Assembly (NCBI GenBank): GCA_002633005.1
Contig: NMRA01000123.1
Span: 770,656 to 834,655, forward strand
Length of the DNA: 64,000 bases
Source: Phoronis australis
Lineage: Eukaryota > Animalia > Phoronida
Direction of reading: 5' to 3'
Shown here: positions 1 to 64,000 of the stretch, one piece after another
How the letters are laid out: each line of letters begins with the position of its first letter
Numbering within the stretch: the stretch's first letter is position 1
The notes under the pieces: generated by a model
Seen by the model: the letters and a program-made list of their open reading frames with translations, nothing else
What the model was told of the DNA's origin: nothing
Database searches by the model: none
Position numbers and translations under genes: made by a program

Positions 1-770
1 TACACAGGACTTACATGCTTTTGCTCGCTTTTGTGAAAAATCATCGTGCACTCGATAAAAAACAAAACATGGATTGAGACACCTGAGTTTTTGTCTGACC
101 ACCATCACATTGCAGCCTAAGAATCAAGGCGATGTGAAACTTGATGCCTAGTCATTTCACAATAGTTTTCTTAACAATGGGAAAAACAATAATTCAGTGT
201 TGAATTTATCTTTTCTTATCGACATTTTAATGATGTCTAGAATATTTTGCTAGCAGCAAGCTTTAATCCTCTCACACCCTAGTTGACTGTAACACAAGAA
301 GTACTAAAGGGTGCAACCAAGGATAACACATTACGTGTATGGTTTGTCCAAAATAGATCCATGTTACCAAGTACTATCTTGTTATCAACTAGTGGTGGAA
401 ATCCCTCCACTTTGAACAAATGAGCCAAAGAAAGGTTTTGTCGACTCATTAAATCCTGTTAAAGATCACATGTCTACAACAACCCACCACTCGCGCAGCA
501 AAAAACGCCAACAAAAACAATATAACTTACAGCAAGCTGTACTGAATTCCTAACGAGGTATAATTGGAAACAGACCAGTGACTTTACCTTGTAACCAAAG
601 AGTGACTTTAACATGAAAACCAGTATCACCACAGAAGTCATCAAACACACAAGAACAAGATAACCCACACCACAGACCATAGGTATAAAAACATCAAAAC
701 AGTAATGAGAAATTCCACAAAGAAAACAGAACAAGAAAGAGAACAGAACTGAGGTAGAGTGCTTTTTCAC

Positions 771-3700
771 CTTCTCCACATCTGGTAAAGACACTGCAGT
801 GGTGTCCATAGTCGCCTCACATCTCTCCCCATTTCTTAGCACACCACCATCTGGTGAAGTAAGTTCCTGGTCAGGCGACGCGTCATCCGTTCCGCCGTTG
901 TCTCTCGAGCCTTCCTCACTGTCCCATGAATCGTCATCCATCTGCAACTGGAACCCCTTCTGTGGTTTTTGCACATCCACAGCTCCGCCATGATCTCCAC
1001 TTTCCTTTAATTCTTCCATTGCTTTTCTGGCATTGCCCCATTCATCGCTAGCCACTGCTTTAGCCTCAGTTTTATTCACTAGCTTTGTGTAAGTTTCCGA
1101 CAAGCCAGCAAAAACATCATCCTCGTCAAAGTCGTGCCCATCACCATCGTCAGCCATCGATTCCCCAGGCTTTTGCTCAGGCAGGTTTTCAACCTCAGAT
1201 TCTTCACTATCGAAATTTACAGAGTTGTCATTCTCGGGTTGCTTTTTGACACTGTCACCAGCAACAGGTGTTCTGTCATTGCCACCATCGTCACCATCAC
1301 CATGACCCTGTTCATCATCACTGTCGTCATCATACATGTGAGCACCATGGCCTTTACTAGCGCGGCTACTATCATTCTTGTTGCCTCCAATTGAGAATTC
1401 GCCGGCATCACTGTCCCAACCATCACTTTGGTCGTCACCACTGTCAACAGCATTTTCCTGCTAGTCAATAAGAGACATAAAGCAGGATAAACTAAGCGGA
1501 GTTCACTAATATTTACAGAAAGGTTCAGGACAGCAATAGCCACTAACCACTATACAACAGTACTGTACAATGTTTACAACATGCCCGGGGGATTCAATCA
1601 CATTATTAACAACACTGTCTTGTTACAAACAACACGCCAGACCACACATCAACCACAAAGCATTCACACACAATGCACATGGTGCATACATGTAAGTTAA
1701 GAGCACAATCTTAACACAGAACCAGGTTCATTGACTATAACACTACCGTATGTGGTGACACACCCAATTGGACAATGCGCACGCAGGAAACAGTGACTCA
1801 CCTTGTCAACCGCCTTTGAACTTGTATCCGGGAGGAGTGCATTCTCTACGTCGCTGTCCCAGTCATCAGACTATATTAAATAACCAGAAAACACCAAAAT
1901 TAGATAATCCACAAATCAAGCAATTATGCAATGTATAAACTGAAAGCAAGAACTCAAAGGTACTATGTAGAATAGGAGAACATTCAGAAATGGTAACCAT
2001 GCCATGTGAAATCCATTATTTTCAAGTCACAAGTTATCACAGAATATCTTTTAAGACCAATCTTAAATAACAAAAATGCACAGTGCCACGCACAAAAACA
2101 TTGTTCACATTCACAATGATCAGTTCAATAAGTGATAAACAGTGAATTTCAAAATCAAAGAACAAAACAACACATTCCAAAGAACAGATCAAGAATACCT
2201 GCAAAATAGAAATTACAAGATAATAGAAAATCCAGAAGTACTGAGTGACGCATAGAAGAAAACAGAAACAAAATTAATTTAAATTAAATACTAAAAGGTA
2301 GACTGGAAGCACACTTAACGCACAGAACGTTCTCAAAACAGATGTAGGACAGCTGGAAACAGGTGAACAATCAAGATGGACACAGTCAACAAGAAAGTCT
2401 GGAATTTAAAAAATCTAAACACAGAAAACAGCTCAGAAACATCACTCGCAGACAATATCAAACTTTACAAAGGAATCATCTCCGGCAAGAACAAAGAAAA
2501 TTCAATTTAAAAACAGGATACCAGGCAAAGCTCCACTTTCAAGTAAAATCCGAGACAAAATATTAAGTGAATGTTTCGAATGAATGATCTAAAACATCAA
2601 TCAGGCCAAACTGGTGCTAGGTTTCAATTATGTACTTTTTGAGAAGAGACGTAGTGATGAGAGGAGGCCAACCATGACTCGAAAATCTACTACTTGCCTT
2701 TGGAAATCGTTAATAATCAATTTTTGAAACAGACGCTGCTAAGTTGCAAGCCAATTTGTTAAAAAAATAAAGATACATTTGTGTAGCTATTGGAAAAACC
2801 ACTTCATTCAAAGTGATGCGGGTAGACCGTTCTTTTTGAAAGCGAGGTACATGATTGTACACATGGATTTTTTCTTCAAACAGTGAAGCATAGCTTTCAA
2901 ACTGAAAACCAGTCATGCTAATTTGGCCACATTTAATAGTGTTGCACATGTTCGGCTTTATATTAGACTTGAGAGCATAAACTTTGACCTCAGATTTGAC
3001 CAATAGCACAGTAGCTAGAGCTTTCCCTGCTTGCCAACAAGACACATCAACAGGTGATCACATCAAACTGCACACATCCCTGACCTTCTTGGGAGAACGG
3101 GCCTCAACCTCAGACTGGGGTGATAGGGGAGCAGGCAAAGGGGTGACGGTCTCAAGAGATTTGCCAAACTGAAAGCACAACAAACATCAAAACACCGTGA
3201 TATTTCACGTACACTACTACGGATTAAATGCTAGAATATGACGAGACTCTTAACTTCAGCAACTTATCAAAAATAAGTAAAACGTGGAACTGAAAGCTAT
3301 TTTGCAACACACAAGCAAATGCATATGGCTACTGAAGCTTGATGGAGAGAGTTTGAAGCAAGCTGCAATGGGAGACTCAAGGCTCACTATGTAGCACGGG
3401 TCCTTTTCCGAATGACTGAATAGAAAGTCGTTCACCTGCATGGGGGCACTTGTGAAATACGGTTCCAACATAAATAGTTGTAAATAGATTGCATTTGTTA
3501 AGTAGCAGTTGGTTCGCTAGCACTACTTTGTGATGTTGAAGCTCCTCTTTGCAAATAAGATCACAGGTGATGAATTAGTAGATTAAATTTTACTTTGCTC
3601 ACACTTACTAACATCGCATAACCTATGATTTAAGAAAATATATTTCAATCTTGAGAACAAGTAATTTATGATAAATTTTGTCCAACATCAATTCACTGTA

Positions 3701-6700
3701 ATTCTCATTTTTATACTTAATGTTTATAACAAACAAAAGCATTCTAGCTATTTGTAAAAATCACATGCCAGTGTCAACATTTCTGACCAGAGCCCCTAAC
3801 CCTGCATGTCTAACCTCTAGTGAGGGCTGCTGGGCTAGTGCTTCAGAATAGGCTTCAGCTAAGTTCTCATTTTCCTCGTCGTCTGAATCCCACTTGTCGC
3901 TGTCATCAGCGCCCTCTTCAGGCTGATCGGCAGACAATACATGGTACATTAAAACTACAGTAATGGTAGTCAGACAAGTCACCACAATGAAGGGTAGGGT
4001 AACAGGTGCTTATGAAATCAAGATTTCATTATTATACAGAACTTCATTGCTCAACATTTCAAAGAACTGACCAATTGCTAATAACAAAATATTAATTTGT
4101 AATTTCACTCGAGGCATTAGAATGAATAACAGGCTATTTAATTACCTTATAGATATATCTTATTTCTAACTTTGTACAGAATATAGAACAGCTCAAGTAG
4201 CGACACTAATTAGTACTCTTTCAAGAAAATATTTATCGTAATGTTAAAACTGTGCTAAAAGACTATAAAGATAACAGATAAGTAAGGTCATTAGTGCATT
4301 GAACTGATGAGTAACTACTCAGGAGAGACCCTAAGTGCACCCAAGTGATCGTCAATGGAGTGATAGAACATGAACAGTTTATGGCCAATATGGATAGTTT
4401 GAGTTCAGTACAAAGCTACCAGGCATAGGCGTCATAAGTAATACTCTGAGTACAACACACAAGCTTGCTAGTGCACATTGGACACAATCAGAGAAACACG
4501 TAGCACAAACAGGGTATTTAGAGCAAGAACACCTCACGGACGTCAGTTAAGTCTGTGAGCTGAAAAACACTTGCTGAGATGATAACTATTGAGAAAGAAA
4601 ATAAGACAAGCCGACAGAAAACCACCACCCTGGAAGAAAAGACAGAAATGCAAAAATGAGCGTGTTCTTAGAGATCATCTGCACACACACAAACACACAC
4701 ATACTACAGCTGTCACATAAAAGTCAAACCTCTTGGCCCACTGACGATCCTCGCTTCTTAGTCTCCACAGGTTTTGTAGCAGGTGGACTGCTTTCCTGCA
4801 AACGAATTCAACATTTCATGCGTCAAAAACGCGTCATAAAAGATACAACAGATTCCATGGTCATTCCTATGTATTCTCCACCTAGGAACCATTCCACCTG
4901 AGCCGTGGGTGAGAAATCTGGTCCCTAGGAGTCTATGGAGTTTGGTCAACAAATATCAATGGAATATTTTCAGCAAGAATGTTTAGAGTGTAGGGACCCA
5001 ATAAAAGAAGCAGTTTAGGTGTTTGCTGGTCAAAAACTGGACTCTAGAAAATTGTAAAAGCAGAGGCGAGGCCATGGAACCGTTTCCACCCACTGAAATA
5101 GAAGTGTGACAAACAAGATTCATTTTTGCAGTCTGTACTTTGGTAGTATCAACAAATGTCACCATAACCTGTAATGTTCAGCAGTGTCATTGCTTCACAC
5201 CTTTCGCAAATGTGATTTTTGTGAGTTAGCACAAAATATCCAAGAAAAATAATCACTAGAACAAGATCCCTAAACATTAGCTACAACATAGCATTGTAGG
5301 GCAAGAAGTCAAAGTGATGGGAGGACTACCATGCAGCATAATACCAGACTTTACCTTATTCCTCAATTGATCAAAAATTGATTTAATATAATAAAATTCA
5401 ATTATCATGCTGGTACAATTCAATACATCAAACACATTTCAACTAGACGAAACTTGTGAACAGCTCTGAACAATAGGCTCAAAGATGCACATTCTCTATA
5501 AAGAATTTAGTGAGGCTGCTAATAATTAAGTGAAAGAAAGTAAACAGGAAAAGAATTCATAGCTAGGGTACGTTGCATAGACCCAAGAACATAGCGAAAA
5601 ACGTAGGCTCACAAGACATCGCCATCCATTACAAGCAAAGCACGAGCACAACAGTTTTTCTAGCGAGTGCCTTGGATCTATGGAACGCAGTCCCATTCAA
5701 AACTTCAAAAAAGAATGACATGTGCCAGCATAAACAGCAACATAATTAAAGATGGTTCGAACAAAGAAAGAAAGAAATAGAAAGCCGACGTACACAACAA
5801 AAAACAGAACACAATGGAATGCAACTTTAACCTCAACTAACGAAGATGCCGCAACAAAGAACAAAACCCAATAAAGCAAACATTGCCATGTTTCAACAAC
5901 GATGTCATCACCTTGTGGCTGCTGCAGACGTCGAAATCTTCACGGAAGACGAGGGACGTCGACGAGACCATGGTGTAGGAGCTCTCGGTCTCACTCACAG
6001 GCTGGAGGCAGTAATTGGGGATGGAGAAGGCAGAGGGGGAATCAGACCTGTCTGACTTGGAAAACAGTCCCTCCTCCATCCAGCAAAGTTCTCGCTCAGA
6101 TGGTGAGCTGGAGCTAGATAAGCGACTATCATGAGAGGGGACAACACCTCCGTTAGGTCCTTCCCCTTTTTGGGAGGATGACCCGGGTGCGTTGTTGTTG
6201 ACTGATGATGACGAAATTGAACTGGATGAAGCACTGGCTGACTTATGATTGTAGTACGTCGTGGTTTCGTTTTGAATAAAGATGGTGCAAGTTTCCAAAA
6301 CCTCTGAACATTTGCTGCTTCCTATGGACGGAAGAAGTAAGGATTCGTCAAGCGCTAGGTGAGAGGAAGCAAAGTCTCTGGACTCGTCTCCTTGTAATGG
6401 ACTAGCAACCTTGGTTGGACTACTGCTGGACAAAGACGATGTAGGAGAAACAGGGGAAACAATAGTCATCTGATGGATCTTAATCTGTTGCTGCCCTTGA
6501 AGGATTTCAAAGGCAGTCTCTGAAGACTTAGACGTGGACAAATTATCACTCACACCACTGTCTGATGGATTACCTGCACCGCCTTCATCTCCAAGACTAC
6601 AGGCAACTTGAAGGAATGGGCCCACTTCCAGCGCACTGGCAATTTCTGACTCACGGTTTTTGTCCATAATAAGGCCTGATGTACATTCATTTATGAGCTC

Positions 6701-9700
6701 TGGGGAACACAAAGACTTCCTTGCATCACTGTGGGAGCTCCTCGTAGTTCTCTTAAAGTCTATGTTATGATCAGACGATGTATAATCAGCAATGCCAAGC
6801 ATCTGCGACGGGGGATAAGTGTTTTCCATCAACTGTCTGAATACTTCGTTTTTCATTTCTACCTTGTGCAACACTTTGCCGGGGAGGCGGTGACAGCCTG
6901 CATCTACTTCACTATACTGTGCAGAACCGGACACCCTTACTGCAGCGGTACCCACATCTTCATCATCCATCGCAATAGCAAAACTTCTAGATGAGCTAGA
7001 AGAATTTGAGAACGGCCTGGAAGTATCAAAAACAAGGGGAGAGCTGGAGTTTTTGTAAGCTGATGAGATGTCTTCGTCTAGTGACTCCTGTACAATCTTT
7101 CCATTAGAAGCATTACCATCAGGGCTATCATCTACTGTGTAGGTTCTTGAATCGACCAGGCCAGGTGATAGAACAACAGTCTTGGGACTTCGTGCCTTGT
7201 CATCACTACACTCGATATACTTTTCCAAGGTTCTTGGTAGGCTTATTCTCGAATCAACAACATTCTTCGCAACACTTGAAACTGGACATAGTGAGCACGA
7301 AACACTGTATAGAGGATCAAGTGGCAACGCATCTTGCACTTTTGAACTCGAACCAACCTTATCACTCATATGGTTACTGCTATGTATTGTTTGCACGTGT
7401 TCAGAAGGTGTTTCGTCTTGCCTATGTTCACAACAAACATCCAAGCTGCTGGTAGAAACACCTTGCAGCTTTTGCGGTGTCTTACCAGAAGTAACATATT
7501 TCACAGCTACTTCCTGGACTTTTTCAGAATGTAAAGTTGTACAATCTTCCTTAGAAGAGACAAAGTCACTTCCACTGTCAGTTACACTGATTGAAGGTAA
7601 TGGTTTAAAAACGCCATTATCACCAACAACATTTGAAATGGGGTGAAGCTCACATATACCTTCTGCGTGTCCAACATTAACATGGAACTGATCAGATTTC
7701 AAGTTCGCCGATACTAAATCTCCTGATATTGATTCACTTATGCTCTCGTTTAAAGGTGAAACGGTACCCTTGGTTGTCGAATCTACAGTTCCGTCAGAGA
7801 ACTGAGACTTTACGCCACACCTTTCATATATTATTTCTGAAGCTGATTTCAAAATGTATTCAGCAAGAGAGGAACCCTGTTCTTGTACATCTGTATCATC
7901 TACTGGCCGTCGCTGAGTAGTCATCAGCCATTCCATTATGTGGTTCACTTGTAGTGAAACATCAGAAATGACAAGCTCCGTGTCTGTTCCAAATAGGTCT
8001 CCCATTTTCAAACTTCTGAATACCTGAACTACAAATCTTTGCACAACATCCCTAATTGACGCTTGAGCTCCAAAGGATAGGGAAGGATCACAGTGGGCAG
8101 AAGATTCAGTGGGCTTGCTACTGATGTCTCTAGAGGTACTTTGTAATGACGTGATTGACTTAACATCAGATGTTTTCAAATCCCCGATTCTAAGCAGTGT
8201 CAGACTAACAGCATCAGAGAAGCTGTCTGACTGTTGATCAAAGGCAGACGTTGGGCTTGGATGTAAGCCTGCCTGCACACAGGCATTGAAGATAGCCATG
8301 TGAACAAGATTGGACAACTCTGAGGATATTTCCTTTTTGAACACAGTCGGAATTGACGTCTCAGCGTTACCCAAGGTCGCCAGATTTCTGAGCACATCTG
8401 AGGTCAGTGAGGATATACTCTGGTCCAGAGCCTGGAGGTTCTTAGAGACGTTGCAGCTTAGTTCATAAGAGGTGTCGTTGCCAGATGGGGCCTTTCCGTC
8501 GATGAAGGACTCATTGGGTGATATTGGTGACGTGCTTTGTAGATGTTCCTCGTGAACAGGCTGTGCCAGCAATGATTTAGTGAGGGACTGATGAGAACAT
8601 GCTTCTTTTGGCTTGTTCAGCAAGTTTCTCCAGAAATCAAATGCATATTGGGTTGTCGACGTCATCAAAACTTCATTTTCATTTGGGCTACATTCAAACA
8701 GTGGCGGTGGTTCCTGAAATTGAGACAGTGTTGGGTCTTCTGTACAAAACGCACCCACATTTTCCGTAAAATGCTCTGTTAAACAAGGCATTCGAGCTGG
8801 TAAAGATGGAGTTTTGTCATCATAAAGAGTGATGTTCGTTGGCAATGGTGGAGGAGGCACTGATGGTGGAGGAAGAGATTTACTGGACGAACTTTGTTCA
8901 GATGGAGTTTCCTCATGATCATAAACTGCAGTTGGCAGGGATGGAGGATTCATAGCTGGAGGAGAAAGTGATTTAGTTAAAAAAATTTTGTCAATTTCAC
9001 CATAGGTCTCCAAATGTACAGCAGGAAGACACTCGCCAGCTAGCCATAAGCTAGATTCTTCTGGTGCACATGGCATGTCAATCTCCAAGGTATCCTTTTC
9101 CAAGACTTCTTTACAACAACCCAAAGATGAAGTGTCACTTTGCGTCTTATCGTGTGAGTGAGCAAGGCGGGAATTTTTTTCTACCCGTGCACTCTCTATA
9201 CAATGACAAGGTAAGCAGGGTGGGGGAGGCAGGTCTTCATGGCATATTGGTACAGTTAAAAGACTTACAGGTGGTGATGGCAGAGACGGCGGTGATGGTG
9301 ACTCAGTACACACCAAGGTATGATCTGAGTTAATTTCAAATACCTTAACACTTTCTACCAATGGTAAAATGTTATCCAAGGATACAACCTCCTTGACCTC
9401 AACAGCCTGTACTTCGCTAACACCAGCAAAAGGGGTGAAACTGGCACCCTGTAGTAGAGGCTCAGCAGAGGCAGGAGGAGCAGGAAGAGACGAACTATCA
9501 GATGGCACCTCCAACACTTCGATCACTTCATCCACAGGTGGCACTGGTGGTGAAGGAGAATGGGATACAGAAACATCAAGCACCAAATCATTTTCGTCCA
9601 TTTGTAACATGTGACAAGCAGCAACCGGAGAAGAGATTTTAGATTCTTGACTAGAAGAGCTGTTGTCACAGGAATCATCCTTACTTGAAGAAAAAATATC

Positions 9701-12700
9701 AGAAGGGGGTGGTGGGAGCTCATCAGAGGCTAGTTGCCAGCACAGTTCTTCTGGAAGTGCTGGTAATGGAAGGTCGACTTCTTCCGATCTGTTCCCGTCC
9801 ATATCTTCTTCCACCAGCAATGGTGGCAGAGGTGGCCACAGCGCACTCGAGTCCACAAGAAAACAACCTGCTTCACAAGGAGGAGAGGGCAGGCTCCCAC
9901 CAGAGAGAGATTCAACGGCAGAACTCATAGTGGGAGGTGATGGAAGTGACTCGCTTGAACTACTGCAAACTTCACACGCCTTATATAAGCCACGGCAGAG
10001 AATTGGAGCCGACTCACTCTGTTTTTCAGGAGGTGGGAACCAAGATGGTCTGTTCTGTGGAGCCAATATGTGATCGGATGCAGTGTCGAAAACACCAACA
10101 TACCTAGATCGGTTACCAATGGCCAAAGGCGGGGAAATTTGCATGCATTCCGTTGCCTTGGCTTCGAATAGGCCAAGAAGTCGTTTGACACCAGAAGGTT
10201 TTTCAGTTTGAGTGACAAACTCACCTGAAGACAATTTTGGAGGAGACGGGAAGGAATCGTTCGACCAAGACTGTGTTATTTGAACATTATCTAAATGTGA
10301 ACCTTCGGCAGAGTGTGACAGTGCACTTAAACGATTCTTGACAAGGACACTGATTTTGGAGGTAAGCTCTTGAGAGCTGCTCGCAGTAGTATCAACACTG
10401 TTTACACCTCCATCCAAACAAACAATCTGATTTCCATGGAAAGATATTTCATTCAACACAGTCATTACAATATTTACAATTTTGGAAACATCCTCAGACA
10501 TTTGCTTACTAGACGAAACTTCAATTTCAGGATCTGCATTCTGCTTCAGCTCACGGCACACTTTGGATATTACTGACCTAAGAACAGATGTCGTGGCAAA
10601 AGCATCAGTTGTGGAGAAACCACTATCAGAATTTCCCTGCAAAGCAGAGGCTTGCAGCAGTGGAGTAATGGCATCAGTGACAGCGCTTACAACTTCTCCT
10701 ATGTCAAAATCTCTCCACATGAACTTAGGGTGGTCACCATCAGCCTCTGTACTGTCCGTGACAGGAAGTTTGGGAAAGCATTCTTCCTTTGAAGATTCTC
10801 GATTGGTGTCTTCAGATGAAGGTCCTCCGCTTGCAATAACTAAACACGCCGGACTCTCGTCCGAAGTCGAGAAATATCCTTTATTTGAGAAAGCCCATTC
10901 TTCCTTGTGGCATATGGCTGGAGCATGCGACCCTGATGAAGAATCACTGCAGCCACTTGTACATTTTGGTGGTGCAACACCAACACTAGTCAGGCTCCGG
11001 GAAGGTGAATCAAGAAGTGCATCACCTGAACTGCAAGCACTCATGGAGGTGACCAAGGAATATGATGACAAGGAGTTGGACTCAAAGCACTGCTCTCTAT
11101 CAGACGTCTGTCTGTCTAATTCAACGTCGATGCGTGGAGCACCACTTGGATGCTCACAACTTGGTACGGTCCTCTCGACATTCTCTCCCATCTCAACTGT
11201 GCTGGCCATTGAAGACAAAGAAATGGCATTGGTTGCGAAGTCTTCTGCCTTGCCAGAGGTTTTGAGATTGTTACTACCACACGCAGAAAAATAAGAAGTA
11301 CTGGCATCTGACAAAGGTGTCCTCTCAATGCACACTTCTGATACAGCACTTATTTGGTGGAGAGGCCGAGTCCAACTCTTCAGCCAATCCGGTGAGCTCT
11401 GAACATCTTCACGTAAGTCCTCATGCAAAGCAACACTTGCTGTGCAGGAGGTAATTGGCTGAAGGCCATATTGAGAGGTGCCGTCAATCAGGGAAAGCAT
11501 TGCAGACTCTACGTCCTCAGCAGCCTTGGTAAGTGAAGAGCTTTCATCTGATCCATCGCTGGCAGTGATATATGAACATGAAGAGGATGCCACGTCTTCT
11601 GTCATGTTTTGAGGTAAAGAACAAGCCACTTTGATTTCTTCAAAGCTCTTCAACACAGTGTATCCCTCAGCATATCGCGTCCTGTCATCTTTGTCATTCT
11701 TGCTGGGCAGAGCTTTGGTGTTTTCAGCACTTTTAGCCTCCCTCTCTCGTAGAATAGAACAAAGAGAACGATCGTGATTTTCCGATACAACATCAGTACT
11801 TTCCGACTGGAGCAAGTCAGTGACATGATGTTTGTATTCATCTGGTAGGTTTTCCTCAATGAAGGCTTCAACACTTTCTGACTGGAGCAGACTTTGATCT
11901 TGCCTTCCATAGGACAAAGCTTTGTGACTAGGCTCTGTTTCCTCTGGAGGAACTTCAATGCTTTCTGATTGAAGTAGGTTATTGTCGCTTTCATCTGATG
12001 ATGACACCTGGTCATCTGCCATAAGATGCCTTGATACACAATCAGCACTTTCAGACTGCAGCAAACTATGTCCCAACTTTTCGTAAACACAATCGTACAC
12101 TTCAGACACATGCCCGATACTTTCTGAAATAAGAGCATTGTCGTCATCACAATCAGATGGAGATGCTTCATCTTTAGTACTAAGACCACCACATAAAATT
12201 GGAGTACTTTCAGATTGTATCAAATGTCTATTGTATTCAATACTCTGCTTTTCTACAACACATGTGGCAAGATGGTTGTGGAGAGTACAACACCCATCTA
12301 CAGGACTGTCAGTGCCGGGTGACCTGTGTTCAGAAAAAATCTTTTCACATTCCACAGAGTTAAGAACTTTCTGAGGGTATGGGGAATTACCTTTCTCATA
12401 GTTCGGCAGAATCTCTCCTGGAATTTCGTCAAGCTCATGGCTAGTCAAATGAATCTGGGCAGGTAAATCAAGACAAGAATGGCATGATTTAGGTGACAAA
12501 GCATCACGGCACCTACTGGCATCTATTGACGACACACTGACACGCAATCTTCTCTCTTCTCTGCACAGAGACAAAGCATCAGCACAAATAGACAGGTCGC
12601 AACAGCTGCTGTTAGAAAATTCAGACAAATCACGTGACCGTTCTTCGTGTGATTCTATTGCCGATGTCTCACTCTTATATCTCTTCACGGGCCTGAGTAC

Positions 12701-15700
12701 AGCGGTGCCATCTGGAGATGTCAGCTTCGTCAACCCAAGACGAATTTTCGCAATTTCCAGAGCCTCTGGTGGAATAGCGGGCAACTTTCTCCTTACTCTA
12801 ATTCTCTTTCGAGGAATTACGTTGTCAGAGTCACTTGAGAAGGAGTGAGGAGAACAAGTCCTTGGTGAACGGGACTCACCCGAGGCACTGTTCTGCTGCA
12901 GCCCACAATTTGTATCATCTGGCACACAAGACTGAAGATAAGCATGGTTAACACCCGTATCCTCAGACAACCCTTTCCTCAAGGAGATCGGAGGAAATTC
13001 AGATTCAGGATCCCGTTGAAGACGGCCGGTTGCCGACATTGCCACAACCTCTGCCACACAGTCAGCAGTGACAAGATCGCAATCACTGGTGTCCATTGGC
13101 TGCAGCAAGTGTCTTGACCACTCATGAACATTGGTACGAGAGGTCTTAGCGCTGGCCCCTCGAGACCGTTCACTGTGATCGCTCAGGCTCGCGGCGTCAC
13201 GGGCTGTTTCACACAGGGAAATTTCGGGTGTGGACAAGTACGCCAGCATATCACTGTCTGGCTCCTGTGTAAACTTGGTCTTTGCTAGTCTTTCTAAAGT
13301 TTGGTTAAGTTTTGGGTACTGGTAGTGAATGAAAGAAGAGTTGACCGACCTCTGAACAGAGGGATCTACAGAAGGAGTGTCCAAAGCTACATTCATGTAC
13401 GTGCAGTCTTCACTAAGGAAGTGTCGACGAGGAACTAAAGACTTTGCTCTATCTAAAGCAGCAGATGAGGGCACGCTGGTTGTATCTATACAGCTACTAT
13501 CAGAACTGGAACCAGCTAAACAGAAGAAGGCATGCATAGGAGAGTCAGAGTGGGGAAGTGTTGCAAGTCGGGCATGATAGCTCACCTCCGATTTGCCGTC
13601 AAGCGGGTCCTGCTCCTCATCAAAAGTAGAATCAAAGTCGGACTGAAATCAAACAAAGCAACTGGTGTGGGTGCGGAAAAGAGAAAGACGGAAAGGACAA
13701 GCAAAACGCAAACAAAAACAATAAGTGAGGTGTACGCACAACACAAAAGCTCACACACAAAACAAAATGTAATACACTGACACAAAGTTCATGAAATTCT
13801 ACACTCTAAGATACGGACAAAATGATGAGGGTGCCTATCAATCATCAAGCATCAATGTAAGCATTGCACAGCGTATCTTAAGTAGCTGGAAATCCAGCTT
13901 TTGTAAAAAATGACTTAAGATCCAGGCCATTTACTACGCAGTTATAAAACTGATTTCAACTTGATCCTTACTTGGGTTCGAAGTGATTTTTGAGCTTGGG
14001 AAAAACTACCGGCTCATTTTGCACCGCACATAAAGTGACCAGCCGGGTCAAATCAACTCATTAAACCTAATGTCAATAACTTAGCCACTGTCAGTTGATT
14101 CAAAGAACAGAAATCATTTTTAATCTGATAAAGGAACAAGTCGAAACTCGTTTAGATTTATACTAGTGAACAGCCAGAATCAGAAGGCATTTTCACACAG
14201 CACGTCACGTATATAGAATGTCAATATGTACCTCTTCCTGCACAACAGAGAACTTAAGCTCTGGCTGTTGGTCTTCAATAGTGGAGTCGAGTGGTGAGTC
14301 GTCCCAGCTGTCCACACGTCGCCGTGGAGATGATTCGCTAATATCGGGGTCGCTGACCTCGGAGATGTCGCTCATGCCCAGGTCAGCCATTATTTCTGGT
14401 GCAAGAAAAAAACAAAGCAGCCTGCTCCAAAATTTATCACACTTGATTGAACTTCAAAATATGTTGGCGTTGACAAAATGGTCATGGTTAGATTTAGTGG
14501 GTGAGTATTAAAGTCATGATAACAGTGCTGAAGCACAATAACGTGCTAGTTTGAGTGAGAAAGCAACCAACATTACAAGCAAAACACTTGCATCCATTGA
14601 TATTATGAATCATCACACTTAACACATAAAAACTAATTTGCCAGACATTGGAACACTCCCAAACTGAGCTAAAAGGTCACATATTTTGATTCATTCTTAT
14701 ACAGGAGAGCTTTAGGCATGAACACTAATGTGGTGACAGTATCATAAGCAATTTGTCTTTGGCAAACTCAGATAAATTAAAGCTCATGAAAAATACGCTT
14801 TCATGATTTTCTTAACCTGCACACAAAAACTGTTAAGAACAGTAGGGTTGATTTCATGATGGGTTCTCACAAAAGGCTGAGAATGAAACAGAACTTACTA
14901 GCTTGCTTGTCTTTAGGCAAAGATCCTGTACTTTTCATGGTGCTTGAGAGTGGCGGGGTCTCTGCTGCCTCCTACAAACACGAGACCTTAGAGCCACCCT
15001 GGTCTCAATATTCCTCAAGTATGATGCAACTATCATATCAGATAACAATCTTTTTTGTTTCAAAATATCATGAATAACAACCCAACTCTTTTACGAACAA
15101 ATGTTTCAGCGGATGACTTTGTTAGATCACTATTCCATCAGTACAACGCGGGTTGCTGAACTATATGGATGATCATGAAAGAATAAATTTTGGAGTTAAG
15201 TCATTCACAAAAACACACCGTAATTCACAAAAACCTGTGCAGTATTGAAATAATCAGTTTTGAATCGAGCCACACTTTAGCCTCAGGTAGAAATTTGCAT
15301 GAAACATTTGACAACTTCAGCAGCGATGCTACTACATTCAAAACCTCCAAAAGTCTTTGAAAATACAAATTTCTACTTGACACAAGAAAATTACACAATT
15401 GAAGGTTTTCTAACAGGGACGCCATGACATTTTGAAACTTCAACAACATTCAAGTATGCAATGAACTCCAGGATTTTTATAACAGTGTCACAACAATTCA
15501 TTCAGAAGAAGTATTCATTAAAGTAACCTATCATCTCAACTGATCGCTGTAACTGCAGTCTCAGTAGTCAGTTCTTTCTTAATTGAGAACACCTCTTTCA
15601 ATCGGTACTGCAAAGTTCGTACAGCATACCAAGGCCACCCAGTAGCCACGTACCTTTCTTTGATCTGGTTTGACCTTCTTTGCTGTTCCCGTGACGCTTG

Positions 15701-18700
15701 CTGCACCAGGTGCCATGGCGTCACTCTCTTCCTCTGACTACAATAAAAAAAACAATAACGACATTCTCTCAAAGTTGCCAAAGCTGAAAACAAATGTCAC
15801 AAATTCACCATGGGAGACAACTAGGTGACACTCACTAAACACTTCCAGTAACTTCAAACCTTCCTTTTACCATGTGTGTGTCTAGTATGTTCCTCCATCA
15901 ACACAAAGAAAAATAGTCAGTTGTTTTGGGACTGGCAAACAAAGAATGTCATTAAAAATTGAAACAGATCAAGTAGCAAAGGACTGATTGAGGTAAGAAT
16001 AATGAATTCGTAAAGCTGTTGAGGAGAAATCACGGTAGCATGGTTAAGACTAGTATGCTACTAAAATATCTTACTACAAGCCTGCGACAAATATGGAGCT
16101 TATTATCATAATGAAAAATGGCAATACTTTGTTTTGAAACTTGTTTCAAAAATATGCTAATTATTTGTGTTTGTAGATGAAAAACACAATGGACCATCAG
16201 CATGGACACAAGAACATAGCAGGAACAGTAAGCTAAGACAAAAAATATTGTTTTTTAAATCATTCATGCTTTTGATATAAGTACTTCTCGGCTGCTTTCC
16301 ATGAACACAACAATTTCGCAGGTAAAGCTAGTGTTCACATGCTTTGCATGAAATCTACGACAATATCTTAAGAAGAGTTAATTCCTGATTTTGTATTTTC
16401 ACGAGGTTCTTGTAACTAAACAACACAATCTTGGCCAGGTCTAAACGCACCGAGCAGGCATTCTGAAAACCAACACTGGTACACAATTTCTGCAGGTATG
16501 TGGCTTGTGTTTGCAGGGGCAGTGTTTAATCATTGGCCTACCCTGACAAGAGATTCTCAGAGGAAACATGACAAACCCTTACATCAAAATCAGACTCTTC
16601 TTCTTCCTCTTCAACTAGATTACTCTTCTTCTGTGACGTGACCTTCGCAGGGGTCAGTGCGCTGCTCTTTTTGATTGGCTCCGGCGACGGTGCCTCATTA
16701 TCAGACCACGTGCTCGGCTCATTGGATTGCACAGATTGCTCAGACACTAGCGACCTCTCTGAGCGGGTTGAGTCGGCTTTCTTGACTGGCTGAGGTAGTC
16801 TGGACTTGCCCTTGAGGCTGAGGTTAGAGTCTGACCGCTGCACACTACTGTTTGAGTCATTGCGTTTCACAGCTTTGGACTTGTCCGCAGAGGGCTTAGG
16901 AATCTTCGTTGCCCTGTCGGTGCTTCTAGCAGTGTCTAACCAAAATTATAAGTAAAATCTTAGTACCAGTACAAAATTAAGTGTACATATCAAGGTTACA
17001 TAATAGGATCCTGAAGAATGTCTAAATTAGCCCACCTTTGGAACATATCTCACAATAGGCTCAAGTGATTCATATGGACCTTTCAGACACTGTCCTTTTA
17101 GGAATAAGCTTAAAAACTTTGTTAGAAGGATTATCCAAAATCGTTTCTACAAAAAATTTCGAAAGTTGCATAAAACGAACTGTTAATACAGAAAATTATA
17201 GCAGCGCTTTGAGAGACTTTATCTTAGAAATTTAGATCAAACTGAAATTGGGTCATGTTATTGAGGTCATTATTTTGGCCTGCACATAGCTTAATTTCTT
17301 TTTGCTAGATTATATTGATGAAAGACATGGTCATGTGACCCAAATTGTCAAAGTTTAGTATTAAGTCAAAAATTCCAGACATTCTACTTTCAGAAAATAT
17401 GAAAAGTCATTGACTCAGTTCAATTGACTTGTCAATAAGGTCCTGCATAACATTTCAGTACGAAAATGATAAAGCAATAGTTGTGGTCTGTTTCATGTGA
17501 AGTGACTCGCACTCCTACTAGGTTTAGTCCTGTATAATCATTACCTCATTATTGCCAAGAAATAATGCATATTACAAATTTTCTGGATAATTAACGATGA
17601 CTAGTTTCAGTTTATTCTTTTGCTAAACTCAATTTCATTCACCTGAAATAGTTATGTTGAGCTTAAGACCAAACTTTAAACTTCTGTTTAAAGATTTACG
17701 TCACATCCAAAAACTCAACGAATGAAAAGGAGTTCCGTTCAAACAACACCTACCTGACTCGTCGTCTGAAGGTTTTAGCAGCTTCGACAGATTCAATTTG
17801 GGCACTTGTTTCTGAAAGCACATTGCAACACATCAAATTACGAATCTTCAAAATTGTATTAGTAAACCCCAAGGCATTTTAGGGAGAAGCAGATGATAGC
17901 ACATAGAATGTTATTGTTGCCTTAACAAACTGCTCCATACGTCTTTCATCTTATTTTGAAGTCGACATCGCACGACAAAAACGCATCGTTGCTGCATTTT
18001 ATACATTGAGGATTTAGCATTTAGTTAATCACGTGATAATTAAGCAACACGTCTCACCCTCTTCAGTCACATGACTTCCATTTAAAATGCTACAGTGTCA
18101 GTCCTATGTACATGATTGACAATAACAACATGTGCTGTGTGACTCCTGACTGACAACACTTAACTAACAAAAAGTGCTGTGTGACCTCTGACTGACAACA
18201 CTTAACTATCACTATCGTAAATCTTAAAATTTAAAATAAGTAATTGTTTTGATTTCAGACTGCTAATCGTAATACAGCTTAAGCTTAAGCTTGTTCCTTG
18301 AAAACGATAAGAAATGAACGCTGGACTTGGACAGAACTGACCATTTCATGCTGATTACGATCAATATTGGCGCATGACAAACCAACCATCAAATGTCAAG
18401 CAATAACGAGCTGTCGGCTCTTCCTAACATCACAAACTGCCTCATCTGAGTAAAAAACAAGTTGAAACCATTTTTATATGGCAAACATATGTCAAAGCAT
18501 CCTTAACAGACATCAAGTTTACAAAAACTTGAAATGCAAATGTGCACATAATCACACTAAGACATCTTTGAAATAGAAAAAAAGGAAAAGTCTGTAAGAA
18601 AAATACAAAGAGTGAAACACAGACAGTGCCAAACCCATAAACCAGTGAATGTAACTCAAACAATACAACATCAAAGGAAAGAGAGCATCACGACTCTCAA

Positions 18701-21700
18701 ATTCCCAAGTGTTCTTGAACGCTATGACAGTCACTTAAGAACAAAACGACAGTTTCAATTAAAGCTGCACTTTGCTCGGATTCCCTGTCACTTCAAATAC
18801 ACTTTGAGTTTTTAACTCGAGAGGCAAACCCTACGGCTGATTTGCAATAGACGCAGAACAGCTGGTCGTTGTTGTGACAGGTAACTGACCTATTTTTGAA
18901 TGTAAGTCCCTGCGCACCATTTTTGAACTTCAGGGTTGGCCAACCCCATTGAAACTGATAGTTTCCTGGCGTGTTTCTTGACCTGTTCAGGGTTTCTTCT
19001 TAGTAAGAAAAAGAAGTACTGTCACAGTAAGAAAAATTTAGAGACCACTTTTATAAGAGTAAACGATCCAATTTTATTTTCGTTTTTTTAGCCAGCTGAA
19101 TTGAATAAAATGCACCTTTATGTACACAGTTAAGAACACGGCGAGAAAAAACCGAAAAGTGTGATGTGAAAAGTGAACGCAAATCAAGAAAGAACGCTTG
19201 CACACGGACGGATACCTTCGTGGGGGGTGGAGAACTCTGCGGAACCTCGTCGTTGTCGCTCAAATCAGCTGGTTTCTTTTGCTGAGATTGGCAAACAATA
19301 TGGAGGGTGATGGAACATGTAACATTTCACAACTGGGCAATGCAAGCAATGGTACACAGGCACGGAAGACGAGAACGGCCAAGGCTTCAGGTTATGCAGG
19401 ACTCGCGAAAAGTGTCCTAATTTAGCTAAATTCAGCTGAGAAACTATCGGATTTATACGAAACTTTCAGGTGCTATGTTTAATGCACTGTTCGCCAAAAT
19501 ATTGTTACGGGTTTAAAAACGCACGAGGAGTAAACAAATAGGACTGTTGCATTTGGAAAATTAAATGATTATTAATTTTAATTTTAAATCTGTAACAGCC
19601 AGCGTTTTTGAGAAGTCATCTTGACCATTTTATCTAACAAAATTTGGTCGCGTTGCTGATACCAGTGTTTACTATGAATATACCATTCTTTCTGCTAAAT
19701 CTTTCAAAAAAGGTCACATGACCCAATCAACAGTAGACAGGGGTGAAGACAAATATCAAATTCTACAGGCTTTCTACTTTCAGTACTTTCCACGAGTTGA
19801 GTTCTAGTTTTGTCAATATTTGGTTGAATGTGCAGACTAGTTGGTAAGATCGTACATAACATGAATACGTCGATACCGAGAGGCTTGTTTAACTCTATGT
19901 ACAACCTTAGCCCAATCTAGAAGATAGTATCCAAGAACTAGCAGCAAAATGACATTACTCGGACACCACAATAATTCTAATACAATACGGATACTACAAG
20001 ACAGAGCCCAATTAATAGGGCTCCTGGAACGCTTATTATGGCAACACCAGGACAAACCAATCAATTTAATCCACGGATAATTTGGCACACTTATGCATCA
20101 GCAACGAAGGAGGTCATCAACACGATTCAATTTTCAAATAAGAATACCTTATTTTTGTTCTTGTCAAGTGGTAGATTGTCCTCCTCCTCAGTATCACCCC
20201 ATGAGTCATTCCCTTGTCCTGCTCCTCCAGCACCTGAGATCTTGCTGGCTGTATTATCTGACCAGTCGTCATCTCCTGCGACATTAAGGTCAAGTGAAAC
20301 ACTGAACTGGTCACACTGAACGAAAACTAAAACAACCATGCTGCACAGATCTGCAGTAGAATATCACTTCATAGACAGGACAATTGGAACGACAGAAAAT
20401 AAAATAAACATGATAACCAATGAAGTGTGCTCACAAACATCCTACCCAGCAAAAACTGTAAGGCAAGGGGTGTGTTCTGTACTATGCAACACTTGCCCCA
20501 CGAAATCTCAGCTAATGCAACGAATTTAATGAGTTAACTAATTTAAAAAAAGGTATTTTCTAATAATTCTACATTCCAGCCTCCCTGACAAATGACATCA
20601 GTAGCGCCCATTTTTCTAGTCTACACTTCACTGGCCATTCACCCGCATAGTGAGAGGTCTTGAGTCATCTTGTCAAACTCACAAGAGGGAACGTGCCCCT
20701 GATATTAGACTAACCAAGAAGTTTTACGGTAACACGAGACCATAAAAAGGGTGAAAAGAAAGATCGCCAAATGAACATAACACGCCTTGCTTGTATACAT
20801 TAATTGCTTTTAGATTCGAAACTTTCACACTTTTCTGGATGGCGATTACAGCACTAAACCCGGCCAGGTGCTCATGCACATGCCCAGGGCTGTTTTCTAC
20901 AAGAAGCATTCTATGCACAAAATATCAAATAGAGTGTCACACAATTGAACTTGACCAAGCTTTGGCAAATTCAGCAATTAAGTACCCAACCATAGGCAGT
21001 TGTCATTTTCAGTAAAGGTCTAGAATTGGAATTTCTGAGAGCACATGGCAGTCCAATGGTCACCAGTGCTATACTACTGCACTATCTTCAGCAATACCTG
21101 CATCGACAGCGGGCGCTCCAAACCCACCAGCAGCCTGCGATGATCCCTTGTGCACAGGGGTAGATTTGTTCGAGCCTGTCTGTTTGGGCCCTCGGCCCGT
21201 CCTCATGTCATAGTCCGCTATCAGCTGTGAGCACCCATGTTGACCCTTCATTATAGCACAGTCGTCAGCTGTCCACCCTGTAGAAAGAATAAATATTTTA
21301 GTAAACATTTTCTCCAAAATTCCTCGGTTTGCAGTTATGTAGGGCCTTATCAACATGTCTGTTCAGTAAAATCTCACAAAAGAACAGCACTCATCAATCA
21401 CATGATCAAATTTATCAAAACTGCTGTTACTGTTTCCTAAAACATCAATTCGTTTCCTTTTTATGCAACTTTAAAATAATACTTTCCATGGAAATCATGA
21501 TAGCCCCTCATGCAAAAGTGGAATTAAACAATTCCAAATAGCCACAGTCGGCCATTTTTATAGAGTCCTACGTACCCTTAAGTTCAACACTACTGAAGAT
21601 TCTGCGGACAGACCACGCAGTCACCTGTCTCAGCAATGCACTGTGGGACGCTGTGATTTCGAAATTAAACCTTGCAAAAGCTGTGTAATCAGAATCAAGA

Positions 21701-24700
21701 GCACTTGATTCAACACAGTGTTCCCATACAACGCATTTAGTATTTCAAAATTATTAACAAAATCTGGTATACAACTGTCATTCACGTGTACTTCATACCT
21801 TTCATGTCTTTGAAGGATGTGTCTGCTTTGAACTGTAGCAAAAGCTTCACCAATCCCATGTCACCATCTTCGCAGGCCTGCATGAGGGGGGTCCTGGAAG
21901 CGACATAAACGCAGGAAATTACGCTATATATCCTCCACCAGTTCAAGAACAGCTGTTTTCCACGATCTCAATAAGCATCTTTTGTGAAATTTCTTAACCG
22001 TGTGTCACGTGCCAGTAAATTATCTCTAATCGTTAAAATACAACTACTTGATTGTTTAACAACCTCGGTTATTTTTCTCAAATTCTTTTTCGATCTCATC
22101 TGACACATTATTATAGAGCCCTCTAAAAATCACTGAGCTGATCTGAGCTATTGTCTGTTAAGCCCTTTAACCAACCACATTCAGAATTGCCATCAACTTC
22201 CATCCTACAATACCTTCTAGTCAATAGCCACGCCAACTATTAATCTTTTGTCATTCAGAAACCACCAGAATCAGCATCAATACGTATGGGCATAATTTCC
22301 AAAATTTACAAAACATGCGAAACGTTCAAGATGTCTTCACTTCTGTGATAAAAATCCAAAGAAATGATAGTATACTAAGTACTCCGTGGCCAATTACGCT
22401 CCCCACCTCGAGTTATTATCTTGAGCGTTAACATTGGCGCCCTCTTCCAACAATAACTGGCACATATCTTGTTGTCGTTCAGCAGCTGCGATGTGCAGAG
22501 GTGTACGCCCTTCCTGTTGAAAAATCAATTACATCAGGGATTAGAGACATATTTTTTCGAAAGACAATGGCAAAAGTTTAAATTAATATAAAACACAGAC
22601 GACAGAAAATCATTGAAAGCAAATTGGTTCAGAATACTAAATGCTTTACGAGACAGTGTCAGCGAGCAGAAGACAAATGGCATAGAACGTGAAACTGACT
22701 ACTGAACCGTGTAACACATTTCCCTAATGCACCTATGGATAGCTACATGAACACAGAGGACCAAGAATCAAAGTCCTCTTGTAAAGCTTCCGCATTACAC
22801 GGTTCCCACGCTGACGAACATACTTCCTTATTCATAAACACGGCAGTGAGGTCCAACAAACTCTGTTCACACCAGCTCATAAGTTCATGCCAAGCCTCAC
22901 AAACCCAGCTCGTCAACTGCCAGACATGGTGCCGGACTGACAACACAACCCCTCGCGCACAGTTCACTGACTCACAAAGTCTCGCTCAGACTATCAAACA
23001 CAGTGCTCAGACTGCTATCTACATTGTTGGGTGGTCAGTGAGCAGTGCCTGTGAGTCAGTAGCGTCGTTTTCAGCTGTGTAAATCATGTTTTGTTACAGT
23101 ATCAGGTTTGAAGGTGAGTGAGATGTTTGTGAGTCAGATAACCGAGTACATGGAGTCCACGAGTCGTGCTTGTAAGTGAGAAATTACATTCATGAGTTCA
23201 ACAGCCATGTTGTCTCCACACCTTGACTTCTTTAGGAAATTTTCCACAAGCTCATACCATCTCGTCATGTCACATAAAGTTCTGCATGAAAGCTATTTTC
23301 TTCCGTGCCCCTTTTCCACAAAAAGTGGAGACCACGATGTAGCACCGTCTAAGATGCAGTAACATTGGTTTACCCCGACAAAAAGGCATTGACCTACCTT
23401 GTTCTTGACATCAATCTTGGACCCACTTGACACCAGTATGCTGACTATGTCATAGAGGTTGTCCGAGGTGGCGTAGTGTAAACTGCAGTTGCCCAACTTG
23501 TCCACTGCGTTGGCGTCAGCACGGTGCTCCAACAGGAGTTTAACACAGTCCTCCTGGTGGCACTGGACAGCCTACAGAGATACACACAGGGGGGAATAAA
23601 TAGCAATGGCAAGTATGAAAGTTAAACATTTACAGCGTGGCAAAATCTCACCAATTTTGGACAAAATAATGGCTGCTAGTCGGCTATATTGAGCAAGACT
23701 TTAACGTCGGTAATACTTTTTCAGTGTGGTGCAAGTAAGTTGACACAGCCCAGCTGATGACACTGGACAGTCTACACAATGTTGTTGAACTGCACTGCAT
23801 TGTAGGTTACCAGCAGTCTTTTAGTGCTGGAAAACCGTGTTCTCACCACAAAAGTCATGATCATTGAAATCCTAATTATGAACATTTTCAAAATTCAGGT
23901 CTTAATTTGAGCTGAAAGAAAACTCTAAGACCAAACTTGTGTCGAAATATCACGCATGAGCAACTGTGTTATATTTGCTCAGAAGCAGTGCACAAAATAA
24001 TAATGATTTTGGAAACGACATAGTCAACTTTCACCAAAGTCATCAAGAGATGACTGTATGCATGTGTTCAAACTTAAAGGGGTTTAACAAGTGCACGAGT
24101 TATGGTGCACTATAAACTCTAAGGCTGAAATTAAAGTGAAAGTCATTTCTGGTGACTGAAGTGAGATCTTAGCCATCTCACCCACCATGTCGGTGGTGAG
24201 GCGGCGCAAGATAGTACACGTTGGAGTCTAAATGAAACACATGGAAGAGACAAATGAAGGTGGAGGAAACTCTGGCCTAGAAATCAACTGCCAAACTTGC
24301 GAGGCAGTTTATACAAACGGAAACTTCATAAAAATATTGACAATTATCAAACGTCCATTAGACCCATTTTTGAACATCAATGAAGCCTTGTAATCGTGTG
24401 AAAGGTCAGTTGCTGGTTTGGCGAAGCCATGTTATCGACCAATCAGAAAAACTGCATCAACATCCTTATGCAAAACTTCGTAAGTAAGTATGTAACCACC
24501 GTTGTTCATAGTGACTTAGCATAGAGCAAGATTAGGATATGAAATCACAAATATATACACAATTTACACCAAGTGAGAATTTTTGCTCAGGTAGAACCCT
24601 GTGGTGGTACCTATGCTATGGAACTACACGTAGCATTTATCTGGTGCTACTTATCTTTTATGAAAAAAACATGAAACTAAATAGAAGTTCACATGATTCT

Positions 24701-27700
24701 TGACTTAAGGAGCTTTTGTAAGTTAGTAAAGGAAACATCCAGCAACGAAGAAGGAAGTTCACATTCTTGGCAGTGGAAACTCATGGAATAATATACAGTC
24801 AATGGACTATCGAATACATCAACAGGGGATTTTGCAAACTCAAAAATTGTATTTCAAGGTCGAAATTTTAAACCCTTAACTAACTTGGCAAAAGAATCCA
24901 CTGTAAATGCGACACGAAACCAATGATGACAAGAAAAGTGAAGACTGCTCACAAGGAAAACAAACAATTCTTTTGCAAGTATAAAACTTCTCGATTATGA
25001 GTACGAAGGATCCTAGAAATATGTCAAAATTAGGCACATACTATGATTTATGCACTTTTCTCCTAAACTCTTCTATGGATTATTTTCAAATTAATGCACT
25101 TTTGCATGAGGTGGTATCAAATAATAGCATTTTGATGAGCTTTATGTACAAAAATCAAACCTGCAAATAATGAACTAACTTAGAAAACTGAACAGTGTTT
25201 AAGGTTGCACCATGAACAATTATAAACAAAATATGGTCGTGTTATTGATCTAGAAACATTGTTTAATTTGAACTACACACGATTACACCTTTCTCATGAA
25301 ATAATAATAATAATACTAAATTTTAGTAAAAAGACATGATCACAAGATCCAATCAATGACACTTTGGTATAAAATGAAAACATCCAAATTCTATGTAGGC
25401 TTTCTGCTTTCAGAAAATATTATTTTATTTCTTACTAAATTTTACAGTTTAGTATAATTGGTTTGATAACGGATAACCTAGAGAAAGACTAGCTGGGTTA
25501 ACACGCGTATCACTCCTACAAAAACTGGAAGAATTTTTAAGCGAAACCAATCTAAGCTGCCACCGCAACACAGTCTCTTGGAGACCTGAAAACTAATCAT
25601 ACGTGTACCAGGAAGATAAAAACCCAGCCTGTCAAACTCTTACAGGTAATCAATAAAGACAAGTAAACCAATCAGTCATATAAATCCCATTACCTGAAGA
25701 ACACTTCATGTATAATACATGACACAGCCTGTGGCATATAATGACACAACAAAAGTGGTAGCCATATGTACAGGAAATGCAATTGCATCGGGGAAAATTA
25801 CGCAGAAACATTGAGTAGAAATTAGCAATTACACTGCACAGTGGGGCTTAGAGAAGTTCTTCATTTCTCAGGAGGTAGAAACGATTCCATGTACGCATTG
25901 CTAAGTTCTAGCTTCCATCCTTTAAACCGGTCGTGGATCAGCAGACACAAAAACTGTGATTCAAATCTTGCGCTCCTACACTCCACACACGTGCTAAAAA
26001 TGCTCCCATTGCACAGTGACCAATTTCTGTTCCTAGTCCCACGGACCAAAAGACTTGAAAATCTGATCAGGAGTTGGGTCATAGGGACTAGAATTTGGTC
26101 ACCAGGTGTGCAGCACTTTCAGCATATGTCAAATTTGACAACACGGGTGAGGCGGTTTGTTCACTGCCACGTCAGGGAATTTGTTCACCGTCATTTGGTG
26201 TCTACAGGTCTGGAAAAGTACTCGAGTGTACAACAGATAGGGTAGGAACAACCTGACGTGCAACCTGTCTGACATTGCAAAGCTCAATTACTCAAGTGAG
26301 GAGACAATGAAAATCCCTCCCACAGGGGTGCATATAGGTTTTGCTTTAAGTGGATATTTTGCAATCTCAGGTATCTTCTCAGATGGGTATTTCGAAGTCG
26401 GTGAAAGTAGTATTCCCTCTGGACACTGCATACCCAAAAACGAACTGATGGCTGTTATTGGTTGAGAAATGATTCAGAACATTAAGATACAGCATTCCAA
26501 GGTCACTCAAGATAATTCAAGATGCTTGTTACAGGATTGAACAAAAATATGAATCACAATGCAGTCACTCATAAATATGCTAGGATTTATCCATCACAGC
26601 AGAAGAATTCACATAATTAGTGCATAAAATGTATTCGATTTTCAAATGTTTGAACTAGATTTAACCCTTTGAGATAAGGTCTTTAAGTTGAACTAGCATC
26701 TGGAGCGTGATTTTTAAGTAATCATAAATCATTTTAATTTGCGTGAACACAGGAGAATGCATACAGATACATTAACAGGTATCACTAGCACAGCAGGCAT
26801 CAGAACAATGTATCCAGTATTCCCAATTCAATTCCACCATCATTCCAACAACCTCTTGTGTCACAAAATATGCTCAACCCTCAAAGGTTAAAGGTCACCC
26901 TAGGGTATGTTCTGACTACAGATTCAGGATTCAAATTCAGCACAAACTAAAGGGAAACATGTGCCGGGTTTTGTGAATTTTGCTTGTAGGCTTGTAGGCT
27001 TTGAAGCAAGCACAGGAATACTTGCCTGCAGTTTTTGGTTTAGGTTTCAAGCTACTTAACCGAAGAACCAAAAGCAACAGCCGATCTGCGATGAACTCAA
27101 GGGAAATGGTCGTTGCTGTCACACGAATGACTCATTTTTAATAGAAAAATAAGATCCTGTGCATCCTTTTAAAATTTCAGGGTTGGCCATACACAGTAAA
27201 ATTGATGATTTCCGACACGTTTCTTAACCTGTAGAGCTGAAGGCATGTATGTTCATCTTGGTAACAGAAAACAATCTTAATAGTAAAGAAACTTTAAAAA
27301 TCAGCTTCAAGATTGGATTTTCACTTCTCTGCCAGCTAAACAGGGCAAAATGCACAGAGCTCTTTAAAGTTAAAAGTAAAAATACGCTTGAGCAACTAAA
27401 GTTCCACCCCTGAGATTATTGGGAATTATCTGAGCAGGTTACTGTTAAATCTCACCTTTATCAATGGCGTGCGGGCATGGTTGTCACCCAGATTCACTTT
27501 GGCCTTCCACTCCAACAACTCAGCGACAATTGCACCATGCCCCTTGGCACAAGCTAAGTGGAGTGGTGTCCTGAAACACCGTCGATGCAATAGTACAATG
27601 ATTGATACAATACATGGTGAGTTTGTATTTGTTCAAGCTAACATCCAAACATGCAGCTAAACACCCACATCTGAATTTTACGTTTGTATAACTTCTAAAC

Positions 27701-30239
27701 ATCCATACACCTTTAATTATACTCCACCCTCAAATTCTAGGTGGGGAGGGGATTTCATTTTCTTAAAAGAGTTCTTGTCTTTTTAAACAACCAAAGAAAG
27801 AATTTCAAATAAAAATAATATACTACATAACTATGTACACCCTGGACTGCTCATTTGCATCATTGCGGCATAAAAACAATAAAAAGGCACACTTTTTATC
27901 ATCAGGTGCACCCAAAGGGCACAGGTTCAAACCTGGTCAGTGTCAGGGATATCCCTGTTAGACTTAAACATGACTATATGTTCTCATTTTAATTGCCCTT
28001 GGGGTTCCTGTTTCATACGTCACCACTTAAATTACACTAAGTCTGCCAGGCACAACTTTTTTGAAAAAGGCACACTTTTTATCATCAAGTATGCCTAGAG
28101 AGCACAGGTTCAAACCTGGTCAGGAATATCCCTGTGTATTGCCTATAGGCAGTAAATGTACGAGTCCATACACAAAGACAATACCTGAAGGCAAATCCTT
28201 AGGCATTGCAACCAATCAGCTGGTCAGACACCTATACCTGGTCATCTTAAATGCCAATATTTGTTCAGACCAACCTCACTGCTTTTGAGTTTCTTCATTT
28301 GAAGATCAGGGCATAAATATGTACAAATAAAGTACGTTAACCTACTGTCAGTGAATGAATCAAGCAAAAAGAAAAATTAAATACCTTACTCTAGCACTCA
28401 ATTCAGTAAAACCAAATCCTTTTAAATACACTAAATTCGATGATTTTACATATAAATAAAGGTTAGCGCCACTTATACTAAGTGCCTTGAAACACTTCAC
28501 AATGTCTTCTTTGGACAACATTTGGAACTTTTTGCCTGCTTTTGTAAACTGTTTAAATCACTATAAACAACTTTCATGAAAAAATAAACTAACTTTTGAT
28601 TCAATCCCTTTAGGCTATAACTTGTTAATAAATTAGTTCTGAGTTTTGAAATAACTGGCAGTTCAGTATTAGCTGGAGACAATGCTTGCCGCATAAAATG
28701 ACCGTTCATGATAAGCAGACTGGTTCACTTCAGCTTAGCAAGACCCGCGATCACTTCTAGAACTTAAGGAACACATTGAGACAAACCAACAGTGATCTTT
28801 TTCTAGTTTTGTTTTCGACAGGTGAGTTTATTTATTGACTCCAAATTCCAAGTTCAAATTATCTCCCCTACTACAAAACTAATTCATTATATATAAGTAA
28901 AGTACTTTACATTTCAATTTTTGAGTTCATCTTGTACATTCTTACACCACACAGCATGGTGCCTTATTAGGCCAACATTACATGGCCATCACAAAATGCC
29001 CACGGGGTCAGAGGTCAACAATTAACCTATTGAAAATGAGGTGGCAGCATACTTGCTTATGTTAAGGAATTCTAAAGGTTGTTTTGTGTCCAGTTGTGCT
29101 GCATGTTTATAAAGAAAACAATTACTTCTTAGAGTTAATAACACTTCAACTTTCCATGACCTATAATCTACAAGTCTGACAGCCATTCTGAATGTGACTT
29201 AAATATACAAATGTTCCACTGAGAGATTAATTTACTTAAAAAGAGGAAACAAGCTTTAGTTACCTTTCCTATCAGAGGCCAATTGTCTAAATCACAGTCA
29301 TTCTGGCCTACTATTACTAGGTGTTAATTGCTAGCTCATATAATAAAAATAATGGTAGGACCGAAACATACCCAAAGGAAAACTTCCACACATCTACATA
29401 ACAAAAAATTTGAGGCTACGTCTCAAACAAATTCCCTACAAAGTTTTGTTTGCCTTTTGTGACAAAACTCAATACCAAACGGATTGCTTTGGAAGTTTGA
29501 AATTCTACAAAAGTTTTTTTTTAACTACAAAAAGAAGATTTTGTATTCTTTTAAACTTGATGGTAAAATTTTCAGCATTCCAAGAATCCCAACATAATGG
29601 AATTAACCCCAACAAATGAGGGTGTTTCTGAAACAAAACTTAAAAAACAGTGACTTCTTCATCAAAGCTACACAGCTAAAGAAATCAATTACCTTTTTCA
29701 AGTTACTTCACTCTTTGGGCTCATGGGTATTTTTCACCTGTCACCATTTCCGGAGTCAAAAATATAGTGAAACGCACCCGTGATGTCAATACACCAAGGG
29801 TAAGGACTCTCAATAAAAACAACGTTGATGTTGAAATATCTTTAAGCTATTATACAAAGTGTTAGTGAATCAAGAAATCATAAGTTCACACTAACAGACA
29901 ATCATAGGACATTTTTTAAATTCACAACTAATTTAAATAAAAGGCAACCAAGCTCTTGCTTGACAAGCTGAGGCTCTAAGCTATGCACTAAATGGATTCC
30001 ATGGAAAATAATGAGTTATACCGGTTTTCCTTGTCGAGTGGACTAGGGTCCTTTCTTGCCAGTGTCTTGATTTTCCCAAGATCTCCACTCCAAGCAGCCT
30101 TGTGTATTTTGGACAAGTCCTTCTCTCGTACCTCATAGCCAGATACATTCATTCCCAGATCACCACCACTAGCATCCAACGAATCATTGTCCTGGGAAGT
30201 ATTCTTTTTTCCTTTTCCAAATTTGAATAACTTCTTCAT
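771..30239 (-). CDS. ANKRD26: Ankyrin repeat domain-containing protein 26-like (ANKRD26/POTE/ANKRD36 family), 5' part; the gene continues beyond the left edge of the window
   Basis: The N-terminus MKKLFKFGK...GYEVREKDLSKIHKAAWSGDLGKIK...LDKENRTPLHLACAKGH...[45 protein letters not shown] closely resembles the ANKRD26 ankyrin repeats and is followed by an acidic, Ser-rich region. Phase-consistent GT-AG exons on the minus strand: 30239-30022, 27570-27456, 23571-23398, 22513-22407, 21893-21799, 21277-21098, 20275-20148, 19281-19216, 17811-17754, 16935-16583, 15737-15654, 14971-14899, 14395-14232, 13642-13586, 4795-4730, 3922-3815, 3168-3085, 1870-1802, 1460-771. These total 2889 nt (963 codons) with no stop. 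The expected C-terminal coiled coil is not in the window. Confidence 0.88.
5912..13642 (-). CDS. Candidate giant alternative exon (7,731 nt) of the ANKRD26-like gene; Ser/Pro/Cys/acidic-rich and probably largely disordered
   Basis: The 2582-codon ORF 13585-5837 begins at the GT of the exon-14 donor (TCGGAG|GTGAG) and is in frame with exon 14. A phase-0 donor, CACAAG|GTGATG at 5912/5911, fits the phase-0 acceptor of the next exon at 4795. Confidence 0.75.
18132..18208. repeat. Tandem duplication with a 42-bp period, 2 copies
   Basis: GTGCTGTGTGAC(TC/CT)..GACTGACAACACTTAACTA starts at 18132 and again at 18174. Confidence 0.8.
18885..27240. repeat. Second dispersed repeat pair (~18885-18990 and ~27128-27235); envelope coordinates
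   Basis: Both copies contain CCTG(C/T)GCA...TTCAGGGTTGGCCA...GTTTCTT(G/A)ACCTGT. Confidence 0.55.
27881..28135 (+). repeat. Pair of ~75-bp direct repeats (27881-27958 and 28064-28135) containing a B-box-like GGTTCAAACC; possible SINE remnant
   Basis: AAAAAGGCACACTTTTTATCATCA...GCACAGGTTCAAACCTGGTCAG...ATATCCCTGT occurs twice. Confidence 0.6.
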
Positions 30240-30419
30240 TTTGTCAGATCTTTAATAAATTTGATTTGATCTCGGTTGTACCTGATTTTTTGTTCTGATG
30301 AAGGTAATTTGTTCACACGGAAGGTGTGCCTTTCGTAATTAAGTCATTTTTTCACACTATGAATGAATAAAAAGTCTATTATCCATATTTACACCAGAAA
30401 ACCCTTGCGATGGCCAACA

Positions 30420-30800
30420 GCTTACTCATATGTCGGTCAACATCAGCATTTACATTGACAACGCCGACCCACGGACGAAATGTCAAATCCAAATCGCCAG
30501 TCCAGCTGCGATATCGAGTGAGAAACGAAGGAAACTGTCACAGGTTGGAGTTCAAGACGAGCTTTGAGGCACAGTATTAGACAGATCATAACATATCACC
30601 AAAATTCAAATCCATTCGGATCTGAAACCATATTTAAATGACCCAACAAACTTTCAAAATCAATTTCAAGCGTCGAACCTCGATGTCGGAACCGGAAGTT
30701 TTTAATACTGGAGATAAATATCTTGTTTCATTCTGAAGCGGATGTGCAAAACACTAGCTCTGTGCATAAGTTTGTTTACTGCTTGTCTTTACCGGGTTAG
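30420..30800. promoter_or_regulatory. Putative bidirectional promoter region shared by the ANKRD26-like gene and ZCRB1
   Basis: Locally CpG-richer sequence with the ETS/GABP motif CCGGAAGT at 30692-30699. A minus-strand donor (TGA|GTAAG, ~30425) suits an ANKRD26 5'UTR exon and a plus-strand GTTAGT (~30796) suits a ZCRB1 5'UTR exon. The ZCRB1 ATG exon is preceded by acceptors at 33786 and 33842. Confidence 0.4.
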
Positions 30801-31316
30801 TTAGAGGTGATGTACTAAATTTTTCTTTATGAACACCAATTTTGTGTTATGGTTAATTCATTATTTTATTGCTCTTGTAGCAAAGCTGCTGGATTGGTTG
30901 CTTTTCATTTTCCTACCGTTTGGCATTGATTGAACGCTCGGCCTCGGGCTCGGCCTCGCCGACGCCGGGGCCTCGAAAATTCTTCTGACCCGTGTGTGAC
31001 ATTTATGGCGTAGACTCAAATAAAGGCCTTTCTTTGTCAACTTGCATTCCATAGACAGGTAGATTTTTCCAAAGGCACCTGGACAGCAAGGAAAATGGTT
31101 CTTCTTCTTAGTTCAAGTGACCACACTCACTCCAGAGTATTATGTGGCAGTATTACTAGTGTATGACAAAAACAGCTATTGCAAGTTTGAAAATATACCT
31201 AGTGGACGTCATTTCGGAGATCGGTTAACACTGCTCAGTCGTTTACAGATAGGGCAAACAGTAAGTGAGTGCCCTAGATGGAGGCGCCTGACCCCGATAA
31301 CTAATACAACACTATC

Positions 31317-32110
31317 TTACTTTAGAAAGGCAGATAGCTTGCTGACAAAGATATCAAGAGAAGGGGCCGATGTAATATAGCCCGGCAAGCAATTCCAGTC
31401 AACGACTATCTTTTTCCTGTAATCTGTCCTATTTTTTGGAATGTTATAATTGGATGACCTTCTGGTACTAATGCCAAAGAGTGCAGGATCTGTGACAGGG
31501 GCATTATCAGAGTTTATGATCACCGACTTAATGGTTTCTAACATTTGCCCAATAGAAGATAGGCAAATGAACTGTCTCGTGACCCAACGAACAGTTTCCA
31601 TCTGTACTTTCTCTACAGCATTAATGTCTAAATGGGAGTCCCAATCAGTAGAGGCATAAATTCAAGGTGGGTCGAACCGTTGCTTTATATGCATTTCTTT
31701 ATATCTTTGGCTGCTTAATGTAAGTTTTGCCGAAGAAAATCAAGAATTTTATTTGCTTTCTTCTCGATTGTTGTTTATGTGGGCGAGATGGTAACGCCCA
31801 AATATTTCTAGCGTGTGATTGTGAAGTACATGGGAGGTGGTCTGGATTTGGCTTATTCTGGTGAGATTGTAGGCACTGCACTTGTCCTTCCATAGAGTAA
31901 GACTACATTGATCTTTCTGTGGAGCCTTTATGTCAATGGCTAAGTTGGCAATGTTATAACATATTGTATCATCTTGAAATAGTCTGGTTTTACTAGACAG
32001 GCCAAGGGGAATATCATACAATAGGAACAAGCAGAGGCCTAATACTGGGCCTTGGGGTACCCCAGACACCACAGGTATACCTGACGACTTCTTGCCTGTG
32101 ACAACTCTGG
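31317..32110 (-). mobile_element. Decayed 3' fragment of a non-LTR retrotransposon (CR1/L2-like LINE reverse transcriptase)
   Basis: Frameshifted RT motifs VVSGVPQGPVLGLCLFLLY..DIP...SSKTRLFQDDTICY (consensus SGVPQGSVLGPLLF..INDLP..RLFADD). Downstream are YASTDWDSH..INAVEKVQ...RWV and the C-terminal RTDYRK..VVDWNCLP..ITSAPSLDIF. Confidence 0.85.
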
Positions 32111-32914
32111 TTGTGGTTAAGTCAGTACTAAATGACCAAAATCCCACTGTGACAACAGTGACTAGAGTCTGACTGTATTGAGGGTCGTCTTCCCAATATC
32201 AATCAGGCACTGATACTAATACTGAGTGCTACCCAATGTCAGATATACTGTGCTACTAAAAAGCTTAAGTTTCAGTCCACCCTCTGGGTTTCCTATTGGG
32301 CCAAAAACAAAAAGTGTGCGTAATTCTGCTCTCTATCCCAAGTCATTTTAAGACGTGCTTACCGACTGAAAAAAGAACCTCACCCACATCAATTTCTGCC
32401 AAGGTCTCGTGAACATACAAAAGTAACCAAGGGAAAGCAGTAAATGTGTAAGAGTATGAGAGAATTACTCACCCTTTTGGTCGCCCTCCACACCTCTAAT
32501 GCTGCTGCATATTATCTTTAACTAGCTACTTCAACACAGCTACTAATTAATACTACATTATTAAGCTACAGTTGACTAACTGTTTTAATCTATTACTGCA
32601 ACTACTACCTTACAACAACTGTATTAAGTTGAACTACTTCAGTCTACATGTCTCTACCAATCACAGCTGGGATATTGCACTATACTATTAGCACATGCAG
32701 AAGTTGGCTGCATACATCCATTCCCTACACACACGACCCAAACGGCAGTAATGTGACCCGCATATCCGGGTCAGCTACGGCTGACCCATGCATGAAAAAA
32801 TAGGTTTGGAATGTCATGATTTGCCAAGCAATGAGAAAAAAATCCATGAATTTTCATTTTTGAAAAGCTGAGCAACTAAAATTAAATACTGCTACACCAC
32901 ATGACGATCAGGGG

Positions 32915-33115
32915 ACTAGGCAGAATTGGATGGTAACTAGGTGGTGGGGCAGAATGGTTGGTGACTAGGTGATGGGCAGAATGGATGGTGACTAGGTGAC
33001 GGGCAGAATGGTTGGTAACTAGGTGGCGGGACGGAGTGGATGGTGGCTAGGTGATGGGGCAAAAATGATGGTGACTGGGTGACGGGCAGAATGGTTGGTA
33101 ACTAGGTGGCGGAAT
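32915..33115. repeat. G-rich minisatellite, ~27-bp unit, ~7 copies
   Basis: Consensus ACTAGGTGACGGGCAGAATGGTTGGT(A/G) repeated in tandem with variation. Confidence 0.85.
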
Positions 33116-33893
33116 GAGTAGAGAGATTTTAAGGTCATCCATTGTGGGCAAGCTTCAGTTTCCTCAAACATAAACAGCATTAGTGCACACAACTGGTAAA
33201 CAAAACCCTTAGAAATTTGTTTTACTGTTTGAATGCTTTTGTGCAAGAAAGCGATCTTGCATGTGTTATTTAGCAGTGTAAATTGTTAATTTTAATGCAT
33301 TGGTGAAGGGATTTTTTTTGTAAATATTCCGGCAACTTTTTACGAATGTCATTGTTCTGAATTTAGCTGCACAAGCGAGAAACTGCAGGATATTTGTCAT
33401 TCACTGGGTCTAGAGATTGCTTACTTTGAAGGTAAATCAAGTTATTGGTTTTTACTTCCACAATTAATGTAATTATATGGTATACATTTTTGTGAATTTT
33501 GTTTGTTAAAAAGCAGAATATCTTTATGTGTATAGATTAACATCTTCCATTCACTGTCAATTGTAATGTTAAAATGTTAACAGTCCATGTCCCTATCTTG
33601 CATATTATGTTCTGTTTTTCTCCTAATTACATAGCTCTTTCTAACACACCTCTGAACTTTCTGTTGTTTTAAATTTGTGTAAGGTGTGAATTGTCTCTAT
33701 ATACTCTTGAAAATGATTTCCTTCAAATACACAAAAACTGAAGCTTCATATTTCTCATCTGTATTGTTATTTGTAATTTTTTTCAGTTCCTCAAGATACA
33801 TTGGATGCTGGGAATGTGTTCGTATTCAGTGTTAATATCTAGTTTGATCATCGTCACCTAATGAGTTAAAAGGGTCACAAACCATGCGACATC

Positions 33894-36800
33894 ATGAGTG
33901 GGGGATTAGCGCCAAGCAAGAGCACCATCTATGTGTCCAACCTACCGTTCTCTCTCACAAACAATGACCTGCACAAGATCTTTGAGAAATATGGAAAGGT
34001 TGTCAAGTAAGCTATTGGGTTCATATTATTTTATAAATGCAGTTTTCGTCATCAAAGCTGTCATAGTTACCGAGAAAGGTATACACACGAGTGCGCAAAT
34101 ACACATTCATGCTTGAATATGATCTAAGTTGGTAGAATCAAAGCATTGGATGCATGTTGGTTGTGCTAATTGGTTGTCGTAGTTACAAACATTTTCAATG
34201 TCCGTTGGCAAGCCCCTAACATAAAGAGAATTTATGCTTACACATTGTGTTTACTTGCACTTTCATGCCCATCCTCACCACTTTTTGTAGAGAATTTTAA
34301 AAGCGTACTCTGGTCTTTAAATTCCTTCTCCCAGTGCGAGTGTTAGAAATCTCCATTTATTATGGTGATCTGCGAATTAGGTTGGTTCCTGTCACATTGC
34401 ATTCAATTACAAGTGTCCAAGTTATGTTGTTCTGTAAGGCTGTTTTATGGGTGTCAGTGTTTACTTTTTGTAAGTCTAGCTAAGCCAGTCCCTTTGTTCA
34501 CATCGCACCTTAAGAACTGTTATTTACTAACCTCTCTCGCTCCGTTGCAGGGTGACCATTATGCGAGACAAGGACACTCGGCGTAGTCGCGGGGTGGCCT
34601 TCATACTGTTCTTAGAGCGAGAAGCTGCATACAAGGCAGCGAGAGCTCTCAACAATACTCAGGTAAGTTGCACCTCCTCTGACATGACTATTCATGTGAA
34701 ATGTTAATTGTATCCGAGCCATCTTTACACAGTCATGCAAAAAAATACACCTTCAGGAGTATATTCAATGAGGCTAGTGTCTTGGACACTTGGCAAGTTT
34801 GCCCTGATGAAACACAAGATCTCACAACTGTACATTTAACCGGAATTTATTTATTAACGTGGGATCTTGTCTGGTGGAACAGATACCAAACCAAACAAGC
34901 TTGTCTTTCATGAGTCCCTGGCAGACATGTATTATAATTGAAACATGCCACAAATGCTAGAATTCTAAGGGAGGTTGTAACCAGATGCTTGATAGATGGT
35001 CACCATGCAGCACTGATTGATGATGAGAAGTGGTATGTTATTACCCACAAGGTCAAGGGTCATTCTGTATATTTTGCCTATATTTTGCTTATAAGATTTG
35101 TGTGAAGCTATTAGATACCCTGCTGTATACATGATTTTCTAATACACTTTTAAATACTCTGCTGTATACACGATTCTCTAATACACTTTTAAAAACTCTG
35201 CTGTATACACGATTCTCTAATACACTTTTAGATACTCTGCTGTATACACGATTCTCTAATACACTTTTAGATACCCTGCTGTATACACGATTCTCTAATA
35301 CACTTTTAGATACTCTGCTGTTTTCACGATTCTCTAATACACTGTTAGTAGTTGTTTTTAAAACGCTTCACCTTTGCTTGAAGGGCTTGAAAAATTGGAA
35401 TTTTATGATTTTCAAGTTGCATGAAACAAAATAATGCTAAATTTGACTAAAAACACGTGATCACATGACCCAGTTAAGGTTAGCCAAAAATCAAATTCTA
35501 CCGACTTTCCGCTTTCAGAAAATATTTACTCTTACTAAGTTAAGGTTAAGGTTTGGCTAAATACACAGACGTGTCAACAAGGTCGTATACGTAAAGGTTA
35601 CTGAAATACAAAAACATGCATTTTAATGTAATTTAGTTAATGAGTAAAGTCTATATCAGAAATCAGTTTTTTTATTCTTTTGCATTTTTGTAAAAAAGCG
35701 TTTTTTCCAATGTTGTTTCCTATTGGCTAATGCGCATCTGACATCACTGAGGCTGCATCGTGGCTGAAGGCAGTGAGATAAATTAAGGAGTATACATTAG
35801 CTCATTGGGTGAAGGCCTCTCACTACAGAGCTGTACTTTATGTGTATAAGTCGTCTGCAATCTCAGCTCTCAAAAGTTCGTAATACAAGTTTACTGCCAT
35901 GTCTTGTTGACTATTATTGGAACAATGCCATTTTGCATGGCCCCATGTAGCCTAAATATACAGCAGTTGCGCTGTTGTGGTTAAAAAGTGATCTAATAAC
36001 ATCTGACACAAAATTAGTATCATTAAAAAATACACTGCTCTTACTTGAGTAAACTAAATTATTTACTGCTGTTGTAAATATTGGCGTTCTACCCGCATTA
36101 TTCTGCTTCTAAAATTGTGGTGCGCTCTTTTGCGTCGGCTTTCGGCGCCATCACCTATTGGGCAGTTTCTGGTTCTCGATTCTTCAATCAACTGTTCTTC
36201 TCTTCCATGAAGTTGCATACATGTCACAATAAATTATCGGATTTGTTTCATTTCATTACAAATTTTAATACCAGCCTACCGAATTTCAGAACAAAATTTT
36301 GCTGCTGCGAAGCTGTCATCATTTCGCGAGAGATGTCGCAAAATGGCATGTGCGCGTGTCATGAGTACTGTTTTCAAAACGAGGACTGACCTGGCCTTTA
36401 TGCAGCGTATGTCCTGGGCGTCCAAATAGATGCCCTAGCACTAATCTGGACCCCCTGGCAAGGACGCCCAATGTATCATTTGGATGTATCATTTGGACGC
36501 CCACTGTCAATAGGAACCTTTCAAGTTTGGACTCACACATTGTAATGAATACTAGGAACCCTCTGAAGGCTCACAGTGGGGGCTCTTTTTTCAAAGCAGG
36601 AAGATATATACAATGTATATACAAAGTATATGCATTGTTGCTATTTTGACACTTGATTGACAGCATTGTAAAAGTCTTGGTCTACACAGTTTTTTTTAGT
36701 AAAAATGCTCACCATAGAAGGCTGTTTTATAAACTTAGATGTAAAAACTTTGATCTATGCATTTTTTTGTAAACAAATCTGTGGACACCCTATTTTCAAA

Positions 36801-39800
36801 ATCCTGGATAAAGGCCTGGGACTGATTTTTCTTTGTTACAAAAGGCGAAGAATTATGCAAGAAAATGACATAGATTGTTTTTCACATAAACGGCTACAGA
36901 GGGCAAGGTGAGTATCAGTTGACTTCCAGATTTTGCATGCACCTCTGCCACTCTACATATTGATATAAGTTTCACAATGAGCTAGGAAACGAACAGAACT
37001 ACCCGGGCTGTGTGAATTTTTGGGATCTAGTGGAACTCAACACACAGTTGTACCTAGCTGTATTTTGACGATAGTCTTCATAGAGCTAGCTGGTTGGCTA
37101 GGCCCTAGGATGCACCAACGTCACTTGGAAGAAAAACAAAAAGGTTGTGAGCATGCACAAGTTGATCTGTCTACTGGAATATGTACTCGCACAGCCAATG
37201 ACCTATATCTCTTTGTGCTGTGCAACCTCAGTGACGTCATGAAAAACAGCGCTCACAGTGCAGCTTTATGGAACTAATATTTTTTTTAAATTAAAAAAGA
37301 AAAATATTGTGTACTATTGATGTGAATGTCTGAAACCAACCTTTATATTTTAAAAATTCATGCTAAAATGCAAAAACGTGTAGTTCAGGTTTCTTGTAAA
37401 ATGAATTCAACTTTGTACCAAGAAAGAAGGATCATGGTTAGGTACAAGAATTTTGATTAAAATCCTATGGTGTAAAAATGTAAACAGACATAACATTAAT
37501 GGTTACCGTACTTAATGGTATTTAATGTCACATCTATACCCAATATAAATAAGAAGTAGTCTTCATACACACCACATGTTGTTCACATCACGTTGGTAGA
37601 ACGTATCAGGAAACCAATTAATTTTTGTTTTACAATTTTGATAAGAACTTTATCTTTTATTAGCACACAAGAATCAGTTCACCGGTAGATTGCACTGTAA
37701 TGTATTTGATTTTATAAAATACCACATTTTATTCAATTGAGATTGATATTTAATAAATATTATTTAGAACGCCAGTTTAAAGTAACCTTCTTACATATGA
37801 ACAACTCAGTTATACTGAAAATGAAATTACAGTTACTGAAACTTATGAACAGTTATAGTTATACATAAAATAAATTACTTAAATTGTGAGGGTCTTACAC
37901 TTAAGCATTTCAAAAATCTTGAGCTTTGAAATTCAAGGATCAGGAAAATGAATAAGAGGTGCCACCTTCATCTAATGACACATCTGATTCATGCAATGGC
38001 GCGCCCTAGTGTCAAGCCAACAATAGAGTCTACTGCAGCCATCAGCTGCCATTCCTGTTGGGGATTAACGGAATAATCCATTCACCTTTCTTGGGATGGC
38101 AGGCAGATGTCTAGAGCTGATGACATGACTATCAGACTCCCACAGAGGTCAGAACATGCCTCAACCTGTCAAATGGTATAATCCATTGACTTAAAGGTAG
38201 TGTCAGGGCTCTGGAGGTGATGACAAGAGTTAAAGACTGGCTATCCATCTAGCTCCCATGTCAAGAGGTGATGACACGCTTTTCTGATTGGTCCACAACA
38301 AACTAGGGTTATAGGTCAGGAGATGCAGTATAAAGACAGGTCTAACAACAGTACAGAACTATCGATCTAAAATCACACCAGGAACATGCAGTCTTTTGAT
38401 ATGTCAACTTGTGAGCTTCACCAGATGTGTGGTCAAATGAATATGTCACAGACAGTGAGTGAGCAATATAAGGTTATAGATGATCCCAACATACAGGCTT
38501 TGCTGAGCTTTGTTGCATCGAGTTGCATTGGGCAACAAAGTATGTTCAACATGGCTGACTACAGCTTTGGAGCACTGCGATCTACCATAACACAATGCAA
38601 AGCCGTCGAGCCCAAGTTGAGTGGAGCAAAAACCAAAGCGCCAGTTGACACCGGCTTCAAACGAAGGAAGAACTCGGCACGACCCAGAGTACAATACATA
38701 TGTTTAATCGCTCGAGCTATTCTGGCATCTCCTAATGAGCAATGTACTCTTGCGGAAATTTATCGTTGGATACAGGAGAAGTATCCTTACTATCGTGTCG
38801 GCAATGCCTGGAAAAATTGTGTGCGATGCACCTTGTCAACAAATGACTGTTTTGTGAAGGGTGACCAAGTAGACACTGACAAGGGATGTAAATGGAGCAT
38901 TCATCCAGCCAATGTTATTGATTTTAAAAATGGCAAAATTAGACAACGACATGCAAACATGACGTACCGTAGATATATGGAAATGAACAGCCAAAGTCAT
39001 GTGACCACTTTACAGGACAATGCACTGTTGCTTTCAACTTCACATAAGCGACTGATACCTGAGAGTGCTGTTCATTCAGAGACAAAANGCTGGAACAAGT
39101 TGTCACTAGGCATAGTAGTAATGTGGACACTACTTTGACCCTACTTTTGCTGGGGCAACTTGACATGTGTAATGACTTACTTGACACTATCATGACACGG
39201 TAAATTGTTCTAGGGTAACTTGATCCAGCGCAAATCGTAGTGTGGACGCAAACCTGCAAACAAGGGAGAAGTAATTATCACCTGAGCCTTGCTCAGTTAA
39301 AGGTTTTGGGATGTTTCTTGCACCATGTACATGAATGACCTAGTACAGGTGGAAATTTAAGGGGAAACCCAATTAAAATTGTGAACTGAAGCACAAGTTT
39401 CAATGACCCCATTCACTGTCAACACAATAGAGAGCCAACTGGATGGGCTGCCAACAGGCACATAGTTTTATGACCTTGAATGAGTTGTCATTAAAGGATT
39501 ACATGATTGAGTGGAGCCCAAGTGGGTTGCTGTCAGTGTTACCTGTACATGGTCCCTTTTGATTGTCATTGTGTAGGGTGTGTAGACTGGATGCTTGGCT
39601 GAACAGGGGTAAGTTATGGTAGGGTAACTCTTGATGTGGAAATTCACAGTGAATGACTGAACACTGTGACAACAATGATCAGGTCATGATTACATAGTGC
39701 CTATTCATAAGGCAATGTCTGTTAGTGTTATGATAGGTGACTGACTTTTTTAGATGTAGGAAACATTCTTGAAGCGGCTCTCCATCACAAAAATAAAGTT

Positions 39801-42800
39801 TGATTTAGACCATTTGTTGTTATGCCCCATATTGTTCTTTTGTGAAATTTGATGTACCGTACTCGTCGGGGTTACCACCCATGCTCAGATTACCGCCCAC
39901 CCCCTGTTTTTTTAGATTTCCAATTTAAGCTCCCTGGGACAAGTACGGTAATTCCATGAATTTAAAAGAACTGACAGTTCATTCGTTGCTTGAGACCAGC
40001 CTCTACATGGTGGCTCGTCACAGTGCATCGAGGAATAATGAAGTGTCAGTTTTTTGTGAACCCAGAAATGACTTTCAGTCAGAGTAAAGAACCAATTTGA
40101 TGCCAAGTTTATAGTGCTAAGTGAAGTCTAAACCAAAAGTTTGCTACTTGAGGAATGAGGATTTATAGTTATTTTAATCCATTTGTAAACTTAGGAATAT
40201 GCAATTGATAGTCATTTGTTGTCAGATACCGTTTATTGTTCTTGCAACCGAAACTTTTCAGAAGGTAATGGACTTTCTGTCAATCGGGTATCAGCATTGT
40301 TAACACCCTCTGTGGTTTTTTTGACTCAAACTTTTTGTTGATATTTTGTTTCCAATTCACTGGGAGCATTATAAGCAATAACAAATATAATTATGTAAGA
40401 GGCTTCCTGGGTAATAATGATTAGTGGTTGGTTGTTAGCAGTGCTATTTAGTGTCACATCTTAGGGTAATTGTCACCTTTTCTACAAAATCAATTCCCAA
40501 AAACCGTCAATTCTTTTTTGTCAATTGAAGGAAACGTCATCAAATTTTGTTGTGGACACCTACACAGTGCGAACCCATAGTTCTAGATTAAAATAATTTT
40601 AATCTAGTCTTAGTCCTTTTGTTGAGGAATTATTAAATAAGTTTCAGTAGTTTGCCATATCATGTGCTAAATAAGAAAAGAATATTTTTTTCATGTCTGG
40701 TATCGTGTTTCAGATGTTTGGTCGAACACTGAAGTGCAGTTTAGCAAAGGACAATGGACGGGCAGCAGATTTTATCAGGAGGAAAAATTATCCGGACAAG
40801 AGTAAATGCTACGAGTGTGGGGTACGAGTACCAGGATTTTGGATTTGAAACATTTGTTACCGCTTAATAGTGTCACAAACAGTTTTATTTTAGTGTGTAT
40901 TGATACTAAGTGTACCTGAAAGATGTATATGCATGCTCCTAACTATCCTAATGATTGACACGAACTAATAACATTCAGTGTTATTTCCCAACACCACGTC
41001 AGGATACCTTCTAGACACGGTTGAGAGATTTACGCGGATCATTTTCTACTCAAAACTCGCTCTTAAAAACATTTGACAATTTCCAACCTACTTCATATTC
41101 ACATCATTGCTATATGTTGTGGTTTTAACTAATTTGACCAAGCAATCACGGAGATAAGGAATTATCGTGCAAGTCCCTCTTTAATGTATTTTCAAAATGG
41201 CAAAGCTGTTTGAAACATTGCAAGAGGTATCCCCAAGCTAGAAAAGTGTCTGTGCCTCGTAAATTGTCTTGTGTCATTATTGTCATAAAATTGTTTCAGG
41301 AATCCGGTCACTTAAGCTATAAATGTCCTGAAAATTTACTGGGCGAGAGGGAGCCACCGAAGAAGAAGGAAAAGAAACGTAAAGGTGACCAAACTGAAGA
41401 CAAGTAAGTCAATGATGTAAAGAGGATTTTGGGATTAAGGTTTCCCAAACGTAATTCACAAGTAGTTCTTTGCTAACACTTGAGTGCTGAACAGTTCAAA
41501 CTCAATGTTTTGTTGTTGTCTCAGGCAACGTAAATTCGATGGTGTGGTTTTCATTACTGTATGTCTCTAGCCTTTAATATCAAAAGAGACGTGAATTTTT
41601 ATGCCTTTGTGGTAACATTTAAAATTCCAAAGCTGTCTTCAGTGTATTGACTTCACTCCAGTCTTCTTACTTCAGTCTATTAGAATTAAGATCTGCCAAT
41701 TCATGCTGTTTGCTTTTGCTGTTATACATGTCACCGAACATAAACCATAAATTATGTGTCTCAAAATCAAACCCCCAGAAAATTTTCTCTATGAGCGAAC
41801 TTAAGAAAGGAAAGCAGTGAATGTTTTGATGCAATATTTACTACGAAACTGCCTCACAATTACCACTTGACAGACTGTAGTGCTTTCCACTAACCTTGCC
41901 CGGAGTCAGCAGTCATGAACCACATCATTTGATCTGGCGTTTCAGACGTGTTGTAATCAAGGAAGTGTAGTTGTATTCAAGCATCAAAATTCGCATCATT
42001 GATTTTGTCAAGAATCTTAAAGTGGGAATTTATTGTAATTGGGATTTTGGGGCGAAGGAGTGATACAAATAATTTCACCCCCTCCCAAAAACGTTCAAAT
42101 AGTTTTTATTGATGTTGCATTAATTTGATTGTATTCCAACTGCAATTTTTCACATTTTTCAAAAACCTTTGAGATATCTTTGTGAAAAATTGTGGTGACA
42201 CCCAATAGTTTTTGTTTTCCCCATTGTGGAACTGGTCATTTGTCTATTTTTCATCAAGAAAACATTTTCTTAACAATATGTTTACTGTGTTATGCTTTGA
42301 GAGCATTATAATTGCATCAGCGCGCTGTTGGGTTGTTTTATCAGGAATGAGGAAGACTTTGATGAGGAAAGTGACAGTGAAGACCCAGCTTTGGAAAGTC
42401 TTGCTCAGGCCATCAGTGATCAGGTATTGCACTTCCACGCATGGCGCCACATAGCAGTTGTGTTATTGTTTTTACATTAACTGCAAGCAACTTAACGAAT
42501 CATTCTTGACATTCGCCTCCATTATTTGTTGAGGCTGATCAGTAAAGTTCGGTCCGGTCAAAACTGGTTGGTTCTGATTTGCCCCCCAAAGCATCTCTCT
42601 GTGTAAAAAGCACAAGTCTGCATCAATTTCAGCTGAGATCTCAGAGTTTTTTCAGCAGCCACATACAAACAGGGCTCTAAACACCACAGCTTGCCGTGTC
42701 ATCCACTATTGCGCACCCCTCCTCCTCCCTAATATGGCAGACAAGTGATTGGTTTTCTCAGTTTATTTATTAAGATATTGAAGGAGCTTGAAATGAATGC

Positions 42801-43374
42801 TTATTCTTTTTTTTAATTTTATACCTTAAGTACTGGGAAAGTTTTGAGAATATGGGAGCTTTCACAACCAGAAGCGCTACCTGTTGTTCAAACCGAGAGA
42901 AAATATTCATAAAACTCTCATTTTACTTCATAGGAATCAGACTGCTTAGTAAAAATAAAGGTCGATCACAGATGAGTAAGAAAACAAAGAACTGAAATTT
43001 TTACTCTTTTGTTAGTAATGGCTTTCCCATATTTTCACATTTCATGGGCAGCTCATGACTGCACACCAGGGGGAGCTTTATTATTTTCTAATTTACCTTC
43101 ACACTGGCAATCAATGAGAGATCTTGTGTATTGAATATTTGAGGAGCGTTCTCTTGCAATTAGAACTAAAGGTACAGTGGGTTAAAAAACGTTACAAAAC
43201 CTGGGAGGTACAATAAATGTTGTAATTAATCTGTCTTTATAGCGTCAGAAAATGGAGACATCCTGGCAAAGTTTCCCAAGCACAAGTCTGTCTGGATGGG
43301 ATGAAACTGAGCCGAAGAGAAAGACGTATAAAAAGGACGCTTACTTTAGTGACGAAGAAGAACTGAGTGATTGA
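33894..43374 (+). CDS. ZCRB1: Zinc finger CCHC-type and RNA-binding motif-containing protein 1 (U11/U12 snRNP 31 kDa), 215 aa
   Basis: Exons 33894-34006, 34551-34662, 40714-40821, 41300-41403, 42345-42423 and 43243-43374 total 648 nt, all GT-AG and phase-consistent. The translation gives an RRM ([58 protein letters not shown]), then [21 protein letters not shown], a CCHC knuckle ([14 protein letters not shown]), [14 protein letters not shown] and the C-terminus [10 protein letters not shown]. All are hallmark ZCRB1 motifs. Confidence 0.96.
35112..35343. repeat. Minisatellite, 39-bp unit, ~6 copies, in ZCRB1 intron 2
   Basis: Unit TAGATACTCTGCTGTATACACGATTCTCTAATACACTTT with near-identical copies. 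Confidence 0.9.
36391..36818. mobile_element. Non-autonomous hAT-like MITE (428 bp) with an 8-bp TSD
   Basis: TIRs CTGGCCTTTATGCAG and CTGGATAAAGGCCTG (reverse complement CAGGCCTTTATCCAG). Flanks GGACTGAC and GGACTGAT are 7/8 identical. Confidence 0.7.
38287..38334 (+). promoter_or_regulatory. Core promoter of the nested FoxQ2-like gene: reverse CCAAT box (ATTGG, 38287-38291) and TATA box (TATAAA, 38329-38334)
   Basis: The sequence CTGATTGGTC...CAGTATAAAGAC puts the TATA box ~57 nt upstream of the ATG at 38386, with plausible spacing. Confidence 0.6.
38386..39138 (+). CDS. Intronless, divergent forkhead-box transcription factor, FoxQ2-like, nested in ZCRB1 intron 2; 3' end uncertain because of an N at 39088
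   Basis: Forkhead domain at ~38680-38955: [92 protein letters not shown]. The LSxNDCFxK and KGxxWxIHPANxxDFxxG motifs are typical of FoxQ2. CCAAT and TATA boxes lie upstream and AATAAA downstream. Confidence 0.82.
   Translation: MQSFDMSTCELHQMCGQMNMSQTVSEQYKVIDDPNIQALLSFVASSCIGQQSMFNMADYSFGALRSTITQCKAVEPKLSGAKTKAPVDTGFKRRKNSARPRVQYICLIARAILASPNEQCTLAEIYRWIQEKYPYYRVGNAWKNCVRCTLSTNDCFVKGDQVDTDKGCKWSIHPANVIDFKNGKIRQRHANMTYRRYMEMNSQSHVTTLQDNALLLSTSHKRLIPESAVHSETKXWNKLSLGIVVMWTLL
39792..39797 (+). terminator. Candidate polyadenylation signal of the FoxQ2-like gene
   Basis: AATAAA ~650 nt after the stop, followed by GT/T-rich sequence (catttgttgttatg...ttgttcttttgtg). Confidence 0.5.
39855..39950. 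mobile_element. Short Tc1/mariner-type MITE (96 bp including TA)
   Basis: Ends TACCGTACTCGTC and GACAAGTACGGTA form a 12/13 inverted match with terminal TA. Confidence 0.6.
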
Positions 43375-44893
43375 TGACTGTTTGGTTTTTGCTGTATTCA
43401 CAGGAGGAATAATATTTAAGACGTTGATTTTGTTGAACCACAGAAACCCTAAAATTTTCTATTGGAATGGTTTCACCATGAAACATCGTGGGCATGTGGT
43501 GTGAAGCAGTACCATACCATAATGCAACAACAACAGTTAATCATACAATGCATTTCCCTGCTGTCACAACAAACAGGAGTTCATATCAGGACGGTGCTAT
43601 GCTTTTTGGATCGATCCTGGAGTAGAATCCATGGTTTTACATCATTGCTTCAGAGGACTTTTTTTACCGAATCCAGCTACTTGAAAAATTTGTTTGAAGG
43701 AATGTTTTCTTTCAATACGTTGAACATGGACAAGTGACATAGCCATATTGGAGGAATCCTTCAAATATCTCTGGTTATTTCAGTCATGTTATCACATCAT
43801 AGTATCGTTACCCGAGTCAGGAGTCTTGTGGCTCTGGATTTTTGTTTTATTTCTTATTTTATTGTCTTGAGTCATTTGTTTGCATGATGCATAAAATAGA
43901 TTGTATTGCAACAAAATTGTGTTTTTATTGTTTCAGAGTGGTAACAGAATGCAGCCTCATGAAATAGTTATTTGGGTCGTCATTTAATTTTTCCTTGCAA
44001 ACTTAGTTCAGTGGAGAAGTTGCTAGGAGACAAAGTAGCAAGAGCTATAGATATTGCCCAGCTATCCTATGAAATATTGTAGTCAAGAATTTTCCGGCAA
44101 AATTTTGAAATGTTACTAAGCAGTGGTGCCTATTTATGCAATTATGTTTCCATCGTTTTTATCTCGCACTGTCTTTTTTTTTGTTTACAAAGAAATCCAA
44201 AAGGGACTCTTCAGTTTTGTCGGAACCATTGGTTTTAATTTTTCATTGTGAAATAGCTGACGATGACTCCTCAGGTCTAGGGTGAGCGATTTGCTGTACA
44301 AAAGAGGATGGGTCATTAGACTTCTATCTTGTCACTATTCAAGTACTGGCGTGGATGACTCTGCTTTTGGAGTTGCTGACATATAGGATTACAGCATTTA
44401 TAATTATACATTTCTAGTCAATTTGGTGTTTAGAAATTAGATTAGGTTGTTTTGAAGTTGCCCGTATCTGTTGATTGACAAAATTCATTCATACAAACCT
44501 GCCCGTCAAGAGCTATTTATGATTTTGGCAACTTTTGGTTATAAGCTGGTCTTGGCTTGTTTACTTAGCGTAAATTAAAACAATTTCAGTGCGTAAGAAG
44601 AAGTAACAGTGAGCCGTTGCTGAAGAGCCATCATGATGATAGTTGTACTTGAACCAGCCAACTTGAGCCAGTCATGAGTTAGGGACAAGTTGAGATCCTG
44701 TTGTTACATTGAGCGGCCTGACAAATTTGGTTGACAGCAGCTTTGAACATCAGAAGCATCTCCATTGGAAGTGGTCTAACATTGCTGAAATTTTAGCGAA
44801 GCTCTAGAATTGAAAATTAACGTAGTTATGAATTGTCATTGCAGACTGTACACAAAGAGTGAATTGTTCTTACAGATTTTCTGTCGTTTTACG

Positions 44894-47493
44894 ATGTCTA
44901 AGCCCCTAGTCTATTGGATGAGTGGCAGTCCCCCGTGCTGGAAAGTATTTTTAACTTTACAAGAATGCAGTGTCAGATACAAGGAGAAGCTATTGTCTGC
45001 GTCGCAAGGAGAAGTCCAGTCACCAGAAATGCTGAAGCTGAATCCTCGAGGAACGGTAGGAAGAGAACTTGAAATAAAAATTTATCGAGTCGATTACCTC
45101 GGCTGTCGCATTCAGTGCTTCACTCACCTGCAATAGTTGAGTTACTTTTTATTAGTTCGAATAAATAGTAAAGCAAATTAGATATGTTGAAATAAAATTA
45201 ACTGATACTACCTTTAAATCTTCGAATGAATAGGTTTTACAGTTTATAGATTCCTATTTTGTGATTACTTTGAATGTTGCTTATTTTAAATCGTGTAGTT
45301 TTAACTGTGTTCTGTTTGTACTTTAAGGGATAGGATAGATTTCTTAAAGTTATTAGTTTTGTCCAGAGCTATGAAACAACAAAATCCTAAATCCAGGTGA
45401 AACAACATTATGATGCATTGTTGTGCTGCTTTGTAAAATCTTTGTAACTAGGTTTTACAATTTTTACAATTGGTAAAATTCTGCTTGAATACATACTTTT
45501 CCAAAAGACAGCCTGATATTTTAGAATGTAATTTTTCTTTAAATGACTTGAAATTTCTATCAAAAGTGATGCCATGTTCCTTTAACGCCCTACAGGTACC
45601 TGTCTATGTTGAAGGGGGCACTGTGATCGTGGAGTCATTAGCTACGTGCCTGTACATTGTAAGCCAATGTCCAAAGCAGACGTTGTTGCCAACAGATGGA
45701 GCCACAAAAGCTCTTGTGCTGCAGAGGCTCATGGAGAGTAATATCATGCAAGACGTGAATAACCGTGAGTGCAACGTCTACGAATTTAATTCTTCTATGT
45801 TTACGTGCTTGGAATTCATGAGAGCAGACGTAAAAAATTTCCCATCATGCTTTTGGTTAGTTTTTGAGGTTTCGATCCATCTTTTGTAATTGCATAACAT
45901 AACCATGAAATTTTGAATTCCAATTGAGATCTGTCATTTTCCCAGTTCCTGCCATGTGATGTCACTGAACACAGGATGTCGTTGGTGTTCATCTCTGACT
46001 GCAAAAAGTCAACAGTCGTGAATACCCGGGGATTTACTCTTCTCAATGTAGTTGTCATTTTCAGAAGTGTGGTATAACATTGTGGCTGTGCCTAAAGACG
46101 AGAGAAATCCATCTGTTGTTCATGAAACAAAGGAGTTGCTCATCAAAGAACTGACTTTATGGGAACATAATATTGGCTCGGTAAGTTTATTCTTGAGAAT
46201 CAGATTTGGTTGCTAGGACTTGCTTGTTAAGTTACTCACAACATTAGAATCATATTGACTCACTAGAAATTCCAACCATTTCATGGCACCTTGTACTTAG
46301 TCGACAGATTTATACAAGTACTGTAATGTTTTTTAGTAACGGTCATCTAAGGTCCTTTTAAATGGAGCAGAGCAGTTAGTGCAGTAGTGATGACTTCAGG
46401 GCAATACTGAAATTAGTTGATACATCGTGGACTAAACTGGGGATTTTTTACCTCTTTGGCCTATAAAAAGTAATTCTTTGTGAATATTTTGGTTTGGATC
46501 ATTTTTTACATGAAGAAATACGCTATTAAGTAGTCAAAATAGATGTGTTAGGTTTTGGTTTTGTGGTACCGGTTGATAAACCTTGTTGCATTTGATACTT
46601 AGTTCTTAGTAACTCTTGGAATTGTGATGCCGGACAACAAGACTGTGGATAGGCTTAACAATGGACAAGGCTGACATCCGAATTTAGCCTCAATTTGAAA
46701 ACCGCTTCCATCTGGAGTTGAAACCAAACAAAGTTTTTGAAATGAAGGAAAACATCAACTCTCACCATTACGTGGGTTTTTTGCCCAGATTTGTTTTTCA
46801 AGTATTGATTTAACATGTAGTTAACGTTGTACTTTTAGAAGGAGTACATGGCCGGAGACACGTTCACGCTTGCCGATTGTGGTGCCTTTCCGCACATTGC
46901 ATTGTGGGTAAGGCTTGGAGTACGGCTGTACCCTCGTTTTCCAAACCTTAAGAAGTGAGTATTGCCTTCAATGGAAGATTAATGCGATCCCAATTCAGTG
47001 TTTTTCGAAGTTGATTCATCAAGTTAAAATAATTATAAATACCAATTGAAGAAATATCTGGAATTTTTTCAAGGGGAATAACTGAGTTTTAAAATTCTTA
47101 AAAGATTTACTTCATAGATAGTGTGGTTAAACATAATGGATGTTATACAATTAGTGACTTTCACCGAGGTAATTGTATTTTCAGACCCCAAAAATGTTAT
47201 AATGATCCAGGCAAAAGCTTTGACCTTGGCCAATATTGTTCTTCAGATATCCATATGACATGATGTCAGATTTCGTCCATGTTTGTAATTAATATGCAAA
47301 ACAAATATTTGTCTTATATTTATTCTGAGTTGATCAAGTCCTTGGTTTGTGTCTTAGAAATGATATTCATTAAGACTGCAACTTTTTCAGGTACTACGTG
47401 AGACTTTGCCAACGTGCTTCAGTGAAGAAAACATGGCCACCTCTGTGGACTGGTGACAACTGGACGAGTCTGACAGATTTGTATCAAACTTGA
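44894..47493 (+). CDS. Glutathione S-transferase, rho-class-like, 221 aa
   Basis: Exons 44894-45055, 45596-45764, 46065-46180, 46839-46954 and 47391-47493 total 666 nt and are phase-consistent. Motifs YWMSGSPPCWKV, LNPRGTVP, IVESLATCLY, ALVLQRLMES, VPKDER, LIKELTLWE, YMAGDTFTLAD and RASVKKTWPPLW match the rho/GST-A type pattern (YWGxGSPPCWRV...LNPRxQxP...ESxAxCLY...SWPPxW). An acceptor at 44875 implies a 5' non-coding exon. Confidence 0.9.
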
Positions 47494-50479
47494 ATGTGGG
47501 TTGTGAATGGTGCCAGGCTAGGCTGGCTTTCACTTAAACATTTTCCAGCCCCAATGAATATCAAAACAGTTTCAAGCGATGAAACCCTAATAAGTTTAAA
47601 GGACATTTTCTGCTTTCTCTCTCCTCAAATGAATTTGCATTATATATGTCAAACCTTTGATGGCAGAATTTCAAGCTATCTGCTTTTATGGCAATGGAAA
47701 TTTTGAGCTCCGTATATTATATAGTTGATGAGTATGTTGCATGATTTTATGTCATGTCGGATGAAGGAAGGAAATTTAGTGGTGACCGTTTAAGTACAAA
47801 GTTTAAAACTGCAGGCTGCTCGTGGTGTCATCTAGCGTATTTTATGCTTTGCTTTGAGAAAGGTTTGGAATAGCCAGTGATTTTATGGTGAAGGCTGAAA
47901 TTACCAGTAAAAGCTGCCTGCTTGTGTGTAACTGGATCCTTTTAATAGTTGATAATATATGTATGTTGAAGAATATGCCATTATTGGAATGGGTTAATAA
48001 TTGATAATTATGCAAATATTGAGTAAGGGAGGTCACCACGCATACATTAAATGTGTTATGCTCACTGGGGTTCAAACAAGGGTATCTCTCACTTACAAGG
48101 GTCACAGATTTTGTCAGTTTGTCGGTAGAGAAAACTTGTTCTTAAAGTGGCATGGAACGCGAAAGCTTGTCAAAATATCTTTTAAACAGTTCGTGGCAAA
48201 AGTACCATCTCGCAACGTCTTACAAAATTCGCAATTTTTGAAATACGCACGACAGAAAAACTCTGTGGTTACCACAGAGCTTCTAATCTCCCTTCCGCGT
48301 AGGATAAATGCGCACATGCGCTTACAGTCAGTTGCTTGAAGTCGCTTGACGTCAGTGATCACATTTTGCATGTAATGTCTTGCCATACCAAATAAGAAAA
48401 CGTGCTCTGCCTTGTGGGAGAAATGTCATGAAGTGGTGAGCAGTTAACATCATTTTTTGAAATTTGAAACTGAAAGAATAAAAATTGTTATGAATAAACC
48501 TTTAAAATACCTGGTGATCAGGTTGAATTCTGTTTCAGTGGCAGAGAACCTGTGTCAACATTGCAATTTAGCCTGTTTATGGCATTCCAGGCCTTAAAAT
48601 GTGGGACCCCTGTAGGTACCTGGTAGTTGTTACCCAAACGAGTGTGGTCTCCATTGTTTACTGGTTAGTTTGGGTTTTGGAAGAATTGACGGTTGATTGT
48701 CGGTTGGAAGCAGTCTCAGTAAGTTGGCTTGTGACATGGGGTCTTTTTGTGCTCCGAGTGAGGCGTCCAGGCTTTATAAGGAACTGTCAGCTCCTCTCAA
48801 GCCAAGAAATCACTCCCCATCCAAGTATGATAAGGAACAAGTTGATACCAATTTGAATACTGTAGGTGACATAAATCAAAATTTTTTTATGATTAGGCAG
48901 GCTCATAGCAGAGGTACTCTGTGAGACAAACTATACAGACAAAATTACCTGTAATTACCTGATGGCTTGGCAGAAGCCGGATTCACCATCGGAGCAGTCT
49001 CCCCTGATGACTGAGAATGAAGGGGAATTAACAGGAATGTTAGTAATGTGGCTAGCCATTTTGTAATTAGAATTTTGACGCGTTATTACCAGTCGTTATC
49101 TGTAATGAGAATTAGCCCTCATGAGGGGAAAGCATTATTTTTTCTGATTACTTTAGTCCGTCTTGCGTTTTAAAAAGCTCAGTCTGCTTTGGATGATGGG
49201 TATCCCACAGTCCATTGCAATGCCATATTTCTCTTTATGTGCAAATAGGTCAATTCAAAGTGAACCTGACTCCAAATTTGCCTTGGGTGGATCTAAGACC
49301 CCAGGCTAAATGTCTGCAGTGCCACCTTCAGGGATTTTTGCATTGTGTTGGAGATTGATTCACTCTGGCCATGAGCTAACCCAAGCACTAAAATAACATT
49401 CCAGTTAGCAGTGTTTAAAGTACTTTTTGGTTAAACATGATTACTTTTGTTATTGTATTTCATTGTATTTGGTGACATTTTTGTCATGTTTTTACTGTTA
49501 TGTAGTAGATGAGATTTCTGTTTTTGTTATTCAGTTTGAGATGTTTTGATGGATGTACAGGGTATTCAGCGTAATGAAAAATGAATGTTACACGAAACTT
49601 GGTTTTAAAATATACATTTATGGAAAGAGCAATAGTTGTTTCAATTAAGAGTTGCATTTTTGTTTAAACATATATACATGTACTTTTGAGGAAATAGATA
49701 TTATCACAAAAGCCAATTATTTGAAATGCATGGTTCAAATTTCCTCAGAATATTACCAGGACTAGTATGTATTTGTAAGGGACATGTGGATACCAACATT
49801 TTGGAAACGTTCCTTATTAAGGGACCCCTGAGTGTAAAAGTGTATTTTTTCAAAGAAAATCGGACCTTCATTGGGTAGTAGTTCCATGGCATTCTTGAAA
49901 ATTGCGAAGAGAAGTTCTTGTCGGAAGGTGTCTCTGACGCAGTTTCCTACCTCACATTGGGACGATTTCATGAAACACAACAAGCTGGTTCAGTTAAGTT
50001 ATAGAGACATTTTCCCTAACGTGTCTAATGACAAATTGTATTGATAACACTGCATGTACAATGAGAGAGATTCTAGGTAATGATGTTTAGATGATTCATT
50101 GTTACCCCATACTGAGATCAGAGCTTGCGGAGAAGGTCATGAGGGACACAATCGAAAGCGGTGCTTGTATCTAAAAAGATGGACCTGACACTCTCGCCTC
50201 TCGAAATGTAAACGAATCCTATGTACTAATTCAACAAGTTGTATCACGGTGCTGTATGCTACATTAACTTGTGGTTTATGGTGACTTAGATAACACCGTC
50301 AAATGCGTTTCTGATTTGCTGAGGAAATCTGCCGCAAAAAAAAACATTAAACCCTTTACGTCTACTAGTATGCAAAATAAATTAGATCGGAACTTGGCGA
50401 AAAGGCAGCCCCCTGGTGGGGCGATAAACTGGAATCGAATGTGGCCATCAAAACTTTTACGTAAAAATCTTCTCTCTTT

Positions 50480-50720
50480 TATCGTAATGCACATAAAGTG
50501 AAAATAGTGCTTTCTGCGCTGTGTTTAAACAGAAAGAAAAAGTTCATGAACCCCGTTTTATTGAAATCCTTAAAAATTCAAAGAATTATCCTAAGGAATT
50601 TTGGAAACAAATTAAGTCTGATATACAGACATCCTGTGTCTTATCTTCTACAATTAATGTCCAGAAATGCCATGATATATGATTATTTCAAAGGTTTTTA
50701 TATTGAATCAAGATGTTTCC
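50480..50720 (+). mobile_element. Possible highly decayed LINE ORF2 remnant
   Basis: A broken frame reads ...LKNSKNYPKEFWKQIKS..., resembling the NPKxFWK motif found between the endonuclease and RT domains of LINE ORF2. No other support. Confidence 0.3.
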
Positions 50721-51512
50721 TTTGACGAGTCTTTGAGGGAATTGGCGACGCACGAAATGATTGAACATGATAATTTTTGCTAGTAGTGTGCTAATAATTG
50801 CTCATTTGATCTTATATTGCTTTTGCCGTCTGAAATATGCCAGGCTATTGAACAATTTCTTTATGGCAAGGCCGGGGGTTACTTTCTGATCGGGGGTGAT
50901 TTTTAAAATGCTTAGGTGCACTAATCCAACAATAACGCCAACCGTAATTATTATATGCTATTTTGATTGTAGGTGTTATACCCACACTTGCTTTGAACCT
51001 CTGACATGGTTCCCCCACTTTTGCTAGTTTTTTATTCAAAAAATTAAAAGCTCACTGCCATTAATGGTTGAGTAAACCGAGTGGTAGGTTTTATTACGCT
51101 TTTAAGGTATGGACTTAATGCAGGCTCACTAGCTTCTGATTTACATGTTTATATGCGTACGCCGAAAATCGAATGAAGGTTGGTTAATTCCTTGATGATT
51201 TTTGGCATTCATAAGCTTATCTTGTACGAAATTGATTTTTGATGCATGTTTAAATTCGGCAAAATACATTTCATTCAACACCAAAAGTTCTCTTACGCCT
51301 TTCCAATATTTGAAGTAATCGTATACGTGAGAAGCCGTTTTGTGGTCAATGCTCTTTTCAAGGATCATCGAATTACTTGAATTTAATCTATCTAACCAAT
51401 CTATTCTAAACATCGTTTTCATTCTCCCGACTCAATGTCTGTAATTGCATAAACTGCATGTCCGAGAAGGAGAACATTTTCATTGACGCAGCTGATGAAG
51501 TGGACACATCCC

Positions 51513-51577
51513 CAGTGGCGGATTTAAAGGGGGGCCAAGAGGGCCATGACTCCCCACCCCCTAAAATTTCCCAGATT
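51513..51577. mobile_element. Truncated copy of the 54198-54355 MITE family
   Basis: CAGTGGCGGATTTAAAGGGGGGCCAAGAGGGCCATG...CCCCCTAAAATTTCCCAGATT matches the reverse complement of ~54295-54355. Confidence 0.7.
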
Positions 51578-53000
51578 ATGGGTAAGTTTCTCTGTAGCGT
51601 GCATTTGCATAAAATTCCGTCCTGGTCCACTGGCACGCATACTGCCTCTTTAACTAATCATTAGACACAAGTTTTGCTTTAAAACGATGTAATGGCAAAG
51701 AACAGTCGAGTCTGACAAAATTTGGTGTCAGGACGTAATGAAATCTTTAAGATGAACACGTTATATTTCGTGATTGATACATTGTAACTTGTGAAAATGC
51801 TAAAAATAACTGTTACAGTAGTACTCAAGGCCGGATGCCTTTTACCAAGATTGCAAAAATTGTCTCAAGTGCATTTCACTTGAGACGCTTCGTTGTACAT
51901 TCCACCAGATAGCCCCATAAGCTTATTTAATAAATACATACTTGAACACAAGCTCTCTATATGCAATAGTCATTTATTATTCATTTAACAGACTGACACA
52001 TACATGTATTATCGATAAGGCCGCAGCATTCATGTGCAGGGCATTATTCGTATCAACATTAATCGTGTCCTATCATGAAATTTACAATTTCCTACATCGA
52101 GCTGATCATCAGTCGTCTTGAATCCATCATATCGTCAAAACTTTCCCGATGTGCGTGCACATCGAGACTGCAAGTCGTCCATTACATCATGCCCTTTAAC
52201 GGCGATCACCCGAGATGGTGCATTGAAACGGCACTTACGGCGACGACAAAATCAATAACTCCTTTTTATTTTGGCACACAGCGGTTCACTGAATTTGGCA
52301 AGATTGGAAGCCTTCACATAATGTAAAAAAACTACAATTCCTAATCTATACTAAAACTTCCAGAGGCAAACACAGAGTAGAAAAATAAGAAATTTTAAAT
52401 AAAACACAATACAATACACATCTCGCTAAAACAGTGGTCGTAGAGCGCACACCATTGTCTAGAGAAAGCTGTGATAACCTGAAGAAGCGTGAATAGAACA
52501 ATTTAATGCGAAACGCTCTGCATAGGAAACAAATTCATTGGGCCATGTTACGCGAAAAGGAGGTGTATTATCACCCTCCTCTGACACAGCGCCACCTAAC
52601 AGTAGTATTACTCAGCCGTTCTATAAATTGCCTCTAATCGTCCCTTGCCCGCTCAAAATGTTATATTAAATAATAATAATACTAATGATAATAATAATAT
52701 TAATAATAGTTACAATGCTCCTAAAACAGCGACGACAACAGAGGTTTGTATCACCCACAGCCGAGTTCCAGAAACCAAAACAGATCATGGACCAATTGAG
52801 GAAATAGCATCATAAATTAATTCGCTATATTTAACTAGAGCCAACGAGAACGAAATAGTCTACTGTAACTTATAAAATGACTCAGTTTGCCACCACAGTT
52901 AACATCCAACGGAATCTTTTTACAATCGTCTACAACAGTCTTCAGCCCAGACAAGAGGCACTTGCTGCAGAAAAGAGTGAGAAAATCTCAAACCAAATAC

Positions 53001-56000
53001 TCAGTTGTTTTTGAGCGTGACCCGGATACTGGAGAAGATTTTTCCCATGGCCTCGTAGCATGGCGCCACGAAACTCTCCAGCATGGCAGAAAAGATGCGT
53101 CGAGTGCAAAGGAGCTTGATACCCATTCCCTTGAGACACGGCATCCATAGCCAGATGTTACAGAATGAGAGGCAAGCGAACCAGATGCCGAACACGACGG
53201 ACAGGGGGATGGCGCACAGAAGAGACGTTATGCGATAGCACCACAGCTTGGTTCCTGTGAAGACCTGTAAAAGAACAGAATTACTATGACCATGCGGGTA
53301 CGTGAACTTTCGGACAAAGGCAAGTATTCGCGAACGCGCGTCTTGTCTTTGATGCCTTTTGCACACTGAAATTTTGACCTCGACATTGACAATGGCATCA
53401 CTTTTGTGCAACCGTCTTACGTCCCAGCTTAAAAAAGAGCATTGATGGTGGAGTCGTCAACGGTGGCAGTTACGGTCAGATGGTATTGACGGTGACAATC
53501 ATCACGAAAATGATGGTCGTAGTGGCAGTTAGAATTGGAACGATAGTGGTAGTGATAGTGACGCGACTTGTCAGGTGATGATGGTGATGGGTAACTACGC
53601 TGATCGATGGTGACAAACTAGTTATGACGACGCGATGGCGCTGGTGGCCGTCATGGTGTGAACATTATGCGTCCTAAGACAGTAAGCTTATTGTAAATTT
53701 ACAACTCACTAAAAGGAGTAGTTGAGGGCTATTGATATTTTAAGAGTAAATTGTCAATGCTGAAAAATGGCGATGCGCGCGCGTGCGCGCGTGTGTGTGT
53801 GTGTCCGTGAGCGAGTGCGTGTTTGTGCACGCGCGTCCTCATGAATAAAATATGGGATATGGGTGCAAAAACATTACACTGCACTTGTGAATGTGATGGA
53901 GGTAAAAGAGACATATACGTACCGTATAACTTAGTCCCCACACTCTGTCAAAGCTGAAGATAGTGCTATCAGGTTCGGCAAAGACGTCATGGAAAGTAAC
54001 CTACAACAACAAAAAACAAGAACACTTTAAGTTAACAACCACAGAGTCCAAACGAACGATTCACAGCAAGCAGTGCAATATCATATGGTTGTACACACAT
54101 GTTCATACTGAGCTGCTTGCGAGTTATGGTATCCACACGCTGCCAATAGGCGGCAGTGGCAACGGTATCGCTTTTATTCTCAGTTGCTTGTACATGTCAG
54201 GGGCGGATCCAAGATTTTGAGTTAGGGGGGCCAGGCTAGAATATTAGCCAGGATTTTGCCCGTCAGACATTTGCACCCCCGAACTGCCTAATGGAATCTG
54301 GGACAATTTTAGGGGGGGGCATGGCCCCCTTGGCCTCCCTATAAATCCGCCACTGCATGTACATGCAAATGTTAGTATCGTGAACAGTGCTGCATATATG
54401 CATAGACAAGATTTGTACTCAAAACACAAACGTTGCTCGATTTTCATGTTAGTCGACCATTCATGCATTCAAAATTCACAATATTGCTTTCCCACATCGC
54501 TCAGAAAGCATCATGTATCGAGTCAGGTCAAGGTTAATTTGCCATGAAATGCTGCATGTATTGGGGAAAATTCAATAAAGACTCTAAGTGGGCTAGTAGT
54601 TCTTGCAACAGCATCTTCTCAATGGTGTCCCCACAGGACGCTAAGTTAGACATAAGGCAATCTGGCATCATGTCAACGGCATTGGTATACTGGACTGTCC
54701 CAAGGGACAAATTAATTGAGCGCAGTGGATATACTGCAACGTGATAATTACAACCACATGCCTATACTAATCTAATGTCGCCAACTGACATGGGGCGGTG
54801 GCAGACGTAAAATATCCAAAGCCCATGTAAAATGGTGAAAATGCATTACTTTGAGTGAGGAACAGGCCTGTTGAATTATTTGAGTTTTCGTATTTCGCCA
54901 GTGCATTTGCTTCCCTGATAAAGTACAGTTATGCTTTGAAACAGTTTGTTTAATTCCCCGGCTCTGCAAATTCACTTTTTTTTACAGTACGCCATTTTAT
55001 TCGCCAAGCAATAACAAACTAACAGCCACTTCTTCCAAGGGAAAAACCCATCTCATTTCGGTAAGGACCAACAATAGTGTTTTAATGACGGAACACGGGC
55101 TTTTATAACGCTGTGTTACGTGCTCGCATTATTGGGATTTGCACGCGGAAAATGGCGGGTTTCGACCATTCATATAGTAACTTCTATAAAAAGTGATATT
55201 TTTCTGTTCTTCAACTATTGCAGAAACACCGTTTGGGTCACAAGAAGGCCTGTATGGCGTTTCGGAGACAAAATAATGTCTTTTATTATAAGCGTTGTAG
55301 TTACATTTCACGATACTCGTTCTGTTTTCTTTGGAATTATCTAAAAGAGAGAATCGACAGCGCAGCAGCAATCCGTAAACAATAGTGGCTCCGGAGGCAA
55401 ACAGTGGGCGTCGTGAAATGATGCTACTGACTGAATGTGTCTGACAGTGTTATCATGAGCTTCAGAATCAGAGCGCGTAGCAGCTGTAATTCTGAGACGA
55501 AGGGCATGGATTGAAAACGTCGTTAATTATTGAATTTTCTTGAGAAATAGTAACAAAGTAGGAGACTGCATCCAGTTTTCTTTCCAGGATTGAAATAGAG
55601 CGCGACCGGAGTGAACGATCGGGAAAGAAGTTAAGTCAGCTAAGTACGTTCTGAAAGGGAGACCAACGTGTACTATTCTTGGTAAAGTTATTTTGTCAGT
55701 AATAAGATCATACTTAGCGTTAATTTTGATAACAATGTACTATTCCGTGGGTTGAAATGCTCTTCTTCAATGCGTGTTGTTGCTTAATTAACGCGCAGTA
55801 ATGCATAATCAACGTCGCGCTGAATATTGGTTATTCGTCAAGTCCAATCAAAGACAAGTTTATAGTCGGTACGTACAACCGCGAGGAGGCAGCACAGACG
55901 AAGCATGTCCGTGATGAAGCACAATCTCGTTAGAAACTCTTTGCATGTATGCAGAAAGTCTTCCGCTATTTTGAGATTAAAGAACAGGAATGTGATTGGG

Positions 56001-59000
56001 TGATAAAAAATACGTGTTTAATAAGCAATAAATAAGAACTGAAAGGTACTCGTTTAAGAACCATCTCAGCGCGGCGTTGAATAACTAATACTACGCGTTA
56101 ATCAAGCAAACGGTGCGCGTTGAATAAGCACACTTTAACGCGCAGAAAGGCACTCGTTTATGAACCCTTTGGCGCTGCAACTGTGTATACGACGTCTCTC
56201 ACTATTAAAGGGGTCAATGTCGATGTCTCGTGAAGTTTAATGTGATATCGTTTCTCTTGTAAGGAACATGCAGTATGGAATGCAGCTCAGGTACCCACGT
56301 GGGACACTTGCCCCACAAACGCTCCAGTGTAGATGAACTGCTTTCTGTTCGCAATCTTTCCATATGTTAATACGACTTTATTAGAGCTTTCATAAGCCTC
56401 TGTTTCAGAGGATGTTCGAGCAACATGGCCGACGTATTCAGACTGAGATAAAACATGTCCCATTCGCCAGTCTGCTGCCACTGAGTTGAAAATTGCAGGA
56501 AATACAATACGTACAGTACATGCAACCCGCAAACTGAAATCGAAAACCTCTTACACGAGAAACCTCAATCCGTTGTATAAAGCAGACTGATATTTAATAG
56601 CTTAGAAAAAGTGACCCGGATTTATCGATTTTTGTTAACCGGAACCTGATATTTCCAAAGTCGACAGGATCAGTGTTTACCATATAGATTGTCTAGTGGC
56701 CGGTGATGAGCCGTAGATTTAACGAGAGTATAATCGCCATGCTACACGATTTGGATGTGGATGGCAAACATCTAATAAGAAATGATCGACTGTGTAATAG
56801 ATAATGGCGGTAAAAGGTGCCGCGAAATGTGTATGTGTTGCACTATTGATTTCTGTATGCCAATTGCAGATGCTACACCGAAAGTCGTTGTTAACCGCGT
56901 AAAAGTTGGATTAAAGTCTCAACCCATGCAATGCATATGATTTATTTCCAGGAAGGATGATGAATTATAGAGACACATAATATTGTTCATATCTAGTACT
57001 TATTTAGTTTTCACACAACCATTTTCAGGCTGAACGTTAGAATTCGTCTTGAAATATATTGACGAAACGAGTGTGGGACAGGCGGAAACGGAAGTTCCTA
57101 ACAGCTTAGAATGCAACACCGTTCACGAGGTTCTTTCTCCAATTGTACATTCATTACACATGTTCACAGTGCCATCTCTAGAGGAGTTGCACTGTCCCGG
57201 GGGGCAGATACATCCCATGTAAATGATATGGGAGACGTGCACTCACATGGCTGAAGTTTTCCAGCCCAATTTCTCATTCTCAACGAAGCTATGACTTTTC
57301 CTAGGATTTTTATATTACCCGTACGTGATATTTACAACAGTGTTGTAAAAGATGTGCGCATTTTTGATAACACCATGACATTTACCTTTCGCTAACTTCC
57401 AGATTTATGGGACTAAATAGATACTTTCCGAAACATTTATACGAATTTCTGGAATTCACCTCACAAAAGGAAAGCGGTTTTAGAACAAATTTTAAGAAAT
57501 TTTAACTTATCCATGGAGTGGGGCCAGATAGGTCCCTTTTATCGATTCCACTTTCTAATAGTTACGTATCTTAATTTTCCAGCAGCACTGATAAACATAC
57601 TGTCGAGTGTCCTACCCCCGGGCACTAAGCAAGTATGATGCATTCACACACGCAGATCGAATTCCGTGTGCGTGCATCAGGGTGAAAGCCTAAGTAGAAC
57701 GATAGTCGAAAAATGGTCCAGAGATTTGGCGCAAAAAATATTTTGAATCGTTCTATTATGATTGATGGCTTGCTAATCGAATGAGTCACAGAACACTATC
57801 TTGTGTGGCTGCATCGATTTAATCTGTTGTTACAGCAGTCGCAAGTCACAACAGACATTTATCAACTTTCGAGCAGTTGGAAAGTCCAAATGTTTCCGTC
57901 CAGCAATGAGCACTTTACGATTACTTGGAAGGTAATTGAGGAATGCCTTTTTGACTTATGGCTGCTGTAGCAACAACAGACTACTTCGATGCCGTCACAT
58001 AAGATCGTGTTATGTGTCTCACTCGAGATAATCCAACCTGAAGGACGGCATGTTTCATCTTTCTCAGAGTACAAGGAAAAACCACACCCATCATCCTATC
58101 CAAGAGTAGCGTTGGGCACGAGTGTGCCTACCACACTTAGTGGGTTCCTACTCGTTATTTGTCACGTGTTATTGATCGTGCTGCACGAGATTTACCGTGG
58201 TATGACAACCCCCGTTAGCGTTGACGGTGATGGATTGCAACTATGCATGCAAATGCTACCCAACCTTATGGATTCCCCATTTTTGTTCGGAGTGTTTGTT
58301 GTGCTAACCTAATTCCTGCCATTAATGTCCCGCTGTCTCTGCTATCTAGGTTTAGATTCAACGTCTTGATAGGTGCCTTCAAACCACAAACGCAAAAATT
58401 AAAAAGTGACCGAAAACCAAAAAAATTGCAAGAAAGCAATCAGAAGTATTTTTGTTTCCAAAAATGCGACATTGGTTAAATAGATGCCATTGTTTTCAGG
58501 GTTGACTACCAATGAATTGGTTCATAAACAGGACACTTCTAGCTTAGCGTTTCAAAGCAAAGGTCAAACATATTTTTATAGTCTTTTTAATGACGTTTAC
58601 TGTCTCCGCAGGTCTGCGATACGTTCCGCAGACACAAAAATCTCGCGAGTGAAGGTAGTGTGATCTCGTGCTTCGCTGATTTTGGCTGATGGCGAATATC
58701 TTACAGTAATAAGTGGGATGAACTATGAACTAATTTAAGCACGCGCGACTTGGTCAACCTCTTCCAAAGTCTTTTAAACTGGGAGACCTGAGGCTCGTTC
58801 TAACAAAACTGACTTAGCTAAGACAATTCTTAAATTTTACTAAATTTTAAAATTAAAGTTAAATTTGTCTCAAATTATTTCAAGAAAGAGATCTTAAGCT
58901 TGATTTAAGTGTTTGGCGTAAGTTTTGTCTTAAGTTTGGCGAACTTACAGGACTTGGAAGTTTCAAAGTTTGGAAGTTAAGACAAATCTTAGACTTAAGT

Positions 59001-62000
59001 CAAAAATGAACTTATGTCATTTTCTTGGAACGGGCCCCTGGTCTTCTTTCCGCTGACGCAAGATACTCGCCAAAGCTAGTGTAACCACGTGCTGTCATTT
59101 TTTATATGTTTAACTGTGGCACGGCAAAAATTGCCATGGTCCAGGATGCGCAAAATAATCTTTGCCAAATAGCACTCATCTCAGAAATGCTACGCTAATC
59201 GAGCCGAAGTCAAGTCACTTCCGCACGGAGTCCATTCTGCTCTTCGTGAAGTGTTCATCCATTCATTCAGAGAAAGAACTGCTCAGAAGCTCAAGCGTTC
59301 TTTAAGAATCTTTAATTGCCCATGATTCTTATCATGGTTTCCATGCCTGGATAAAACTTTCAGTGTTCCCACAAAATAATGTTTTATTTATTTATTTATT
59401 TATCTATTTGTTTATTTATTTATAGTATGCCTTTTTTGCCAGACGTGATAAAAATAACCAATTCTTTGTTTCTGTATAAGGGTCAAAAGGCCGAATTTAT
59501 GAAATGAATACCAACCAGCGTGCGCCACGCAGTGATCCTCGGGTCAAGAAACTCGATACTCTGATGTATGGAAGGCAAATTGTTATTTCATCATAGTTCG
59601 GTGAAGTGGTTTTAATTGATTGAAAAGCAAACCATGCCCACTAGATGAAAGCCAAATAATATCACCCTTGAACACATTAGGGCGTCGTGGGAGTGATCAG
59701 AGCTGACGTGCACTGTAAGGGCGCAATCGAAATCCACGAGAAAGAAAATATGGAATTCATAATCAGGGAGTGGAAACGATTCTATGACCGCAGCTATCAA
59801 TTCCAGCTGCGATCCCTTGAGCCCTAAGCCCGCAGCATAAATTCCAGACACGAATTCCGAAACTTCACACGCTTTCCGAAAATGTTGCATACCACTGACC
59901 ACAATCCAAAACTGATTTCTTACACGGTCTAAGAAGTTCATGTCTGGAGTTTGGTTCCCAGGTATGGCAAACTTTCTGCGCGTGTAAGTTAGGGCCGTCG
60001 GTCGCGGGTGTCGTATCTGCTGTCCCGGGGGATCGCAGATGGAATTCGCTGGCGCGACCATGGAATCGTTTCCAACCCCTGATAATGTTTGGAGAGGGAA
60101 GCCCGTGTACTAATCAATCAGAATGGGATAGGTGATAGGTAGGTACTTGAAAGAATTTACATTTGAAGAACAAAATAAATTAAAAGCATCAACGTAAACT
60201 GATGAATTTATTTAGTGGGAAACTGATTATCGTCTTTCCTGTATACAGACAAGTGGCTTCCCTTCTCTTTCTCTCCGCAAACTCAACCGCAAAACCATGA
60301 GTACCATGTTCAACAATTACAAGCTGGATTAGCTATGATTTGTTGTTTCAACTGGGTTTATCAGTTGTTGATTGCACCAGTTGTGATACCATATCTTTTT
60401 ACAACAACTGAGCCTCGTTGCCCATCGCATTCCGAACACAAACCCGTCAAATAACAAGACTCCCATGGAGAAGTCTTAAAAATGCAAGCAAAAAATTCCC
60501 CAGTTCCCTAACGACCATGTCATCCGTAGCAACAAGTCCGAAACTTTGCTGGCGGCTTCTGTAAACATGGCCTGGTTATCGACTGGTTTATTTTCCTTCG
60601 TCAACGCATTTGTTTATTACAAATATAAGTAGGACACTTAAGATTCGTCCAACTGCCAAGCAGATGTTCCTGAACCTGACCCAAGATGACCCAAAAGGAA
60701 TTTTCGGAATTTTGAACCACTGTTCAAATTAGTAAGCAGGGCAGAGAAATCGGGCTGTGCCAGTGCCCAGGCCATTGACAGTTCGTCGCAAGTGTTTACC
60801 CAAGTCATTCGCCAAATTTCTGTCCTTGACATTTAGAAATTACAGTAACCGCGGCTACTGCACACAACCACAGAAACCCATAGAGAACGAACAAGGCTTC
60901 ATTCGTAATGAGTCACGATTCGATAAGGTGTCGACGTGGTGCTATCAAGACAATGAAGAAAGTTTTAGTGTCGATCATCAACAGTGGGAAGCTAACCAGT
61001 TTTTATCGACAACGGAGTGATTGGGCAAGATCAAGATGCAGGCTTTGCATACAGTCGTGTTTATGTGACGACGTAGTGGTTAAAATGCAAGAAAATGTAG
61101 ATTCGCTGTTTAGCTCGAAAGTGTCGAGAATCAGAAGTGTGTGGAAAATATCTAAAACCATGCCCTTTTTGAAGCTGCAGGAAATGGTGGCAGTGTCTGA
61201 ATTCATTATGGGGGAAATGCCGTTTTGATCGATATTATTCATCCACTTAAAGCAATTTGCCCAAACGGCTTCCGTTATTGTATTAAAATCCACTTGAGCT
61301 ATGTGATGTGAACCAAACTTGTTTTTCTATGTTCTGACTGCATAATTGTAATAATAGTTATATAAGATATTCCTGGTGAGGTAACCCTGGATTTCAAGCG
61401 TCTAAAATGTGTGTCCCTTCATAGCGAAGATGCGGCAGTGTCTCCTCGTTATAGTGTAGTGGAAATGAATTACGCGGTATTTTGTGGGTAGGGGACAACT
61501 ACTGTGGAATCACCTAGTTGTTCACTCCCAGCATCGCAGTTTGGTGGCTAGAGAGGACAGTTATAACCTATCTCGTATCTCGAGAACCTGGCATACGTGT
61601 TGTTATTTTCTGTTTTAGCGTCTCGTGTCAGAAGAGGCCGATCACTGTTACATCGCGCGGACCAGTCTATCGAATCGACCACTAATCTGTTCTTGAACGT
61701 CCAGGAACAAGGTGAGTTTCTACGACAAATCATCGTTTATTTATAACACCTCTGTCGAACAGTATTTGATTGTATGAGTTTTTAATTAAAAAATCTAGCG
61801 TCAAATACTTTATGCTGTGTCTCGAGTGCAACAGAAGTCTCTTGAGATCTCGCCTAATCATGGTATTTTCCGGGGTTTTTTGGTCAGTGTCAAACGTCGT
61901 GTGCATAAGATTACTCGGTTCAATTGTCGATTTTAACTAGATAGAAATGCATCTTTAAGCGGTCTTCTGAGCCAAAAATGCACTGGACTGGAAAGAAATG

Positions 62001-63617
62001 AAAATGCACCAAGCATAACTTTTGATTTATGACATCGTGTGCACTCTAGATTTAAAGCTCAGCTGCAGAACAAGGTCTTTGACATTCGTTCAAAAGGTGC
62101 TGGGCTTCGATGATTTGATTTGAAAAACATGTATGTAAACAACCTGTAATGCCAATTGAACCTGAAGCCCCCGAATGAATGTAGTAGCAGTTCATTTTCA
62201 CTTAGGCGTCTTGCGATTACAGGAAGGTGTACTAAATTTCAGAAACGACAACCTGTAAGAACTGCGATCGTTCTAGTCTACTGTTTCAGGATTACATGTC
62301 ATTTTACCGCAGAGCCACGCCCCTTTCCCATTATTACGCTTCGCACTTCAGGGATCAGTTTGAAAGAGCAACAAATGCAAGTTCTGTAAAAAACGAATTT
62401 TAGCTTAGTGTTATAAAGCCGGTTCCATTTAAGGTGATGGTCTGATAAAACATGCCCGAATTTTGAGAACCAGTTTTCTCCACTGAATAATGGCCATCAA
62501 ACTGGTTCTCAAAATACGGGCACGTTATATAGTCCTTCAGACGAGGCCCATTTTAACATGCTCAACACGGCGAATTAGTTTTGGTTCGTCAAGGAAGTGT
62601 AGCCGTCGGGGCTTCAGGCGATTTCTTGTAGCCAATTTCATTTCAAACAAAGCATACGAACGCCATGACGTTGCTGTGAATCAGAAAATGTGCCAGAGAA
62701 GAACGAGAACGGGATGCTTTAAACGCAATTATAGTCACAGCGATGTCTAGCGCGCGCTGTGCACACATGGTTTCAGTTACGTAGTACTACATCTAGTGGA
62801 AATCCTATTATAGTGCCGCGGGCTTGTCCAAAATATCCCAGAAGTCCAGTTATAGTGTGCATTGAACCCTGAAAACACATTTTTATTTATTCCGTTTGGC
62901 AAATGTACAGAAAAGAATACGAGGCCCTGATAAAGTACGCCGGCGCAGTTCTCTCTCGAGTCACAGGCTGGAGATGAATTGAAATAAATTGCTTGGATTG
63001 CATACGTTGTACGTTGTTCAAGTATCGAACTTAGCTGTGCATTACCGTAATAAAATAAAGCAATCAGCCATAAAGCACTTTCAGAGAAAATCAAGAAACA
63101 TTGCACACGCACTGCGGGACAGATGCTCCTTGTTCGATTCACAAAAACGGAACGAAACGCGTGAAATTAGTTTTTGATATTTTCTACATGTCCACAATTA
63201 ATATAACTAAATGCCTTCTGCAGAAACCCTATGTTCAAGTGATTGCATCGCCTATGTCTTATGATGTTACATTAGAATTAAGCAATTTGGATTGATCAGT
63301 TCATCAAGCTAAAGGGTTTCGAAGAGTTCGACGCTCGACCACGACCACGCCCTGTTTTCCGTTAATTCGTAAAATTCCGTGCAAATAAGCAGAAACTGAA
63401 GACTTACCTTCACGTGTTCATTCATGTTGGTCGGATCCCTATTGATGATATCACACGGCGGTTCATAGGGTTTTCTCTCCTTGGGAGCTTTCTTGGGCGC
63501 TGGTTTTGCTTTTTCATCTTTAGCGGCGTCATTTCCGTCTTTACTTTCCTCGGCTTTCGGTTCTTCAATTTTCACCTCTGTCATTTCTTTCCCTTCTACT
63601 TTTTCCATATCAGACAT
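53001..63617 (-). CDS. Caveolin (caveolin-1/3-like), 183 aa
   Basis: Exons 63617-63408, 54000-53923 and 53264-53001 total 552 nt, all phase 0. Motifs: NRDPTNMNEHVK|VTFHDVFAEP (caveolin signature FEDVIAEP), scaffolding domain FDRVWGLSYT|VFTGTKLWCYR, membrane segment LLCAIPLSVVFGIWFACLSFCNIWLWMPC and C-terminus PCYEAMGKIFSSIRV. Confidence 0.93.
53774..53836. repeat. Alternating purine-pyrimidine (GC)n/(GT)n tract in caveolin intron 2
   Basis: TGCGCGCGCGTGCGCGCGTGTGTGTGTGTGT. A degenerate (GAT/GGT)n tract lies upstream at ~53445-53660. Confidence 0.8.
54198..54355. mobile_element. MITE with CAGGGGCGGATC / AATCCGCCACTG termini and a 5-bp TSD (CATGT)
   Basis: Inverted termini with CATGT directly on both sides. 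A truncated inverted copy of one end lies at 51513-51577. Confidence 0.75.
55720..56170. repeat. Degenerate long inverted repeat, probably an old fold-back MITE
   Basis: GCTTAATTAACGCGCAGTAATGCATAATCAACGTCGCGCTGA (~55782-55823) matches the reverse complement of ~56066-56107, GCTTGATTAACGCGTAGTATTAGTTATTCAACGCCGCGCTGA. Similarity extends loosely outward, so the ends are approximate. Confidence 0.6.
58791..59037. mobile_element. PIF/Harbinger-like MITE (247 bp) with a 3-bp TSD (CTG)
   Basis: TIR AGGCTCGTTCTAACAAAACTGACTTA aligns with the reverse complement of the right end, GGGCCCGTTCCAAGAAAATGACATA. CTG lies on both flanks and the interior is rich in (C)TTAAG. Confidence 0.72.
59764..60081. 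mobile_element. Fold-back MITE (318 bp) with CAGGG...CCCTG termini and a 5-bp TSD (ATAAT)
   Basis: Left arm CAGGGAGTGGAAACGATTCTATGACCGCAGCTATCAATTCCAGCTGCGATCCC aligns with the reverse complement of the right arm, CAGGGGTTGGAAACGATTCCATGGTCGCGCCAGCGAATTCCATCTGCGATCCC. An inner pair CCAGACACGAATTCC / GAAGTTCATGTCTGG is also complementary. ATAAT flanks both ends. Confidence 0.8.
62453..62522. repeat. 70-bp hairpin with a 24-bp stem (23/24 paired)
   Basis: TGCCCGAATTTTGAGAACCAGTTT, a 22-nt spacer, then AAACTGGTTCTCAAAATACGGGCA. Confidence 0.8.
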
Positions 63618-64000
63618 GATGGGTGTGTTTTGAAGACCGAAATTCCTAAGAATGAGACAACCCTTGCAACTGGTTTTGCGTCCGCTTCTGCTGTGAGACG
63701 CTGCCTGATGCCGCGACCAACAGCCTGGTCAGCGGACGAGTCTACTTGTAAAACAATACAGGGTTGTCAGGTCACACAAAGCCCTTGTTTGTGCATTCCG
63801 CTTCCGTAGTTAGCAACATGTGCGAACCATATCCTTACATTCACTGGGGTGAATTCTTTATTATCGTAATTATCGGTAGCCCAGTAATCAACTAGATTAA
63901 TATCGCCGGCCTTTGTCAATTGGATTATAACTAACATGACAGGCAATGATTTCAATATTTCCTACGACTTACTATTTCGTGATCTTCTGTGGCAACGTTC

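Follow-up and report, generated by a model that had tools for sequence, protein, structure and literature searches.

Does a small linker exon in an ankyrin-repeat gene of Phoronis australis extend, in frame, into a coding exon of 7.7 kb, and if so, what does the extension do? The question was raised by an earlier note on the 64,000-nt stretch of DNA analysed here (the window), which proposed that a single acceptor serves a short and a giant isoform of an ANKRD26-like gene. Its arithmetic was reproduced when recomputed. The stop-free minus-strand frame in the ORF listing spans 13648-5837 (2,603 aa between stops), 2,582 codons stay open beyond the donor at 13586, and a second donor follows at 5912. 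Both donors, GAG/GTGAGC (13586) and AAG/GTGATG (5912), are phase 0, with 7,674 nt, or 2,558 codons, between them. The remaining five frames contain 70-252 stops each over the ORF interval, and the chance of such a stop-free frame, computed at the interval's own base composition, is about log10 P -61. The coding model of the gene comprises 19 GT-AG exons joined in frame, and 13642-13586 does hold as the 14th:

21098..30239, minus strand: exons 1-6, amphipathic N-terminus and ANKRD26/POTE-type ankyrin repeats, predicted from sequence only
14232..20275, minus strand: linker exons 7-13, in-frame GT-AG model; exons 7-8 predicted only
5912..13642, minus strand: coding exon 14 in its giant form (7,731 nt or 2,577 codons; both ends phase 0), from the ORF and RNA
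13586..13642, minus strand: exon 14 in its short form (57 nt), putatively used, from sequence and phase
13516..13585, minus strand: intron-like start of the extension, 70 nt, read through as coding (GT ... pyrimidine tract, TTTAG)
5837..5911, minus strand: frame read-through past 5912 to a TAG stop, intronic, a retained or terminal form that is minor at best
4730..4795, minus strand: exon 15, 66 nt, phase 0, a minor alternative exon absent from the main giant form
3815..3922, minus strand: exon 16, a predicted 108-nt cassette in phase 0, GT-AG model
3085..3168, minus strand: exon 17, a predicted 84-nt cassette in phase 0, GT-AG model
1802..1870, minus strand: exon 18, 69 nt, RNA-observed acceptor of the giant exon
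771..1460, minus strand: exon 19, an acidic linker of 690 nt with tandem NAGNAG acceptors

Splicing of exon 14 in RNA reads

Reads from four RNA runs for the species were compared with window positions 1-20000; the comparison drew on about 18-19% of every raw-read run, and a joint was listed only if it had at least 3 reads from at least 2 starts. The proposed extension, 13585-5912, is transcribed in two of the four runs (X1 and X2, an expressing pair from one study), where the giant exon is evenly covered at a depth of about 6-15, exclusively on the sense strand. Over 6004-13340, depth is 6.8-14.7 in X1 and 5.7-11.3 in X2, and all 11 fully exonic bins are covered. Intron-dominated bins of 1-5336 have a depth of 0.06-0.9 in 11 of 12 values, the outlying value (3.67) being a pile of reads that share one start. 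The other two runs, X3 with its 11.0 million records and the contig set X4, gave matches to repeats only; as X3 came without a housekeeping control, these blanks are no evidence of tissue specificity.

The giant exon is entered by the joint 14232>13642 (10 and 9 reads in the two runs) and left by 5912>1870 (10 and 12 reads). The earlier note had sent the 5912 donor to the exon at 4795; the reads join it to exon 18 instead, and the RNA listing has no 5912>4795 joint. Of the 27 joints into 1870, 22 start at 5912 (81%, 95% CI 62-94%), while 4730>1870 has 2 and 3 reads, and the upstream partner of exon 15 is not among the listed joints. Upstream, listed joints connect exon pairs 9-10, 10-11, 11-12, 12-13, and 13-14; RNA depth over exons 16 and 17 does not rise above that of introns, and neither has a listed joint. 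Exon 19 is joined at both 1456 and 1460. The 7.7-kb exon is, with near certainty, a genuine spliced coding exon, and its translation is very probable. In the two runs expressing the gene, X1 and X2, the giant form is the major form.

The acceptor ending at 13516 had been called phase 1 and incompatible with exon 14, and this stands: excising 13585-13516 leads to a stop after 9 codons. This cryptic acceptor is out of phase with exon 14, yet would keep the frame if joined to exon 12, whose donor is phase 1; no joint using it is among the RNA joints listed.

Of the two isoforms originally proposed, the giant one is borne out by RNA with both splice joints, and the short one is not: neither 13586>4795 nor any other joint from 13586 was listed, at a 3-read threshold and a depth near 10. 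Nine internal GT sites of the giant exon fit the U1 consensus at 7/9 or better, and none has a listed joint; since these stronger donors go unused, the good-looking donor at 13586 proves little. We counted in favour of the short form the use of exon 15 (5 reads), the U1 match of the 13586 donor (6/9, against 5/9 for 5912), the deeper flanking exons in X2 (12.4-13.2, against 7.9 for the insert, about 1.6-fold), and a shift in composition, the host linker having 0.1% Cys and 7 W-acidic motifs and the insert 3.2% Cys and zero such motifs. In X1, the upstream exons (7.3) are no deeper than the insert (9.8). Taken together, these observations make it probable that a short form exists, presumably through alternative 5' splice-site choice at exon 14. 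For the giant form, the spliceosome would skip 13586, together with several internal donors that look stronger, and select 5912, and the short form would run from 13586 to exon 15 to exon 18, making long exon 14 and exon 15 alternatives.

A serious though less probable alternative is that the giant exon is constitutive here, with 13586 vestigial or cryptic and exon 15 an occasional cassette (5912>4795>1870). The empty list at 13586, the balance between inflow at 13642 (19 reads) and outflow at 5912 (22 reads), and the disuse of better U1 matches inside the exon all agree with such an arrangement. However, its own joint 5912>4795 is likewise absent from the listed joints, the surplus depth of the X2 flanks speaks against it, and it draws on two expressing samples from a single study.

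Family of the host gene

The N-terminus is basic-hydrophobic and amphipathic before the repeats (computed moment 1.25 for aa 1-11), and its first 16 residues are identical to those of Owenia P0001. Pfam places Ank on exon 3, and the short N-terminal array is closest to ANKRD26/POTE-type proteins, with bit scores of 231-325 versus about 110 to ankyrin-3. The ankyrin repeats stop near aa 260 and an acidic linker follows. A true (giant) ankyrin was also considered and rejected, given the short array, the acidic linker after it, and the failure of Pfam to find ZU5-ZU5-UPA or a death domain in the exons scanned (the giant exon, exon 10, and exon 19). Part of the basis for the gene's name is the architecture that we take ANKRD26 to have. 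The name also follows from a POTE-named match together with the descent of POTE from ANKRD26 (PMC7073761); a vertebrate ANKRD26 sequence was returned by none of the searches. At the level of the predicted protein, the assignment of the host gene as ANKRD26-like, and not as a true ankyrin, is supported. The claim of a giant in-frame internal coding exon in a gene of this kind, distinct from the true ankyrins, has both sequence and RNA behind it.

The gene leaves the window after exon 19, where 8 loose read ends at 771 mark a transcript that runs on outside; a C-terminal coiled coil of the family type would lie there.

The insert and its predicted helices

The 2,558-aa insert is serine-rich and predicted to be mostly disordered; two single-sequence structure models are of low confidence (mean pLDDT 34.9 and 37.7). 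Four features stand out along the exon:

11798..12223, minus strand: L[LI]QSES motif, five copies between exon residues 474 and 615
10319..10702, minus strand: four amphipathic helices predicted at aa 981-1108 (cluster 1), from hydrophobic moment and low-confidence AlphaFold
8783..9946, minus strand: proline-rich tract, five LP[SP]PP motifs, 11-17% Pro
7820..8473, minus strand: six amphipathic helices predicted at aa 1724-1941 (cluster 2), with weak AKAP3/AKAP4-like features

The count of L[LI]QSES, a motif picked post hoc, is matched in at most 1 in 2,000 shuffles. The LP[SP]PP tract presumably offers candidate EVH1/SH3/profilin sites, going by the motif classes. Proline-free windows with a moment of at least 1.5, a threshold set post hoc, number 8 against 2.4 +/- 1.6 in 500 local shuffles (P 0.004). 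A 1-4-5-8-9-12 hydrophobic pattern, which we take to be that of docking helices (AKAP-type) and which was set after inspection of the sequence, has 7 overlapping matches (4 helices) against 0.85 expected from shuffling, and 0 of 2,000 shuffles reach 7. By this post hoc pattern, computation predicts 14-18-residue amphipathic helices, a feature of A-kinase anchoring proteins. The nearest named ESM Atlas neighbours of cluster 2 are AKAP4 (0.80) and AKAP3 (0.77), a lead only, as scores below 0.9 with low recognition (1007) are at a level that shuffled proteins attain one-third of the time; cluster 1 had no Atlas match. The Pfam AKAP profiles RII_binding_1 and AKAP_110 had no match in six insert segments, and cluster 2 matched nothing in Pfam or the PDB. 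We lean towards the helices being partner-binding sites, as predicted; a PKA-R-type docking domain is a tentative candidate for the partner.

The clusters could instead be degenerate talin-rod-type bundles or vinculin-binding helices, making the insert a cortical mechanical linker and not a kinase anchor. This is unlikely, although the Argonauta ANKRD26-like model P0004 has a talin rod segment in the equivalent linker (E 5e-14 to talin-1), the proline-rich tract lies between the two clusters, and predictors are described as scoring talin helices as AKAP-like (PMC10990152). Neither cluster matches talin at E up to 10, and the insert is unlike the talin-like part of P0004 (best E 0.44). The talin-type proposal is a variant of mechanism, compatible with the splicing steps of our preferred explanation.

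Homologs of the insert were sought widely. None was found by phmmer with aa 951-1960 against 1.84 billion representatives, by a weak word search over the whole exon (100 words over 2,577 aa; 7,968 candidates), or among viral and metagenome contigs. Six segments of the insert had no Pfam family with an E of 10 or less, the two helix clusters had 0 and 4 matches to PDB sequences (best E 0.057, judged chance), and BLAST of the insert against P0004 reached a best E of 1.1. Exon 3 as query found 33 metagenome loci at 30-68% identity across 19-58 residues. A search for long ANKRD26 orthologs (3,213-5,000 aa) among 185 candidates gave 28 generic ankyrin proteins at no more than 36% identity, which is weak evidence of absence. 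Rfam had no match anywhere in the window.

Differences between the RNA samples and the assembly (about 250 listed for X1) include no listed indel within the exon. Its 40 listed differences are 16 synonymous, 24 replacement, and 0 nonsense, giving an omega of 0.47-0.63; on these 40 alone, purifying selection has P 0.012 unweighted and 0.059 at the observed transition bias. The insert is weakly constrained. The zero stops among the 40 differences are by themselves insignificant.

Could the insert be tolerated filler, recently exonised and without docking function, its frame open because stops would ruin the host protein? Blank homolog searches (aa 951-1960 and the whole exon), an omega near 0.6, and an intron-like 5' end fit this idea, but we consider it quite improbable. 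Helices and motifs exceed shuffles, and exon base composition is unlike that of the adjacent introns (T content 0.275 versus 0.384). No tandem array or internal duplication, only short, low-scoring tandem repeats, is present to explain a 7.7-kb stop-free stretch, and functional giant ankyrin exons, as described in PMC5135030, also lose cross-phylum detectable homology.

That the ORF is instead an alternative last exon (stop at 5837), a nested gene with its own TSS, or a transposon or viral ORF, each named in the earlier note as damaging to its proposal, is very improbable: partial read-through past 5912 (bin 5337-6003 has a depth of 2.4-2.5, about double the amount attributable to its 92 exonic bases) and a lone AATAAA/ATTAAA hexamer after it at 5387 are outweighed by splicing to host exons at both ends (19 reads for 14232>13642, 22 for 5912>1870), and no mobile-element or viral domain (Pfam) or relative (phmmer, viral, metagenome) was found.

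Comparison with known systems and proposed role

Giant ankyrin-G (ANK3) has an exon of 7.8 kb, and bilaterian giant ankyrin exons are given a mean of 8.1 kb, with a shorter ankyrin-G form arising by in-frame splicing within the giant exon (PMC5422562, PMC5135030). The Phoronis exon, at 7.7 kb, is alike in size, and its insert, as in those accounts, is serine/glutamate-biased, fast-evolving, and without cross-phylum homology (PMC5422562, PMC5135030). Unlike in the neuronal giant ankyrins, the host is a short-repeat ANKRD26/POTE-type gene, and the exon extends a small linker exon. The amphipathic N-terminus, short ankyrin array, and acidic linker resemble those described for human ANKRD26 and C. 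elegans ANKR-26, the human N-terminal module binding membranes and the C-terminus targeting transition fibres (10.1101/2021.05.19.444897, PMC7198521). Human ANKRD26 is given as 1,710 aa, whereas the giant form is at least 3,435 aa within the window alone. The earlier note knew of no giant exon in ANKRD26, and we likewise found no report of such an exon or isoform in the open-access literature, supplements aside.

The sperm-tail scaffolds AKAP3 and AKAP4 are described as having 14-18-residue amphipathic helices in a low-complexity chain, as predicted here (PMC11506864, PMC13025221). FSIP2 is a sperm-tail scaffold of similar architecture. Unlike in AKAP3/AKAP4/FSIP2, the predicted helices lie inside an ankyrin-repeat protein, and there is no sequence-level match. 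The giant exon of skNAC is another very long internal exon with unused internal splice sites. RBMX-family proteins are reported to shield ultra-long exons from cryptic splice sites, and the exon described here resembles those they protect in being internal, very long, and endowed with several unused internal splice sites (PMC11446547). Exon 18 of ninein is a large alternative exon of a centrosomal protein, switched by cell type and adding partner-binding sites (PMC6429586); unlike that 2.1-kb cassette, for which regulation is demonstrated, the 7.7-kb exon would be a 5' splice-site extension.

Our best reading is a giant, lineage-specific spacer/scaffold that separates the membrane-binding ankyrin repeats from the C-terminal part. 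Exon 14 of 7,731 nt, spliced in frame to exon 18, would add a 2,558-residue, likely mostly disordered spacer whose clustered amphipathic helices are predicted to serve for docking, possibly of PKA-type regulatory subunits. The protein would keep its N-terminal membrane-binding ankyrin module, and a C-terminal coiled coil would, by family analogy, target centriolar transition fibres; the insert may thus lengthen a membrane-centriole tether and add binding sites. As a whole, this reading, a giant mRNA encoding a disordered docking spacer plus a likely short form via 13586, is one we moderately favour. The parts directly observed are the open frame, sense coverage, both splice joints, and dominance in two runs.

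Rather speculative is the stronger proposal of an independently evolved, cell-type-switched giant exon that yields a multi-site kinase-anchoring scaffold of more than 4,000 residues in sperm or other motile cilia. If true, it would parallel the giant ankyrins, and helical modules would be captured preferentially at the ANKRD26 linker, a hot spot in lophotrochozoans (a talin rod segment in Argonauta, a giant exon here).

Giant exons in ankyrin-repeat scaffolds are treated in PMC5135030 as a feature of true ankyrins with a single bilaterian origin. A same-sized exon with RNA support in another, separate ankyrin-repeat family adds a second, independent case. The weight of the finding is bounded by a single lineage, an insert without a homolog, and a putative short form. 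Whether giant exons are selected for length (as a tether), for docking motifs, or for both becomes testable, and the prediction follows that ANKRD26 gene models of other invertebrates may overlook long in-frame ORFs in the linker. The locus is also a natural example of splicing that passes over at least 9 strong-looking donors within one 7.7-kb exon.

Gene structure and expression of the giant exon

On the minus strand, a frame without stops extends from 13648 to 5837 (2,603 aa); each of the remaining five frames contains 70-252 stops over the exon, and the probability of encountering no stop at the exon's base composition is ~10^-61. The donors GAG/GTGAGC (13586) and AAG/GTGATG (5912) are both in phase 0 and are separated by 7,674 nt. 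A GT-AG model of 19 exons, from the ATG at 30239 to 771, was free of stops in all four combinations tried; with the extension it encodes 3,435 and 3,521 aa, and without it 963 and 899 aa. In these respects the coordinates and exon count of an earlier note were right.

Four RNA runs with the same species label (X1-X4, X4 being contigs) were compared with window 1-20000, using a threshold of 3 reads for listing a joint and reading less than one-fifth of each raw-read run. Across the giant exon, the 11 bins that are fully exonic all had coverage, at a depth of 6.8-14.7 in X1 and 5.7-11.3 in X2 (about 5 RPKM), with reads solely from the strand expected for the host gene. Reads enter by the joint 14232>13642 (10 in X1, 9 in X2) and leave by 5912>1870 (10 and 12), listed joints connect exons 9 through 13, and reads exit exon 19 at 771 toward sequence beyond the window. 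Together, the two joints, the linked exons and the coverage identify 13642-5912 as an internal coding exon of the ANKRD26-like gene. This exon of 7.7 kb, in the ANKRD26-like gene of an invertebrate, is real and expressed, and apparently unreported so far; the open-access papers searched described no giant exon in ANKRD26.

The earlier note had anticipated coverage of the interval and use of the 5912 donor, both of which are observed, but had joined this donor to the exon at 4795. That 3' junction is corrected to 5912>1870, and no 5912>4795 joint appears among those listed at the 3-read threshold. Likewise, no joint from 13586 was listed at this threshold. Exon 15 (4795-4730) is connected to exon 18 by a 4730>1870 joint (2 and 3 reads), its upstream partner being unlisted, and the giant route accounts for 22 of the 27 joints into 1870 (81%, CI 62-94%). 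A short form at 10-20% could escape because of the threshold and the fraction of raw reads covered. In X2 the flanking exons are 12.4-13.2 deep versus 7.9 for the insert; in X1 the downstream exons are deeper (17.6) than the insert (9.8) and the upstream exons shallower (7.3). The predicted cassette exons 16 (3922-3815) and 17 (3168-3085) had no RNA support in the runs compared. At exon 19, both sites of a tandem NAGNAG acceptor (1456-1460, -) are used (4 and 6 reads vs 2 and 4).

X3 and X4 gave zero reads on the ANKRD26-like gene within 1-20000. Repeat-derived reads of the 90-95% class were as numerous in X3 (162) as in X1 (185) and X2 (165), which hints that X3 may be a sample with the gene off. 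Dispersed short repeats (17324-17450, 18443-18478 and 19455-19790) draw partial reads and false joints from all four runs.

About 250 differences from the assembly were listed for X1 and X2, of which the sole indel is intronic. The 40 differences examined, all within the exon, comprise 16 synonymous, 24 replacement and 0 nonsense changes. Counting these 40 and leaving out 230 further differences gives an unweighted omega of 0.47 (P 0.012), which rises to ~0.6 (P 0.059) once the observed transition bias is taken into account. These differences fit a frame held open by weak purifying selection. Since all 40 are fixed in both samples, the RNA source is, relative to the assembled animal, a diverged population or a close sister species; divergence from window 6654-11455 is roughly 2-3%.

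Host gene and proposed isoforms

An exon 1 query returned four protein matches among 259 candidates (Owenia, Elysia, Plakobranchus and Argonauta), the Plakobranchus match being named POTE ankyrin family member b. Such matches point to a lophotrochozoan as the likely source animal. The modelled N-terminus scored 231-325 bits against these proteins and at most 122 bits against the 28 other ankyrin proteins compared (ankyrin-3, ~110). Because these scores far favour the four proteins, the host, judged from the predicted N-terminal part within the window, is of the ANKRD26/POTE type and not a true ankyrin, in agreement with the earlier note. The C-terminal part falls outside the window.

In human ANKRD26, an amphipathic N-terminus carrying five repeats is described as membrane-binding and is accompanied by a long coiled coil (bioRxiv 10.1101/2021.05.19.444897); the C-terminus is reported to suffice for transition-fibre targeting (PMC7198521). 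In the giant transcript, splicing bypasses nine internal GT sites (at least 7/9 U1 matches) as well as the donor at 13586 and the acceptor at 13516, and joins 5912 to exon 18. In the giant protein, the N-terminus that binds membranes and the C-terminal anchor typical of the family would both be kept, with some 2,560 mostly disordered residues between them that would bear helical and proline-rich candidate docking sites. We infer that other cells would probably use the 13586 donor with exon 15, yielding a short isoform.

The ankyrin-G giant exon is given as 7.8 kb with an internal in-frame splice option (PMC5422562), and bilaterian giant ankyrin exons as averaging 8.1 kb without homology across phyla (PMC5135030). 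The likeness lies in the mode of working; the ANKRD26-like exon is outside that family. Ninein provides a centrosomal precedent, with a switched exon reported at 2.1 kb (PMC6429586).

Composition and candidate docking helices

Serine makes up 17% of the 2,558-aa insert between the donors and proline 7%; cysteine accounts for 3.2%, versus 0.1% in the linker exons outside the insert. Acidic tryptophan motifs (e.g. DDWDS, DGWDS), which we take to resemble kinesin light-chain W-acidic motifs, occur seven times in this host linker (771-20275, -), three times in P0004, an Argonauta hians ANKRD26-like model, and never in the insert. Neither a tandem array nor an internal duplication makes up the insert. 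No relatives of the insert were found by whole-exon word search, phmmer with aa 951-1960, Pfam, PDB, viral/metagenome contigs or BLAST against P0004, and a weak search found no long ANKRD26-like model.

Low-confidence single-sequence folds of aa 951-1960 place predicted helices in two zones only. By tests defined after inspecting the sequence, the insert has 8 amphipathic windows, where local shuffles have 2.4 +/- 1.6 (P 0.004), and an AKAP-type hydrophobic spacing fits four helices, a count reached by none of 2,000 shuffles. AKAP binding sites are described as amphipathic helices of 14-18 residues (PMC13025221). In the ESM Atlas, helix cluster 2 (aa 1724-1941 of the exon) had AKAP4 (0.80) and AKAP3 (0.77) among four neighbours listed, leads only, with an uncharacterised fish protein (0.81, 0.79) ahead of or level with them; cluster 1 (aa 981-1108) gave no match there. 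Our leading guess, a tentative one, is that the candidate helices dock a PKA-type partner. Alternatively, they might serve vinculin/talin-type binding, as talin rod helices reportedly score like AKAP binding helices (PMC10990152), but the talin segment of P0004 has no similarity to the insert. The insert might also be a plain spacer without helix docking.

The P0004 segment (about aa 666-781) is talin rod sequence, matching talin-1 with E 5e-14, in the linker that connects ankyrin repeats and coiled coil; it reflects either genuine capture of an exon or a chimeric gene model.

Neighbouring features

Other features in the window:
33894-34004, +, exon of an RRM protein (Pfam RRM_1), oriented head to head with the ANKRD26-like gene
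38371-39138, +, single-exon forkhead-domain ORF (PF00250, E 1e-26), with an X near the translation's end
53001-53456, -, caveolin-domain exon (PF01146, E 6e-26)
35110-35345 and 32940-33110, minisatellite-like arrays, intronic or intergenic, identified by eye (units ~38 and 20-40 nt)

The RRM-protein exon is presumably ZCRB1-like, and its gene possibly shares a promoter with the ANKRD26-like gene near 30700.

Follow-up and report, generated by a model that had tools for sequence, protein, structure and literature searches.

A likely FoxQ2-class gene with an intact forkhead core and a changed recognition helix within an intron of ZCRB1 in Phoronis australis

We analyzed a 64,000-nucleotide stretch of Phoronis australis DNA (contig NMRA01000123.1, positions 770,656 to 834,655), referred to here as the window; positions below are counted from its first letter. 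A single-exon FoxQ2-type open reading frame (ORF) of 250 amino acids plus stop (38386..39138, + strand), recognized by a Pfam Forkhead match and by RNA depth in runs X5 and X6, lies within the gene ZCRB1. The host had been named ZCRB1 in a first-pass annotation made from the sequence alone, and its first coding exon matched PDB 2e5h with an E value of 2.3e-18 (runner-up match, 1.9e-6), confirming that identification. Coding exons 1 and 2 (33894-34006 and 34551-34662, + strand) together matched the Pfam profile RRM_1. Exons 3, 4, and 5 (40714-40821, 41300-41403, and 42345-42423, + strand) were placed by sequence and junction reads, the last exon starts at 43243 (+ strand), and the five ZCRB1 exons are in-frame when joined. 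Exon 2 was previously said to end in the middle of the RRM; it ends at position 64 of 70 of the Pfam profile, near the end of the domain. A neighboring caveolin exon had named matches in Lingula, Solemya, and Capitella at 46 to 56%.

Intron 2 of ZCRB1, the host of the Fox gene (34663..40713, + strand; GT..AG; 6,051 nt), was examined with three stranded RNA runs (X5, X6, and X7), which come from one study, were picked by species label, and were read to 18 to 19% each. The joint from 34662 to 40714 was crossed by 26, 16, and 19 spliced reads in the three runs. Because RNA reads splice 34662 to 40714, the intron is real and the Fox ORF lies inside it; these splice reads and the same-strand RNA described below agree with the proposal that the ORF sits in this intron co-oriented with its host. 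Nested genes of this sort are already known. In the X1 DNA contigs, depth was present in all bins (30/30), and unique contigs of single-copy depth were found on both sides of the Fox gene. The contig over the gene had a depth of 48.7 and 0 gaps; since this resembles the depth of the flanking unique contigs (28 to 52), one copy of the Fox gene fits. No single X1 contig joining the Fox gene with a ZCRB1 exon was found, and a tblastn search found no second forkhead in the 64-kb window.

The ORF had been described as complete. The frame is open from 38386 to 39138 (250 amino acids), as stated, but its end is uncertain past a single N base at 39088, in codon 235, which is the sole N of the window. 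The X1 contig aligned over 822 of its 840 letters, without an indel over these 822 nt, and the alignment ended at 39087. RNA depth in the bin 39044-39377 was 0.69 in X6, where a loss of all coverage past the N would give 0.68; in X5 it was 1.44, above the 0.66 predicted in the same way, so the drop at the N is not total. Because the X1 alignment ends at 39087 and depth falls at the N, we regard codons 1 to 234 as secure and the final 16 codons and stop as uncertain and possibly wrong. Searching a word index with the full-length protein gave no match at an E value of ≤1e-10 among 125 candidates, and its N- and C-terminal parts matched none of 286 stored proteins. The ESM Atlas gave generic forkhead clusters only. 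In metagenome scans, none of 16 pattern matches to the Fox ORF was confirmed as a relative, and one 2,171-bp contig resembled ZCRB1 over 14 residues and had no Fox gene; these scans are uninformative.

The forkhead domain (amino acids 99 to 190; 38680..38955, + strand) was delimited by Pfam, column conservation, and AlphaFold2 and PDB matches. Pfam Forkhead matched amino acids 99 to 177 with an E value of 1.6e-26 and 92.7 bits, against a cutoff of 27. The domain was searched against 1.84 billion representatives, and among the best 150 matches, which were kept, 137 belonged to the FoxQ2 clade; the other 13 were all multidomain proteins with summed scores. The clade was anchored by amphioxus FoxQ2a (P0099), Schizocardium FoxQ2-1 (P0208), and P0088, whose domain was paired by eye with Bla_FoxQ2III in the accessible part of a supplement (type II was labeled likewise by eye). 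Single-domain matches, all from the FoxQ2 clade, scored 92 to 105 bits. Against PDB chains, the same query scored 77 bits with FoxA and at most 64 with Fox C, D, G, H, K, L2, M, N, O, and P. A wing motif, W-x-I/V-H-x-x-N/C-x-x-x-F, is present in the query, in 251 of 255 FoxQ2-clade rows, and in 0 of 13 outgroup rows, counts obtained on the same data from which the motif was derived.

We built a tree of 61 rows picked from 269, with an outgroup that lacks Fox A, B, D, G, H, I, L2, N, O, P, and Q1. The query fell inside the FoxQ2 clade (support, 96/97) and outside the supported FoxQ2 II and III clades. Its branch was the longest (4.34), in keeping with the earlier description of the gene as fast-evolving, and its highest domain identity to any tree row was 48%. 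On a fixed backbone with 118 placements, all 14 placements at outgroup rows cost 17 to 36 lnL units (pAU < 0.05); the best placement was sister to FoxQ2III, with several type I places within 5 lnL units. In constrained searches, in which the outgroup was likewise incomplete, neither a query sister to all FoxQ2 (p = 0.405) nor a query joined to six non-Q2 rows (p = 0.175) was rejected. Profile scores for FoxQ2 I, II, and III were 112.8, 109.7, and 109.2. A pattern for the EH1/EH-i-like motif of FoxQ2II/FoxQ2-C found none in the query, in which the C terminus is uncertain. We conclude from these sequence comparisons that the gene is likely of the FoxQ2 class, as first suggested.

We compared the domain with 242 distinct FoxQ2-clade domains, after 13 outgroup rows and duplicates were dropped, at 34 columns that were 90% conserved. 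The query keeps 25 of these columns, including all 16 hydrophobic columns but only half (9) of the 18 with a polar residue or Gly (Fisher p = 0.0011). Only 3 of the 242 domains depart at as many conserved columns. In recognition helix 3 (amino acids 142 to 151; 38809..38838, + strand), the alignment shows Ser changed to Cys145, His to Cys148, and Asn to Thr149; Asn144, Arg147, and Ser151 are unchanged, as is the wing motif. At the position of Cys148, 99.2% of the 242 domains carry His and none carries Cys; two near-identical divergent proteins have Tyr there. A curated FoxQ2 table with about 139 rows has the string RHNL 135 times in the sequence text shown, and the helix string of the query is absent from that text. 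The change from His to Cys is not one miscall, because two base changes are needed, and none of the 40 allele difference rows listed falls at the Cys148 codon. The residues equivalent to Asn144 and this His in FOXO1, N211 and H215, make base contacts; H215A is reported to abolish activity, H215R to disrupt binding, and N216A/K to lower activity (PMC8789783). Differences in forkhead specificity reportedly arise mostly around the near-invariant Asn and His (PMC12143875). Of the base-reading pair of helix 3, the query retains the Asn and has Cys148 in place of the canonical His. Because the DNA-reading helix is without its near-invariant His, the usual forkhead site is likely unread. This loss lowers the expectation that the protein works like a standard Fox factor and leaves its presumed descent from the Fox family as it was. 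At the level of sequence, the notable new part of this locus is that the forkhead domain retains its core while its recognition helix is altered.

The AlphaFold2 model had a normal winged helix (mean pLDDT, 83.7), for which the best Foldseek match in the PDB was FoxA2 (E value, 2.6e-8). We did not accept the model as evidence of stability, since the alignment behind it consisted of intact relatives. When we simulated neutral decay to 25% residue change, the 234 codons stayed open in 65 of 2,000 cases without indels and in 1 of 2,000 with them. Because random decay rarely leaves the frame open, the Fox gene was under selection during most of its divergence. Present-day alleles give a less clear picture: of the 7 differences listed in the Fox ORF, among 15 on the X1 contig, 5 were non-synonymous, all outside the domain; for ZCRB1, 1 of 6 was non-synonymous.

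The Fox ORF was transcribed on the ZCRB1 strand. Depth in its two bins was 5.28 and 4.99 in X5, 6.18 and 5.14 in X6, and 1.27 and 0.47 in X7, and opposite-strand depth was 0 in both bins of the three runs. Unique intron bins upstream of the gene had a depth of 0 to 0.9x, and the ORF reached 0.21 and 0.36 of the depth of ZCRB1 exon 2 in X5 and X6, respectively. The ORF signal in X7 was comparable with scattered intronic reads of that run (0.97, 1.75, and 0.78); because it does not rise above them, clear Fox expression is limited to two of the three runs, in which it amounts to about 23 and 25 reads (X5 and X6; one study). Independent expression of the Fox gene, proposed in the first-pass annotation, is in line with these stranded depths (5.0 to 6.2x in X5 and X6, 0.5 to 1.3x in X7).

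Upstream of the ORF, we located a core promoter (38287..38334, + strand) from the sequence and from the rise of RNA depth downstream: ATTGG, the reverse of CCAAT, lies at 38287 and TATAAA at 38329, so that the reported CCAAT and TATA elements are both present. Pairs of TATAWA and CCAAT so placed lie upstream of about 0.2% of window positions, and a CCAAT partner in that position accompanies 4 of the window's 29 TATAAA. In X5 and X6, depth was 0.01 to 0.02 in the bin 38042-38375 and 5.3 to 6.2 in the next. Because depth is near 0 in the bin ending at 38375, RNA reads appear to start right after the TATAAA, and the profile in these two runs fits a start near 38355-38375, close to the ∼38355-38365 that had been predicted.

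Between 37976 and 38276, without regard to strand, we found a cluster of eight TGACA/TGTCA and three TAATCC/GGATTA motifs, candidate TALE-homeodomain and Otx-type sites, for which we infer the factors from the motifs. The 371 bp before the TATA box contain the window maximum for TGACA and for TAATCC in sliding windows across the 64 kb. Among 2,000 dinucleotide shuffles, 0 and 1 reached the counts of TGACA and TAATCC, respectively, and any 5-mer occurred at least eight times in 10 of 1,000 shuffles. It is important to note that the cluster was found post hoc, after the repeats D1 and D8 were seen, and that the full TGACAG is present at 1 of the 8 TGACA sites only. Meis2 is reported to bind TGACAG, and Otx2 to bind TAATCC/T (PMC9081933). 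FoxQ2I genes are reported to have Meis sites, and they reportedly receive Meis input in sea urchin, with a prediction of the same for amphioxus (PMC12828049). By its motifs, the cluster looks like an anterior-type promoter with Meis-like and Otx-like candidate sites. Neither this cluster nor the changes in the recognition helix had appeared in the first-pass annotation.

An AATAAA at 39792..39797 (+ strand), recognized by sequence, had been proposed as the poly(A) signal of the Fox gene and as a site at which host transcripts could end after exon 2. The hexamer is present, as described, but it is no commoner than chance as a signal: AATAAA occurs at 0.72 per kb of the window and in 214 of 633 tiles of 700 bp, and for this reason we rejected it as evidence of polyadenylation. 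The surrounding DNA is moderately repeated (X1 summed depth of 537 in that bin), and three further AATAAA in intron 2 (36228, 37752, and 37869) are all upstream of the Fox promoter. RNA depth at 39378-39711 was tried as a Fox 3' UTR and rejected as repeat (X1 summed depth of about 1,093). In the ZCRB1 host INTERFERENCE, junction reads over intron 2 sum to 61, compared with 59, 56, and 81 over introns 3 to 5, and exon-2 depth was about 24, 16, and 21 versus 26, 16, and 19 intron-2 junction reads. Termination of the host at the Fox poly(A) site is thus unsupported in these three bulk short-read RNA runs (61 junction reads versus 56 to 81), and so is a link to ZCRB1 or minor-spliceosome dosage; intron 2 splices normally in all three. 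A joint from exon 2 to the Fox gene was not among the 15 joints listed; the expected intron-1 joint is also outside these 15, and rare joints into the Fox gene may be as well. Around the start of the Fox gene we found no strong acceptor-like site, and splicing to the AG that immediately precedes the ATG would break the frame. A donor-like site lies near 39610.

The first-pass annotation had also suggested that the Fox gene was transposed or retroposed. We found no poly(A) remnant (no A-run of at least 7 in 37401-40713) and no convincing target-site duplication, only five direct repeats of 9 to 10 nt at chance level. Old retrogene copies lose their poly(A) and target-site-duplication marks. Intronlessness was rejected as evidence of retroposition, since it is the native state of clade I Fox genes, foxQ2 included (PMC9539403). 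Retroposition was therefore not borne out. The gene has a promoter with FoxQ2-like motifs, which favors duplication at the DNA level as its likely origin, a route that we infer from this promoter. foxQ2 is often expanded, with 11 copies in Owenia (PMC9539403).

Several known systems resemble the locus in part. Divergent, lineage-expanded foxQ2 paralogs, of the FoxQ2I type or without an EH motif, are likewise short and single-exon and lie on long branches (PMC9539403 and PMC12828049, as far as accessible); they share with the query the FoxQ2 wing motif and upstream Meis-like sites, and the pattern used gave no EH1-like motif in the query. The query differs from them in that its helix His is Cys, as in 0 of 242 domains, and in its domain identity of at most 48%. 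The accessible text of both papers holds no mention that we could find of an intronic FoxQ2. Engineered FOXO1 H215R and H215A and Drosophila N146A H150A have the same helix-3 His changed in an otherwise kept fold, and DNA-binding-deficient FOXO is reported to retain DNA-binding-independent functions (bioRxiv 10.1101/2025.08.20.670103). In contrast, the query is a natural allele of another Fox class, carries His to Cys and two neighboring changes, and is predicted to bind DNA weakly or at a different sequence.

Same-strand nested single-exon genes of Drosophila (PMC3814207) and mammals (PMC11694760) are reported to be also intronless and fast-evolving and to lie in a long 5' intron. Here the product of the nested gene is a transcription factor of development; the arrangement is otherwise ordinary. 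The statement that most nested genes are antisense to their hosts applies to Drosophila, in which 71.27% are antisense and 72.53% of the same-strand ones are single-exon (PMC3814207), but mammalian nested genes are reported to have a slight orientation bias only (PMC11694760), and a same-strand gene belongs to a minority without being a rarity. As here, the mammalian pair H13/Mcts2 has a same-strand nested gene with its own promoter in a host intron; there, nested transcription triggers intronic polyadenylation of the host (PMC13309782), whereas truncation of ZCRB1 was not visible in the three runs. In the open-access literature, we did not find a foxQ2 gene in a ZCRB1 intron, an account of helix 3 or DNA binding in divergent foxQ2, or, by title or abstract start among the papers listed, any work on nested Fox genes with this arrangement.

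We put a rough probability of 55% on the reading that this is a self-promoted, separately transcribed, likely FoxQ2-class gene in a ZCRB1 intron, whose protein is predicted to retain the forkhead fold and has probably lost the ability to read the standard forkhead site, RYAAAYA. Transcription would start at the TATA promoter, driven by the Meis/TALE-like and Otx-like cluster as in other FoxQ2 genes, and the host would handle the Fox gene as intron, leaving the two genes functionally independent. Asn144 and Arg147 being kept and His148 and Asn149 being changed may result in weak DNA binding or in the binding of a different sequence, and the protein could serve as a specialized modulator beside canonical FoxQ2 paralogs. 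More tentatively, we consider a "reprogrammed" FoxQ2 that retains ancestral Meis/Otx anterior inputs and a folded domain, that with its Cys-x-x-Cys helix has ceased to read the forkhead motif, and that might act against canonical FoxQ2 as a decoy, a cofactor, or a factor of new specificity. It is unlikely that the gene is simply a fast-evolving FoxQ2 paralog of the ordinary type, one still able to bind the forkhead site, perhaps more weakly, and with the usual apical or anterior role, its nesting being incidental: the wing motif is retained, as are Asn144, Arg147, and Ser151, the upstream cluster resembles known FoxQ2 inputs, and divergent spiralian foxQ2 paralogs are common and reportedly retain apical expression (PMC9539403), but the His is near-invariant even in divergent FoxQ2-clade domains, changes of this His in FOXO1 remove binding or activity (PMC8789783), and so many conserved columns are altered in only 3 of 242 domains. 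We are more doubtful still of a once-selected, transcribed gene that is now decaying, with DNA binding lost and the 3' end perhaps truncated by an insertion at the N. The lost key His, the 5 of 7 listed allele differences that are non-synonymous, the fall in depth and the end of the contig alignment at the N, the low expression, and the EH1-like motif not found by the pattern used would suit such decay. Against it stand the complete hydrophobic core, the frame open over 234 codons, the X1 allele without an indel over 822 nt, the intact promoter and motif cluster, and the absence of in-domain non-synonymous differences among those listed.

The remaining alternatives concern the host and the locus. 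It is improbable that a nested poly(A) site or nested transcription truncates ZCRB1 after exon 2 and tunes minor-spliceosome dosage. Intron-2 junction reads match later introns and exon-2 depth, including in both runs in which Fox is on; the unique upstream intron is nearly unread (0 to 0.9x), and neither an exon-2-to-Fox joint, among the 15 listed, nor a strong acceptor-like site near the Fox start was seen. These results are set against a mammalian precedent, in which H13 is polyadenylated within its intron when Mcts2 is active (PMC13309782), the three AATAAA upstream of the Fox promoter, and bulk reads that could mask an effect in few cells; an effect on ZCRB1 could be confined to those cells or stages in which Fox is strongly expressed. 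That the gene sits elsewhere or belongs to another Fox class, with the nesting or the label an artifact of assembly or of long branches, is the least probable alternative. The N within the gene, the repeat-rich intron, the spanning contig that was not found, and the survival of non-Q2 placement in constrained tree searches speak for such an artifact, but DNA depth is present in all 30 bins, the gene is flanked by unique single-copy contigs, and top scores favor FoxQ2 over FoxA by ∼27 bits.

Under the favored reading of a separately transcribed, likely FoxQ2-class gene, the locus would offer a natural, expressed paralog in which the helix-3 His is changed and the fold is kept, and with it a direct way to test if Fox factors can alter or drop their reading of DNA and stay useful. 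It may also bear on the reasons for which foxQ2 copies have multiplied and diverged in invertebrates.

The ZCRB1 intron that hosts the Fox open reading frame (ORF; 38386-39138, plus strand) is rich in repeats. High-copy repeat DNA makes up its 5' half (35370-37373), where the summed depth of the DNA contigs (X1) reached up to ∼84,000 and RNA reads were found on both strands. A tandem repeat with a unit of ∼39 bp also lies inside the intron, at 35108-35348, and matched itself at offsets of 78 and 156 nt. On the minus strand, 31317-32198 holds two ORFs that look like decayed fragments of a non-LTR retrotransposon reverse transcriptase; a Pfam search of the two returned no match. Downstream of the Fox ORF, a donor-like site with the consensus GTAAGT (39607-39618) could allow the Fox transcript to be spliced onto exon 3 of ZCRB1; no such joint was among the RNA read joints listed.

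The window also holds other gene-like features. Directly 3' of ZCRB1 is a glutathione S-transferase-like gene with GST_N matches (44789-45889, plus strand). The remaining features are on the minus strand: a caveolin exon (53001-53456; Pfam, E = 5.6e-26); a stretch at ∼63309-63728 that looks similar to a caveolin N-terminus but for which Pfam gave no match; and an ankyrin-repeat exon (23293-23571; Pfam), 3' of which lies a low-complexity open frame of 2,603 codons (5837-13648), without a match in a Pfam search.

One of the best 150 protein matches to the Fox domain, P0002, is an unnamed 1,153-amino-acid protein with eight forkhead-like stretches, the best of which groups with divergent FoxQ2 rows. 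The Fox forkhead domain itself (38680-38955) contains 6 cysteines, compared to 1 to 4 across all 242 FoxQ2-clade domains, and these 6 include a Cys-x-x-Cys in the recognition helix. We speculate that so cysteine-rich a domain might be sensitive to redox state or to metals.
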